A DNA stretch of 63,035 bases, counting the filler, from Asterionella formosa (taxonomy: Eukaryota): assembly GCA_002256025.1 (NCBI GenBank). It is 28 parts of 28 records of this genome, joined end to end, with 100 filler letters (N's around TTAATTAATTAA, not from the genome) between each part and the next. Parts side by side here need not be neighbours in the genome. Positions count along the whole stretch, not along the records: positions 59,728 to 60,763 come from NKIB01004793.1; 27 more parts are not named here. The stretch is one strand, 5' to 3'. This document shows, one piece after another, positions 1 through 63,035 of the stretch. The notes beneath the pieces were generated by a model that ran no database searches, was not told the DNA's origin, and saw only the letters and a list, made by a program, of their open reading frames with translations. How positions within the stretch are numbered: position 1 is the first letter of the stretch; each line of letters starts with the position of its first letter. Position numbers and translations under genes: made by a program.

Positions 1-3000
1 TACTGTTCCTTCATTGCTACTTTTCTAGCAAATCATGGAAATCAAGAAAGATGGAGATTAAGGCTATGCTGGATGGTGTGGTTGCAAGAAAGGTTGCTCA
101 ATACATTTCCGAATTTCGCTTATGATTGATTGCACTTCTACAATGATGAGCAGTTGATGAAGTCCCAAGCTCATGTGGCTGTGTAAGCTTGTGAGTCACC
201 AATTGTTTGGGGGCCAGCATTCTCTATTGATGGAATGAATGATGGATCTCAATTAATTGGGGGGGGATCAATGATGGATCAATGGGTTTCCCATAGGCGA
301 AAGAAAATGGTGCAAAGTGACTAGGTTGATGCAGGTTGGGAAAGGGCAACAGGATTTTTTTGAGGTAATTTGGGAAAACAAGAAAGTGAGACTCATTTTT
401 GGAGGCTTACAGCATTCAAGGGATGAGGGAATTTGTACTCTACTTCCATAGGCTAGTGCCAAGTGCATTCATGAAATCAAAATTTTATTCATACTTTCAT
501 CCCTCTATATTTCGGAATAAAGTGAGCTAACTATTAAGGGATGAAGTAGAAGCTAGGAGTACTAGTCACCAGTTGACAACAGCCAATTTGGAGAGACAGG
601 AACTGATTAATTGTGGAGTAAGCAACCACGATAGACAGGACTGTTGTGGGACAGGAAATTAGTAGGACTGTTGAGAGACAAGAAGTTAGTAATAGTGGAG
701 TAGCCACAATGGGCTGGTTGACAAGTGACTAAAAAAATCATGTGGTAACCAAAATTCTGGAGAGAACTCTCCCACTCAGCTAAGCAAGGGAGAAAAAATG
801 TCATCGACGGCAGACAAATTTGCGAATAGCTGTGAATTTCCCAGCAACCACTAGACCTTTGTTAAAAATGTCAGCAGGGTTTGACTGCAGTGTCAATTCT
901 TAGGATGTGTAGCATGCCAGATAGGACATATTCATGGATGGGGAGCAACCAATGGTAGTAAGCAACAGCAATGTGCTTGGTATGGGGACTCATTTTTGGA
1001 AGATTGGCTTGGGAAAGGCACACACTGTTGTCTTTATAAATGGTAGATTAAGAAGTAACAGCAAGGGGACCAGCCACATGACGAGCAGTGGAAGCCTCAG
1101 TAATGATGTGGCAAAGAGGAATGAGGTCACGGCAGCTGGTGGGGAGCACACAATTCAGCCTGCATGGTTGAAAGGACAATAGTGGTTTGTAGTTTAGAAA
1201 CCCATAAAAGGGCATAGCCAACAAGGTGATGAGATAGCTAGTGCGGTATTTGGTGCAAATGGGGTCATTCGAGTTTTTGGTATCATAACCCTAGCCCTAA
1301 GACTGGCAAAGTCACTATTGACAAAACAGTCAATTTTAAACTCCGATGTAGGTGTGAAAATGATACCCTCATGTAGTACCACAAAAATGGCAATGGAACC
1401 CCCTATCTCCTTATTTGGTGGCCTTGAACAACACTTCACCATCATTTGGGACACTGGTGTCTCACGTCCTGTTTCTGCCTATTCCACCAATTTTTTCAGT
1501 CCCATTCTTCAACCCTTCATTCCCCTCACCTTGGTGGCATTGCTTCTGGTCTCACTGTGAGTTGCTGGGATTGGCACTGTACAATGGACTTTCCTTTCTG
1601 ACTCTGGTTGCCTCTTGACTCTTCATCTTACAGCATAGTACTATGTGCCTCAATGCAAACAACACCTTTTATCTCCACAATGTAGCTTCAACAAAGAAAA
1701 TGGCCATGTGGAAATTTTCGAGGTAACCACTAATTGTGCATGCCTTGTAAATTGATGGATCACCCACCTTGACTATTTATTCCAAATTATCTCATAAACT
1801 CTCATCCAAAAGTCATGGCATTCATGCTTCATTGGTGTGTGACAAAGAAGCCTCCCTTAATTTATGCGTCACAGATGAAACTAACCAAAACCTTACAGAG
1901 AGAGGCTCAAAAAGAATATCCTCACTGGCACTTCCGCTTTGTTGGCCACTTCCGCTCAGACATCATCAATTTCTTCTGCGTCAGCCATAATTTGGTAAAT
2001 CCCAGAAATAATTCTGAACAATTTGACCATGTCATGATGGTGTCATGATCACAAAATACTGAGCAAAGTCCAAATAAACTGCCATGACTGGATCAAATGG
2101 AAGCTCAACTCTCAAAATTGATGCCACATCATCAAGAACATCACAGAATGCTTACTTGTTAGTGATGGATAAACATAAGAGGAATGAGGAAGACTCGAAC
2201 CCCAAGCTACAAAGACAGATTTCAACTAGAAAGACTCTGGGGAATTACTTGTAAACACGGTACCTGAACAAAGACCCCCAATTTCTCGTTTTCTCAAAAT
2301 TGGGATAGGATTTAGGGTATGCATACAAATCTCAAGTCTGAAGGCCAAAATATGATGTAAGTGTCCCACATCTGAATCCTATCTACACATGACAAGAAGT
2401 GCTTTCAGGCTAAATAATGCTGCTCAAGACAAGGGTGAAAGGAAATAGTGTGGACTCATCACTTTCTCATGTAGAACAGTAACCTATAGTGCCACTCTTA
2501 GATTTCTTTTGTTCCACTGATTACGGCGAGCAGATGTTCTCGTTTTTAATAACACTTCTGCAGGCACGAATAAATCTCGGAGCGGTCTTGGTCGCAAGGA
2601 GAACAGATCACCTTCACCTGCCACATTTGGCCACATTTGGTGGCAGCATGCAATGGATCAGGCAATGCAAACCACAACATTTAATTAAAATTGACTGGGT
2701 CTTCTTTTGTGATCGCCTTGTTGCTTTCCGTTCTCCTCCCGACCCATTATGATTGTGACCAGTGTTGTAAAAGCATGACTTCTACTCTGTTACCACGGGT
2801 TGTGTAGGAAAAAACCCGTGAAGGGCTATTGGTGAATCCTTTTAAGTAACACAAATATGAAAACCTTGCTCGTCATTCCAGAGAGTTTGTTTGGTTCATT
2901 GTCATTTGATTTGCCAATTGTTGAATCTAATGCCAATCTGTTGTCCACTATGATCATCCAGGTGAAGATTCCATCAAAGCATTGTTTTGCATATGATTGC

Positions 3001-3920
3001 ACTTCTACAATGATGAGCAGTTGATGAAGTCCCAAGCTCATGTGGCTGTGTAAGCTTGTGAGTCACCAATTGCTTGGGGGCAGCATTCTCTATTGATGGG
3101 ATGAATGATGGATCTCAATTAATGGGGGGATCAATGATGGATCAATTGGGGTTTCCCAAAGGCGAAAAAATGGTGCAAAGTGACTAGGTTAATGCAGGTT
3201 GGGAAAGGGCAACAGAATTTTTTTGAGGTATACAATTCTCAAGTCTGAAGGCCAAAATATTATGAAAGTGTCCCACATCTGAATCCTTTCTGCCCGATAA
3301 GTGCTTTCAGGCAATAATGCTGCTCAACACAAGGGTGAAAGAAAATAGTGTGGACTCATGTCAAGAATAGCCTTATCACTTCTGAAATCAAAGGATGAAG
3401 ACTAGTCAGGTGACATGAATTTGGGCCAGAATTTCAACTGTGTCCATTTTTTCGACCATTGATCCATTCACCAACACAAGTCATTCGATGAGGTCCAACA
3501 GTGGCTGGTGCTGCCAACGATAGCAGTGGTGCTGAGCACAGTAATCGACGCTGTTTATGGTCTTGGAATCCTCTTTGTGATTATAATATATGATAACATG
3601 AATGATTCGACATTGTGGTTGTGACAAAAAGAGAAGTGGATTGAATCCCGTGTCCTATCTTGTCCTTGCACGTTGGGAACGATACATTTGGAATCATGAA
3701 TGGTTCTTGGGTTAGTGATGCTGTTTGGGGGATTGAAACGAAGAGGAGTATATAGATGCTTCGCTTTTGATGCTCACTAAAAATAGCGAATACCGGGAGG
3801 ATATGCTGTAGCGGCTATTTAATTCGGGTTTAACTGAAAGATGATTATGATGTTGTGGTATGTTATTGTGTCTTTTGCTTGATTCTGCGCCTCGCTGAAA
3901 TTGCCCATACACACGTCACA
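1..3920. mobile_element. Rearranged, degenerate Ty1/Copia LTR-retrotransposon remnants (RNase H on -, protease/GAG-pre-integrase on +, gag-like region on -)
   Basis: - strand ~850-1400: GIIFTPT..KIDCFVNSDFASL..SKLQTTIVLST..NPADIFNKGL (Copia RNase H). + strand ~1430-1990: IWDTGVS (protease motif) and QNLTE..HWHFRF (GAG-pre-integrase-like). Many stops and frameshifts; right boundary approximate. Confidence 0.7.
127..367 (+). repeat. ~240-bp direct repeat, second copy at ~2994-3230 (also ~2320-2460 repeated at ~3230-3360)
   Basis: tgattgcacttctacaatgatgagcagttgatgaagtcccaagctcatgtgg...ttttttgaggta occurs at both positions with few differences. Confidence 0.9.
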
Positions 3921-6900
3921 CTATTGTTTTTTGCATCAAAAGCACAAATAAAGATTCCAAAAGAACTAAGACTACCTGTGTACAATCGTTGTCACGAGAA
4001 AACAACTGCCAGGAAAAGACTGTTCATCGGTATTTCCCTAAAACTATCAAACTTTATTCCAAGTTCAACCTGAATGTGCTAGATATTTCCACAAATGACA
4101 ATGAAGATGACCAACATTCGTCCGATGATGGCACATTATGAAATGATGAAATATATTTTAATTTTTCATCTCCGGTAATATCGTTCCTCCTACAATAAGA
4201 ATTTATTATAATGGTCATGTGCTAAAATAATTTTGTCCTAAAGATCCCCAATCCCCTCGTCAAGTTTCAATTTCGCAGGTCGCAACAAAGATACAATAAC
4301 ATTTGAAAATCACATCTCATGACGTTATGTGGTTCGATAGGTAACTGTTTATCAATTGATTCAACCTTATGCTTTCATCTTTAAGAATTACCTTAAATTT
4401 AATTTCATTCGTTCCCTCCTTCTCCAATTTATAGTAGCAGAAAAGAGCCCTCCAATAACTTGCCTTAACTCTATCACACCGACTAAGCTATTGGTCCTAT
4501 TGACAAATATTTTGGCAATGAACTCGCTGCAATTTTACTCAGTAGAAAATTTTCTCAAGGCCGATTCCACATTAGGCAAACCTATCTGCAAATTTACTTC
4601 AACGAATCCTTCCCCTTCTTTGCCATCACATAATCAATTTACTGTCATAGGAGAGCAGGCAGAAATCATTTTAAAACTTTTTTCAATGCACTCTCATCCA
4701 CTTCGCTGGAGCCCTCTTTCTGACTTTGAATTGTTATCCCTTCTATAAATTAAAGCTAAAATCTAAATATACAAAAACACTTATGGCATAAACAGCACAA
4801 TTTTCAATATAAAATGCAACGTTCATAGAAAAATACATCAAAATGCAATTCTATAAATTAAAGCTAAAATCTTAATATATGAAAATACTTGTGGCATCAA
4901 AATGCAAAGCTCAGAGATATATACATCAAAATGCGATTGAAAATCTTTGTTGAAATTTTCAGAGAACATGAAGCAAGGTTGTCGATCATCTGTGTTATTT
5001 TCATTTATTCATCAGTTGATTCATCAATACAAATTTCTTTCTATATCTTTACGAGAAAGATGATGCATGTTAGTAGTCTTAATGTCTATAACTAACCATC
5101 TTCGGTAATAATGTACATACTACAGTGAGATTTCAATTTCTTAAAACATGCTATTTCATTGAAGTACCATATCCTCTTTTGTGATTCTTTTTGCTTTTAA
5201 TTGAATTTCGCATGAATCTCATCCCATTTGACAGATTTTTTTAGCCTCAATTACATAATGGTGTGTTGGTTGGCACTGGAGCACTCTTTGGAGGAGGGGT
5301 ATGTTGCCGGGTTGCATTGAAGCACTGTTCCCTTTACAGTGCTTCGTTGACTTATCTGACTGAAGGCAGAAGTTATTACGGCAGTGAAACAGTCCCCATT
5401 AGCCTCTTATATGATATTAATGGAGGAGAAATTTGCCCATAGTTTTATAGGATAGATCACTAGAGGAAATATCAGGGCTTTTGGTTGTGGCATATGTAGC
5501 ACTTACAAGAGATCAGTGAATCATACGCAGATGCGGGGCGTTGGGGCAAGAAATATCAGAAATCGAGAGCGTTTGCACCATTTGATGTGCACAAGGAGAG
5601 GCTAGTATATTGTAGAGGTTGCTGAGGCAGATGGGAGTGGTGGAGGCAGGTGAGAAAGTTCGAAAATGCTGCAGTGCTAGCGGTTGAGGAGGAGCAGCAG
5701 CAGCAAATATAGACGAAAGCAAGCAGGATGGATGGAAGGCTTATTTGGACAAGCAAAAACAGAAATTGAGAGCTAGTACACTGTTTGTTCTCGTACCTAC
5801 AAAAAAATGGGCATGTATAAAATCCGCAAGGTTAAGCTGCTGAAGGAGTCGCGCGCAGTAAAGGACATGGGTGTTGAAAACGCAAATGGGAATGCCAAAC
5901 AGCGATGTTGAGAACTGGTTGGCCATTCACACCTGGTTTGGCTAAAAATTGGAGAGATCGAGGAAGATGCTGGTAAGCAGAGACAGGTAGCTGAATGCAT
6001 GATAGTGGTGGCGAAAATTGTCACCAAAATGGCATGGTGAGGGCAACACAAGTCCAGAGTATTAGGAGTATGCAGTAGATATAAGAACCTGGAAAGTTAT
6101 TTGAAATGATGTCATTTCAAATTCCCAGTGCAGGAAGACGGTACTGTGAACCTCCTTTTGTCAGTTTAAGAGTGTTTCATTTTAGGGCTATGTGTATTTT
6201 CAGGATATAGGATCTGGCAAGGAACTGTTGAAAGGAACTGTTGAAAGGAACTTCGGTTTTTTACTATGCTAAGGACTCGAAAATTCGGGGGAAATTCCTT
6301 TACTTGGTATACTAAAAAACAGATCCATTCTGCACTTTCTTGCCGGAATGACATATACATACTGATGCTATTTGAAATGTTCCTATGTATCTAAATCGCC
6401 TCAAGACCCAGCCAATGTCATTGAGCTATTGTCATCCAATGTTCGACAAAATCTGTCTTTTTTCGGTCGTCAATATATCGGATCAGAATGACTATGAGCC
6501 GAAACGTCATCATCGCAATAGTAGTCGTGCTCCAGAAGTTTTAGTCCTAAAATCTCCTGTCCAACAAATTCCATTTTAAGTGCCCGCTTCCACAAGTATA
6601 ATATGATTGATTGGTCAACGTGAATTAACCTCCATTTGATTGACTGATCTGCAGGGCATTGCAAACTTAGTACGCCAACTACATTGGATGCACATGTGTA
6701 ATTTTTTGGGGGTGTTGGCTGGTAGAGTATCTGCTACCATATATGAGTACCAGTACTACTATAATTCGCTTTGCCTTCAAAGAATGGACAGGAGGGTGCT
6801 GCTTTTTCTCTGATAATTCCAGCCACAATGTTTGCATTGTGCATTTGCATTCTTCGTTGTGGCCTCCTGAACTTGGTCTTCTAATAACGCCACCCCAAAG

Positions 6901-7319
6901 CCTTAAAGTCTTTCCAGTTTTATTGTTGTGCCTTTCTTGTTTGACAGTTTCAAATCATGCAGCAAATATTTTTTTGTTTCTTTTCCTTTTCCATTGAATT
7001 GCGCTTTGCAGCCTGCACTGTGTTCCATTTGGCTAGTCCTTTTGTCTCCAGAATGATTCTTGCTGGGGGGCCATTGGATTTCAGGGTGGCAGGGCGGAGA
7101 AGGACACGGATCCTGTGCAGCAATGGATTGGAAAGAAACCTTGGTTCTGGAACATGTAGTGGAAGGCATCCTTTTTCGGTATTTAAGTAATACCGAACTG
7201 ATGTATCTCAGTGAAATGGTTCAACATCCCGTAGAATCATTCCATGGGTGGCACTCACCTCACTTCTAGATGATCAGTTTGAAACAACATACATATTAGG
7301 TACATTGAAGTAAAATATT

Positions 7320-7773
7320 CTATTGAAATGAACGACCATAGTAAAATAAACTAAACACTACTACTAGATTTAGAATGTTTAGAAAACAGGTTTGAAGCCT
7401 CAATAGGGATCGAACCCCCTTCAAACAATAGTCAAGAAGTTCCATCCGAACACCTTTTCCCAATGGTCCACAGCAAAATCTGATTAAAACCGTGTAGAGA
7501 AGATTGCGGGTTCTTGACGCCATAATGTCTCCATCCTTCAATCTGCTGAGTATGGATTCACCTTCCAAGAATTTCCACCAACTCTTCGACTTCATCCCAT
7601 AGGCACTGACATTTAGGGCAACCAAAATTACAGCATTTGCAGGAGATGCAATTGTCACATCCATCCACATTCGACTCTACAATCAACCAGTCTTGACATG
7701 TTGGACATGTATCATGACTATAGTTGAATGGGTCACCCCCCTTGTCATCATGGTGATGTGTACTTTCGCTCAT
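7320..7773 (-). pseudogene. Frameshifted Cys-rich small protein resembling the P2X7 cytoplasmic ballast / KolX-like domain
   Basis: ORF 7558-7773 (CPTC..CDNC..CKCC..CPKCQCLW) continues in the frame of ORF 7320-7670 with RNLLYTVLIRFCCGPLGKGVRMELLDYCLKGVRSL, matching the R..Y......G.LGKG.R..LP.C....IR pattern. Confidence 0.45.
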
Positions 7774-10700
7774 GGTTGATTGTTGCTTTTTTGTTTCTTA
7801 CCGGTATAGTCATCAACAATATTTGCCATGATGCTGCCAGCTTGAAAAGGTCTGACACATATATATTGATTGTATTATAGGGTATATATATATCTAGCGA
7901 TGTAGAATGTTAATACTATATAATTAGAGAATTCAAAAGGGAATCTATGTGCATGAGCGCAAATTTCCACTGATTAATATTTCATGTGGAATCACGTCAT
8001 TTAAAAATAGCTAATAAAATTCTTAATTCCAGGGAATTTTGGCAATCCTAAGCAATATTTTAATTTTTGCCTAGGGTTTCAAATGCAGCAACCTTAAATT
8101 TGTTGTAGAGACGATGGGATGCACCATTTGTTACTAGTGCATCCAATCAATAACGACTCTCGATCCTGCAGAAGCTTAGGTATAATCTGATCTCTGTCTT
8201 GCACGATGGATTCTACCATATATTTGTTACGAGAATAACTTATAACCCTGGATAAAACAACAAACTTCTGCTTCCAATGTTGAAATGTTCAATTGTAATG
8301 ATCAATTCTTGTTCGATTGGCAAGGAACTTCTTCCAACAACACAAGTGGTCACTAGAGAAACCTTTGATGTCATCAGTGGGAGGGAATAGACAATTGCAA
8401 AATTCGGGCTTACAACCTTACAACAGGGACCTTTCGACTTTCGTTTGATACCATCGTCTGCTGCTTGTTATGATAGTAGTAAGAGTGGATCGGTGAGTAT
8501 AGTAACAGAGAAACACTGAATTAAGAATGTAGATGCAAAATGTCGAATTTACGATTTGATTGCTTCCATTGTCCGTTTTGATCGCTTCCATCGTTGTTTG
8601 TCGTTCTTTACTGTCGTTTTGGTTCGATTGTATCTATCTAGCTACACAAGGGCTGTTGTATGTATCAATGCCTATTCTTTCTTGAAGATGTATTATTGTT
8701 GATCTTATTTGTTGATTTGTATAGTCATTAACCATGATGTCAATATTGCTGCCAAGCAATGCTTTTCTCTTACTAATGCATCTACAACGCCGATTACTGG
8801 TACAGCCGCCACAAAAAAATGCTAGTCAAATATGATCACCCAAATTAATTATTTGGGTGGTCCAATATGACCAATTTAGCTACATACATAATTTAAGGGT
8901 AGTATGACATCACATAAAAAATATGATGCATCATACAATATATATGAACGGAGTGAACTAAAATAGTTTTGACAACTTCCATAATTATTTTAAAACCCAC
9001 ATAATTTTTGGGCCAACTGACAATATTTTCTGGTAACACGAAGAAAAATTGGTTCAGTAATAATCTCTATAATACGGTACTTTTCTCTACAATTCGCAAC
9101 ATTTCCGTTCACAAATATTCTTCACTCTGACTACCGTTAATTCTGTTTGTTCGCTCCCATTTTATCTTTACTTTGCTTGATCACATTAATACCTCAAGGT
9201 TAAACAAATATAAATGCTAGTCAAACAAATAATTATATTTAACCAACCAACGTTTAAATTGAATTCTAGCTACAATCGCAAAATCAATCAAACCAATCGC
9301 TTCGCTATATAGTCTATATTGATACTTTCTATAGAACGTGATTCTCAAACCAATACGACAAGCAATGGATGTTCATTCTTGCAGCTGGATGCTGTAACGA
9401 CTCACTAGATTGCCTGGCTACTCATACTTGCAGGAGTCCCTGTTGCTACTATCGGTAGATCAATTCATAGCAAATGAGCCGGCTGCTCATTCTCATTGCT
9501 CAGATTGATTGTCTGTTGTAGAAACAAGAGGGCAACAGCATTTGCAAAGTGAGTTGATGAGAAAGCAAAAGTTGCGAAGCCATGATTTCGGTTCTGTGTG
9601 CTCCTTACCATGTTCCCCAATGTCCAACCCAGCCCTCATCAAATTGATTGTCTGCGATCAGTGAACACCAATTGTAGAGTGAGTTCATGGACGAAAAATT
9701 GTTACAAAGGCATCGTTCTTGTTGTGCTTACCATGCCGCCTGATTCCCAACAAATCCCTTGCTCAACAGATTGATTGTCTGCAGACAAAGAACAGCGTTT
9801 GCAGAGTAAGTTCGTGATCAACAATTATCAAGCACACAATCAAGCCCTTCTTCTAATTCATTACAAATAGGCAATGCCTGCGCTAACAATTCCGAACAAA
9901 GACAAAGGAGAATAGGAGAGGAGATCCGCCCACAACAAGCAACAGCAAACAATATCAGCGGAAGGCAAGAAAATATTGCACTTGCTTACCATGTATACAT
10001 TTGTCCCCAATGCACCAGAGGAATCCTTTCAACAATGCGAATAACAAATGATTGATGGCCTACCTGACACAGGATAGCCATCCTGACACAGGCAGAGCAC
10101 GACGCATTTCATTATTCCCAAGGTTCAACCCTGCCCTGCCAAAAACAGATTGATTGTCTGTAGAAAAAGAACAAGGTTTGCAGAGTATGTTCATGACTGA
10201 CCACTTTTCCAATTCCAAACGGCACAAGTAAGAGGAAGAACGGAATGGAGGTAAAGGAACTACACCAGCAATCAAACATAGTTCCGAACACAAGACGAAG
10301 AAAACGAGCGACAGTGCAGAGCAACAACAAAAAGAACAACAGCAATGTGACAAAAGAACTGTTTCCATTTCCCAAAATATTAACTGCTTACCATAATTTC
10401 TCGAACTTTCAGATGCATCCTTTCTGTGATGACAAGCAAGGAGAAACAAAAAATGCCTGCCTGTTTCTTCCAGAGGAACCGGCCCATAACAGAGTCCTTC
10501 TTGTTATCTGGAAGCGAAGAACAAGATTCACAGAGTCAGATGATGGCTGGTTCTTAACAAACAAGACCTTTTTACATTCCATATCAAACAATGCATGTTC
10601 AAGTTCAAACGCAGGGCGAGGAACACCAAGGAAGAGAAGGTTATACAGCCATAGTAACCATAACGAAAGAACAATAGAATAAGAACAAGAAAAATGACAG

Positions 10701-10929
10701 CAGAAACAACAGGGACAGCGGTAACGACAACGAGAACACAACCATGATAGCAGAAAAGACGACAAAAACGACAACAATAACAATAACAATAATTTCATTT
10801 TACCATGAATGTGATATTTTGTTCCTTTCATTCCAGCAGCTGCTGTTCGTTAAGAAAACTGGCGTGGACGGTCCTCCTCGCCAACATTCATTTTGTACTA
10901 AATTCGTGTACATTGTACTTCAGAAAAAG

Positions 10930-12350
10930 CTGGCGCAGTCTATGCTTAGTCAGTATTGATCAAATTCGTCATCAGGATGCGTAAAATTTTCGGTGCTTGC
11001 TGTGGACTGATGACCAGTGCTGTAGCAACCTAAATTCCAATTCATTTCTTTCTCAAGCAATTTGATGCCGATTTCTATCTAATATATTATTTGATGTACC
11101 CGAAATCAAAGGCTTCTTGTAGAATGTCGATATGCTCAGAACGAACGTATATTGTCCAAAGGAGGCATCAGGATGTGTAAATTTTAGGACCACTGCTTTA
11201 ACAACCAAGCTTCCAATTCATCTTTCTCTACCAATTCATTGTCGATTTCTATCTAGCATAGTATTCGATTTATACGAGATATCAATGCCGATATTTTGAA
11301 TGTCGATATGCTCGCTCAGAACGAACATATATTGATCAAATTTGGTCATCAAGATGTGCAAAATTTCGTTTCTTGTGAACTGCTGCATGACCAGTATCCC
11401 AAACCATCTTTCTCCACCAATTTAAGACCGATTTCTATCAAGCATAGTATTCGATGTACACGAGATCAAAGTCGTCATGAACAATGTCGATATTCTCAGA
11501 ACGACTATATATTGATCAATGGAGGCATCAGGATGAGTAAAATTTTCGGATGCTTGTGGACTGATCATCAGTGCTGTGGCAACAAGAATTCCAAACCTCC
11601 TTTCTCCACCAATTTAAGGCTGATTCCTATCTAGCATATTATTCGATGTCCACGAGAGCAATACCGTCATGGCGAATGTCGATATTCTCAGAGTGAACAT
11701 ATATTGATCAAATTGGTCATCAGGATGGTGTGTAAAGTTTCGGTGCTTGCTGTGAACTGCTGAACATCAGTGCTGTGGTTGCAAAAATTCCAAACCATCT
11801 TTTTCCATCAATAAAAGGCCGATTTCTATCCAGCATAGCTAGTATTCGATGTACGCTAGATCAATGCCGTCATGGAGAATGTCGATATTCTCAGAACGAA
11901 TATATATTGATCAATGCTGGAGGCATGAGGATGTGTAAAATCTCGGTGCTTGCTGTGGACTGAACATCAGGGCTGTCATTACAAACTTTCCAAACCTCCT
12001 TTCTCCACCAATTTAAGGCCGATTTCTATCCAGCATAGTATTCGATGTCCACGAGAGCAATACCGTCATGGCGAATATCGATATTATCAGAACGAACATA
12101 TATTGATTCAATTGGTCATCAGGATGTGAAATTAATTTTCGTTGCTTGTGGACTGCTGATCAAAAGTACTGTGGCAACAAAACTTCCATCCCTCTTTTCT
12201 CCACCAATTTAAAGTCGACTTTTATCCAACATAGTATTTGATGTACATGAGATCAATGCTGTCATTTGGAACATCTACATTTTCAGAACGAACATGTATT
12301 GATCAAAGGAGACGTCAGCATGTGTAAATTTGCTGTGCTTGTGGAAGTAA
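10930..12350. repeat. Tandem array of about 7-8 diverged ~180-bp monomers inside family B
   Basis: Recurring tattgatcaa...catcaggatg...ctccaccaattt...gatttctatc...tattcgatgt...gatattctcagaacgaa blocks at about 180-190-bp period. Confidence 0.9.
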
Positions 12351-12374
12351 TCTAGCCGATCGGAAAAGGAGTAT

Positions 12375-12800
12375 GTCATTATGGCACATCTCAATTTTGA
12401 ATCACTATGGCGACATACATTGAATGTTAAAATATGCAACAGCTGTTTCTTAACGAATTTACAAATTCAATTGTTGTCAGCTACTCATCCTTTCCTTATT
12501 TTTCTATATTGTACTTGCTAGAGTTATTGCTGTAGACTTTTTGTAGTCGATTCGAAACGGAGAAGGCCATTGCGGCATATCTCATTTTGGACTTGTCACT
12601 ATGGCAACATACATTGAATATTTAAAATATGCAACTGCTGTTTCTTAACGAATTTACGAATTCAATTGTTGTCAGCTACTCATCCTCTGGTTCTTTTTCT
12701 ATATTGTACTTGCTAGAGTTATCGCTGTAAACTATTTGTAGCTGCTCCGAAACGGAGAAGGCCATTGTGGCACATCTCAATTTCGATTCACTACGGAGAC
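12375..12800. repeat. Two tandem ~190-200-bp units in the family B right arm
   Basis: aaaatatgcaac.gctgtttcttaacgaattt...cgaaacggagaaggccattg occurs twice; the same pair is at ~47231-47620. Confidence 0.85.
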
Positions 12801-14770
12801 ATGCAATGCTCAACGATGCTCAACGAGTACCAACGTTGTTTTATTTCCAATCTGGCAGGCTATTGTAATCTCTACAATCAACAATGACTTAATAATGTGT
12901 CTACAACATCAACTACTACTACGTGTGCTGAATTCTAGTACTGTGTGAATCTTCCTCTTGCATGTGTTATTCTTTGCCAGTTCAGATCAAAGAAATATGT
13001 CGGAGCGGAGAAAATAATAAGTGAATCGGAAATGGCGACTCTTTCGTTCATTATATGGTGAAAGCAGCATAATATTGCGGCAGAGCAGCATAATTTCGCT
13101 TTTATACTGTTGCGATGCCTAGTTGGTCAACATAGATTGTCACGAACACACATAATTATTGGTGTGATCACATAATTATTCGATAAGTGAAATAAATTTT
13201 TGTTGAACCCGAATAAATTAGGGAAAAAGTAGCATAATATTTCAAAAAAGTAACATAATATTTTAAAAAAGTAGCATAAATACGTCACTTTAGACATATA
13301 TTCGAAAAAGTGCCGTAAACGGTGTCTTAGATGTGCGCTTTCCTACCTTTCTACTCAGAGTTCGTATCACAAGCTACGTATCAATATTCAGTTAGAGGTA
13401 GTCGATAGTGGACGAGCAGTCTGGCGATAACGCTGGCTCAGAATGCAATGGAATGATCAGGGTTGTTTGGTGGGAGGAACAACTGTGGGCGGAAGCACGC
13501 ACTCCTGCTACTTGTGTCAGGCTACTACAGCTATGTGCATGGTTGCATCAACAAGATGGTCTACACTTCATAACGATGCAGATCTCAATTGGCTTCAGCT
13601 TTTTTCCACTTTTCTGTATTATTTCGCTCTTCGATTGTGTGATAGAAAGTCAATGTTGCCTCGTGTGTAAGTAGTACTACAATTCATACATCCACTGAAA
13701 CTCATATTTTTTTACTTCATTTCTAACCCAAAACAACTATTTTATATTTCTCTTTTGATGCTACTTCTTACATTGTATATATCATACTACTTTGGTTACT
13801 CCAAACACCATGTTCAATTTTCATTGATTTTGCATCATGTTACTATCATTCTTGTGTGTTTGACGCTTGTTTTACCATTTCTATGCATATTACCATTATT
13901 CTGGCTGTCATTCTAGAATCGGTTATTTCAATGCCGAAAAATTCGATGTGCCCCATATTGCCCATAAATAAAAATTATATAAGAAATACTTAGAGCCTAA
14001 AAATTACTTTGAAGTACTCAAGTGGCAAGAAAATAGCTGGAACAGGAATTGCTAAAACACCAAGCCATTCCCTGAAAGTCAATATATCTTTGATTCCATT
14101 TCTACAAATAATATTGTGATTAGTTTGTCCTCCTCAAAATGATTTTATCAGGAGATTGCTTGATGTTGCTTGTTGATAGCACACCATGCTGGGATGCACA
14201 GGCCCATCAGCCCCCCCCCCCTCCCTGGCAATAGCATCCTCGAAACAAATATATCTCTATCTCTATATTAACTTCACCATTACGGTTGATGGAATGGGCA
14301 AGCATTGCTTGTTGCAATGATCTAGGTTCTTTTCTTGTTGTGATGCTGTTTGAAGGATGACTACATGATTTTCAAAAGGAACACCCACCATGACATCAAC
14401 TGAAAAGACCTTTTTAGCTAGGATTAGATCAGACTTGAAGGAATGATCTGCTACCTCAATTGACAGTTTGTACCGTTGGTTTAATTTCATTTTAAAAAGG
14501 CAGTGGTTTGCTTTTTTAGGGGTACAAGGCCCCTCAAAGTATGTTGGAACATTAACGAACAGATATTTTAATTTAGTTATCTTTTCGTATTTCGCTACAT
14601 TAATTTTCTCCCTGTATTGCCCTAGTATCCGAATCGGAACCCTCAAGCAAAAAGTGCATTGTATCATCCTGAACCTACATATGATCTGAGAGTGATCGAT
14701 GTCGTCGCGGTGCATCTATCTTCGGAGTTCTCTTAGGTACCGGTAGACTAGTTCATCATTCGAATCAAAC

Positions 14771-15397
14771 ATGGTTCGATTCCCTTCGCCATTCAAGCTT
14801 TCCTTGCTTGGCTTACTTTTGAGCATTTATGCCGTCTACGTTGAACACAAAACGTCTCACAGAGGAGACGACGAGGAAGCGTTTTCCGCCCTTTGCGACA
14901 TTTCTTCCATTGGAGCTAGCTGCAGGCAAGTCGAGTTTCAGCATTATTATATACATTCAGTATAGGAATACATTAGAGCAATGTGTCTGTTTGCTTGCAT
15001 GTTTATCGTTGCTAACTAGTTACAGTTACCTCTTCCTATGCTTGGTACTCTACATTACAGTTCCGTCTTTGCCTTGCCAGAAGGCCACCTCGTCAGTTAC
15101 TTTGGACTAGTACCACCAGGCCACTGGCTCGACATCCCCAATGCCTTGATCGGTTGTGTCTACTACACTTATAGACTTCTTGGGGACTTCATATTCCCAG
15201 TAGCATTGACGCAATTTGCTGCCAGCTGTGCATTGACTGCCAGCCTTTACTTGGCCTATCAGTTAACAATTCTGCAAGAATTGTGTTTGTTGTGTTGGAC
15301 GACTCATGTTCTGAATTTGGTGTTGTGGGTTGATGCCATCTTTCGGTTACGGAAAAATACACGAGCACGAAATAGCAGCAAGGCAAAGCATGGTTGA
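14771..15397 (+). CDS. VKORC1: Vitamin K epoxide reductase (VKORC1-like), 163 aa, exons 14771-14925 and 15061-15397
   Basis: LLGLLLSIYAVYVE..ALCD..ASCSSVF..PNALIG..SLYLAY..CLLC (CxxC active site). Splicing AG|GCAAGT to TACAG|T restores the frame; branch-like gctaac at ~15011. Confidence 0.9.
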
Positions 15398-15508
15398 AAA
15401 GCTAAAATCTGTAAAGTGTATTATGGTTTCTGGTCAAATAGCGCCAATGATAACTACGATTTGTTGTAAATCTCTGAAAACTCCAAAACTTGTGCGACGA
15501 GTCTGACA

Positions 15509-16135
15509 TCAAGCCTGTTCACTCGTCACCACCTCTGTTTTTTCCAAGTCACTCGCTGCCTCCATTTTCTCAGCCTCTTCAAACCACGGGGCCACCCCCG
15601 CCTCTTCAGGATCTACCCCTAATCGTCGCGCCTGCCATTGCCCATCAACTTCCGCCGCCGACACATAGGACCACGATCGTACTGTCCCTTGCAAGTAGTA
15701 ATAATCCTCCGCCACTCCAGCCCAAATGCTCTTGCCCCATAAGTAGTTCTTACTCATGCTTACATATTGCGATGCAGCGTCAACGCTCCAGACTCCTTCC
15801 GACATGTCGCCCCACACGCACTTGTTTTTGCCCTTGTCATCTCGAATCAGACGGACCCATGTTTCCTTGATTTCCTTGGGCCTTCGGTTGAAATTCGTTC
15901 CGACGAGCCATTCACTCCCCACAAAGTCCGCTTCGGAGAGGTTGTCGTACTCTACATATTCATATTCGCCGTCGTTGTCTTCATCGGCTGCAAGGGCGGT
16001 AGATGCCATGCGTAGGGAGGATTCTATCCCTGGAGTACCAGTACTTCGTGTCGTTGGAGGCGCCAGAGTAAGAATCCATGCTTCAATCAAACAAGGCAGT
16101 GATAGAAACACGGCACATAGGAGTGTGGCCTTCAT
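15509..16135 (-). CDS. Unknown protein (208 aa) with signal peptide and likely plastid transit peptide
   Basis: Uninterrupted ORF from MKATLLCAVFLSLPCLIEA-W, then an S/T/R-rich segment and a Trp-rich globular region; coding-like composition; convergent with VKORC1. Confidence 0.8.
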   Translation of the reverse strand: MKATLLCAVFLSLPCLIEAWILTLAPPTTRSTGTPGIESSLRMASTALAADEDNDGEYEYVEYDNLSEADFVGSEWLVGTNFNRRPKEIKETWVRLIRDDKGKNKCVWGDMSEGVWSVDAASQYVSMSKNYLWGKSIWAGVAEDYYYLQGTVRSWSYVSAAEVDGQWQARRLGVDPEEAGVAPWFEEAEKMEAASDLEKTEVVTSEQA

Positions 16136-16710
16136 TATCCCGGTAGGATATGCGTTGATGTGATTGATTGCTAGAGCGATTTGTTGGATTGGTTCTGACA
16201 ATGGTGGATTAAGTTATATAATTTCAATCAAAACCACAAATAAATTATTATATTATATGTTAATTTATATTGATTGTGATTGAAGAATGGCTGATGATTC
16301 TTTACATGCAATATTTATGAATTTCATATTTCATGAGATATATATATACCGGTATGTGTAAAGCCATACGCAAATAAAAATCAAATGCATAAGAAACGAT
16401 CCATATGTTCTACCTACTCCATCATCGTTTATTCCGCTTCCGGTATGTAGCCGTGACCCGAAATATTACTCATACCGGTATCATATAACGTACTCAGCAT
16501 GCATTGACTTGAGAGAGCGAAGGGGGGACCAGGTACCAGTACCTTGTGGTGCCAGGGGAACCAGGTACATGGTACCCTGGTACCGGTACCGGTATTTCCT
16601 TTCGCTTCGCTTGCTTCTTTGTGACAACACAAGTCCACGTGGAGGACGTGAGAAATCACGGGAACGAACAATAAGAATACCGGTATACTACCGTACTCGT
16701 ACATTCATCT

Positions 16711-16810
16711 NNNNNNNNNNNNNNNNNNNNNNNNNNNNNNNNNNNNNNNNNNNNTTAATTAATTAANNNNNNNNNNNNNNNNNNNNNNNNNNNNNNNNNN
16801 NNNNNNNNNN
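16711..16810. other. Artificial contig spacer N44-TTAATTAATTAA-N44 (first of 27)
   Basis: Identical 100-nt spacers start at 16711, 17850, 18988, 20126, 21264, 22402, 23540, 24678, 41446, 42583, 43720, 44857, 45994, 47131, 48268, 49405, 50541, 51677, 52813, 53949, 55085, 56221, 57357, 58492, 59628, 60764 and 61900. The 12-mer gives stops in all six frames. Confidence 0.99.
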
Positions 16811-17849
16811 TGGTTGTTGAGGATACCGGTATGTGATATGCATCAATCCATCATGTCACAAATCATATTATAGTGATGTACATATCAACGCATCCGTATA
16901 CTTAGATCCTATCCACTGTATAATACTATCATATTAACTGTTGACTTTAACTGTATACATTAAACGACATACACATATATTAATTAACATACTTTATGAT
17001 TGCTTGATTTATTTTCTATGATGTCTTGGTAACACTTGCGTATATATTTTATCGTATTTTATTGTCATTGTACTATTTTTACATGATCATATTTGATCAA
17101 AATTATATCATATACATTTCATAAAATCATCATAATTTTAGGATCAATGTATCATAGCTATGTGATGTACTTTAATCAATATTACGTATCATACTTTGGT
17201 GATGTATGCATCGATGTAACCTTATCATGATATCACAGTATCATCTTATCAATCATAATGAGATGATTGGGAAGCAACTGTATTCTGCATCGTGCTACAG
17301 GGTATATTATTATATCACGCAATTTAGTAGCGAAGTCACTCCGCCTGCAATGTACAAAAGTCGACAGTGGACATACCGGTACTCAAACGCTAATCAGGTT
17401 TGAGGCAACGGACAGTGGTTCCAACGAGCGAATGATGATACCACGGGTATCAATTTTTCCAACGAAAGAACTTGTCTCTCTATTGATGAGGATGACACGG
17501 ACACGGACACCGACTTTTCCAGGAGCAAACAACAATGAAGAGACCTACTTGTCGCTCTATTGATGGTAACAAAGATGCGGACAAGTTCAACAGTGAATAC
17601 AAGAACAACATACCAATGAAAACAAGTTGACAGTGGCTGTGTGTACGCAAACGCCAAGCAGGTTTGAAGCAACGGACAATTCCAACAAGCAAATGACGAT
17701 ACAGATATCAAATTCTTCCTAAGAGCAAACAACAATGAAAAGAGCCACTTGCTTTCGCTCTCTTGCTTGATGGTATCAAAGATGCGGACAAGTTCAATAG
17801 TTAATTCAAGTACAGTATGCCAAATGCAGAAACGAGCGAGCGATATGAA
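16811..17849 (+). mobile_element. Second copy of the family A right subterminal region
   Basis: Co-linear with ~35339-36362 at high identity. Confidence 0.92.
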
Positions 17850-18157
17850 NNNNNNNNNNNNNNNNNNNNNNNNNNNNNNNNNNNNNNNNNNNNTTAATTA
17901 ATTAANNNNNNNNNNNNNNNNNNNNNNNNNNNNNNNNNNNNNNNNNNNNCTCTCTCATTTTTCACAAGACGGAAATAATTGTCATATTAATACATCTTAG
18001 AAAAATGTGCGCTATCCTGTAGAACTAAAGAAATTTACTTAGGTCCATTATAAGGGAAATCTCTTCATTGTCCTGGCCCCCCTTAAGTAAAATCAGTCAA
18101 ATTCAGTCACGGCAGTGTACATTGGGGGGTCCAGGACAATGAAGTATACGGTAGTTA

Positions 18158-18500
18158 TTTCAAGTACAGTATGCCAAATGCAGAAACGAGCGAGCGATAT
18201 GAAAATGAAATGCGTTCTAATCAGAATCATTCTATAACTATAGCTATGTGGACAGTAGTCTGTTACGCACATTTTCGTATCTCCTTCTATGCTGAATCTC
18301 AATAGTAGATGTAGTATCATGTGAGAATTGAAAATTTCAACGAGAACAAGTAGAATGTGTTTGTTTACGGGTTGATTGGCGAGATTGTCATGCTGAAGTG
18401 GACGAAACGGATATACTTTGTGCGCTGTGTGCGGAAACATTACGAGTTCGAATGGTTTCTTCTCTCCTGTAAACTCTTAATTGAATGATTATGAACGGGT
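18158..18500 (+). mobile_element. Family A right-subterminal fragment
   Basis: Matches ~36318-36652 (ttcaagtacagtatgccaaatgcagaaacgagcgagcg...gattatgaac). Confidence 0.88.
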
Positions 18501-18647
18501 TGCCTACCACTGGCTAGTAGTACATTTACCTAGTACCGGTAATAACCTACATAACATGAAAACTGGGAAGAGGGAGCTTTTTTACCGGTAAGTGTGAGTT
18601 CTTCATGTGATGTGTACAACCGTAAAACTTTGATCTCAGATGGATGA

Positions 18648-18987
18648 CATTAGACACCACAAATATCCTTACTATTTCATTAAGTAAAATGCGTGTTGCG
18701 AATGTATTAATTAGCCTCAAGAGCAGGATCTTAGTTGAACTTTCAAATGAATTATTTGAAACATCAACTAATTCAGTCTCGCGTTCAAAATTCATTGTGA
18801 AAACTTCACATGAAACAGTTAAAACTTCACATGAAACCGTTAAAAGTAACCTTTTTTACGTGAAGAGTGGCATTAATGCATGTGAAGTACCACATAATTA
18901 ACACTCGTACGTAGACGAAATTTCGAAAAGTCAAATGAATTATTTCAAACATCAACTAATTCAGTCTCGCGTTCAAAATTCATTGTG
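18648..18987 (+). mobile_element. Family C subterminal fragment with aaaacttcacatg repeats
   Basis: Matches 23640-23940; tandem aaaacttcacatgaaac units and an internal duplication. Confidence 0.8.
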
Positions 18988-19087
18988 NNNNNNNNNNNNN
19001 NNNNNNNNNNNNNNNNNNNNNNNNNNNNNNNTTAATTAATTAANNNNNNNNNNNNNNNNNNNNNNNNNNNNNNNNNNNNNNNNNNNN

Positions 19088-20125
19088 TCAGTTACCCTGG
19101 AACCACTCATCTTTGTTGCCTCTGTATGCTCTTCAGCTAGCTCATTATTGATCTCATCACACATTTCAATGTCGTGTGTTGCGTCAAGTGGATCAAAGTC
19201 GAACTGAACATCATCGGTGTTGGATGGTGGATTTTTTGATATGTTGTTGTTGTCTACTTCTGTTGTAGTGCATTGCTTGTTGTCTACTTCTGTTGTAGTG
19301 CATTGCTTGTTGTATACTTCTGTTGTAGTGCATTGCTCCTCTTTCCCCCCCTGCTCCTCTAGACCCTTTGATGTTTCAATGATCTGAGGAGTAGGAGCAA
19401 AATGAACAATGATCTGAGGAGTAGGAGCAAAATGAACTAGACGAATAAGATTGTGATCCTCTGGTTCATCTAGAGGTTCAGGAATAATGTCCCGGATCTT
19501 GAGCTCTGCCTGGTTCTGGTTTTGGTTGTGTGTGGGACAGAATGGATTTCTTTTGTGATGTTTTCCTGGCTTGTTTTGATCCACAATGTGCCAGACTGAG
19601 TTTGAGAGTTATCAGTCAACAAAATGTTGGGAGCTCCAACCTCACTTACAAAATCCTGGTATGCTCCATGTGAATGTGCCTCTCTAAACATACAACGTGC
19701 AAACAGAAATTGCGATGGAATATGAATGAAGAGTTGCACACATGAGTAGTTCCGGATGGACTTGATAGATGAGAAAAACGTATCCGAATCTGTCCTGCCA
19801 TCAAGTCGATTAGGATGAAGAGGAATTAGACGCTTCTTTCGATGCTGTCTGGGTGCTTCTCTATTCTCCATTTCAACTGTCTGGGTGCAGAGCTGTGTTG
19901 TTGCTTCGAGTGTCTTCTTGGTTACAATCTCAGTTGAATTTCCAAGACGTTTCTCCCATAGAGTTGGCTCCTCTTTAACAATGCTTCCGCGTCCCCTTCT
20001 AGATGACTGCTTCAACAACTCAGATGAGTTGCTGGGAATTCGTGGTGTCAACCAATGAATTGTGTGGGAGTTTGCTTCTTCGATTGTAGGTAGGCGAACA
20101 TTGAATGTAAGAAGTTTTTCATCAT
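19088..20125 (-). mobile_element. Diatom-type Copia integrase fragment with 30-bp tandem repeats
   Basis: DSDTFFSSIKSIRNYSCVQLF..FVSEVGAPNILLTDN..QNQAE (integrase D,D,E). 30-bp repeats at ~19246-19337 (x3) and ~19377-19437 (x2). Confidence 0.8.
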
Positions 20126-20225
20126 NNNNNNNNNNNNNNNNNNNNNNNNNNNNNNNNNNNNNNNNNNNNTTAATTAATTAANNNNNNNNNNNNNNNNNNN
20201 NNNNNNNNNNNNNNNNNNNNNNNNN

Positions 20226-21068
20226 GATGGTGAAGAAAGGTTTTAGAGTCAGGTTCCACAGTACGTATTTTGTACATTGTATACCTAGGGCGGTCGTTTT
20301 GAGAAAAGGTTCATGAAGGACATTGTCAGTACATGCGAGATGTGTAGAAGTATCATCTTAAAGTTATGGATACAATAGACAATAGTCCAGCCAAATGTTT
20401 CGTCGTATAATAATGTATCACATTTGTAGTGATTTGCAGTACGGGCCTGCCTACTGTTGTGAAGACTGAAACTGAAACCAAAACCGCATGCTAACTCTAG
20501 CATTCGTGCTCACTCGTAAAACGGTGGGTAATAGGGAGTATCGTGCTGCATTTTCTTGCAGTGTGCCGCTGACCTTGCCGTAGTGAAAACTCGGCAGAAA
20601 GACCGCGTGGTTGCCTGTAGAGTCACAAGAACAACGGCGGTTGCAACAGCACAGCTAACACCGACAGACACTGTCCTCACAGAGCGAAAGCTTGTGTAGT
20701 TCTGTCCCGTGTTGGCGTTGTGATCGACGTATTCGTAGTGGGTCTTAGAGGTGATTGGGAGGTAAAATCTGTATCAGTGTAGGCTGTTGTCCCGAAATAT
20801 GCTGCCAAGGTGTGCCTTGCTGTTGTGGCTCGTGCATATCGAAGTAGGATGTTGGTTTACTGTTGCGCTATGCGTACCAGTATGAAAAAGGAATTCGCAC
20901 GGTGAAGGCAAGGTTTGGCGCAAGTGCAAGTAAATTGTCAAGTACTCTACTCTACGTAGTTTCGCAGTGTTTGCCGTGGTGTTTGCAGTGTTACTAATGT
21001 TATGAAATGTATTATAGAAATGTAATATAATGAATATTCATTAGACACACCGTTAAAAAACCCCATCA
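20226..21068. mobile_element. Candidate solo LTR (~840 bp)
   Basis: Non-coding stretch bounded by (T)GATGG at the contig start and CCATCA at 21068, a TG..CA inverted terminus. The TSD cannot be checked. Confidence 0.4.
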
Positions 21069-21363
21069 AGCACATAAGAAATGCGATTGATGAAAGTGAT
21101 TGTTTACTGGCATATGACCAGATCTGGTTTCCCGTGTAATGAGGCTACCAGTTGTACAGAGAGCCGCTACTTGTTCGGCGTGAAGCCCAGCGTGGTATTC
21201 TCTGTTTGGTGGTAGCCTGGGTACGCTCAAGTTGGCCTACGAACGAATATATGGTACCGGCGTNNNNNNNNNNNNNNNNNNNNNNNNNNNNNNNNNNNNN
21301 NNNNNNNTTAATTAATTAANNNNNNNNNNNNNNNNNNNNNNNNNNNNNNNNNNNNNNNNNNNN

Positions 21364-22401
21364 TCTTGATGACCAATTTGATCAATATATGTTCGTTCTG
21401 AGAATATCGATATTCGAAATGACGGCACTGATCTCGTGTACATCGAATACTATTCTGGATATAAATCGGCCTTTTATTGGTGGAGAAAGATGGTTTGGAA
21501 TTTTTGCAACCACAGCAAGCACCGAGATTTTACAAACCTTCCTGATGACCAATTTGATCAATATATGTTCATTCTGAGAATATCGATATTCGCCATGACG
21601 GTATTGCTCTCGTGGACATCGAATACTATGCTGGATAGAAATCGGCCTTAAATTGGTGGAGAAAGGAGGTTTGGAATTCTTGTTGCCACAGCACTGATGA
21701 TCAGTCCACAAGCATCCGAAAATTTACACATCCTGATGCCTCCATTGATCAATATATAGTCGTTCTGAGAATATCGACATTGTTCATGACGACTTTGATC
21801 TCGTGTACATCGAAAACTTTGCTTGATAGAAATCGGTCTTAAATTGGTGGAGAAAGATGGTTTGGGATACTGGTCATGCAGCAGTTCACAAGAACCGAAA
21901 TTTTACACATCTTGATGACCAATTTGATCAATATATGTTCGTTCTGAGAATATCGATATTCGAAATGACGGCACTGATCTCGTGTACATCGAATACTATT
22001 CTGGATATAAATCGGCCTTTTATTGGTGGAGAAAGACGGTTTGGAATTTTTGCAACCACAGCAAGCACCGAGATTTTACAAACCTTCCTGATGACCAATT
22101 TGATCAATATATGTTCATTCTGAGAATATCGATATTCGCCATGACGGTATTGCTCTCGTGGACATCGAATACTATGCTGGATAGAAATCGGCCTTAAATT
22201 GGTGGAGAAAGGAGGTTTGGAATTCTTGTTGCCACAGCACTGATGATCAGTCCACAAGCATCCGAAAATTTACACATCCTGATGCCTCCATTGATCAATA
22301 TATAGTCTTTCTGAGAATATCGACATTGTTCATGACGACTTTGATCTCGTGTACATCGAAAACTTTGCTTGATAGAAATCGGTCTTAAATTGGTGGAGAA
22401 A
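21364..22401. repeat. 546-bp higher-order repeat of three monomers (176+191+179 bp) of the ~180-bp satellite
   Basis: Sequence from 21364 recurs at 21910; about 2 mismatches seen over the 492-bp overlap. Monomers are the reverse complement of those at 10930-12350. Confidence 0.95.
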
Positions 22402-22501
22402 NNNNNNNNNNNNNNNNNNNNNNNNNNNNNNNNNNNNNNNNNNNNTTAATTAATTAANNNNNNNNNNNNNNNNNNNNNNNNNNNNNNNNNNNNNNNNNNN
22501 N

Positions 22502-23472
22502 ACCTGTCCTGTCACTCTTGGTGGGTTTTGTCCCGCCACCCGTTGGTGGAGGTTCAGGTCCTCTGCCACCTGGTGACATGTTGTAGTGAACTTCTTGGCC
22601 ATACCATCCAACCTTTCCTGGTGGTAACTGGTGGGGTTTTCAAGTGAATTTGAACACTCGATTACATCCTCCAGGTCTTCTTCCAGCGAGTCAGCTAGTG
22701 GCTGCCAATAGTTACTACTAGCCACGGTTACTTTGAGTTCCTTCTCTTCCATCACAATCCGCCGGTACAGTGATTCCGGCCGTGGTGGGGCAATCCCCAT
22801 CTCTGGGATTCTGGTAAGCCCAGGTAGGTCCGCAACAACTGGGAAGTGGTCCGAAATATCCCATGTGTCGAGGACCCTGGCAGGGGGGACAGCCGCCACT
22901 GTGTCACCACAATATGTGATGAAATCAATGGCAGGTGTTGGCTGTCCCTCCCGCCGGCTTTGGCGAGTGGAGGCCCCCCCTCGGATGGGTAACACCCGAA
23001 AGGGAAGCCGCCACGGTCCCATCAGAATCTGCAACTCCGTCATCTTCATGTTGAAGTCTCCCATCATCACAATGGGATCTTCTGGAAACTCCCGATGCAG
23101 AGCGTCCAAGGCTCGGGGCAGGGCCCTGAGCACTCGGATGCGATCCGCTCTGCATGGGACATAAATTGTTCCCACAAGAATAGGCCTCAAGATGGTGGCC
23201 CCATAGACTCTCGCAAAAGTCCAAAATGGTGTGGCCTTACCAACTGGGGTACAGTTGAATTTGGTCGACACCAGTATTGCCACACCTCGCTGCGACGCTG
23301 TCAGGTCCCCCATTGCTGTGAGGCAATGGTAACCTGGCAAACGAAGCTGCCAATCCGTTGATCGGAGCAGCGTCTCCTGCACCGCCATAACATCACACCG
23401 GGTTTGTTGCAACAGAAACCGAAGATCGGTTTTTTTCCGCTGCAGCCCGTTGATGTTAAGGGTGCCCACCAC
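22502..23472 (-). mobile_element. Non-LTR retrotransposon ORF2, APE endonuclease domain (partial, open frame)
   Basis: TLNING..AVQET..GVAIL..IYVP..GDFN..IDFI..SDHFPV, the canonical APE motifs. Near-identical copy at 62000-63035. Confidence 0.92.
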
Positions 23473-23639
23473 CAGTGGTGCCCCACAGCCATCTGGTGGT
23501 ATCGTGGGCGTTGGGGATCCGGGTGGGTTTATCTGAGCANNNNNNNNNNNNNNNNNNNNNNNNNNNNNNNNNNNNNNNNNNNNTTAATTAATTAANNNNN
23601 NNNNNNNNNNNNNNNNNNNNNNNNNNNNNNNNNNNNNNN

Positions 23640-23961
23640 ATTAGACACCACAAATATTCTTACTATTTTATTAAGTAAAATGTTTGTTGTGAATGTATTA
23701 GCCTCAAGAGCAGGATCTTAGTTGAACTTTCAAATGAATTATTTGAAACATCAACTAATTCAGTCTCGCGTTCAAAATTCATTGTGAAAACTTCACATGA
23801 AACAGTTAAAACTTCACATGCAACCGTTAAAACTTCACATGAAAACGTTAAAAGTAATCTTTTTTACGTGAAGAGTGGCATTAATGCATGTGAAGTACCA
23901 CATAATTAACACTCATATGTAGACGGAATTTCGAAAAGTGGCGTTTTTCGTGGCTTAGATG
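23640..23961 (+). mobile_element. Family C end (…GGCTTAGATG) inserted into a Copia gag
   Basis: Reverse complement starts CATCTAAGCCACG, matching CATCTAAGCCGCG at 40932. The adjacent gag reads VQLGY| then TE, whereas its paralog at ~42330 reads VQLGYCWTHG. Confidence 0.8.
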
Positions 23962-24677
23962 AATAGCCTAATTGGACATTGTTGTAAGTGTATCCAGAAG
24001 GGACAGCATGAGCAGCTGCAGCAATACCTGGCAATGGGGGAGGGCCACTGGTTTGAATGGCAGCATGGGCACCATGATAACCGGCAGTGGTGGCGGTGGC
24101 AAGGCGCAATCGTTCCTTATCAGCATGCATGAAATGTGGGCAAAATTTAACCCATGTACGGTCCAGCTCAGCGCGATCACGCCAAGTTTGAATGCTATGA
24201 GAATATACACCAGCCTGTTCTAAAGCAGAAAGAGTCAATCGCATGACAGTACTGTCAGAGAAAGGTTCCCCACCAGCATCAGCAATGGCACGAAGATGTT
24301 TGATGCGGATCCATAAATGCTCAATAGGTTCCTCTGGTGTCCAAGCATCGGCCAAGCGCATGCGATTGAGTTCCAAATCATCCGCACTCAATGTTGCATA
24401 TGTAGATTCTAAGTGAGCAAGTAAGGTCAGAACAGTGATGTCTGCATGTAGATTCTAAGTGAGCAAGTAAGGTCAGAACAGTGATGTCTGCATATCCAAA
24501 TGTAGCATCTTCCAGAACGTTGTAGTAGGTTGGGTCAATGGCTGTTAGAATTTGTTGTCGGAGAATTTCACGGATTTGGGAGTAACGGCGGAATGCGTCA
24601 AGGGAGGTGTCAAAGAGACGGTTGGCAGCAGTGATTTGGGACTGTGTTGCAGTAGCACTGTGTGTCGGCTGGATGCC
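23962..24677 (-). mobile_element. Copia gag fragment with a frameshifting 46-bp tandem duplication (24400-24491)
   Basis: LELNRMRLADAWTPEEPIEHLWIRI..WRDR..TWVKFCPHF; homologous to 42121-42582. Confidence 0.8.
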
Positions 24678-24777
24678 NNNNNNNNNNNNNNNNNNNNNNN
24701 NNNNNNNNNNNNNNNNNNNNNTTAATTAATTAANNNNNNNNNNNNNNNNNNNNNNNNNNNNNNNNNNNNNNNNNNNN

Positions 24778-25074
24778 ACAATAATTGCGGTTGTCGATAC
24801 AGAAATTATATGATCGGCCATAAAAAAATATTGTTAGTTTGCCCCAAAATTTATGTGGGTTTATAAAAAATTTAGGAAGTTGTCGAAAATATCTTAGTTC
24901 ACTCCTATCATATATATTCTATGATGCATCACATTTTATATTTTATATCATACCCTTAAATTATGTATATAGCCCAATTTGTCATAGTGGGCCACCCAAA
25001 ATTTTAATTTGGGTGATCATATTTGACTAGCGTTTTTTTTGTGGTGGCTGTACCAATAATCGGCGTTGTAGATG
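24778..25074 (-). mobile_element. Family B left end (second copy)
   Basis: Reverse complement of ~8779-9050; ends CGGCGTTGTAGATG|aaag. Confidence 0.88.
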
Positions 25075-25129
25075 AAAGTAAGGTTTTTACTAATAATGAC
25101 TTGTAATTGTTTATTGAATTTTTTCATAC

Positions 25130-26400
25130 ATTCACTGTCACCTTTTCAACATGATACCCACAACTTGTTCAGCTGTGAACTCAGAACCATTGTCTGTGTG
25201 GACAATATGTGGATATCCAATTAATCCAAATGAAGAGTTTAGTTCAAAGCAGACATACTACTTTGCGTTTTTGTTTGGAATAGCTCTTGAATAGCAGCAT
25301 ATGCCAAAAAATGAAGTGATCCTTCACAACCATACTAATCCATTGCATTACCTGACGATAAACATTGTGTTGTTCATTGGCGCGATAATCAATTAAATCA
25401 ATTTGAATGCGATCACGGAATTCACCAGAATGTATAGGGCATTGGGCTCCTCCCTTAGATTTCGGAATTTGAAGATGGGCATGAATACACCTAGGACACA
25501 TGCACTGATAAATGCATTCATGTGCTGTATTGTGATATTGTAAACATGATGCTTCACCTCTCTCATGTAACAAATGATTTCAAGTGACCAAGACTGTAGT
25601 GAACATCATATATGGCATCAAACGTTTCCTTGCATCGAAGAAGCTTTCTGCCCACATTATCCCCTGCTTTCTCACTGTCTCTCCCAAAAACAAAGAGACT
25701 TTTTATTATATTGCCTTCCACATCTTTCTTTGATCTCACTGAATACTTTTTTACTAGTGAATAACCAATTCGATGTTGTTGCCTGGATTATCCTAGTTTT
25801 CAATTATTTACACAACTTCATTGTGTTTCTCATCAGTCATGTAACATGAACTAGAATTCCTGTTCCTGTTGTGTTATAGACAATTTCATTGTATTTCTCA
25901 TCAGTCATGTCACATGATCATGTTTTTCTGTTCCTGATGTGTTCTTTTCCTTTGTTCCTGTTGTAATTCTTGGAGTCACTTTCCTTGTTTTTGATTTAGC
26001 ATTTTTGATTCTCTTTGCAGTTCTTCTTGCAATCGTTTTTCCCGGTTTCCGCATTTGGAGTTGTTCCTGTTACTGTCGCCTTTTCATTCATTGATTGCGT
26101 TGTTCCAATTTCCGAATTTTGCGATGTTCCTCCTGCTGCTGTTGCCTTTCCATTCCTTTTTGCAGTTATTGCTCCGTTTTCCGCATTTCGGGTTGTGCCT
26201 GCGGCCGCCTTTTCATTCATTGTTGCAGTTGCTGCTCTGCTGGTTGCTTTCTGCAGTTCGAGTTGTGCCTGCAGCCGCCTTTTCATTCCTTGTTGCGGTC
26301 GTGTCTCCGGTTTCCGCATCGACTGGAGTTGTTCCTGATACCACTGTTGCCTTTTCATTCCTTGTTGCAGATGCTGCTCCGGTTCCGCATTTCGAGTTGT
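25130..26400 (-). pseudogene. Degenerate KRBA2/SCAND3-like (Ginger-type) DDE integrase with an upstream 60-70-bp repeat region
   Basis: CPRC..RIQIDLIDY..WISMVVKDHF..GYPHIVHTDNGSEF. About six imperfect ccgcattt...gttg repeats at 26040-26400. Boundaries approximate. Confidence 0.75.
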
Positions 26401-27628
26401 GCCTGTGGAGTTAGCCGGTTGTGTAACTTGCAGTCGTACCAGTCATGAATGGCCGCAGAGGGAGGAGTGGAGAGAGAAAGTGTTGGCAGATCAGTGGTCA
26501 AGAGTTTTTGTCAATGTTGATTGGCTCCTTCAGAGCCAAGGATTGCCAAAGGGGATGATGAGCAGTTAAGAGTGCAGTGGAAGATGTGTCAGCACGACGT
26601 GCAAGTTCTGTTGCATCTCCCTACAACATGCATTGCATCATGGTAGGAATGAGTGTACAGTAGCCGATTCCACAGAGGACCAACAGTGAGTGAGGCGGGC
26701 AAGAGAAAAGCATCTGTGTCATCTCACAGTGGATGCGGCGCAATGCACATTGAAACTTTGCAATAGTCATGCGGGGATGATATGTCATGAAGATGTCTGT
26801 GGTCGTGGCTGGAGTCAGGAGCCAGGAGCCAGGCCAACTTTGAAAAGGACATCCATAACTGAACCAGGAATGTAAGAGGGAGAAGAAGATGAAGACATTG
26901 TTGGTGGCATTTTTAGTAGTGTTGATAAGTGGAACAGTTAAGATGAAGGAAAGATCTTCAATATGATAATGATAGCACGTAGACTGACATAAAGTTGACC
27001 CAGAAAGTATTGATGGAGTGCAGGGACTTTCCCTGGAAAGAATGGAGATATTGGCAGACTCAGTAGACTGGTAAAAATTTGCATGGCAGGACTAACCCAG
27101 AAAGATCGATACACGGCGGATAGTCTGTTCAGGCCAAAAAGTAGGGTTGGAAGGGAAGGCAGAGGAGGCCGAAAAGGGATGGAAGGACAGACCCTTAAAA
27201 TATGACACAACCACAAAGAAAATGAAAATGAGAATATGAATGGCATTCACACCCAGAAAAAAAGAAACAGAGACGAAGCAGACAGAACGGGCGAATTCCG
27301 TAACAGATGGTGGGGGTGTCACAGGAGCGAACAGGATGGTGTGGGCTGGTACAAAGATGGCTGGCGGCGCGCCTCTTGCTTGTGCATGAAGACAAAGAGG
27401 GATGACAAGAATGAGCTTAAGAGAACGACAAGCAAGAGAGTGTACAAAGAAGAAAGGAGGAGAAGGAGAATGGTGTTGTGGTACTAGTCCAGAACTTCAA
27501 GGAATGGGCCAGTCTCTGTATTCGAAAAATTACATTAAAATAAGAAGAAAGCCACAGTACAGAATTGTTTGTTCTATTGATTGCACAGAAAGCTAAAGCT
27601 GAAGCGACAAAGGAGTGGGGTTGAACGA

Positions 27629-27648
27629 TACTCCCTCTGTTCCGGTAT
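27629..27648 (+). mobile_element. Tc1/mariner-pogo terminal repeat split by the family A insertion (continues at 37034)
   Basis: tactccctct-gttccggtat joined to agttgcaacc (37034-37043) aligns without gaps to the termini at 39620 and 56607. Confidence 0.75.
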
Positions 27649-27675
27649 CGTCTGCAAATAAAAAGTATCATGCAT

Positions 27676-28442
27676 TTTACAACCTCTTGATATTTTCATC
27701 ATAGTCTGATTGAGTTATGCTCGTGTTTGTTCCTTTGTGAAGGACCATATTTATTTCTTCCCATGCCTCTGAGGTTAGTACTAGCCATATCTGCTGGATG
27801 GCTGTCTTCATCCATCTGCTAGCTTGAACGGTGGTGACCTCCTGATCTGGGTCTGATAACATTGCCCCGACCAGGTTGTTGTTAGATAACCCCTTAGAGT
27901 GAGAATTCTTCCTATTTTTCGTTAGTTGTCCACTGCCATCGTGAGTGCCTTCTTTGTGAGTTGGGGTGTGACCTGTGGAAAGTGTATTCCAAATGGTTTG
28001 GTGGGAGAATTTTGCAGCAAATGAGATATGTAGGCAACAACTATCGATGAGATGTGAGAGCCACCTGGAACTTTGTGAAGTTGCGATGCTAAGTATCATG
28101 TCATGCGTATTCCCCAGTTGTACTTTATTTTCGGATGATTGCAGTTCAAGAGGTTTTCTGTTGACTCATACTCTTTGCAGTGAGGGCATTCTAAGCTCCC
28201 TTTGACTGTAATTTCTCTCCTTGCACCTGTTAGTAACCAGCCATGAACAAATTTCGAAATCATTGTTCTCGCTGACCCTGATTTCGCCTTGAAGGCCATG
28301 GAAAATGCCAACCAGTGTATATTGGAATATTCAAATGCAATCTTATGTTTTTTGAGAAATATTTCTTGTCTTCTGTTTCCTGAATTGAAGACCTTATCCT
28401 ATATGATATTTCACTGTGGATGCGTGCTTTTCCCAATAACAT
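27676..28442 (-). mobile_element. Non-LTR retrotransposon C-terminal (zinc-finger) fragment between two copies of a 26-bp terminal sequence
   Basis: ISKFVHGWL..CPHCKEYESTENLLNC. Flanked by gtctgcaaataaaaagtatcatgcat at 27650-27675 and 28443-28468. Confidence 0.7.
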
Positions 28443-29941
28443 GTCTGCAAATAAAAAGTATCATGCATATAGGATCAAGGGTATCGTACGCTAAGTGGCA
28501 CAGGATTTTCGTATATATGATAATTTTTGGATCAAAAATATGATCAAGGTATCTTGTAACTATGATGATTTATTAATATTTTACCGACCTTGAAGTATAA
28601 TGATAATAAGAACATTATCATCACACAATGTATATAAACTGATCAACAACATTTCCCATCAATATCATAAACCTCATATTATTTTCACTTCTCGTTATCG
28701 CCTGATGTAAATTATAACTACAACGTATCCTAAAACCAGCTCAACTCTATGCTATCATGTGAATTGTTTCATCGTTAATCTATCGTAAACATGATCATAA
28801 TTCTAATCACAGGCAATGTTCAAAATAGATTGAAATGGATCGTAATTTAACTATCAAATTAAGCAATGCTATCTATTAATCTACATGCCAGCAACCCAAC
28901 GTTTCTCTCTCTACTCGGCTCAATGTATATTGTTCCTGTCTCACCCTTTTCTTCCTCTTTTCTGAATCTTGTGCCAAGCAATGCCTTACTAATGTTGTCT
29001 CTCTCTCCCTGCTGTTAGTGTCATTGTGAACTCGCCGGCTATTCCGTTTGATCGGTTTTATTTTCCTATGCATGCAGTTACAGTAACAATGAGAAGGAAT
29101 GATTTGTTAGCTAGTCATGTTACATTGACACAAGAACACGCAATTCCATCGTATCCTCTTGCTTCACTTACCACAAATCAATGCAACTGAGGATGCATAA
29201 GTCTGTAATAATAACTGGTCAGTAAATTCTTGAATAAGTAAGTTTCGGGTATCCAATGTTGTCGAATAAAACTTACCGCTTCATTTTTGTCAGCTTAACT
29301 TTGAGAGAGGGTAAACGTTTTGTCAGTTTTGTTCCAACAGAAGTGAATAGGTCCAACGAGCGACAAGAGCACTTACGCAATTTGGTTTTGTTTTACATAG
29401 GTGCTCCCCAACAAGCGAAACGAGCTGTTGAATCAACTGAGAAAAAAGGAAATGTGCGTTTAGTTAAAAATTTGTTGTTGTCCTGCCTCCCAACGATTGT
29501 CATCCAAGTACCACATTTATGGCTTCATTACCTTAAACATTCTCCATCCTTCGAAGGCGCAATGTGTCGAAGCCACAATGTTTTTCGTTATGTAGTATTG
29601 CGTAAACTTTCTTTTCTTGTCATGTGCTTTACTACGTAAAATTAAAAACCAATAGTCGGAGTAATAAGCAAGCAACAGAACACCATATGTCTATGACTGC
29701 TGCTACTGCATCGGGACAGTCAATCATCATAGTTTTAGGATTGTATGATCGTAAAACTAAAAACCAATAGTCGGAGTAATAAGCAAGCAACAGAAAACCA
29801 TATCTCTATGACTACTGCTACTGCAGTGGGACAGTAAATGAATTTAAGATCATCGAACTTTAAGGAAGACAACGACAACAGTTATCAAGTAGTACAATCT
29901 CTTCAAGAAACCATAAAGAGGTTCATGAAAACAAGCGACAT

Positions 29942-31474
29942 GTGTCAAATACTGCCGGTATGGAACAAAGAAGCAAGTCCCAAAATGAGTTAACAAAGAA
30001 AAAGCGAATAGGCGATTATCCAAAGCAACCCAATTGGCGATTGGGAGACATTGGGGGTAATACCCCATCTGCTACTAGTACAAAGGATCCCATAATTGAT
30101 ACTGACAGCGATGATGAAGATTCTACTTCAGTTATTGATACAAGAAAAATGGCTCCTGTCGATAATACCATTAATAACTCCCGGATGCAGATGGATGACA
30201 TGGTTTGATGTTATAGTTCGTGAATTGCAGGTACTGTAAAAAAGAATATCAATCAAATGTGCTTTTTTCTGGTCCCAAAAGAGAATCAAACATCCCGCCC
30301 TGCCTATCTGGTCCAAGTAGTATGAAAGGCATTTCCAATCACAAACAGGATTGGTTTGCCGAATGTTGCCTAACTCGGCTATACACAGTGAAACCGGAGT
30401 TAGGCAAAGAAGTGGAGAGTGACCCAGAGCTTGCCGATTTCATATGGAATGGTTCTGATGCACTACTTCCAATGAATCAGACCATTGAACATACCAACAA
30501 GGCACGTTTAGATTACATCAAATCAACATTTGGTGGCATGTGCATAAAAAAGTTGAGAGAATGTCAGAATGTATTGAATAATCAATTTAAAGGAATCTTA
30601 GGTAAGTTCTTGCAGGGAGATGCTCTGAAAACATAATGTTTTGAGTCAGTGATTATATTCTTATCAAATATGTTTGAAATAAAAATGCTAACATAATTCA
30701 TGACACACCAGCTGGTCTAACAGAATATAGCTAAGGATATTGATGACTTTATTAGGTGGGCGTTCACGCTTTATCGTTTTGCGCAGTCAAAGTCAAAGGA
30801 CATTGACAGGGGAAGCCAGGCCAAGGATACCAAGTCTGGCGTGATGTTCTTGCTCCGGTGTATTTTATAGGCAGGACAAGCCGTGGAGAACCATTTTTAA
30901 CAGGAGACAAATCTGTTGTGACCAAATTTCAACTCAGTCTTCGGGCACAGTGTGAATTGCAAACACGTTTTGTTGGTTCGCTGATCAATGCCAGTACAGA
31001 AGCATTTTGCTTCTTGGTGCTGAAAGGAAAATTCCGATTGCAACAAAAATATTTGGATTTCAATCCAGATACCCATGAAATTTCAGAGAACGATATTCGT
31101 CATTCTACCGATTTTGTCGACATTGTTGGGAAACCACTTATTAAAAAAGCGTGAGGGAAGAAAGTTCACTTTCAAATGGTCTCACTGATCAATGGACTGA
31201 TGATATTGATTTATTCGTTTGTTATAAGGAAATCTACACTGGACTTTCACAAAAGAATCGATCTGAATATGGAAGGAATCCTAGTGGAATTGCTACTCCC
31301 ACCACAAATATCATCTACCCACACTCATACTTCTCATTTCCCAACGTAAGTGAAGAGGATATGCATCAATATGTTGAATCACTTCAACCAAATGTTCCTG
31401 AAAAGAATATTGATTATAATGGCCGCATTAATCAATGGGACATTGATGACGACGTTGATTTTGAATGGATCTAA
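29942..31474 (+). pseudogene. Family A accessory ORF1, unknown function (fragmented, probably spliced)
   Basis: Consecutive + ORFs 29942-30208, 30220-30636, 30858-31154 and 31151-31474; donor-like G|GTAAGT at ~30602 with gctaac downstream. Confidence 0.55.
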
Positions 31475-31768
31475 TAGAATCCAATGCATACTTAGTAGTT
31501 ACATAATAATTATAGTTAGTGTGAGACTTCTACAATGCAAGCCATATCATAGATGATAGGAAAACATTGATTATGCTCTATACTACTATTAGTTTAGTGC
31601 CGCCTATACTACATGTAGCGGTATACCTCCATTTTTACTACTATGGTGGAGTGACAATTTCACGACTATGTATTTTCCAGCACAGCATGTTCGAAGTGGC
31701 GCTCAATTTATTATTATATATTAATTCATTTCCATTCTATCCTTTTCATATCCTGACTTGGTCATCAT

Positions 31769-33441
31769 TTGCAATTTGCAATGTCTTTGCACACATTGCA
31801 ATGGTGTTATCTGTGTAACTACAAATTTCGGAAGAACAAATCCCCATCTGAGTCTCACAATCGAAATTGTAGCAACCGTGTTTTTTATGCATATGGTCAC
31901 TGTCGACATTGCATGCAGGAACATCGAGTTCCTGGAATACATAGTGAAACAATATATTGCGGTAGTGCATCTAATCATTCAAGGAAAGAAGTTAATGATG
32001 GCAGTGTGGTAACTGCTGCAGCATTTAGGGAGATTAGACAAGAAAAGATTATGTGTCCTATCCTTGGATCAAGTGACCACAATCATCCACTTCATGACGA
32101 CAGCGACGATTCAGTTTATAACAATATTCAGTCACAACAGGACGAAAAATTGAGACTAAAAACTCTCCAAGGGTTGAATTCAGAAACCATGCAATATTCA
32201 GATTTTCAAGATCGCACCGGCTTTCTCCCTGAAAATGCAATGGAAATGCCCCTTCTTCCTCAATTTCAACTTCCAAGTAAACATTCTCTGAACATGCATC
32301 CAATTGATTTAGAACTCATGTTATTCCTCAACGAGAATTATCTTCCACCAGTTTACTTTGATTATCTAATGAAATGGCTGTTCAAGGCAAAAGCAATGAA
32401 ATATTTTGATGGAAGGTATCAAGCTCCATCCTACCAGACTTTGAAGAAACGCATGGATATTTCATTTCCACCAACATTAGCTGGTGGTCAACAGTTGACC
32501 AAACAAATAAAGATTGATAACAATTCAAATATGATCATCCCACGCACACTCCATTATTTCGAACCAGTAAAGCTCATGGCGGGATTGCTACCACGTGATT
32601 CCGATATCATGCAACATTTTGTATGTCACCCACAAGTGAAACTTACAGCTTGTGGAGAACGCATATATGACGAAGTAACTTCCGCGACTTGGTTTGAAAA
32701 TGCATTCAACAATTCTCCTGCATCAGAAAATGGAGTGTTGAAGCCAAGACAGGGTGTTTATTTGTTGCCCTAGCAGTTTTCAGTGATGGTTCACCTATTG
32801 ATAAACAAATGAAACATTGCGAGCATCCGTTTTTGCTGATAATGTTAAACTTAACGTTAGAAGGAAGAAAAAAGTTGATGGATGGCAATTAGTATCTCTT
32901 TTGCCAGACATTGAAGTCAGTGATCTGGAGAAACAAATGAATAATAAGTTATCTGGTGACGACTTGTCCTTATATAGACTCAAATTATATCATTCAGTTA
33001 CAGGATTTCTATTGTCGCCTTTCGAAGAGGGATGCAAACAAGTCATACGATATTTGGGTTCATGGTCTTGGTATGACAAAAGTTTATTTCCAGATTGGAA
33101 TGATCATTGGTGATACAGAAGAACACAATAAAATTTGTGGTTTCAGGGGTGGTAATGGATTATATCGACGATATGTTTGTCGTGATTGCCTGGTTTCAAC
33201 TGAGGATGCTGATAATCCTGATATTGGATGTGAACGTTGTAAAGTGTCAGATGTTAAAAAGTTTTTAAACCAATTTCTTGACAAAAATGCATATCCTGAT
33301 GGAAAATTATCATGTATCCCACCTGAGCATTGTGTCTCCCAATCTAATGGCAAATACGCAACAGCAAACGAGTGGTGCCGTGTTATATCGCATAATCCTA
33401 TTATGCCTGCACTAATAAATCATTTTTTGGTGGTGACTTAG
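31769..33441 (+). pseudogene. Plavaka-type transposase, about three frameshifts, C-terminally truncated
   Basis: GERIYDEVTSATWF..LAVFSDG..EHPFLLIMLNL..WQLVSLLP..LYHSV..LLSPF..IIGDTEEHNKICG..CRDC, matching the Plavaka motif order in sequence. Confidence 0.85.
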
Positions 33442-33455
33442 AAGCAAGTTTGTCA

Positions 33456-35140
33456 TTACTTTGTTGTATCATGGATTTTAGCTACGTAGACAACTTCATC
33501 CTTCTTGAAAGAAGAGTTGCAAGGAACTCGTCCAAATACTTCGTTCAACATTTTTAAATCTAAATAGGATGTCAAAATTTTGTCAATACAAAATTGAAGA
33601 ACAGTTATTGACAACTGAAACATATCCTCACGAGAATTTGTCGTTGTCACTTGAGGCCAAACTGTTCCAAGATGAAAGTATGTTGACTTGGTTGGTGGGT
33701 CAAATGTAATGCATAAGAAATCGTCTGTTCGATCTGTTGCTACCACCTGACGTTTTAAAGCTTTCCAGGACTCAGTCTCCAAACGGAAATGTGCCCGTTT
33801 GCCAAGAAATTTGGTTTTGCCATTCCTTTCTAATTGCAATAGAGTTTCCAACACTTTCATAATTTTAAAAGGTCCACATGACCATCCACTGTCATCTTCT
33901 GGTTGAAATAACATGGAATCATGTTCAGTGGCCATACTGATCTGCAATGGTGCTTTGGTGCCAGTATAGAAAGATCCCGAGAACCCAATTTCTTCAGGCA
34001 TATGGGATTCTTGTGGAAGATATCCTGTATCGGTGCATAAAAATTCCAATTCTTTTCTGCATCCGGGGATGATGCAGTACTTACGGGCAAGGTGAATTAC
34101 TTGATCATAATGTTCATCCACACTTGCATCTTTTCCTGGGTCACGGACTTGACATAATCAATCATTTATAGCAAAAAGATAATGCACAAAATGATTGTTT
34201 TCCTCCTCATCTGATCTTTTGCAATACACAATTAGCACATAGTTACTTTCGTGATGAAGTTGATGACAATCACCTTGGTATATATATGGATTGTTATTAC
34301 CCTTTTCTGGGTTCTCATCCAGATCAAATATAATCTTTACATCACTTGGATGAAGTTCATGAATTATACAATTGATCATAGAGGTAATTGTTTCAAGGTC
34401 CCAATATGCAAGATCTTTAAAATCTGAAGATGATTTTTTGATACCTTTGACTCCATAAAATACAGAGGCGTAATTGCATATATCTTGCGGGGTACGAGTT
34501 TTCAACTCTTTCCACAATTTTAGTTGTCCATGCGATTTCGGCAAACTCAAGGAAAATGCCGTTTGCTTTGGCATAATCACTCTACACATTTCACATGCCA
34601 AGCGACTCTTCACAAAAGTAGCTGCCTTCTGGATTGTTTTCAATGATTTTACAAAGAAATTCTTTTTCTTCCATATATGATTTGGAAAAGATTCAATTTT
34701 GTGTTTCTGACTTCGTTCCCTAATCAGAGCATCAACTGCCTTAGCCAGCATCACATCTCTGTCTGCATTGATCTTCTTGAATTCGAGGTCTTGATCTAGC
34801 TCAGACTTTTTCTTGAATATCTGTTCTTTTAGGAATGCAATAGTTTCTCTGCTTTAATGATGGTCATCTTGATGTTCTGGACGGATAGTGAGATATGTTT
34901 CTTGGTTTTGCATTTTTTCAACCATTTCTACTTCTGAAGAAATGTCTGCCACATTTCCGCCGATATTTTCATTCATCGCATGATTTTTTTCATCAAATGA
35001 ATGAGAATCACTGTGTTCTTCTTCATTACGAAGACCAACTGTTTGGGTTTCCTCTTCGAAAGCAATCTTTCCATCTTTTCAATCTCAGCCACTATTGTAT
35101 CGGCATTAGTCAAAGGGCCAGAAGACAATGATGTAAAACA
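33456..35140 (-). pseudogene. Ulp1-like (C48/papain-fold) cysteine protease carried by family A
   Basis: ORFs 34158-34754 and 33456-34121 are in the same frame, split by one TGA. Motifs NNHFVHY (His), VRDP (Asp) and FQPEDDSGWSCGPF (Gln..Cys). 5' boundary approximate. Confidence 0.6.
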
Positions 35141-38100
35141 GTGGAAGGGAAACGCGGAGCTTATTGCAGCGCTTGTGGAGGTGGAACTGGTGTGAGACGA
35201 TGGCAACCGAGTGTAGTAATTGTTGAACAGAGCACAGTGTAATATGCATGTTCCGCCAGTGTAGTGTTTACACAATACACATGCTGGCATATATATAGCT
35301 AAAACAACGAAAGTCGACACGACAATGAACGTGATGGCTGGTTGTTGAGGATACCGGTATGCGATATGCATCAATCCATGTCACAAATCATATTATAGTG
35401 ATGTACATATCAACGCATCCGTATACTTAGATCCTATCCACTGTATAATACTATCATATTAACTGTTGACTTTAACTGTATACATTAGACGACAAACATA
35501 TATATTAATTAACATACTTTATGATTGCTTGATTTATATTCTGTGATGTATCGATAACACTTGCGTACAAATTTTATCGTATTTTATTGTCATTGTACTA
35601 TTTTTACATGATCATATTTTGATCAAAATTATATCATAAACATTTTATAAAATTATCATAGTTTTATGATCAATGTATCATAGCTATGTGATGTACTTTA
35701 TTCAATATTACGTATCATAATTTGGTTATGTATGCATCGATGTAAACCTATCATGATATCACATTATCAACTTATCAATCATGATGAGATGATTGGGAAT
35801 CAACTGTATTCTGCATCGTGCTACGGGGTATATTATTATATCACGCAATTTAGTAGCTAAGTCACTCCGCCTGTAATGTACAAAAGTCGACAATTCACAT
35901 ACTCACACGCTAATCAGGTTTGAGGCAACGGACAGTGGTTCCAACGAGCGAATGATGATACCACGAGTACCAATTTTTCCAGCGAAAGAACTTGTCTCTC
36001 TATTGATGAGGATGACACGGACACCGACTTTTCCAGGAGCAAACAACAATGAAGAGACCCACTTCGTCTGCGTCGCTCTATTGATGGTAACAAAGATGAG
36101 AACAAGCTCAACAGTGAATACAAGAACAACATACCAATGAAAACAAGTTGACAGTGTGTGTACACACACGCCAAGCAGGTTTGAGGCAACGGACAATTCC
36201 AACAAGCAAATGACGATACAGATATCAAATTTTTCCTACGAGCAAACAACAATGAAAAGAGCCACTTGCTTTCGCTCTCTTGATGGTATCAAAGATGCGG
36301 ACAAGTTCAATAGTCTATTCAAGTACAGTATGCCAAATGCAGAAACGAGCGAGCGATATGAAAATGAAATGCGTTCTAATCAGAATCATTCTATAACACT
36401 AGCTATGTGGAAAGTAGTCTGTTACGCACATTTTCGTATCTCCTTCTATGCTGAATCTCAATAGTAGATGTAGTATCATGTGAGAATTGAAAATGTCAAT
36501 GAGAACAAGTAGAATGTGTTTGTTTTCGGGTTGATTGGCGAAATTGTCATGCTGAAGTCGACGAAACGGATTTACTTTGTGCACTGTGTGCGGAGCCATT
36601 ACGAGTTCGAATGATTTCTTCTCTGTAAACTCTTAATTGAATGATTATGAACAATGGTTCACTGCACATGACGATTACTCGAAGATATAATGATCACTTG
36701 ACCAACAAATTGAAGATGTTATCGCAAACATTCATTCCGCTTGTCATCGCTAGTATTTCGTTGTTGTTGCAAAAATCAGAGTGATGACGGATGGAAATGA
36801 CGAGCCGAATTACATTACTTTAGCTGGTACATTATCCTACCAAGCAATTCGAAGACAATAATCAAATAGAAACAATACATATAATAATTAAATATATGTA
36901 GTCAAAAGGGTTACTATTTAAATTACAAAGGCATTTATCAAAATTATTAGATGATACAACGAAATATTATGATCAGATGATCACAATCCTATGATGCATC
37001 ATGGAAATATGATAGTTTTTATTTGCAGACGATAGTTGCAACCTACCTTTAGGTCACTGGTGCCTCACATGAAGGGCAACCTCCAATAAACCTCCTTCTA
37101 GTAGCCCCTCCTCTATAAAAATGATTCCGAACATAATGGTGATTATAATAGATGTTCTAATAATGATATAGCCTAGAAAAAAGGTGAACCTGACTTCATT
37201 TTATTTTTTTGGCGCATTTTTCGTAAAATCGCACCCCGATCAGAACGTTTGCTCAGCGGGAACCCCCTTTTTCGTTGACCCTTCGTTGTTCAATAGACAT
37301 TATTAGAAATGAATTGTATAATATTTCTACTAGCATCGGGTACAACTACTGGTAGCTACTAATCGTTGTAGCATATGATGATGCTAGCATGCAAATAGTT
37401 TCTCAAATCCTAATCAATATAAAACCGTTCATTATTGGTTGTTTTCATCATTTCGGCCGGAAAAGGAGAACGATTTGATTTTGGAGAGAATAAAGCAACG
37501 TAAGCAAGATTTGCTTACTATTGTATTGCTTAGTAGGGCCACCCCTCTATTGCCCTGGTCATTGTTGTGTTTTCTTGACGTTCTTTCCCTGTTTTGGAGA
37601 ATAAAATTAGCATAAAACCTAGTACGTCACTAAGTGGTGATCACCATGCATACAGATGATTTTAAAGAGTGAATTGATGACGTCTTCTATGTAAATAAAC
37701 GCCTGTACTGCGTCAAATTATCAATTTCAGCAAAATGACCACAACTTGAAGTACTTCATTCTTTGCATAAGGGTCATTCTCTGAAAACTATTCATATTTG
37801 GCCGCAAGTTCTACTAGTTGTTGTCAGCAATTCTATTCGTAGTCTGCAAGTTCTAGTCTTTGTCAGCAAATTCTAAATGTAGAATGATTCCTATTGGTAT
37901 TTCGGAGCAAGAAGACATCAGTTTGCTGAACTGCTTGATCAGGCAGCAAATCCAAGTCATGTTGCTTCATAGTTTGATAATGCAAACAACCGTCATCAGT
38001 CAATAAGAGTAATGTTTTCATAAATTACTGAAGGAGTTTTATTTTCATCGAAAGCTGGCCTAGCTACCTCATCCGGCAGGCATGGGGCGAATCATTGGGA

Positions 38101-38378
38101 GTGAATTGTAACTGTGGGCATAAAATGTGTGCTACCTGGTACCAGACCTTCCAGAACAATGAAGTTAAACGTTAAATGCATATGTCCCGTAGACTGAGTC
38201 ATAGTCGTATGTAACAAAAGGTCTGGCGATGTACGGAGTACCGCTTTTAGTCTCTACATACCGGTACTACCCCGCCGTAATGATGGTGATGGTGAAATGG
38301 ATCTGACAGTGGTTTGCCAGGAGACCAACAATCGTTGTTCGCAATACATCATACCAGCAACTTTCAATATTTGATTCA

Positions 38379-39293
38379 ATGACATCTCCTACATCCACCA
38401 CACAGCCAGAACTCGATTTGAATGCACCCATTTACGATAAAGCGTTCGCCGAAAGAGCCTTTTGGAAAGTTTTCAATGAAAAGTCTACCAAACTCTTTTC
38501 TGACTGGCCCGCCGTGTGGAGAACTAGTGATGACTACAAGGAGGAACAAGCCGCGATAAAGCGCGTCGCAAAGCCTTTTTTTTTTGGTGGCATCACATCC
38601 ATCGTTATCTTTGCCAACTTTCGGCTCATGGCGAATCCGTCCTTTCAAAGAATGTTGGGACGCCGTCATGTCCGTACTTTACCCAAGAACAAGGCCAAGA
38701 CCAAGCCTTCTGAACAGCACCAGAGTCGTGAAAGAAATGTTCGAGAACAAAGAGAAGAGTTCAAGTCGTCGCTGACTCTGGAAAGAGACAAAAAAAAGGA
38801 GTTGGTTCGGAAGGAAATCGATCTCTTGTCCGGTTTACCCCTTGACTTTTTCTTGAGCACGATTGTCGGGATGTCTGTCACTTCCTTTTTATTTACTGGC
38901 CGAGCAAACATGGACCGAAACCGTGATGCCTTCGAGACAGCGCCGCTACTGCCGGGAAAGTCTTTGGTAGCTCAGTACATGTGCAATGACATGCTGAATG
39001 TGCACAATCGAGTGACAACGCCATTGTGGAAAGAGGCGGAGAACGATGTCATCCTATGTAGTTTTCGCAAGTTTGTGAGGAATTGCCAATTGCGCGACAA
39101 GGAAGAGCAGCGGATACGGAAGGAGCTACATTTGAACGCGAATGACGAAGTTATGATTCCCCTACCCGGCATTGCCAACCCTGAGCCACGCGAAATCGAC
39201 AAAAAAGGAAATCGTTTTGATTTACCAACAGACCCTTTCCATTTCTTCAATAGTGATTACAAGCGTGCTGCTCGTGCCAAGAAAGACGAATAA
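38379..39293 (+). CDS. Unknown protein (304 aa) with two hydrophobic segments
   Basis: Long uninterrupted ORF, caATG context, coding-like GC; hydrophobic FFFGGITSIVIFANF and LPLDFFLSTIVGMSVTSFLF segments. Confidence 0.8.
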   Translation: MTSPTSTTQPELDLNAPIYDKAFAERAFWKVFNEKSTKLFSDWPAVWRTSDDYKEEQAAIKRVAKPFFFGGITSIVIFANFRLMANPSFQRMLGRRHVRTLPKNKAKTKPSEQHQSRERNVREQREEFKSSLTLERDKKKELVRKEIDLLSGLPLDFFLSTIVGMSVTSFLFTGRANMDRNRDAFETAPLLPGKSLVAQYMCNDMLNVHNRVTTPLWKEAENDVILCSFRKFVRNCQLRDKEEQRIRKELHLNANDEVMIPLPGIANPEPREIDKKGNRFDLPTDPFHFFNSDYKRAARAKKDE

Positions 39294-39619
39294 GTAAATT
39301 CGTTCATGATATAGACCTATTGCCTAGCATTCATATCAATATCTAGATGCGGCTTGAGCATGTATTTGTGTTTAAAAGACATTTAACTGTGGAATGGTGG
39401 AAGGATGCTATCTGTTCTTGAGTTTGCTCCTACCTATCTAGGTTAAAGTTATAGTAGCTACCTGTGGTACTCCCTTACTGATGGCCCAGTGTCAGATAAT
39501 TCATTGCTCACACCTCGTTGTTGCTCCTCTCTTACCCTGTTTACTGATTGATAAATCAGTTGTTAGGTACCAGGTAGCCAGTGGAGAGGGGCAGTGATCT
39601 GCCATTACTTGAAATAGAC

Positions 39620-40275
39620 TACTCCCTCTCTTCATGCTTAGTTGCAACCAAATAAATCATTTTCTGTTACATACTACATCAATGCTGTTTTTAAACCAAA
39701 CAAAGTATCTCGTGAGGTTATAGTACCTTATTGGACACATCACTGATTGCTGCCATGATACCACCTTTATCCAAGGCACTGTCATCCTCCTCATCCCTGC
39801 CTTTGTCAATATATTCAGCAACCAAATTTGCAATTAAAGATTCAGCACATGGGATTGCATATTCGCCAATACAATCTTGTACACAATGAACATCAACTTC
39901 TCCAAGCCTCTCCATCAGCTCCTCCACTTCATTTTCAGTTTCCTCTGTTACTGATACAAATTCTTCATCACATACTCAATCAAACCAACATGCTTAAAAG
40001 CATTTTTGAATTTTTTCAGTCGTAAAAACACTTCCCCACATCAATAACCTGCAATTTCTTAGCCAGATCTGCTGCATGTTTTCCCATTTCAATAAATTGT
40101 ATTGAACTGCAAAACTTGTGTGTATGGGAAAGAGCTTTCACACTTCTAATGATTCCAGCATCCAACAGTAGCAACAAACGTGTCAAGTTTGGAGGGAAGA
40201 ATTGAAACGTTACATGTGTTAGCCTTGAGCTTGTTTCCTCATCAACAATGTGGACAGGGCGTTATCTAAGAATAA
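39620..40275 (-). mobile_element. Degenerate pogo/Tigger (DDE_1) transposon 3' part with terminal repeat
   Basis: LDNA..THVTFQFLPPNLT....DAGIIRSVK; terminus TA-CTCCCTCT..AGTTGCAACC at 39620-39649. Confidence 0.75.
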
Positions 40276-40931
40276 ATGAATCTTCCTATTCTGAGAAGCC
40301 ATGTATGCATTCAAATCCAGTACATACTTATTGAAGATAGGATTTGTCATCTACATCTAGATGCATGCTTTGCAACTTGATGACCTATGGTACAGTATGT
40401 ACCACGCTAGAGATACTACCGGCATATCATTAGATGGTATAAGTCCTATATAACGTTAACCTTATAGGCTCTTCTATACAGACCATATACTTGTTTACTC
40501 TCACTGTAGAGATTTACACAATTCACACTGTCTATGTATACCACGTCAACCATAAGCGAAAGGTATACCCTTTTACATTACGCAAACGACTACCATGGAA
40601 CCATACATAGTACACATACATGTACATGAGAGTGATCGTGATTAGTACGTGATGCTATACACACGGTTACTAGTATGTAACTCGTAGTACATATAGCGTT
40701 ATGTACCCGCAGCTATATGTTACGTGATAACTATTGGTACAGATGTATCTCTAGAATAGACGTACGAATGCTAGGCTAAAACATGACACCTAGCATGGAC
40801 TCTTCACACCTAGTACATACCCTTCTCATCAAGACCCTTGTGAGTCCCCTTGGACTAGGAGCTAATATAGATACACTAATCAATAAGCTCATAATTACCC
40901 AGAACCTGCCTGTTAAATCCTGACAACCGTA

Positions 40932-41445
40932 CATCTAAGCCGCGTATTACGTGAAGTGACCATCACATAAATAAGCCTAGTTGATTTTGAATGCATCACA
41001 TGAATTACTTGAATACATCAAAATACGTAGTTGAATATATCTATATATTATCTGAATGCATCACGTTAAATATTTGATCAAGGTATCATGCATGCATTCC
41101 TGATCATCACTATATTATGTGATCACCTTCACATAATTATTTGAAATACTTCACATAATTATTTGAAATACTTCACATAATTATTTGAAAATACTTCACA
41201 TAATTATTTGAAATACTTCACGTAATTCTGTAATTTCGTTCACATAATTCTAGAATAAAGTTCACTTAATATGTAACATTTGTTTACGTCATTTTCTGGA
41301 GTTCATTCAACTAAATTAAAGAGTTTCATTAATGAAATAAAGCCTGCTCATTCGGAACGGCATGCAAATGCTCCTGCACTGAAAAGGTTTGCTGCAATGT
41401 CAATTGAATGTAGAGGAAGATCAGTGTGAGTTATCAGTAGCGTTG
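40932..41445 (+). mobile_element. Family C end with subterminal ~22-bp repeats
   Basis: Starts CATCTAAGCCGCG; ttcacataattatttgaaatac about x4 at ~41128-41225. Its distal sequence matches ~54530-54572. Confidence 0.7.
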
Positions 41446-41545
41446 NNNNNNNNNNNNNNNNNNNNNNNNNNNNNNNNNNNNNNNNNNNNTTAATTAATTA
41501 ANNNNNNNNNNNNNNNNNNNNNNNNNNNNNNNNNNNNNNNNNNNN

Positions 41546-42582
41546 AAGTAAGTACTGGAAAATTGACAAGATATCCATTGAGTAACGCTTGTTCCAAGGT
41601 TAAAAGAGCAGGAGAAAAAAGATCTGCATGGGCAAAAGAGACAAGAGCAGATGCGGGGGGACTACCAATGGCGGTAGCAGCATAGTGTGGTGGGGCAGGC
41701 AGTGGAAGGTTGACATTGGTAGTGGTAACATGCCATAATCGGGTGGCAGCTGAGCGGTTGCCCTGAAGGATGCACAGGCCATCAGAAAAAACAGACATAT
41801 ATCTATTGATGAAGAGGACTTCATAGCCAGAGTCACACAGCTGCCCAATACTTAGTAAAGAACAATTGTGAAGACCGGGGACAATGTGAACATGCCTGGC
41901 AGCAGGGAAAAGCATGGGTAAATTAAACTTGGACTCATGAGTAGAAGTAACATGGTGACCATTAGGAAGTTTCATGGTGATAGGCGTAGTGGTGGTTTGT
42001 GAATTGATGACAGGGAGATCAATGGTGGCGTATTTGCCAGAACTACCAGAATCAGCAATTAGCATGATGGGGGAACAAGTAAGCAAAGTAGATAAGCTTG
42101 TGTTATTAGTATTAACAATGTCAACTTGCTCCCCTCGATATCAGCCAAGCAGGTAGCGGAGGCAGCGGGGGGACATGGGGTGTGCAATTGGTATGGGTAC
42201 CATCGCCGAAGATATGGACGCTGCCACCTATGCGTCGATCAAGTGTGGCATTAAGCTGATGACCAGAAGAGGGATGGTTACAGGTGGCACTGGTGTGGTC
42301 GGGGTGCTTGGTGAGACCATGAGTCCAACAATATCCTAATTGTACATTGTTGTACATGTATCCAGTTGGGACAGCTCGGGCAGCTGTGGCAATGCCGGGC
42401 AGAGGGGTAGTATCACTGGTCGTGACAGCTCGAGTGGCAGCTGCAAAGCCTGGCAGGGGGTATGACCACCAGTCTGAATAGCAGCATGAGCACCATGATA
42501 TCCCACAGTGGTTGCAATTAACATGCGTAAGCATTCCTTATCCCCGTGGATGAAATTTGAGCAAAAATTCGCCCATGTATGA
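41546..42582 (-). mobile_element. Copia gag zinc knuckle and protease fragment
   Basis: GYCWTHG..HTSATC..GH; IADSGSSG..LPNG..HIVPGL..SLLSIGQLCDSG..HA.LFSP. Confidence 0.88.
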
Positions 42583-42682
42583 NNNNNNNNNNNNNNNNNN
42601 NNNNNNNNNNNNNNNNNNNNNNNNNNTTAATTAATTAANNNNNNNNNNNNNNNNNNNNNNNNNNNNNNNNNNNNNNNNNNNN

Positions 42683-43330
42683 TGAATTTGTTCCCCCTAC
42701 TCTTGAATTGAAAATCCTTTTCAGGCACGAATAACAATCTAGTGATTTTTCCGTATTTAATATTGATTGGAGCCTTTTTCTTTCCTTCCTTGCCTCTTTC
42801 AACAAGTATCCCTCAAATTTGAGTAATTCTTTCTCCAAATTGTTCCTTCTCGTCTGAACTGATTGTCTTCAAATATTTTGTAGAGTGGTTTCACGGCTCC
42901 TGCTTTTTCTTTGAGTCGTTCTATATTGTATTTTAGACACAAATGTCTCCACACTTGATTCCTGCCATTTCCCTACGTTCCTCCATAGCAGCATCTGTCT
43001 CTATGTTGTGTTGTTTCATTTTGACTTGTTGTTTCCAATATTGATGTTTGTAGGCAGCCTGTCTGAGTTGTTTTTACCATGCATGCTTGCCAGATGGTTT
43101 TTTCACCATTATTTTTAGCTAAGTCAATAGCTCTGCCTTTGTTTTGGTCCAATTGCTCCCATTTTGCTTGAATAGTTTCTTTATTAGCTCTGCTCTTTGT
43201 CAAATCTTGAATTATTTCATATATTTTATGACTTTGCCAAGACTTCTTTATCTTGCTTTCCTCCTTTTTAGTTCACATGAAATTTCTGTTCTTTGCATTG
43301 ACAATATCTGTAGTGAAAGAGGGAATGGTC
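42683..43330 (-). mobile_element. Degenerate non-LTR retrotransposon ORF2 linker region
   Basis: HAWSKQLRQAAYKHQYWK resembles the WS..L..A.....YW motif between endonuclease and RT; many stops. Confidence 0.45.
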
Positions 43331-43819
43331 GCAACCAATTCCAAAGAAAAAGGATGAACAATGAGATTTGACCAAGTTTTAATTGATTTCCTGAATAGAT
43401 GGGATCCCATGTGCTAGCAGTTGCAAAAGATTTCATTGGATTTCACTATTTGGTGGTGTACTATGGCAAAGAATTCCATAACAGTTCCAATGCACTCCTC
43501 AGGAAGATGGAAGAGGAGCATGTACTTGCTAATGAGAAATGTTGTAAGCAGAAACCAGAGTAATGTCCTGAAAAAGTAAGAAGAGATCCATCCAGGTCAA
43601 TACTGTCAAAAGAAACCATTAGACAAGGGAGGTGAACATCGCTCAACATCAATCAAAGTAGGATGTTCGATCCAAAGAGCTGAGCAATCTTCTATGTGAG
43701 GTACAACTGCCATTCTATGNNNNNNNNNNNNNNNNNNNNNNNNNNNNNNNNNNNNNNNNNNNNTTAATTAATTAANNNNNNNNNNNNNNNNNNNNNNNNN
43801 NNNNNNNNNNNNNNNNNNN

Positions 43820-44579
43820 TATGTTATTTATGCACCGGAACAAGGATGGACAAATTGATGGTCTACTTGTTAATTACGTGGATGACGGTATTGTATGTGG
43901 GACTCCAAGTGCAGTGGAGTATATGAAAAATGTTATCAAGGAAGATAATTTTGCGGACATTATGACCAAGAACGTGAAGGAACAGATTCATAAGAGATTG
44001 TCCGAATCAGTTCAGAGTGGAACGATGTTACAGCCTCTTGAGCGTGGCAATGGGGAGGATGTCAAGAATATTAGCCCGAGTCACAAGGATTGTGGACTCG
44101 ATTGTAATCGAACGAGTCGAATATTGCATTGCCACGTCAATCAGCTGTCTAACGAGATCAGAGATTGAAGATTTCTATGGAAATGTTAAGTGGAAACTCG
44201 AAGAGAGTCTTAGAACGACTTTGCAGGAAGCAAAGATGCATGGAAAGGAAACATTTAGTTTAGCTTATAATTTAATTTGAGATTTAGATTATCAACCGAG
44301 GAAACAGTGTGTTAATTGACAGGAAGGTCAATTAGTCTATCTAGCAGGAAGGCTAGAAGCAGAGACAAGAGAGAAAGTAAGTGGTACTAGGTAGTACTAC
44401 GATCACGTAAGAGTCTACGTGAAGAGAGACCCAACCCGCGGGAAGGAGTACGGACCATTTCAACACAGTAGCTAGCTGTGCGTATTAGTTGTCATGCTAC
44501 GTTATCAAAATAGAGAAGAACACATTTCTTTCCTGATGTGAAGACAGAAAACGAAAACCTTATTGATGCCTTCACGACA
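43820..44579 (+). mobile_element. Copia 3' end: RT fused to the RNase H tail by internal deletion, PPT and 3' LTR (44060-44579)
   Basis: VNYVDDGIVCG joined directly to DNFADIMTKN; GGGGAGGA PPT then TGTCAAGAA...TTCACGACA. Confidence 0.8.
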
Positions 44580-45354
44580 GTAAGCAGGCGGGTGGCGATT
44601 CCATCATCATCAACAATAGTACAATAATAGAGGCCATTCATCGAGATAGTAGAAGGTCCTGACAACTACTGTCTTGCCTGAAACAATGGTGTCGGAAGGA
44701 TTAGATTGTGTTGATGGGAATATCGGTAGGCGACTAATTTGTATCTTGAGCTACAATGGATCTGGGATTGACATCATTATTAATTATCTCCTGTTCATCA
44801 TCAATCTACTTTGGTGCCTGGCGGCATGTCGATTTCATGCAGAGCAAGAATCAGAGNNNNNNNNNNNNNNNNNNNNNNNNNNNNNNNNNNNNNNNNNNNN
44901 TTAATTAATTAANNNNNNNNNNNNNNNNNNNNNNNNNNNNNNNNNNNNNNNNNNNNATGGACAAATAAGATTGATTTATGATGATGCAGTGGTTGAATTT
45001 CCCAAGAGGTTACAACAATATACGACTAATCTGAGTTGAAAATTCAACCAAAAGAAGAGGAAAAATTCAACCGCCAATGCAACTGGGTTGAAATTCTTGG
45101 AGGTCAGTACCTAATTTTACCACGGTAAAATGTTGTCAATACTGTCAAGGTACCATCATGTCCCGAGTAGGACAATACCAGGGGTCTACAGAAAAATACA
45201 ACTTGGGTTGAATTTTACCAATAACAGTACTGTATAGCTATTGTTGGTTATAGATATGATATACTGGTACTGGCATATGATGTGTCCTATATGTAGTGAT
45301 TCTGCGACGATATTAATTGGGTTTCTAGTGACTACATTCAAAGTAGTCAATATG

Positions 45355-45550
45355 GAATCCTACGTTTAGGTAACTTTGGAAAAAAACCTAAACGTAATGC
45401 GTTTGGGTAACTTATTGGGATATGGGCACGGAATCCCCTAAACGTAATGCGTTTGCGTTGGGTTTTTCACTCCCGTTAGCATCGTTTTTTAGGGTTACCA
45501 AAACCAAAACACTGTTTGGTTTGCATTTTGGTCCACCGTTAGCAACGGCC
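45355..45550. mobile_element. Possible PIF/Harbinger-like element end
   Basis: Ends GTTAGCAACGGCC|TTA; internal repeated cctaaacgtaatgcgtttg. The opposite end was not found. Confidence 0.3.
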
Positions 45551-46093
45551 TTAGTACCTGCAAATTATACCCACCAAAAGCAAAATGTTCAAATCTCAGG
45601 ACGGCGGTGACCTTCAATGAGAATATCGACACAACGACCACAAGCTGCTGGCACCTTCGGTTAACAACAAGAACTGGAAGTGTCTTTCTCCAGAAGCATT
45701 GAAAAAGTTTAGTCGAACTAGTCCAACAAATAGGAGAACTCCCTGGGTCGCAGCAGTTTTTAACTGGTACCTACCCTGGTTCCCTACCGTAGAACCTGGT
45801 GCCATGTACTAGTAAACTAACGTAATTGTTTATACATAAGTGTCAATAATTTATATATTCATATATCGGTACTCAATATTTGTATTGTTTCCTTCCCCTT
45901 GCTTTTTTACCTATGTAACATTTTTACTGTCACATTTTGCTTACCAGTAAAACAAGTCAGCGTGCTTGTGAGTGCATGTAGGTCGTAATCATANNNNNNN
46001 NNNNNNNNNNNNNNNNNNNNNNNNNNNNNNNNNNNNNTTAATTAATTAANNNNNNNNNNNNNNNNNNNNNNNNNNNNNNNNNNNNNNNNNNNN

Positions 46094-47085
46094 TTTAGTT
46101 AACAATTTGTTGTTGTGCTGCCTGTCTCCCAACGATTGTCATCCAAGTAGCTACCACATTGATGGCTTCATTACCTTAAACATTCTCCATCCTTCGAAGG
46201 CGCAATGTGTCGAAGTCACAATGTTTTTCGTTATGTATTGCAAAAAATTTCTTTTCTTGTCATGTGCTTTACTAGTACGACGTATCTTTTCATGAAGCAG
46301 CAGGCATTGTTTGTTAACATGACAGAACGATTTGAAAAATATACTGGCCATGAAGATACTAATAAAATTTGTAAATATATATATATATATATATATATAT
46401 AGCATTGGACATTTTATAAAATTCAAAGGCGCTCTCGATATGGAACATCTGATATGGTTGAGATGGCCATACTCGCATATACATAATTCGAAAATACTCA
46501 ATGCACTATATGTCCATTGTTTTCCACGACTACGTGTACCGGTATTATCTCTGAAATTTGTTTGCATCGATATTTTCTACGTCCGTTGAAACTAATTATT
46601 TAGACCGTTCAAATGCCCCTTTTTTGGGCGGGAGCTCTTCATGTGTACCGGTACATCATATGACAATAACAATGTATCATTTATACATACAGGGTACCAG
46701 TAGCAGGTAGTAAGTGATGTACTGGGGGTAGTCGGAGTAGTACCGGTAAACTAGCAACAGAACACCATATGTTCAGGACTGTTGCTACTGCAGTGGGACA
46801 GTAAATCATCATAGTTTTAGGATTTTATGATCGTAAAATTATGATCCAAAAGAACACCATATGTTCATGACTGTTGCTACTGCAGTGGGACAGTAAATCA
46901 TCATAATTTTAGGATCATATCATCGTAAAACTAAAAACCAATGGAATACCATATATTCAGGACTGTTGCTACTAGCTACCGTGGGACAATAAATCATCAT
47001 AGTTCTAGGATTGTATGATCGTAAAACTAAAAACCAATAGTCGGAGTAATAAGCGAGCAACAGAACACCATATGTTCTGGCATAC
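46094..47085 (+). mobile_element. Family A left-internal region with ~90-bp tandem repeats
   Basis: Matches ~29460-29635, then about 740 bp absent from the long copy, then rejoins ~29636. 46570-47085 is mirrored by 61215-61899. Confidence 0.85.
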
Positions 47086-47230
47086 CTACCCGGTAGTTAT
47101 CATAATATTGCTTTTATGAATTTAACTGGCNNNNNNNNNNNNNNNNNNNNNNNNNNNNNNNNNNNNNNNNNNNNTTAATTAATTAANNNNNNNNNNNNNN
47201 NNNNNNNNNNNNNNNNNNNNNNNNNNNNNN

Positions 47231-48142
47231 ACGGCAACATGCATTGAATATTTAAAATATGCAACAGCTGTTTCTTAACGAATTTGCGAATTCAATGGTT
47301 GTCAGCTACTCATCCTTTCCATCTTCTTCTATATTGTACTTGTTAGAGTTATCGCTGTAGACTATTTGTAGCTGCTCCGAAACGGAGAAGGCCATTGTGG
47401 CACATCTCAATTTCGAATCACTACGGCGACATGCAAGGTTAAAATATGCAACAGCTGTTTCTTAACGATTTTACGAATTCAATGGTTGTCAGCTACTCAT
47501 CCTTTCCATCTTCTTCTATATTGTACTTGTTAGAGTTATCGCTGTAGACTATTTGTAGCTGCTCCGAAACGGAGAAGGCCATTGTGGCACATCTCAATTT
47601 CGATTCACTACGGAGACATGCAATGCTCAATGATGCTCAACGAGTACCAACGGTGCTTCATTTCCAATCTGCAGGCTATTGTAATCTCTACAATCAACAA
47701 TGACTTAATAATGTGTCTACAACATCAACTACTACTACGTGTCCTGAATTCTACTGTGTGAATCTTCCTCTTGCATGTGTTATTCTTTGCCAGTTCAGAT
47801 CAAAGAAATATGTCGGAGCGGAAAAAATAATAAGTGAATCGGAATTGGCGAGCAGCATAATATTGCGGCAGAGCAGAATAATTTCGCTTTTAAACTGTTG
47901 CGATGGCTAGTTGGTCAACATATATTGTCACGAACACACATAATTATTGGCGTGATCACATAATTATTCGATAAGTGAAAAAAAATTTTGTTTAACCCGA
48001 ATAAATTAGGGAAAAAGTAGCATAATATTTCAAAAAAGTAACATAATATTTTAGAAAAGTAACATAATATTTTAAAAAATTAGCATAAATACGTCACTTT
48101 AGACATAAATTCGAAAAAGTGCCGTAAACGGCGTCTTAGATG
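47231..48142 (+). mobile_element. Family B right end (second copy)
   Basis: Co-linear with ~12410-13333; ends GCCGTAAACGGCGTCTTAGATG|taggg. Confidence 0.92.
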
Positions 48143-48367
48143 TAGGGTGTAGGTGAAAAAATCCGGGCTGTGACATGTAAATGATGAGTAGCATTGATCC
48201 ATTGTGAATCAACGGAATACCATCTTATTCGGTACTATCTTCAAATGAGTTGAGTGGTTCTTAGGTANNNNNNNNNNNNNNNNNNNNNNNNNNNNNNNNN
48301 NNNNNNNNNNNTTAATTAATTAANNNNNNNNNNNNNNNNNNNNNNNNNNNNNNNNNNNNNNNNNNNN

Positions 48368-49404
48368 GATTCGTTGGATTCCATATATTTTATCACCCTC
48401 CCTGATCTCGAAACCAACAATCCATGGTCCCATTCATAATGTGGGTTGCATGAGTGTCATGAATTTTCTGAGTGACATTCTTTGAAAGTAGGTCTGCAGG
48501 ATTCTTTAAAGTATTCACATAGTCAACTCTAATATCCCCAGCCTTCACCTTCTCTCGAATGAAATGATATCTCACATCAATGTGCTTAGTTCGTGAACCA
48601 ACTTGCTGATTCTTTGATAGAAAAATTGCACCTGTATTGTCTTCTGCAATGATACTGGGCATTTCCACGTTTTCAACTTCATTGAGTAGATTCATTATAA
48701 AAGTAGTTTCCTTTGATCCAGTTTCCTTTGATCCATCTGATAGAGCCACATACTCTGCTTCAGTGCTGGAAGCATTAACAATCTTCTGTCCTTTCGAAAT
48801 CCAATTCACTAGTGATGCACCACCAATCGTGCCCAAATATGCACTTGTCGATTTCCTTGTATCTGGAGTGTCCCCAAATGAGCTGTCTACCACGTCTTGA
48901 ACTCGTAATTCATGTGGCGGTCTCATTTTTAATTTTCTGTTCCTTTCATCAGTTGCAATGAAACCTAACAAACGTTCAACAGCACTCCAATGGGCATCAC
49001 CTGGATTCTCTAAATGTTGAGAAAGTTCACGACATGCATTCACGCATATTGGTCCAACTTTCTTCACAAAATACAACAATTTTCCAACCATTGAACGATA
49101 TTCTTTATGGAGAATCACTTTGTCTGGATTCATTCTGAGAACAATTCCTGGAAATGCTGGGGTTGATGCATCTCTTGGATACTTTCCAAAAATATCATGA
49201 TAATCTTGTAGCATAACATGCACAAAATCCTCCATGCTCGACTCCAAGTAGCGTCCCACTTTATCTAGGCCCCAATCGTACCACACTCCCAAATGCTTCT
49301 TCAAAGGGCCAAGCTCCTTAATTGTGAAGTGTTTCTTGATTTCATTTTTGAACCATTTAATATCATTTGGCTTTCCAGCAATTGCACAATCATCGACATG
49401 TGTG
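48368..49404 (-). mobile_element. Copia RT/RNase H C-terminus with PPT and LTR start
   Basis: HVDDC..YRSMVGKLLY..DSSFGD..RKSTS..SSTEAEYVAL..EDNTGAI..RTKHIDVRYHFIRE..NPADLLSK; GGGAGGG then TG. In-frame GSKET duplication. Confidence 0.93.
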
Positions 49405-49504
49405 NNNNNNNNNNNNNNNNNNNNNNNNNNNNNNNNNNNNNNNNNNNNTTAATTAATTAANNNNNNNNNNNNNNNNNNNNNNNNNNNNNNNNNNNNNNNN
49501 NNNN

Positions 49505-50350
49505 GGTGGCGTGGATGCTGGGCCAGCCCGTCGATGCTGCATAGGCACCTTCGCCGAGTCGAACCCGGTGGTGCCCGCCCTTGCGATCGGGCAAGGCGGT
49601 CAGGAACGGCTTCTGATGATGGCGTTCGAAACCCGAGATGGCCCGCGTCGTGCCGATGCCGCACGGCCCGTACCACATCATCTGCGGGTGCCAGAAGCGG
49701 GTCATGCCCATGCTCTTCAGGTCACTGCGGTCATAGCGTCCCAGGCCGCCTATCATCTCCAGCACGAGGTTGAGGCACGCTCGGCCCTGCTCGGGATCGG
49801 ATGCACCTAGCAAGAGTCCATCCTGCGTGCGAGGCCCTGGTACCAGCACGTCGAGCCCCGGGCTGGGTGGCAGCAGAGGCCGTCCAGCCTGACGCGCCAG
49901 ATCCAGAACGTCAAGCAGGATGCGGGCCTCGGCAATCCGCCCATCGACGACGCGATAGAACTCGCCGAACCGCAGCCAGGCGGGTTCGCCTGTGGCGGGG
50001 ATGCCGAACAAGGCCTGCGTGAACGTTCCCAGGTAGTGACCGATACAGGTCACCCACAGGCCCTCGCCCCCGCAGATGTGGCCATCCCAGCGCCCTCCGA
50101 AGAACAGATCGGTGCGTCGCTCAATGTCGGGGAATGCGGAGAACAGCGGAGCATGGAAGCCGGCAGCGACGGCTTCCGGCCCGGCCAGCTCGTTGACGGG
50201 ATGCGAGATTACCCACTGCGAGTCCGGCGTGAGGAGCTCTCGCGCGGCGGCCTCGAATCCAGGGCCCGGCAATCGCTGCAACGCAGCCCACACCGCGTGC
50301 TTGGCATCGGAAAGCTCTTCGTCGGGGCAGGCGCTGTTGTTGGTTGGCAT
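49505..50350 (-). CDS. Bacterial-type tandem SnoaL-like/NTF2-fold ester (polyketide) cyclase, 3' truncated
   Basis: HPVNELAG..PLFSAFPDIERR..GHYLGTF..GIPATG..LRFGEFYRV..MWYGPCGIGTTR..FE.HHQ.PF. Intronless, on a contig far more GC-rich than the rest. Confidence 0.8.
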
Positions 50351-50370
50351 GATCAAGTTGATACTCTGTG

Positions 50371-50388
50371 GTGCATAGGTATGCAGTC
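50371..50388. promoter_or_regulatory. Palindromic operator TGCATAggTATGCA (GntR-like), copy 1
   Basis: Identical 18-mer gtgcataggtatgcagtc at 50371 and 50484, upstream of the cyclase start. Confidence 0.6.
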
Positions 50389-50483
50389 GCGGTGAATAGT
50401 ACGCAACGACGATGGCGGCTTCAACCGCAAAAGAGCTAAATACGGGAAGACACTGATGCCGTTTGCCGAGTCGGTTGCCTAGA

Positions 50484-50501
50484 GTGCATAGGTATGCAGT
50501 C
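50484..50501. promoter_or_regulatory. Palindromic operator TGCATAggTATGCA (GntR-like), copy 2
   Basis: Same 18-mer, 113 bp from copy 1. Confidence 0.6.
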
Positions 50502-50640
50502 CTGCTTGCCGATCTGGCCAGCAGGAAGTTCCGACAGGGGNNNNNNNNNNNNNNNNNNNNNNNNNNNNNNNNNNNNNNNNNNNNTTAATTAATTAANNNN
50601 NNNNNNNNNNNNNNNNNNNNNNNNNNNNNNNNNNNNNNNN

Positions 50641-50758
50641 CGCTCTGGTCGGCTTCACTCGCTTTCAATACTCCTTCTCGACGTACATATCTTCCTTGTC
50701 CACAAACGATGAACACCAACAAGGCCAATACAATAACGGAGAATGATTTTTCAAGCAT
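50641..50758 (-). CDS. 5' end of a putative secreted protein (truncated by contig edge)
   Basis: MLEKSFSVIVLALLVFIVCGQGRYVRRE..., signal-peptide-like. Confidence 0.4.
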
Positions 50759-52646
50759 TATATTTTGGTTTTGGCTTTAGTTTTATGATTTATGAGATGT
50801 TTTCAAACACTGACCTCTTTCTGCATTCACACTTGAGAGCTGGGTGTTCATGTCAACGACCAAGTTAAGCTCAAATACCTTGTCATTTGTTCTATGTGTT
50901 GATCACACTTCCATACAATACGATTACTATAGTTATCGAAATTTGAGAAATGGAGAAGGACCATATATTTATAGTCACGGTTGCTCGCAGGGACGTTCAA
51001 CAAGACCAGTATAGCTACGAGGTACTGCGGTTTACTTGAAGACAACATCAGCATATATCTATAGTGGAAAGATTTGTAGAAATCATCATCGCATTGCTTG
51101 ATCTATTTATAAGTCGTAATGCAGGTCATAATTTCTTTTTCCTTGCGTGGTTGTTATGGAGTACAGTACCGGTAGTTCGAAAATGTGGCCAATATGTTGA
51201 AACTGAGTACATTTTATCTAGAACATCATCTATACCTGTGACTCAGTATACATAGTCTAAATAAGGTATATATTAGAAAGCGATGTCCCAACGACAACTA
51301 ATAATGCGTGTCCATTCAACCGAACAATGATTTCATACATACAATATCTACAGGTATGTTCAAACTTAAATAAAGAACTTGCTTCCAATAATGTATATGG
51401 GGCTACCGGTTGTCGAACCCACTCTCTATACCTATTTTGAAGGATATATGTAATCTTTATCGTCACACTATGTATCCACTGTAACAATGCTGTTGTTGTC
51501 GATGATTGAATCAACAACCTTATGTTTTGTATGCCGGTATAATAATCAACATCTGGAATGTTCGAAAAGTCCATGAATGAATACCGGTATACCCATCAGC
51601 AATTACTGGGTACATACATTACGGTGAAGCTATGATGCTGCTAAGAATAGAATGACAATGTTCTGTAATTTTATCCNNNNNNNNNNNNNNNNNNNNNNNN
51701 NNNNNNNNNNNNNNNNNNNNTTAATTAATTAANNNNNNNNNNNNNNNNNNNNNNNNNNNNNNNNNNNNNNNNNNNNGAAAGTTCGCCTCCATGTTGAAAC
51801 AAAATCCCACTCTCGGTAACGTTATAAATTCCACCAGGTCGATGCTGATTGGCATCAGTAGGATGATTAGGATTCAATGGTGCCATGGTCTCGCTCCCTT
51901 CCTATATTTTTAGATGTAATACCTGTTCAAGTAATGGGGAGTACGGTAGACAATGTTGCTCCTTGATTGTCGCAATTAATTAATTATATAATCAGGAATC
52001 ATGATGCGGCTTTCGTGGTCTGAACAAATTTCGTGAGGAAGTATCTACCAGTTCTTCGTGGTCGCCTACGGTGCTGGTATGCTTTTGTCATTAAACTATA
52101 CTGCTACATGCCGCCCGTGTCCAACATGTACCCTGGTACCTGGTACCAGTATAGTTAGTAAAGTAAGTGTCTGGTAGTACAGTACATACCGGTATCATAT
52201 CTCAATCTCAAGAATCGTTTTACTGATGGCTGTGGCTGGCTGATCGATGATACGTTACCAAAAAAATCGGTCTGAGCGTCGTCCGCCATTTTTCCAATGT
52301 GCTGGCTGGCTAATCTGTACGGAGCACCAGGTGCCTTGCAAGTTTCCGTAATTTTGCTGAAACAAAAGATTTAGCTATTTTTATCTTAGATTAAAATGTT
52401 AGTTTCAGCAACATGACCAGAATTTGCTGGTACCTGGTACCGTCGTGTTATTAGAACGCTGCCTGTACTACGGTACCTGGTGTACCAGGTACAAACAATC
52501 ACTCACCACATACACACGTATAACGGTATTCATTAGTACTGGTGCCGTAGCTATGATTCACTGATTCAACCGGGATGATATCATGGCAATCACCTTCCAA
52601 AAAACAACACCCCCATGTTACAAGCGACAAACGCACAGTTCATAAC

Positions 52647-52812
52647 ATGACTGTCGTCTCCACTGCCTCACTGTCACTGCCACCTCCCGAGTTTGTTGCT
52701 GTCATTTTGGCTTCATCCACAGGTGCTCGGCTTTTCCCATTAACATGTCCAGATCATCCCAAACATTTGTTACCAGTGGGCGGAATTCCCATGTTGGCTC
52801 GTCTTCTTCATG
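52647..52812 (+). CDS. EIF2B3: eIF2B gamma subunit-like N-terminus (partial)
   Basis: EFVAVILASSTGARLFPLT..PKHLLPVGGIPML, a degenerate nucleotidyltransferase-like N-terminus typical of eIF2B-gamma. Confidence 0.7.
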
Positions 52813-52938
52813 NNNNNNNNNNNNNNNNNNNNNNNNNNNNNNNNNNNNNNNNNNNNTTAATTAATTAANNNNNNNNNNNNNNNNNNNNNNNNNNNNNNNN
52901 NNNNNNNNNNNNGGGGAAATGTTTGTCCAAACAGATCC

Positions 52939-53701
52939 CTAAGGGTGCCACACTGGCAAGGCACCAGGGATGAGTTCGTTGGAAACCCAGGCGGCAATGG
53001 TCATCCTGCAAAATATTATTTTTCATGGTTAGTTGCAACCACTTCTATACTGGACGAGAAGAATGCAAAACACACAAAACTTACATGGCGACACGTCCGT
53101 TCTTGATCTCCTTCATACGGAGGCTAGTAAGTTCCGCAGAGTTCCATCCACCAGCACGCTTGGTAAATCCAAGTGGATCGTATCCGTAGTCTCCAGGGAT
53201 TTCTTTGCCCTGGTTCCACTGACGCTCGTAAGCGATGCACTCGAACCATCCAGCCGCAAAAAAGATCTGAAGCCATCCAGCGGCGGGGACCATGGCAATG
53301 GCATCGAGGGGAGCCGCGTGGGAAATGTCAGAGAAGGTAACACCCGAGGAGGTGGAGAGGAACCAGGAATCGGCAGATTCAGGGCTGAAGGCATTGGAGC
53401 CCGAGGGTCCAAGGTAGAGAGGAAAGTGGACGCCGAACTTTTGAACCATGAATCCAATGGTGGCGATCATCGCAATGCGTCCGTGCTTGATTTCAGCATT
53501 CTGGAACCACTTCAGGGCGTCAGGGTTGGCATCTTCCAAGATCCTGGCGCCGAGGGGAGGGCACTTGTTTCCGGTCTCGATGCTAACTCCAAAAGCCTTA
53601 TCGAGTGCGGAGTTCAATGAAACGACCTGCTTCGTCTGGGCAGCAGGGGCAAATGCGGAGGCAGCTCCGACGCAAAGGGTAAGGGCAGCAATAGTCTTCA
53701 T
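52939..53701 (-). CDS. Fucoxanthin-chlorophyll a/c light-harvesting protein (LHC/FCP); exons 53701-53085 and 53005-52939
   Basis: MKT..ASAFAP targeting; AEIKHGRIAMIA; PGDYGYDPLG; KEIKNGRVAM. A 79-bp GT-AG intron restores MMTIAAW..ALPVWHP*. Confidence 0.95.
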
Positions 53702-54048
53702 GATCGATAGTCTCTGCACTACTATATCTTTGCAATGTCAACAAGATGAGCAAGATGTTCTGAAAACGCAGGGGTCCTGCAGACCACGTTGCTTGGCTGA
53801 TGGACCATAAGGGAACACTTGCTTGCAGGATGTTGGCATGCTGTGTTGATTTGTCGTGACCACGTGAACTCTCGAGGGCCTGCGATCCTGTTACCTCAAC
53901 ATAGATCCTACACTCCTGTGAGGTTCACAATCGTTGTGTTGTGGAAGGNNNNNNNNNNNNNNNNNNNNNNNNNNNNNNNNNNNNNNNNNNNNTTAATTAA
54001 TTAANNNNNNNNNNNNNNNNNNNNNNNNNNNNNNNNNNNNNNNNNNNN

Positions 54049-54477
54049 CAGTTGATTAAACAGCTCGTTTCGCTTGTTGGGGAGCACCAATGTAAAACAA
54101 AACCAAATTGCGTAAGTGCTCTTGTCGCTCGTTGGACCTATTCACTTCTGTTGGAACAAAGCTGACAAAACGTTTTTACCTTCTCTCAAAGTTAAGATGA
54201 CAAAAATGTACCGGTAAGTTTTATTCAACAACATTGGATACCCGAAACTTACTTATTCAAGAATTTACTGACAAGTTACTATTACAGACTTATGCATCAG
54301 TTGCATTGATTTGTGGTAAGTGAAGCAAGAGGATACGATGGAAATGCGTGTTCTTGTGTCAATGTAACATGACTACTAGCTAACAAATCATTCCTTCTCA
54401 TTGTTTCTGTAACTGCATAGGACCATAAAACCAATCAAACAACGGAATAGTCGGCGAGTTCAGAGTGACACTAACAG
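54049..54477 (-). mobile_element. Family A left-subterminal fragment fused to family C-like sequence
   Basis: Reverse complement of ~29012-29432, then switches to sequence matching ~41368-41408. Confidence 0.8.
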
Positions 54478-55184
54478 ATGTAACGACTATGCGAATCTTT
54501 TTGTGCCAGTTGTTCAATAATTTCATCCGAATGCTCCTGAATTGAAAGGGTTTGCTGCAATGTCAATTGAATCCTCGACTCAAATAAAAGAACTCTGCAA
54601 TACAGTTGAATGGTGAGTGTGTTCTTGTTGTTTACCTAAATGCTAGTATGGCTTGTCAGCTCACGCATTGTTGTTGACAACAGGCGGGGACAATGAGGTC
54701 CGGAATGAACTGTGTGTTGCTTTCTGCTGTTGCTAGTTCTATCATATACATTACTGACACACTGTTGTTATGAAAATCTCTGCAGGTCAATGAAGAAGTC
54801 ATTTCAAGTACAAGAAGGAAATCAGTGTGTGAGGATGCATTCATGTTGCAACTTCGTAGAATGATGCCTGTTCAAGAGTGAATAATTTCCCCCTTCTGAA
54901 TGAATGGCTTCTCCTTGTCTTGCAATGTCCTTACAGATGTCTCATAATGCCTGCCTTCTCAAGACTGAAGATTCCATTCTGATAGAACAGCTTTGTTTGA
55001 TTGCATATCGAGATTTGTTTCCCATGTAATGTGAAATACCGGTTGTTGAATTAGTAATCAACATTATTTGATAGTACTTTTAAANNNNNNNNNNNNNNNN
55101 NNNNNNNNNNNNNNNNNNNNNNNNNNNNTTAATTAATTAANNNNNNNNNNNNNNNNNNNNNNNNNNNNNNNNNNNNNNNNNNNN

Positions 55185-56098
55185 ATGTCTAGCTAACAAG
55201 TCATTCCTTCTCATTGTTACTGTAACTGCATAGGACAATAAAACCGATCAAACGGAATAGCCGGCGAGTTCAGAATGACACTAACAGAAGGGAGAGAGAC
55301 GCAACATTAGTAAGACATTGCTTGGCACAAGATTCAGAATAGAGGAAGGAAAGGGCGAGACAGGAACAATATACATTGAGACGAGTGGAGAAGAGAGAAA
55401 TATTCCTTGGGTAGCTGTCGAAACAGAAATATCATTGCTAAATTTGTTAATTAAATTACGATCATCCATTCCAATCCTTTTTGAACAATGCTTGTGATTA
55501 GAATTATGATCATGTTTAAGATAGATTTAGATGAAACAATTCACATGATAGCATAGAGTTGAGCTGATTTTAGGATGCATTGTAATAATAATTTACATCT
55601 GGCAATCATGAAAAGTGAAAAAAAATATGAGAAGGTTTATGATATTGATGAGAAATGTTGTTGATCAGTTGATATACATTGTGTGATGATGATATTCTTA
55701 TTATCATTATATTTCAAGGTTGGTAAAATATTAATAAATCATCATAGTTACAAGATGAATCATAGTTTTGATCCGAAAATTATCATATATACTACGAAAA
55801 TCCTGTGCCACCTAGCGTACGATACTCTTGATCCTATATGCATGATACTTTTTATTTGCAGTAGAAGGTTTATGATATTGATGAGAAATGTTGTTGATCA
55901 GTTGATATACATTGTGTGATGATAATGTTCTTATTATCAATATACTTCAAGGTTGGTAAAATATTAATAAATCATCATAGTTACAAGATACCTTGATCAT
56001 AGCTTTGATCCAAAAATTATCATATATACGAAAATCCTGTGCCACTTAGCGTACGATACCCTTGATCCTATATGCATGATACTTTTTATTTGCAGACG
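55185..56098 (-). mobile_element. Family A left end with a ~230-bp tandem duplication of the terminus
   Basis: Reverse complement of 28443-29115; ~55630-55861 is repeated at ~55863-56095; ends TTTGCAGACG|tagtgg. Confidence 0.9.
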
Positions 56099-56606
56099 TA
56101 GTGGAACTTTGTTTTGTTGTATTCTCATGCAACCTAACAAATACAATCATTCTGAAAAAATAAGAATCTATTTGAATATATACGCTTGAAGATGTTCTAA
56201 AATCGAGGAAGAAGTTGAAANNNNNNNNNNNNNNNNNNNNNNNNNNNNNNNNNNNNNNNNNNNNTTAATTAATTAANNNNNNNNNNNNNNNNNNNNNNNN
56301 NNNNNNNNNNNNNNNNNNNNAGGGTAAGAGGAGGAGGAGAGGATTCCACATAGTCATGAAAGGATTTCGTGCTTGAATTTCGAAAAATGTGAACTTTGTG
56401 GTGATAACGTTGGAGCGAACTGCAAAATGTGTAACCAATGCGAACTACCGGTAGCTACCAGGTAACATGTCAAATTGATAGTTCGCGTTTGTTCATCGCC
56501 ATACCGGTACATTATCATTCCAGTTTTTTTTATTTAGGTACTTGGTACCAGGTACCTACTACCTGGTACCTGGCTGGTTCCAGGGTACCTGGTACCTGGT
56601 ACCTGG

Positions 56607-57356
56607 TACTCCCTCTGTCTAGTAACAGTTGCATCGATAATTCAAATTTATCCGGGACCATACACAAGTGCAGTCAAGCCGATGCTTTTGGAGGAGGGTA
56701 AGATGAGTCGTTTTATGTATTGTGTTAATCATTTACAATTGAACCATCCAGATTAAGAACATGCATCCTTCCCCTGACGTTGATTTTGATCTGGGACTTT
56801 TTGGTTATTATGATGGCTTCTACGACCAGGTCCATATAGATGAAAAGTGATTTTTTGTTTCAGAAGGAAAGTTGAAAATTTATCTGGCTCATGGAGAAGA
56901 GGCTCCCACAAGGCGGATGAAACACAAGGAGCATATCGAAAAGGTCGTGTTCCTTTCTGCTGTGACACTTCCGCGTTTTGATGACGAAAAAGTGTGTACC
57001 GGTACCTTTGATTGTAAAATTGGAATTTCGCCATTCGTGCAGCAAGTAGCAGCGCAAAGAAAGTCAACAAACGAATATATCTACATCACGACAATGCTTC
57101 AACACATTTTGGTTCCGGTTTTGCTCCCTTTGTAGCAGCTGCAACAGACGAAGAATGGGATATTCGATTGACTAAGCAACCAGCGAATAGTCCGGATTTG
57201 AATATCAACAATCTATCTTTTTTTAGGGCATTACAGTCAGGTCAATGGGACTCTGTGGAAGAAGCCCACAACGACAACGACGGTTTGATAGAGGCAGTGC
57301 AGGCAGCATTCGTTTTTTTAACCAACCAAATAAAATTGTTCTTTCTTAAGATTACA
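56607..57356 (+). mobile_element. DD39D (plant-like) mariner, internally deleted, with 5' terminal repeat
   Basis: KVVFLSAVTLPRFD..FDCKIGISPFV..AQRKS; HDNA..H; QPANSPDLN..L.FFRALQS; terminus TA-CTCCCTCTGT. Confidence 0.88.
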
Positions 57357-57456
57357 NNNNNNNNNNNNNNNNNNNNNNNNNNNNNNNNNNNNNNNNNNNN
57401 TTAATTAATTAANNNNNNNNNNNNNNNNNNNNNNNNNNNNNNNNNNNNNNNNNNNN

Positions 57457-58329
57457 CTTGTTTTCATTGGTATGTTGTTCTTGTATTCACTGTTGAACTT
57501 GTCCGCATCTTTGTTACCATCAATAGAGCGACAAGTGGGTCTCTTCATTGTTGTTTGCTCCTGGAAAAGTCGGTGTCCGTGTCCGTGTCATCCTCATCAA
57601 TAGAGAGACAAGTTCTTTTGTTGGAAAAATTGGTACTCGTGGTATCATCATTCGCTCGTTGGAACCACTGTCCGTTGCCTCAAACCTGATTAGCGTTTGA
57701 GTACCGGTATGTCCACTGTCGACTTTAGTACATTACAGGCGGAGTGACTTCGCTACTAAATTGCGTGATATAATAATATACCCTGTAGCACGATGCAGAA
57801 TACAGTTGCTTCCCAATCATCTCATCATGATTGATAAGATGATACTGTGATATCATGATAAGGTTACATCGATACATACATCACCAAAGTATGATACGTA
57901 ATATTGAATAAAGTACATCACATAGCTATGATACATTGATCATAAAACTATGATAATTTAATAAAATGTTTATGATATAATTTTGATCAAAATATGATCA
58001 TGTAAAAATAGTACAATGACAATAAAATACGATAAAATATGTATGCAAGTGTTATCAATACATCACAGAATATAAATCAAGCAATCATAAAGTATGTTAA
58101 TTAATATATATGTTTGTCGTTTAATATATACAGTTAAAGTCAACAGTTAATATGATAGTATTATACAGTGGATAGGATCTAAGTATACGGATGCGTTGAT
58201 ATGTACATCACTATAATATGATTTGTGACATGATGGATTGATGCATATCACATACCGGTATCCACACAACCAGCTATCACGTTCATTGTCGTGTCGTCTT
58301 TCCTTGTTTTAGCTATACCGGTATATATG
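57457..58329 (-). mobile_element. Family A right-subterminal region (third copy)
   Basis: Reverse complement of ~35287-36148 and of 16811-17625. Confidence 0.9.
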
Positions 58330-58491
58330 CTCAGATCCGTTCCATTGCAAATCTTCCTTCAATAGGTCAAAATCGTCATCCTTGAGCATTTGCCTTCCAG
58401 TGGCATCGTAGGACTGAAGCGCGTCCAGAAAGATACGCTCCTTTTCGGATAATGTGAGACGAATGAGTTCCCCACTTTCCGGATCGACGAC
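58330..58491 (-). pseudogene. PGRL1: PGRL1-like gene fragment fused to family A sequence
   Basis: VVDPESGELIRLTLSEKERIFLDALQSYDATGRQMLKDDDFDLLKEDLQWNGSE resembles the PGRL1 EKE..FL.ALQS.Y..G......FD.LKE.L.W.GS motif. The frame stops a few codons into TE sequence. Confidence 0.7.
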
Positions 58492-58757
58492 NNNNNNNNN
58501 NNNNNNNNNNNNNNNNNNNNNNNNNNNNNNNNNNNTTAATTAATTAANNNNNNNNNNNNNNNNNNNNNNNNNNNNNNNNNNNNNNNNNNNNCACATGCTG
58601 GCCGAGCCGAGTTTGAAACAGAACGTAGTTAATTGAGTATGTACGGAGTACCAAAGCAAGCATAAAAAAAACCCATCATCGTTTGCCACACTAATAACAG
58701 TCCCATTATTACACGGTATTTCGAATACCGGGTAATTGTTGGTAAATCTCGGCAACA

Positions 58758-59606
58758 ATGGCAAACAGAGATCTGTCGGAAGATGAAGTTGCTGACCTCA
58801 AGGAGGCCTTCAGCATGTTCGACATCAATGGAGATGGTGAGATCAATCAAAGAAGAAATGACCTTGGCAAAACAAATGATCGTGATTTCTTTTTCACACC
58901 TTTCCCGTACCTGGTAGTACCATGTGTCTTTGTCTGGCGGTTGTACGCGACCGTCAACAAAGGCAGTGCTGATTCTTCGCATTATGGTGGAGGTGTATTT
59001 TCCCGTGACACCGTGTATGTTCCTGATCATGATGGTGAATCTTCTCGGCCAAGTGACACCCACTTAGTGGAACATCAGCCGTGTATGCATGCATGGAGCA
59101 GAGCCTTGTTTGCAAAAATACTGCTTACGGCGCTTCTAGTTACGTGTCGTTGCGTTGCCATTAGCCGTCGCCTATGATTCTAAATGGCCTTTTCGATCAA
59201 GTCGTTACTTACTCACTGGTTCTATCGCTTCTGTTCGACTCTAGGCACTATTGAACTCCACGAACTTCAACAGGTGATGAAAAAGCTTGGACAAAATCCT
59301 TCTGAAGGGGAATTGATTGAAATGATCAACTCTGTAGATGATAACGGGGACAATGAAATTGACTTTGGAGAATTCCTTGTCCTTATGAAGTCTCGCATTG
59401 GCGAACGCGACCCCGAGAAGGAATTGCGGGACGCCTTTGCCGTATTCGATGCCAATGGAAGTGGTTCCATCGACAGAAGGGAATTGAAGAGACTGATGAA
59501 GAAGCTTGGACAAGCTCTTACCGAGGCAGAACTTGATGCCATGATGGACGAAGTTGATACGAATGGCGATGGAGAGATCAGTTTCGAGGAATTTAAGGCA
59601 ATGATG
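58758..59606 (+). CDS. Calmodulin-like protein with four EF-hands; exons 58758-58836 and 59245-59606, last exon missing
   Basis: LKEAFSMFDINGDG|TIELHEL..LGQNPSE.EL..M..VDDNGDNEIDF..ELRDAFAVFDANGSG..VDTNGDGEISFEEF; GT-AG intron 58837-59244 and donor at 59607. Confidence 0.92.
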
Positions 59607-59969
59607 GTAAGTCTGCTCATAGCCTTTNNNNNNNNNNNNNNNNNNNNNNNNNNNNNNNNNNNNNNNNNNNNTTAATTAATTAANNNNNNNNNNNNNNNNN
59701 NNNNNNNNNNNNNNNNNNNNNNNNNNNAATAATGAAAAATCAATGGCTATCTCTTCAGAACCCTTTAGACAACCGGGAGGGCGATATTCGAACATGATAG
59801 AGGATATTTCTGTAGAACCCTAAAGTCAAGCGGGAAAGTGATCGTCTACCAGAACAGTACGAAATTATCATTTCAATCTAGGTATAGAAGTGGATGTTAC
59901 AAAAAGATGGAATCTTTATTTAATTGTTAGCTGTACAGATGAATTACTTCAATCGTATTTGCACACGTT

Positions 59970-60536
59970 TTAAAGTCCACTAAGGTATCCACCGAATGCA
60001 CCGCGAGAAGGAGCAGGAGCCTTGGCGAAGACAGGAGTAGTATGGACCTTTCCTGGTAACGAACTGAGGTAGCTAGCACCGAAGGTAGGTCCGGTAGCAA
60101 CAGGGGATGCAACAGAAGGTGTTGGTGTAACCGTCACGACAGGAGAACTGAAGGTCTTTCCTGGCAGGGAGCTGAGGTACGAAGAACCAAAGCCAGAAAC
60201 CGCAACAACAGTTGGTGCTGGCTTGACAGCAATATCAGGAGTAGAATGGATTTTTCCAGGCAACGAACTAAGATAGTTGGCACCAAAGCCGGCCCCACTG
60301 GAAGGGGCAGGGGTTGCTGCGACAACCGGAGTGGTGAAGGTCTTTCCTGGCAAGGAACTGAGGTAGCCTGCTCCAAAGCCAGATGCACTACCAGAACTCG
60401 CGACAGGTGTTGGTGCAGGAGCAGTGAAAATTGGAACGGTGAAGGTCTTACCGGGCAGACCATTCAGATATTTACCAACCTGCAAGGCAGACGTGGCCAT
60501 AGGGAGGAGAAAGACAAGGGCGATGGAAGTTTTCAT
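59970..60536 (-). CDS. 188-aa signal-peptide protein with six (F)G..YLxxL(PGK) repeats in P/A/S/T/V-rich spacers
   Basis: Complete ORF starting MKTSIALVFLLPMATSA-L; repeats keep the peptide while varying codons. Confidence 0.88.
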   Translation of the reverse strand: MKTSIALVFLLPMATSALQVGKYLNGLPGKTFTVPIFTAPAPTPVASSGSASGFGAGYLSSLPGKTFTTPVVAATPAPSSGAGFGANYLSSLPGKIHSTPDIAVKPAPTVVAVSGFGSSYLSSLPGKTFSSPVVTVTPTPSVASPVATGPTFGASYLSSLPGKVHTTPVFAKAPAPSRGAFGGYLSGL

Positions 60537-60863
60537 TGTTGTATTTTGTTCTTTTCAATACCACCGGTATTTGCTTATTAATCTCAGTTTGTGAGCAGAC
60601 TGTGGAGGAGGAACACATTTTCTTACCGCACCTACCGGCATTCGTCCACGTTGGTGACGTCAAGCTGCAGGAACTCAAAGTTACACTGGGACGACACATT
60701 TCGCCAATTCAGTACCATCACGCGTTCCCGGAAGCTCTTGTGCTTCGTGGGTTTCTTTTGACCNNNNNNNNNNNNNNNNNNNNNNNNNNNNNNNNNNNNN
60801 NNNNNNNTTAATTAATTAANNNNNNNNNNNNNNNNNNNNNNNNNNNNNNNNNNNNNNNNNNNN

Positions 60864-61191
60864 ATAGTACTTGATGTAAGCAAAATCAATGCAGTCGTGT
60901 CGAATGTTCATATGCTCAGAAAGAACGTATATTGATCAAAGGAGGCCTCCGGATGTGTAAATTTTCGGATGCTTGTGGACTGATCATCAGTGCTGTGGCA
61001 ACAAGAATTCCAAACATCCTTTCTCCACCAATTTAAGGCCAATTTATATCCAGCATAGCATTAGATGTCCACGAGAGCAATACCGTCATGGCGAATGGCG
61101 ATATTCTCAGAATGAACATATATTGATCAAATTGGTCATCAGGAAGGTTTGTAAAATCTCGGTGCTTGCTGTGGACTGAACATCAGTGCTG
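60864..61191 (+). repeat. ~180-bp family B satellite monomers
   Basis: Matches ~11500-11780 and the reverse complement of 21540-21740. Confidence 0.9.
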
Positions 61192-61899
61192 CATATGTCT
61201 ATGACTGCTGCTAGTAGCAGCAGTCATAGACATATGTATATGGTGTTCTATTTATACAATCCTAAAACTATGATGATTTACTATGGTGTTCTATTGCTTG
61301 CTTATTACTCCGACTACCGGTTCCGCTTTTCAGTTTCACGATCATACAATCCTAAAACTATGATTTACTGTCCCACTGTAATTGCAACAAACATGAACAT
61401 ATGGTGTTCTATTTGTTTTTAGTTTTACGATTATACAATCCTAAAACTATGATGATTTACTGTCCCACTGAAATTGCAACAGTCATGAACATATGGTGTT
61501 CTATTTGTTTTTAGTTTTATGATCATACGATCCTAAAACTATGATCGTTTACTGTCCCACTGCAGCAGCAACAGTCATGAACATATGGTGTTCTTTTGGA
61601 TCATAATTTTACGATCATACGATCCTAAAACTATGATCGTTTACTGTCCCACTGCAGTAGCAACAGTCCTGAACATATGGTGTTCTGTTGCTAGTTTACC
61701 GGCACTACTCCGGCTACCCCCAGCCAGCCAGTATATCACTTACTACCTGCTGCTGGTACCCTGTATGTATAAATGATACATTGTTATTGTCATATGATGT
61801 ACCGGTACACATGAAGAGCTCCCGCCCAAAAAAGGGGCTTAAACAATTTGCTACCAAAACCCTTGCGGCATTTGAACGGTCTAAATAATTAGTTTCAAC
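61192..61899 (-). mobile_element. Family A left-internal ~90-bp repeat array preceded by a perfect hairpin
   Basis: atcctaaaactatgat..ttactgtcccactg..catatggtgttct about x4-5; reverse complement of ~46585-47075. Confidence 0.85.
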
Positions 61900-61999
61900 N
61901 NNNNNNNNNNNNNNNNNNNNNNNNNNNNNNNNNNNNNNNNNNNTTAATTAATTAANNNNNNNNNNNNNNNNNNNNNNNNNNNNNNNNNNNNNNNNNNNN

Positions 62000-63035
62000 C
62001 AGGAGACGCTGCTCCGATCAACGGATTGGCAGCTTCGTTTGCCAGGTTACCATTGCCTCACAGCAATGGGGGACCTGACAGCGTCGCAGCGAGGTGTGGC
62101 AATACTGGTGTCGACCAAATTCAACTGTACCCCAGTTGGTAAGGCCACACCATTTTGGACTTTTGCGAGAGTCTATGGGGCCACCCTCTTGAGGCCTATT
62201 CTCGTGGGAACAATTTATGTCCCATGCAGAGCGGATCGCATCCGAGTGCTCAGGGCCCTGCCCCGAGCCTTGGACGCTCTGCATCGGGAGTTTCCAGAAG
62301 ATCCCATTGTGATGATGGGAGACTTCAACATGAAGATGACGGAGTTGCAGATTCTGATGGGACCGTGGCGGCTTCCCTTTCGGGTGTTACCCATCCGAGG
62401 GGGGGCCTCCACTCGCCAAAGCCGGCGGGAGGGACAGCCAACACCTGCCATTGATTTCATCACATATTGTGGTGACACAGTGGCGGCTGTCCCCCCTGCC
62501 AGGGTCCTCGACACATGGGATATTTCGGACCACTTCCCAGTTGTTGCGGACCTACCTGGGCTTACCAGAATCCCAGAGATGGGGATTGCCCCACCACGGC
62601 CGGAATCACTGTACCGGCGGATTGTGATGGAAGAGAAGGAACTCAAAGTAACCGTGGCTAGTAGTAACTATTGGCAGCCACTAGCTGACTCGCTGGAGGA
62701 GGACCTGGAGGATGTAATCGAGTGTTCAAATTCACTTGAAAACCCCACCAGTTACCACCAGGAAAGGTTGGATGGTATGGCCAAGAAGTTCACTACAACA
62801 TGTCACCAGGTGGCAGAGGACCTGAACCTCCACCAACGGGTGGCGGGACAAAACCCACCAAGAGTGACAGGACAGGTACGTCGGGCGATTGAGACCCGAA
62901 GGAGGATCTTCCGGGAAACCCGGAGGGCGGAGTCGCGAGGAGACCGTGAAGATGTAGCACGGCTTGGGGACATGTACAAGGCTGCCAAAGAGAGGGCGCG
63001 GAAGGTGATCCGCCTCTCGGGTAGGCGGGCATGGT
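62000..63035 (+). mobile_element. Non-LTR retrotransposon ORF2 APE domain and linker (second copy, open frame across the contig)
   Basis: QETLLRSTDW..GDFN..SDHFPV..; about 4 substitutions seen against the overlapping part of 22502-23539. Confidence 0.92.

What the first reader, a model, noticed from the sequence alone, without database searches (positions are those of the whole stretch)
27649..37031. Three-gene Plavaka-type transposon with defined CGTCTG termini and a 2-bp TSD
Seen: a 23-bp TIR with one mismatch, AT on both sides, and a third copy ending at the same base (56098). Removing the element and one AT rebuilds tactccctct-N10-agttgcaacc, which aligns without gaps to two intact mariner/pogo termini in this window (39620, 56607), independently fixing both ends and the TSD length. 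Inside are unknown ORF1, a Plavaka-motif transposase and a convergent protease. Known: Plavaka transposases are CACTA-related and described mainly from fungi. Inference: this is a full end-to-end architecture for an abundant stramenopile lineage whose termini lack the CACTA motif. I cannot confirm it is absent from TE databases.
Basis: partly seen in the sequence, partly recalled or inferred. Interest (0 to 1): 0.8.

Follow-up and report, generated by a model that had tools for sequence, protein, structure and literature searches.

The report
Dead Plavaka transposon with CG ends
This is a broken copy of a very abundant algal cut-and-paste jumping gene of the known Plavaka group, whose ends start with CG instead of the TG or CA described so far and which carries a SUMO-protease-like passenger gene; it is real but fairly ordinary.

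Summary
The ends are right: 23-bp inverted repeats (1 mismatch), 220 exact CG-starting ends in the genome, and a 2-bp target duplication (13 of 23 paired copies, 2.4 expected; empty host-mariner sites carry one AT). The transposase is Plavaka-type (Pfam hit on a sister copy; D-D-CxxC-HxxxH-E across copies). The convergent gene is probably a Ulp1/SENP-clan protease. ORF1 remains unknown. The window copy is not the full architecture. The family is about 11.9 kb; this copy lacks about 3.4 kb, including a 2.1-kb deletion that removes the transposase's catalytic E. It also holds a missed 767-bp LINE-like insert flanked by a 26-bp duplication of the left terminus. Copies are decayed (mostly 2-7% substitutions, excess CpG transitions). 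Non-CACTA ends with 2-bp TSDs are already published for fungal PlavakaA (TGT) and PlavakaB (CATCA), and 12-15-kb Plavaka/EnSpm families with 2-bp TSDs are curated in a brown alga. What I did not find in print is the CG tip, one transition from both known types, and the protease cargo on a Plavaka. The scan has already noted similar Plavaka-plus-protease elements on other pieces of this genome.

The parts
27647..27648 (+). left 2-bp target-site duplication (AT)
   Evidence: host-mariner copies carry one AT here
27649..27671 (+). left 23-bp TIR starting CGTCTG
   Evidence: 103 exact left ends in the genome; flanks unrelated in 30 of 30 examined
27650..27675 (+). first copy of a 26-bp duplication flanking the insert
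   Evidence: identical to 28443-28468
27676..28442 (-). 767-bp foreign insert, piece of a LINE-like repeat lacking its last ~550 bp
   Evidence: 6 other loci match it without the terminus; the donor has a shared end with AATAAA; read depth about 1000-fold below the element; the LINE label rests on recalled motifs, with no Pfam support
28443..29634 (+). second copy of the duplication, then the family's left non-coding arm
   Evidence: all other left ends continue into this sequence; loose ends of 79 contigs pile at 28443
29635..29839 (.). remnant of an internal tandem array (92-115-bp units); about 650 bp are missing around it
29864..31474 (+). ORF1 remnant (about 630 aa in the family; acidic N-terminus, Cys-rich middle), broken, about 290 bp deleted at 30203/4; function not established
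   Evidence: 159 matches among 150 scored of 635 candidates; no family hit
31781..33444 (+). Plavaka transposase, N-terminal half only: D1 at 32779-93, D2 at 33106-20, CxxC at 33178-89; frameshifted
   Evidence: 35-45% identical to intact P0001 residues 10-570; Pfam Plavaka on sister copy L088; motifs
33443..33444 (.). junction of a 2.1-kb deletion removing transposase residues ~571-1219 (HxxxH and catalytic E) and the 3' end of the convergent gene
33444..35108 (-). convergent gene remnant: acidic/coiled-coil N-terminus plus probable CE-clan (Ulp1/SENP-like) protease; H at 34182-99, D at 34134-48, Q..C at 33873-905; one internal stop, a frameshift, predicted start deleted
35109..37008 (.). right non-coding arm with internal repeats
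37009..37031 (-). right 23-bp TIR
   Evidence: 100 exact right ends; 69 contigs with loose ends at 37031
37032..37033 (+). right 2-bp target-site duplication (AT)
27629..27648 (+). terminus of the interrupted host repeat (TA+CTCCCTC, Stowaway/mariner-like by recalled motif), continuing at 37034 to about 37318
54049..56098 (-). third, partial copy: left arm with a tandem 236-bp duplication of the left end; flank TA

Best explanation
A non-autonomous, internally deleted copy of a high-copy ~11.9-kb Plavaka (CMCT / EnSpm-like) DNA transposon. Shown: sharp CGTCTG...CAGACG ends, a 2-bp TSD without a fixed target dinucleotide (AT-rich bias), a DDE transposase of Plavaka type, and decay of all copies seen. 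Inferred from CACTA/RAG-type enzymes: the intact element's transposase bound the TIRs and subterminal arms, cut at the CG tips and inserted with a 2-nt stagger. ORF1 most likely served as the DNA-binding helper (TnpA-like role; about 45% confidence). The CE-clan protease most likely removed SUMO or a related tag from the transposase or from chromatin to blunt silencing (about 50%). After insertion into a mariner-like end, this copy gained a LINE-like piece in its left TIR with a 26-bp duplication. It also lacks about 3.4 kb (lost before or after insertion), so it cannot make active transposase. It could still be moved in trans, because both outer TIRs are intact.
For: Ends. TSD: 13 of 23 pairs match at 2 bp (expected 2.36; 0 of 100,000 permutations), 1 of 23 at 3 bp and 0 of 23 at 4-5 bp. 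12 of 19 host-repeat copies lie in exact register with one AT, and none is 2 bp longer. Transposase: Pfam PF18759 on sister copy L088 (26.9 bits, cut-off 26.3) and on a 51-75% identical sister family (62.5 bits). The intact 1219-aa relative P0001 maps end to end on L088, L097 and L100; the motifs are conserved in 7 relatives. Protease: H-D-Q-C order; the 17 best fold matches are all CE-clan proteases; the best Foldseek hit is NEDP1. Decay: 67 of 72 loci differ from the family consensus by 2.4-6.7%; CpG transitions 10.3% against 2.7% at other C/G; the longest open transposase frame among fetched loci is 398 aa.
Against: 10 of 23 pairs lack a 2-bp match (6 differ at one base, 4 at both), more than 4-5% decay alone predicts; wrong pairing of ends or collapsed assembly is likely but was not tested. 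The window's own ORF pieces give no Plavaka hit. The protease call rests on a low-confidence model (pLDDT 54, pTM 0.43; best Z 4.8; no Foldseek match at E<=0.001) and has no Pfam or PDB sequence hit. The role of ORF1 has no direct support. Near-identical young copies may be collapsed in this fragmented assembly, so an intact copy is not excluded.
Confidence: 0.9

Rival explanations
1. The window holds a complete, representative (possibly autonomous) element of 9.4 kb.
For: Both TIRs and the TSD are intact; three genes are present in order.
Against: Four other copies (L088, L095, L097, L100) carry sequence missing at 33443/4 (about 2.15 kb in L088 and L097), and it encodes the transposase's HxxxH and E. 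The first 793 bp include a foreign insert absent from the other 29 of 30 left ends. All three genes have stops or frameshifts.
Confidence: 0.01
2. The true ends are TG or CA (as in PlavakaA/B), or the C belongs to the target, so the CG tip is an artefact.
For: 61 TG-starting and 49 CA-starting ends exist in the genome.
Against: With the same pattern CG counts 220, and transversions count only 12 (RG) and 11 (CY). TG and CA are the two deamination products of CG and appear in similar numbers. Empty sites lack the C.
Confidence: 0.05
3. The convergent gene is not a protease, or is an inactive fold used for binding.
For: No Pfam or PDB sequence hit; low-confidence model; the atlas gave only weak unrelated leads.
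Against: H and D are kept in relatives at about 30% identity; Q..C follows in the expected order; fold ranks 1-17 are all CE-clan. ULP1 domains are common cargo of CACTA elements (PMC2528002, passages).
Confidence: 0.15
4. The 767-bp piece with its 26-bp duplication arose by repair copying from another locus or by a template switch, not by retrotransposition.
For: It lacks the donor's last ~550 bp and ends within 3 bp of where copy L002 ends.
Against: A perfect 26-bp flanking duplication is typical of target-primed insertion (established knowledge).
Confidence: 0.4

Closest known systems
PlavakaA of Agaricomycotina fungi (Kojima 2025, PMC12730594; passages and supplement parts 1, 19, 20 and searches seen)
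   Same: Plavaka transposase; 2-bp TSD; short TIRs; similar terminal pattern (TGTCGGAAAA / TGTCGCAAAA against CGTCTGCAAA); 8-9-kb size class
   Different: First base C instead of T; algal host; about 11.9 kb; convergent CE-clan protease gene ('Ulp1' and 'protease' have 0 occurrences in that paper's main text)
PlavakaB of fungi (same paper)
   Same: 2- or 3-bp TSD; PlavakaB-1_GyCo starts CATCTGGAAAT, 9 of 11 bases as here
   Different: Second base G instead of A; no TET/JBP gene was seen in this family; no 3-bp TSDs (1 of 23, chance level)
Ectocarpus EnSpm-1/-2_Ec32 (called Plavaka-1 etc. in other tables; PMC12477816, passages and supplement rows seen)
   Same: Stramenopile host; 12-15 kb; 20-25-bp TIRs; 2-bp TSD; genes on opposite strands; nested retroelement pieces
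   Different: Their ends are CACCC/CACTG/CACAG; two spliced genes, no protease reported in the rows seen
Red-algal giant Plavaka with PAG1-3 (bioRxiv 10.1101/2025.02.11.637652; passages seen, supplements closed)
   Same: High-copy, degenerate, multi-gene Plavaka shaping an algal genome
   Different: 17-19 kb; cargo is methylase/SET and ParB/2OG-oxygenase genes, not a protease
Plant CACTA elements with ULP1 domains (PMC2528002; passages seen)
   Same: CMC-type transposase with Ulp1-like cargo
   Different: Those are Tnp2-type CACTA families; canonical CACTA ends and 3-bp TSDs are recalled for plant CACTA, not checked in that paper

Membership tests
CMCT clade (EnSpm/CACTA, Mirage, Chapaev, Transib, Plavaka, ESTA, Lanisha) | DDE transposase with C(2)C and H(3-4)H between the second D and E | tested here: met
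   D1, D2 and CxxC in the window; HxxxH and E in family copies L097 and L100 and in relatives; deleted from the window copy
CMCT clade | TSD of 2-5 bp | tested here: met
   2 bp
CMCT clade | 5'-CA..TG-3' ends 'in most cases' | tested here: not met
   CG..CG; the feature is not universal, PlavakaA being a stated exception
Plavaka | Pfam PF18759 above the curated cut-off | tested here: met
   L088 piece 26.9 bits (cut-off 26.3); sister family 62.5; intact relatives 46.7-61.7; window pieces alone no hit
Plavaka | placement in the Plavaka clade of a transposase tree | not testable with these tools
   published reference transposases were not available whole (supplement cells and trees cut at 400 characters)
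PlavakaA | termini TGT..ACA | tested here: not met
   CG 220 against TG 61
PlavakaA | 2-bp TSD | tested here: met
PlavakaB | termini CATCA..TGATG | tested here: not met
   CGTCT; CA variants 49
CE-clan (Ulp1/SENP, C48-like) protease | His-Asp-(Gln)-Cys in order | tested here: met
   all present in one open frame in L088
CE-clan (Ulp1/SENP, C48-like) protease | CE-clan fold | tested here: inconclusive
   ranks 1-17 are CE-clan but Z<=4.8, rmsd 3.4-6.0, 89-141 aligned, model pLDDT 54
CE-clan (Ulp1/SENP, C48-like) protease | isopeptidase activity | not testable with these tools
   needs an assay

The most novel reading that the evidence does not exclude
A third terminal type of Plavaka, widespread in diatom-like algae, whose cut site is a CpG. 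Host methylation would then act on the very bases the transposase cuts, and deamination would turn the tip into either known type (TG of PlavakaA, CA of PlavakaB/CACTA), making CG a bridge between them. The element would offset silencing with its own SUMO-type protease.
Probability: 0.2. Interest if true: 0.55.

Novelty: new variant of a known kind. Interest (0 to 1): 0.3.

Why it matters
It adds a well-delimited algal Plavaka family with defined ends, TSD and gene order, useful for repeat annotation of a genome where the family is very abundant. It widens the known terminal motifs of the CMCT clade (CG beside CA and TG) and adds Plavaka to the transposon groups that carry Ulp1-like proteases. 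It gives no new mechanism, and no active copy was found.

Tried and rejected
Pfam on 17 raw window ORFs: no Plavaka or protease hit. ORF1: no relative among 291 candidates of 320-2000 aa, no Pfam family, no usable atlas hit; only a weak pairwise likeness (E 0.013, 32 aa) to the accessory ORF of a second Plavaka family, kept as a lead. Protease: PDB sequence search gave only antibody chains; the atlas gave unrelated bacterial leads under 0.8; alignment A2 of 46 fragments was unusable. TSDs of 1, 3, 4 and 5 bp were rejected. Termini of the second, younger Plavaka family and of the sister family at L067 were not found in the stretches fetched. A whole-element MAFFT run timed out. RNA runs X15 and X18 are contigs only; a 3.7-kb PolyA contig covers ORF1 and the protease region of a transposase-less copy, which does not show transcription. 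Read depth was not used as a copy number. Literature searches that gave no diatom Plavaka description: 16 of 20 papers listed; 2 of 4 listed. A look-up of earlier findings by sequence found nothing.
Full report
Observation. The element lies on one contig with no N inside. Its first 23 bases and the reverse complement of its last 23 agree at 22 positions, and AT flanks both sides. The copy at 56098 ends at the same base, with a TA flank. The rebuilt empty site matches the two in-window mariner-like ends without gaps (25/30 and 22/30, against 16/30 and 15/30 with both ATs kept).

Ends. Exact 24-nt patterns occur 103 times (left) and 100 times (right) in the 68-Mb assembly, with 0 for the reversed controls. 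In the 30 left and 30 right ends examined, similarity stops at the C, and the flanking dinucleotides vary, with an AT-rich bias. In run X1, which may be the source sample, loose ends pile at 28443 (79 contigs) and 37031 (69 contigs) with unrelated flanks. One degenerate pattern gives CG 220, TG 61, CA 49, RG 12 and CY 11. CG is therefore the family's tip, and TG and CA fit its deamination. Internal CpGs show the same bias: 10.3% transitions against 2.7% at other C/G and 1.6% at A/T, over 67 loci.

TSD. I fetched 80 stretches around ends and found 23 loci with both ends, counting the window and one pair split over two stretches. For two loci with alternative pairings one pairing was counted. 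13 of 23 share 2 bp (2.36 expected, 0 of 100,000 permutations); 8 of 23 share 1 bp (7.05 expected); 1 of 23 shares 3 bp. The 10 misses exceed simple decay and probably include mismatched ends; I did not test this. Independently, 12 of 19 other copies of the host repeat read through the site in exact register with one AT, and none is 2 bp longer.

Bases 27650-27675 recur exactly at 28443-28468 around a 767-bp piece. The other 29 left ends run straight into the sequence at 28469. The piece matches 6 other loci that lack the terminus. It belongs to a repeat of about 1.3 kb with a shared AATAAA end and is read about a thousand times less deeply than the element. Its LINE-like label rests on recalled motifs only. 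Against a majority consensus of 11,878 bp, the window copy lacks about 470, 180, 290, 2,100 and 370 bp. The 2.1-kb gap at 33443/4 is filled in L088 and L097, and largely in L095 and L100.

Genes. The transposase matches the intact 1,219-aa relative P0001 over residues 10-570 in the window and almost end to end in L088, L097 and L100. D1, D2 and CxxC are in the window; HxxxH and the catalytic E fall in the deletion. Pfam Plavaka is reached by an L088 piece, a sister family and four intact relatives, but not by the window's pieces. The genome has 43 Plavaka matches among 50 scored, many from a second, younger family only about 28-31% alike over a short stretch. The convergent gene has H, D and Q..C in Ulp1 order, with H and D kept in relatives at about 30% identity. 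A low-confidence model (pLDDT 54) ranks 17 CE-clan proteases first among 48,161 chains, at Z 3.3-4.8: probable, not proven. ORF1 is high-copy (159 matches, 150 of 635 candidates scored) and has no identified relative.

State of the family. 67 of 72 loci differ from the consensus by 2.4-6.7% substitutions, and five by 9.8-15.9%. The longest open transposase frame in the fetched loci is 398 aa. Near-identical DNA occurs in 20 of 24 listed runs from 13 studies, mostly freshwater. An intact copy could be hidden by assembly collapse. The host is called a diatom in earlier scan notes; I did not test that.

Mechanism. Shown: ends, TSD, transposase class and decay. Inferred from CACTA/RAG-type enzymes: cut-and-paste with a 2-nt staggered insertion, ORF1 as DNA-binding helper, and the protease as an anti-silencing de-SUMOylase. 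The window copy is dead but could be moved in trans.

Comparison with what is known. Kojima 2025 (PMC12730594; passages plus supplement parts 1, 19, 20 and searches) places Plavaka in the CMCT clade. It defines PlavakaA (TGT..ACA, 2-bp TSD) and PlavakaB (CATCA..TGATG, 2-3 bp). Lack of the CACTA motif is thus the known state, and this tip is one transition from each type. Plavaka is also reported in red algae (passages), Spirogyra and other Archaeplastida (passages), Amoebidium (passages) and Auxenochlorella (passage). The Ectocarpus library holds 12-15-kb EnSpm/Plavaka families with 20-25-bp TIRs, 2-bp TSDs and CAC ends (supplement rows). ULP1 cargo is known on plant CACTA (passages). Searches gave no diatom Plavaka description and no CG-ended family. 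Repbase and Dfam were not available, and several supplements could not be seen.

Verdict. A real, well-delimited, dead copy of an abundant Plavaka family; a modest new variant (CG tip, protease cargo). The scan has 19 notes mentioning Plavaka on other pieces of this genome, several describing a three-gene element with a Ulp1-like protease. I did not check that they are the same family. Interest 0.3.

Noticed in passing
L167, L175, L178 (host mariner-like end, position matching window 27648): 3 of 19 host-repeat copies carry 5-7-nt insertions at exactly the site where this element sits (3 of 10 insertions of 3 nt or more over 150 positions). In L178 the insert is an inverted copy of the adjacent bases, like a hairpin excision footprint. 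The loci were selected by the downstream sequence, so there is some bias.
   Followed up: partly
L068-L081, L182: A second, much younger Plavaka family (open frames up to 770 aa, near-identical copies) with a different downstream accessory ORF (L182:4628-5671); its ends were not found.
   Followed up: partly
L067 / L142:6192-7643: A sister Plavaka family 70-74% identical in DNA to this transposase; the best Pfam Plavaka hit in the genome.
   Followed up: partly
window 55863-56098: The third copy has its left 236 bp tandemly duplicated; L158 has nested right ends; L035 is an insertion of the element into its own left arm.
   Followed up: partly
window 16811-18496, 46094-47075, 57457-58330, 61254-61867: Further fragments of the same family's arms and tandem array on the short N-joined contigs.
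   Followed up: no
window 22450-23379 and 62000-62877: An 878-bp identical inverted pair; the frame at 22450-23583 (-) has an endonuclease/exonuclease/phosphatase domain (E 4.6e-14), probably a recently active LINE.
   Followed up: no
window 49457-50584 (-): SnoaL-like domain protein (E 4e-12).
   Followed up: no
window 48393-49448 (-): Weak RVT_2 (copia-type reverse transcriptase) match below cut-off.
   Followed up: no
window 38307-39293 (+): Intact-looking 328-aa frame with no Pfam family, next to the element.
   Followed up: no
window 10954-12860, 21364-22385, 47252-47671, 60864-61209: Another repeat family with 190-200-bp tandem units in both orientations.
   Followed up: no
P0085: A 1,016-aa relative seems to hold two copies of the protease-like domain, one with Q..C and one cut short.
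   Followed up: no

Follow-up and report, generated by a model that had tools for sequence, protein, structure and literature searches.

A candidate pyrenoid-matrix scaffold of Asterionella formosa built from YLxxL motifs of the type found in the DPC2 family

What might be the function of a small protein that consists largely of regularly spaced YLxxL motifs behind a signal peptide, and could it be a scaffold of the diatom pyrenoid? The question is raised by a gene of Asterionella formosa located in the window analysed here, i.e. the whole stretch of 63,035 nucleotides, which is composed of unrelated contigs joined by N spacers, such that sequences adjoining in the window do not necessarily adjoin in the genome. 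The gene lies alone on its contig and is organized as follows (positions are those of the window).

59728..60763, contig carrying the gene (G000:C4793), 1,036 bases
59970..60536, minus strand, single-exon CDS, 188 aa plus stop
60537..60559, minus strand, short 5' untranslated stretch; RNA contig ends from two studies lie at 60559
59897..59969, minus strand, 3' untranslated region, with non-genomic poly(A) at about 59897-59901

The adjoining contig, which is unrelated, carries a calmodulin-like EF-hand gene (58758-59627, plus strand; identified by Pfam), apparently with an intron. Elsewhere in the window, imperfect tandem repeats of about 90 bases each were seen by eye at 61200-61700, and an open frame with an exonuclease/endonuclease/phosphatase domain (62066-63034, plus strand) probably belongs to a non-LTR retroelement.

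The gene is real and transcribed. RNA contigs from all four runs examined are colinear with the CDS and show neither joints, gaps nor indels, indicating that there is no intron and no hidden upstream exon. Because the RNA data of all four runs are contigs, the ends at 60559 give a weak hint of a transcript start near this position, 23 bases before the ATG, and RNA depth was not used for ranking expression. Poly(A) was found in the RNA of one run, and the DNA at this site contains no T run, so the tail is non-genomic. Sequencing runs from 15 studies, mostly of lake or fresh-water samples, contain the stretch. Two further copies, which are 93 and 90% identical to the gene, were identified on other contigs of this genome, and the reading frame is intact in all three (187-188 aa). 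Compared with the copy on contig C1280, 42 codons differ synonymously and 18 non-synonymously; the gene is under purifying selection.

The encoded protein has a size of 17 kDa and contains the following features.

60486..60536, minus strand, signal peptide, residues 1-17, ending T-S-A (cleavage site assigned by eye)
60441..60485, minus strand, first 15 residues after cleavage, with Leu at +1, no acidic and two basic residues, overlapping motif 1
60432..60470, minus strand, motif 1 (YLNGL with PGK extension)
60327..60365, minus strand, motif 2 (YLSSL with PGK extension)
60237..60275, minus strand, motif 3
60141..60179, minus strand, motif 4
60033..60071, minus strand, motif 5
59973..59987, minus strand, motif 6 (YLSGL), at the very C-terminus, as in all-repeat relatives

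The tyrosines of the six motifs are located at residues 23, 58, 88, 120, 156, and 184, i.e. 35, 30, 32, 36, and 28 residues apart (about 32), and are the only six tyrosines in the protein. The highest YLxxL count reached in 100,000 shuffles was 2. The preliminary description of this DNA had reported at 59970-60536 a protein with a signal peptide cleaved near ATSA-L and YLxxL motifs about 25-40 aa apart; translation, the RNA contigs, and the copies bear out the frame, the cleavage site agrees with ours (by eye), and the repeats are confirmed by the motif and shuffle counts, at a spacing of 28-36 residues. Two further points of that description require modification. The motif was described as a YLxxL sticker, and six copies are indeed present, but the conserved unit is longer, reading YLxxLPGKx[FH][ST]xP in five of the six copies, with a G/F-rich lead-in before it. 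The spacers were described as basic and almost free of acidic residues; the 171 residues after cleavage do contain a single acidic residue along with nine basic ones (pI about 10.0), but the PGK of the motif accounts, with its K, for five of the nine, so the spacers are mostly neutral. P, A, S, T, and G make up 63% of the mature part, and the protein contains no tryptophan, cysteine, or N-glycosylation site; judged from composition alone, the chain is probably mostly disordered. A Pfam match to Mig-6 (E 0.008) was below the cut-off and was rejected as compositional, and an Atlas match (0.76) was below the useful range.

The most hydrophobic 19-residue window of the protein begins at residue 3. 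The accessible part of the ASAFind 2 report (PMC12136025) gives as features of plastid proteins an accepted residue at +1 (Leu included), an acid-free segment of 15 residues after cleavage, and no charge on the first three of these. When these features were applied manually with the cleavage site assigned by eye, the signal peptide, the Leu at +1, and the acid-free first 15 residues were all found, and the first three residues after cleavage are uncharged. Motif 1 begins only about five or six residues past the cleavage site, and a separate transit peptide is absent from all three short copies, and the RNA reveals no missing exon. In most relatives, the residue at +1 (again with cleavage by eye) is F or L, and a basic stretch of about 20-25 residues devoid of acidic ones separates the signal peptide from the first motif; five relatives with a full transit-like segment begin with LQ, the same as the 188-aa protein. 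The first 15 mature residues, overlapping motif 1, may double as a transit peptide. Motif 1 would then fall within the segment that is likely removed on plastid import. From these features, import into the plastid, with the transit-peptide role taken by the first repeat, appears likelier than secretion.

The motif is shared by a whole family in this genome. In addition to the three forms of 187-188 aa with six motifs each, there are two longer forms (about 300 aa, nine motifs each), possibly alleles, and a giant repeat gene (L074:656-4216, contig C15153) of about 1,150 codons. Its 17 + 8 motifs are interrupted by a single in-frame TAA and by an N gap, and its C-terminal end is a transmembrane-like helix (hydropathy 2.2). 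The TAA may be an assembly error or represent a null allele. In three proteins, 2, 8, and about 19 motifs precede a domain that has a hydrophobic segment rich in glycine and is predicted to form helices; such fused motif-domain forms are located on contigs C15153 and C13133. Four motif proteins with predicted membrane segments were found in all, plus longer all-repeat proteins, and most motif proteins of this genome have plastid-type leaders. Three of the motif genes lie in tandem on contig C15153, and no recognisable CO2-concentrating gene was present among the 21 frames scanned as neighbours of the paralogues. The C-terminal domain of the paralogues gave only weak Pfam matches and no PDB sequence match, and two AlphaFold2 models of it were poor (mean pLDDT 36 and 41). 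This domain also exists without motifs, as a protein of about 220 aa with a canonical ASAFAP plastid leader in this genome (L176:1489-2154; G000:C5239) and in other diatoms, and the Atlas places the domain of one paralogue among Bacillariophyta.

Outside this genome, the extended motif is rare: sequence and profile searches yielded 4, 5, and 14 matches, plus 2 metagenome loci, where the set of 14 includes P0046, a false match that has no such motif and was discarded, and P0044, which was not read. One metagenome relative (L171:47-1942) is an all-repeat protein of 632 aa with 18 motifs, indicating a wide range of valency within the family. The otherwise dissimilar proteins P0042, P0043, and P0047 contain looser repeats of the YLxxL type. 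Judging from the sequences retrieved, the extended repeat looks lineage-restricted and the core motif is more widespread. When this genome was scanned with a loose DNA pattern of the motif, 81 matches were obtained, compared with 77 for a control, and no new multi-motif protein was found at the loci read (30 of the 81 and selected stretches). P0001, a public 129-aa protein, resembles the 188-aa protein in its N-terminal part and the nine-motif paralogue in its C-terminal part and is either a recombinant gene or a chimeric assembly.

The preliminary description had regarded the motif as different from those of known pyrenoid proteins, and this does not hold, as members of the DPC2 family carry a YLxxL-type motif. 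DPC2 is diatom pyrenoid component 2 of Thalassiosira pseudonana; in the sections available of the preprint by Nam et al. (bioRxiv 10.1101/2023.10.26.564148), it is described as confined to the pyrenoid matrix, as co-purifying with Rubisco, and as a network hub. According to the same sections, T. pseudonana yielded no analogue of EPYC1 or PYCO1, the mechanism of Rubisco condensation in diatoms without PYCO1 is stated to be unknown, and DPC2 is a prime candidate, with no motif assigned to it. Three of the four nearest relatives of the 188-aa protein (45-51% identical to it) match Pfam DPC2 (PF25195) in their motif-bearing stretches, with E values of 3e-10 to 8e-12 and 41-46 bits, which are below the curated cut-off of 70 bits. 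The 188-aa protein itself does not match this model up to E 10, and the best match in this genome reached 22.8 bits against the same cut-off.

Among the proteins obtained with a profile of the family was P0009, which scores 313 bits as a full DPC2 member and contains 24 motifs of the consensus [GA]-[IVF]-[GA]-[SN]-YL-D-[SA]-[LVI]. The link to the T. pseudonana protein is drawn via the Pfam model. In a Pfam scan of 15 proteins, DPC2 was the top match in 14, the exception being the motif-less P0046. By BLAST, P0009 matched P0003 with E 2e-10 and the 188-aa protein weakly (25 bits, E 0.001); as a query, it gave no match in this genome. PDB searches with the family profile and with P0009 returned chance matches only (heliorhodopsin, E 0.024). 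To avoid circularity, a flank-only profile was built from P0009, in which the six residues before each motif were scored while the cores were kept fixed and the spacers were shuffled. With this profile, for which a single DPC2 member with internal duplication was used and two registers were permitted, 9 of 20,000 shuffles reached the score of the 188-aa protein, and none of 20,000 reached the scores of P0003 and P0004. Together with the column counts, this test indicates that a G-rich-YLxx[LIV] repeat such as that of P0009 is present in the 188-aa protein. Within the literature searched, which did not extend to subscription papers or preprint supplements, no paper was found that describes the motif or the family, or what the motif of DPC2 binds, and DPC2 was found together with Thalassiosira in one paper only.

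The occurrence of the motif in DPC2-family members and the plastid-type leaders seen in the paralogues support the multivalent plastid scaffold proposed in the preliminary description, though not as one whose motif is new to pyrenoid proteins. We consider the chance about even that the protein is a plastid, multivalent scaffold of the pyrenoid matrix. As such, it would be a soluble, mostly disordered protein imported via the ER into the plastid stroma, in which the six G-rich-YLxxL motifs of the DPC2-family type would act as weak stickers. Each sticker would probably fold as a short amphipathic helix against a partner in the pyrenoid matrix that offers a hydrophobic pocket; Rubisco, or a protein bound to it, is the most likely partner. 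With six stickers about 32 residues apart, one chain could bridge several partners and contribute to condensing or organizing the matrix. Paralogues with the motif ahead of a membrane segment would, by analogy with Chlamydomonas, tether the matrix to thylakoid membranes. Direct binding and linking of Rubisco is the more doubtful part of this proposal and is in our estimate rather unlikely; a complex prediction of RbcL and RbcS with residues 50-100, run without alignments or folded controls, gave a score of 0.01 and a mark of 0.34 and is uninformative either way. By analogy, one may also speculate that G-rich-YLxxL is the shared Rubisco-binding and pyrenoid-addressing motif of diatoms, a red-lineage counterpart of the Chlamydomonas motif, with DPC2 and the all-repeat proteins as PYCO1-independent linkers and the membrane paralogues as tethers to the thylakoid that crosses the pyrenoid, although we regard this broader picture as unlikely. 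If the protein does bind Rubisco, this would explain DPC2 and provide a candidate linker, candidate membrane tethers, and a small part for pyrenoid engineering.

A plastid protein with this motif need not cross-link the pyrenoid matrix. The motif might bind membranes as an amphipathic helix, bind itself, or bind a non-pyrenoid plastid complex, and the protein might coat or space thylakoids or serve as a stress protectant. The motif is indeed carried by three proteins with glycine-rich hydrophobic segments and one ending in a transmembrane-like helix, and because looser repeats occur in several dissimilar proteins (P0042, P0043, and P0047), it may be general rather than pyrenoid-specific. We nevertheless consider such a role unlikely, since DPC2, the sole characterized protein behind the matching Pfam family, is described as located solely in the pyrenoid matrix in the part of its report available, and since a proline directly follows the motif in five of the six copies, such that the helix would probably span less than two turns, a small size for anchoring in a membrane.

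Doubt about the compartment itself arises from the position of motif 1, five residues after the signal peptide, and from the missing transit peptide in all three copies. The short form might have been re-routed by loss of this peptide and be a wall, mucilage, or adhesive glycoprotein rich in P, S, T, A, and G that is secreted or kept in the ER or the periplastid space. The composition of the mature part and a Leu at +1, where Phe is usual, are in keeping with this. KxxK and RxL motifs, cysteine-rich domains, or GDPH are hallmarks of silaffin/cingulin, frustulin, or GDPH adhesive proteins. The protein contains no KxxK, RxL, GDPH, cysteine, or N-glycosylation site, its Leu at +1 is accepted by ASAFind, the charge pattern of its first 15 residues is that of plastid proteins as far as the ASAFind text available describes them, and the LQ start is also that of the five relatives with a full transit-like segment. 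The secreted wall or adhesive role that had been named as the alternative is thus weakened, is kept alive by the absent transit peptide, and appears improbable. The idea that repeats in the family expanded and contracted and left this gene behind, truncated and without function, is very improbable: repeat numbers vary, P0001 looks like a hybrid, and the giant paralogue has an in-frame stop, but the frame is intact in every copy, synonymous changes exceed non-synonymous ones, and the stretch recurs in the runs of the 15 studies, with poly(A) in one.

The pyrenoid-scaffold reading invites comparison with known linkers. PYCO1 of Phaeodactylum tricornutum is likewise a diatom tandem-repeat protein with aromatic stickers, which in the available portion of its report (PMC10288592) comprise KWSPR (small subunit), GTGYNP (homotypic), and EW[GA]SM (large-subunit helix). 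KWSP, GTGYNP, and EW[GA]S are all absent from the 188-aa protein, which contains no tryptophan, and PYCO1 is far longer, at 592 or more residues in the text available. The plastid rbcL-rbcS pair is present in the assembly, the best PDB matches of the small subunit include 5MZ2, given as Thalassiosira Rubisco in the same portion of PMC10288592, and all ten PYCO1-contact residues checked are kept in the Rubisco of this genome. A public contig labelled as a Clostridia bin (L090) contains an rbcL 94% identical to that of this diatom and is probably plastid DNA binned with a bacterium. In this genome assembly, the KWSPR-type pattern matched at 87 scattered places and nowhere in tandem, and GTGYNP gave no match; a single AEWASM match, obtained by searching for AEW[GA]SM, falls within a frame of 72 residues whose opposite strand carries a long ORF and was dismissed as chance. 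A PYCO1-type linker is not evident in this genome, but as the assembly is fragmented, the absence of its stickers is weak evidence.

With EPYC1 of Chlamydomonas and CsLinker of Chlorella, set beside the protein here by their descriptions in the accessible parts of PMC11570498 and PMC13159521, it shares the sticker-and-spacer design. In Chlamydomonas, as described there, one motif is common to EPYC1 and the membrane- or sheath-linking RBMP1/2 and SAGA, and in A. formosa one motif is likewise found in soluble proteins and proteins with membrane segments. The motif itself differs, however, as does the Rubisco, which is of the red type (Form ID), and binding, which was demonstrated for the green linkers, is a proposal by analogy here. 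The spacing of 28-36 residues lies within the 20-120 residues used as a linker search criterion in the part of PMC11570498 available but is half the approximately 60 residues expected between linker repeats by Nam et al. (10.1101/2023.10.26.564148, sections available).

The closest resemblance is to DPC2, with which the protein shares a repeated G-rich-[SNG]-YLxx[LIV] motif, a low-complexity A/S/G/P chain, and an N-terminal targeting leader. The two differ in that the motif is mostly YLSSL here and YLDSL or YLDAL in DPC2, that the PGKx[FH][ST]xP extension is absent from the DPC2 member examined (P0009), that the motifs are spaced by about 32 residues here and about 21 in DPC2, and that the chain is basic here and acidic in DPC2; the 188-aa protein also lacks the cysteine-containing segments of P0009 and a separate transit peptide. 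By the tests run, the protein is neither PYCO1 nor a Pfam-DPC2 member and would rather be a related variant. Consisting of almost nothing but DPC2-type motifs, it would serve as a clean reagent in the search for binding partners of the motif, and through the link to DPC2, what seemed a look-alike becomes a specific test of Rubisco condensation in diatoms that lack PYCO1.
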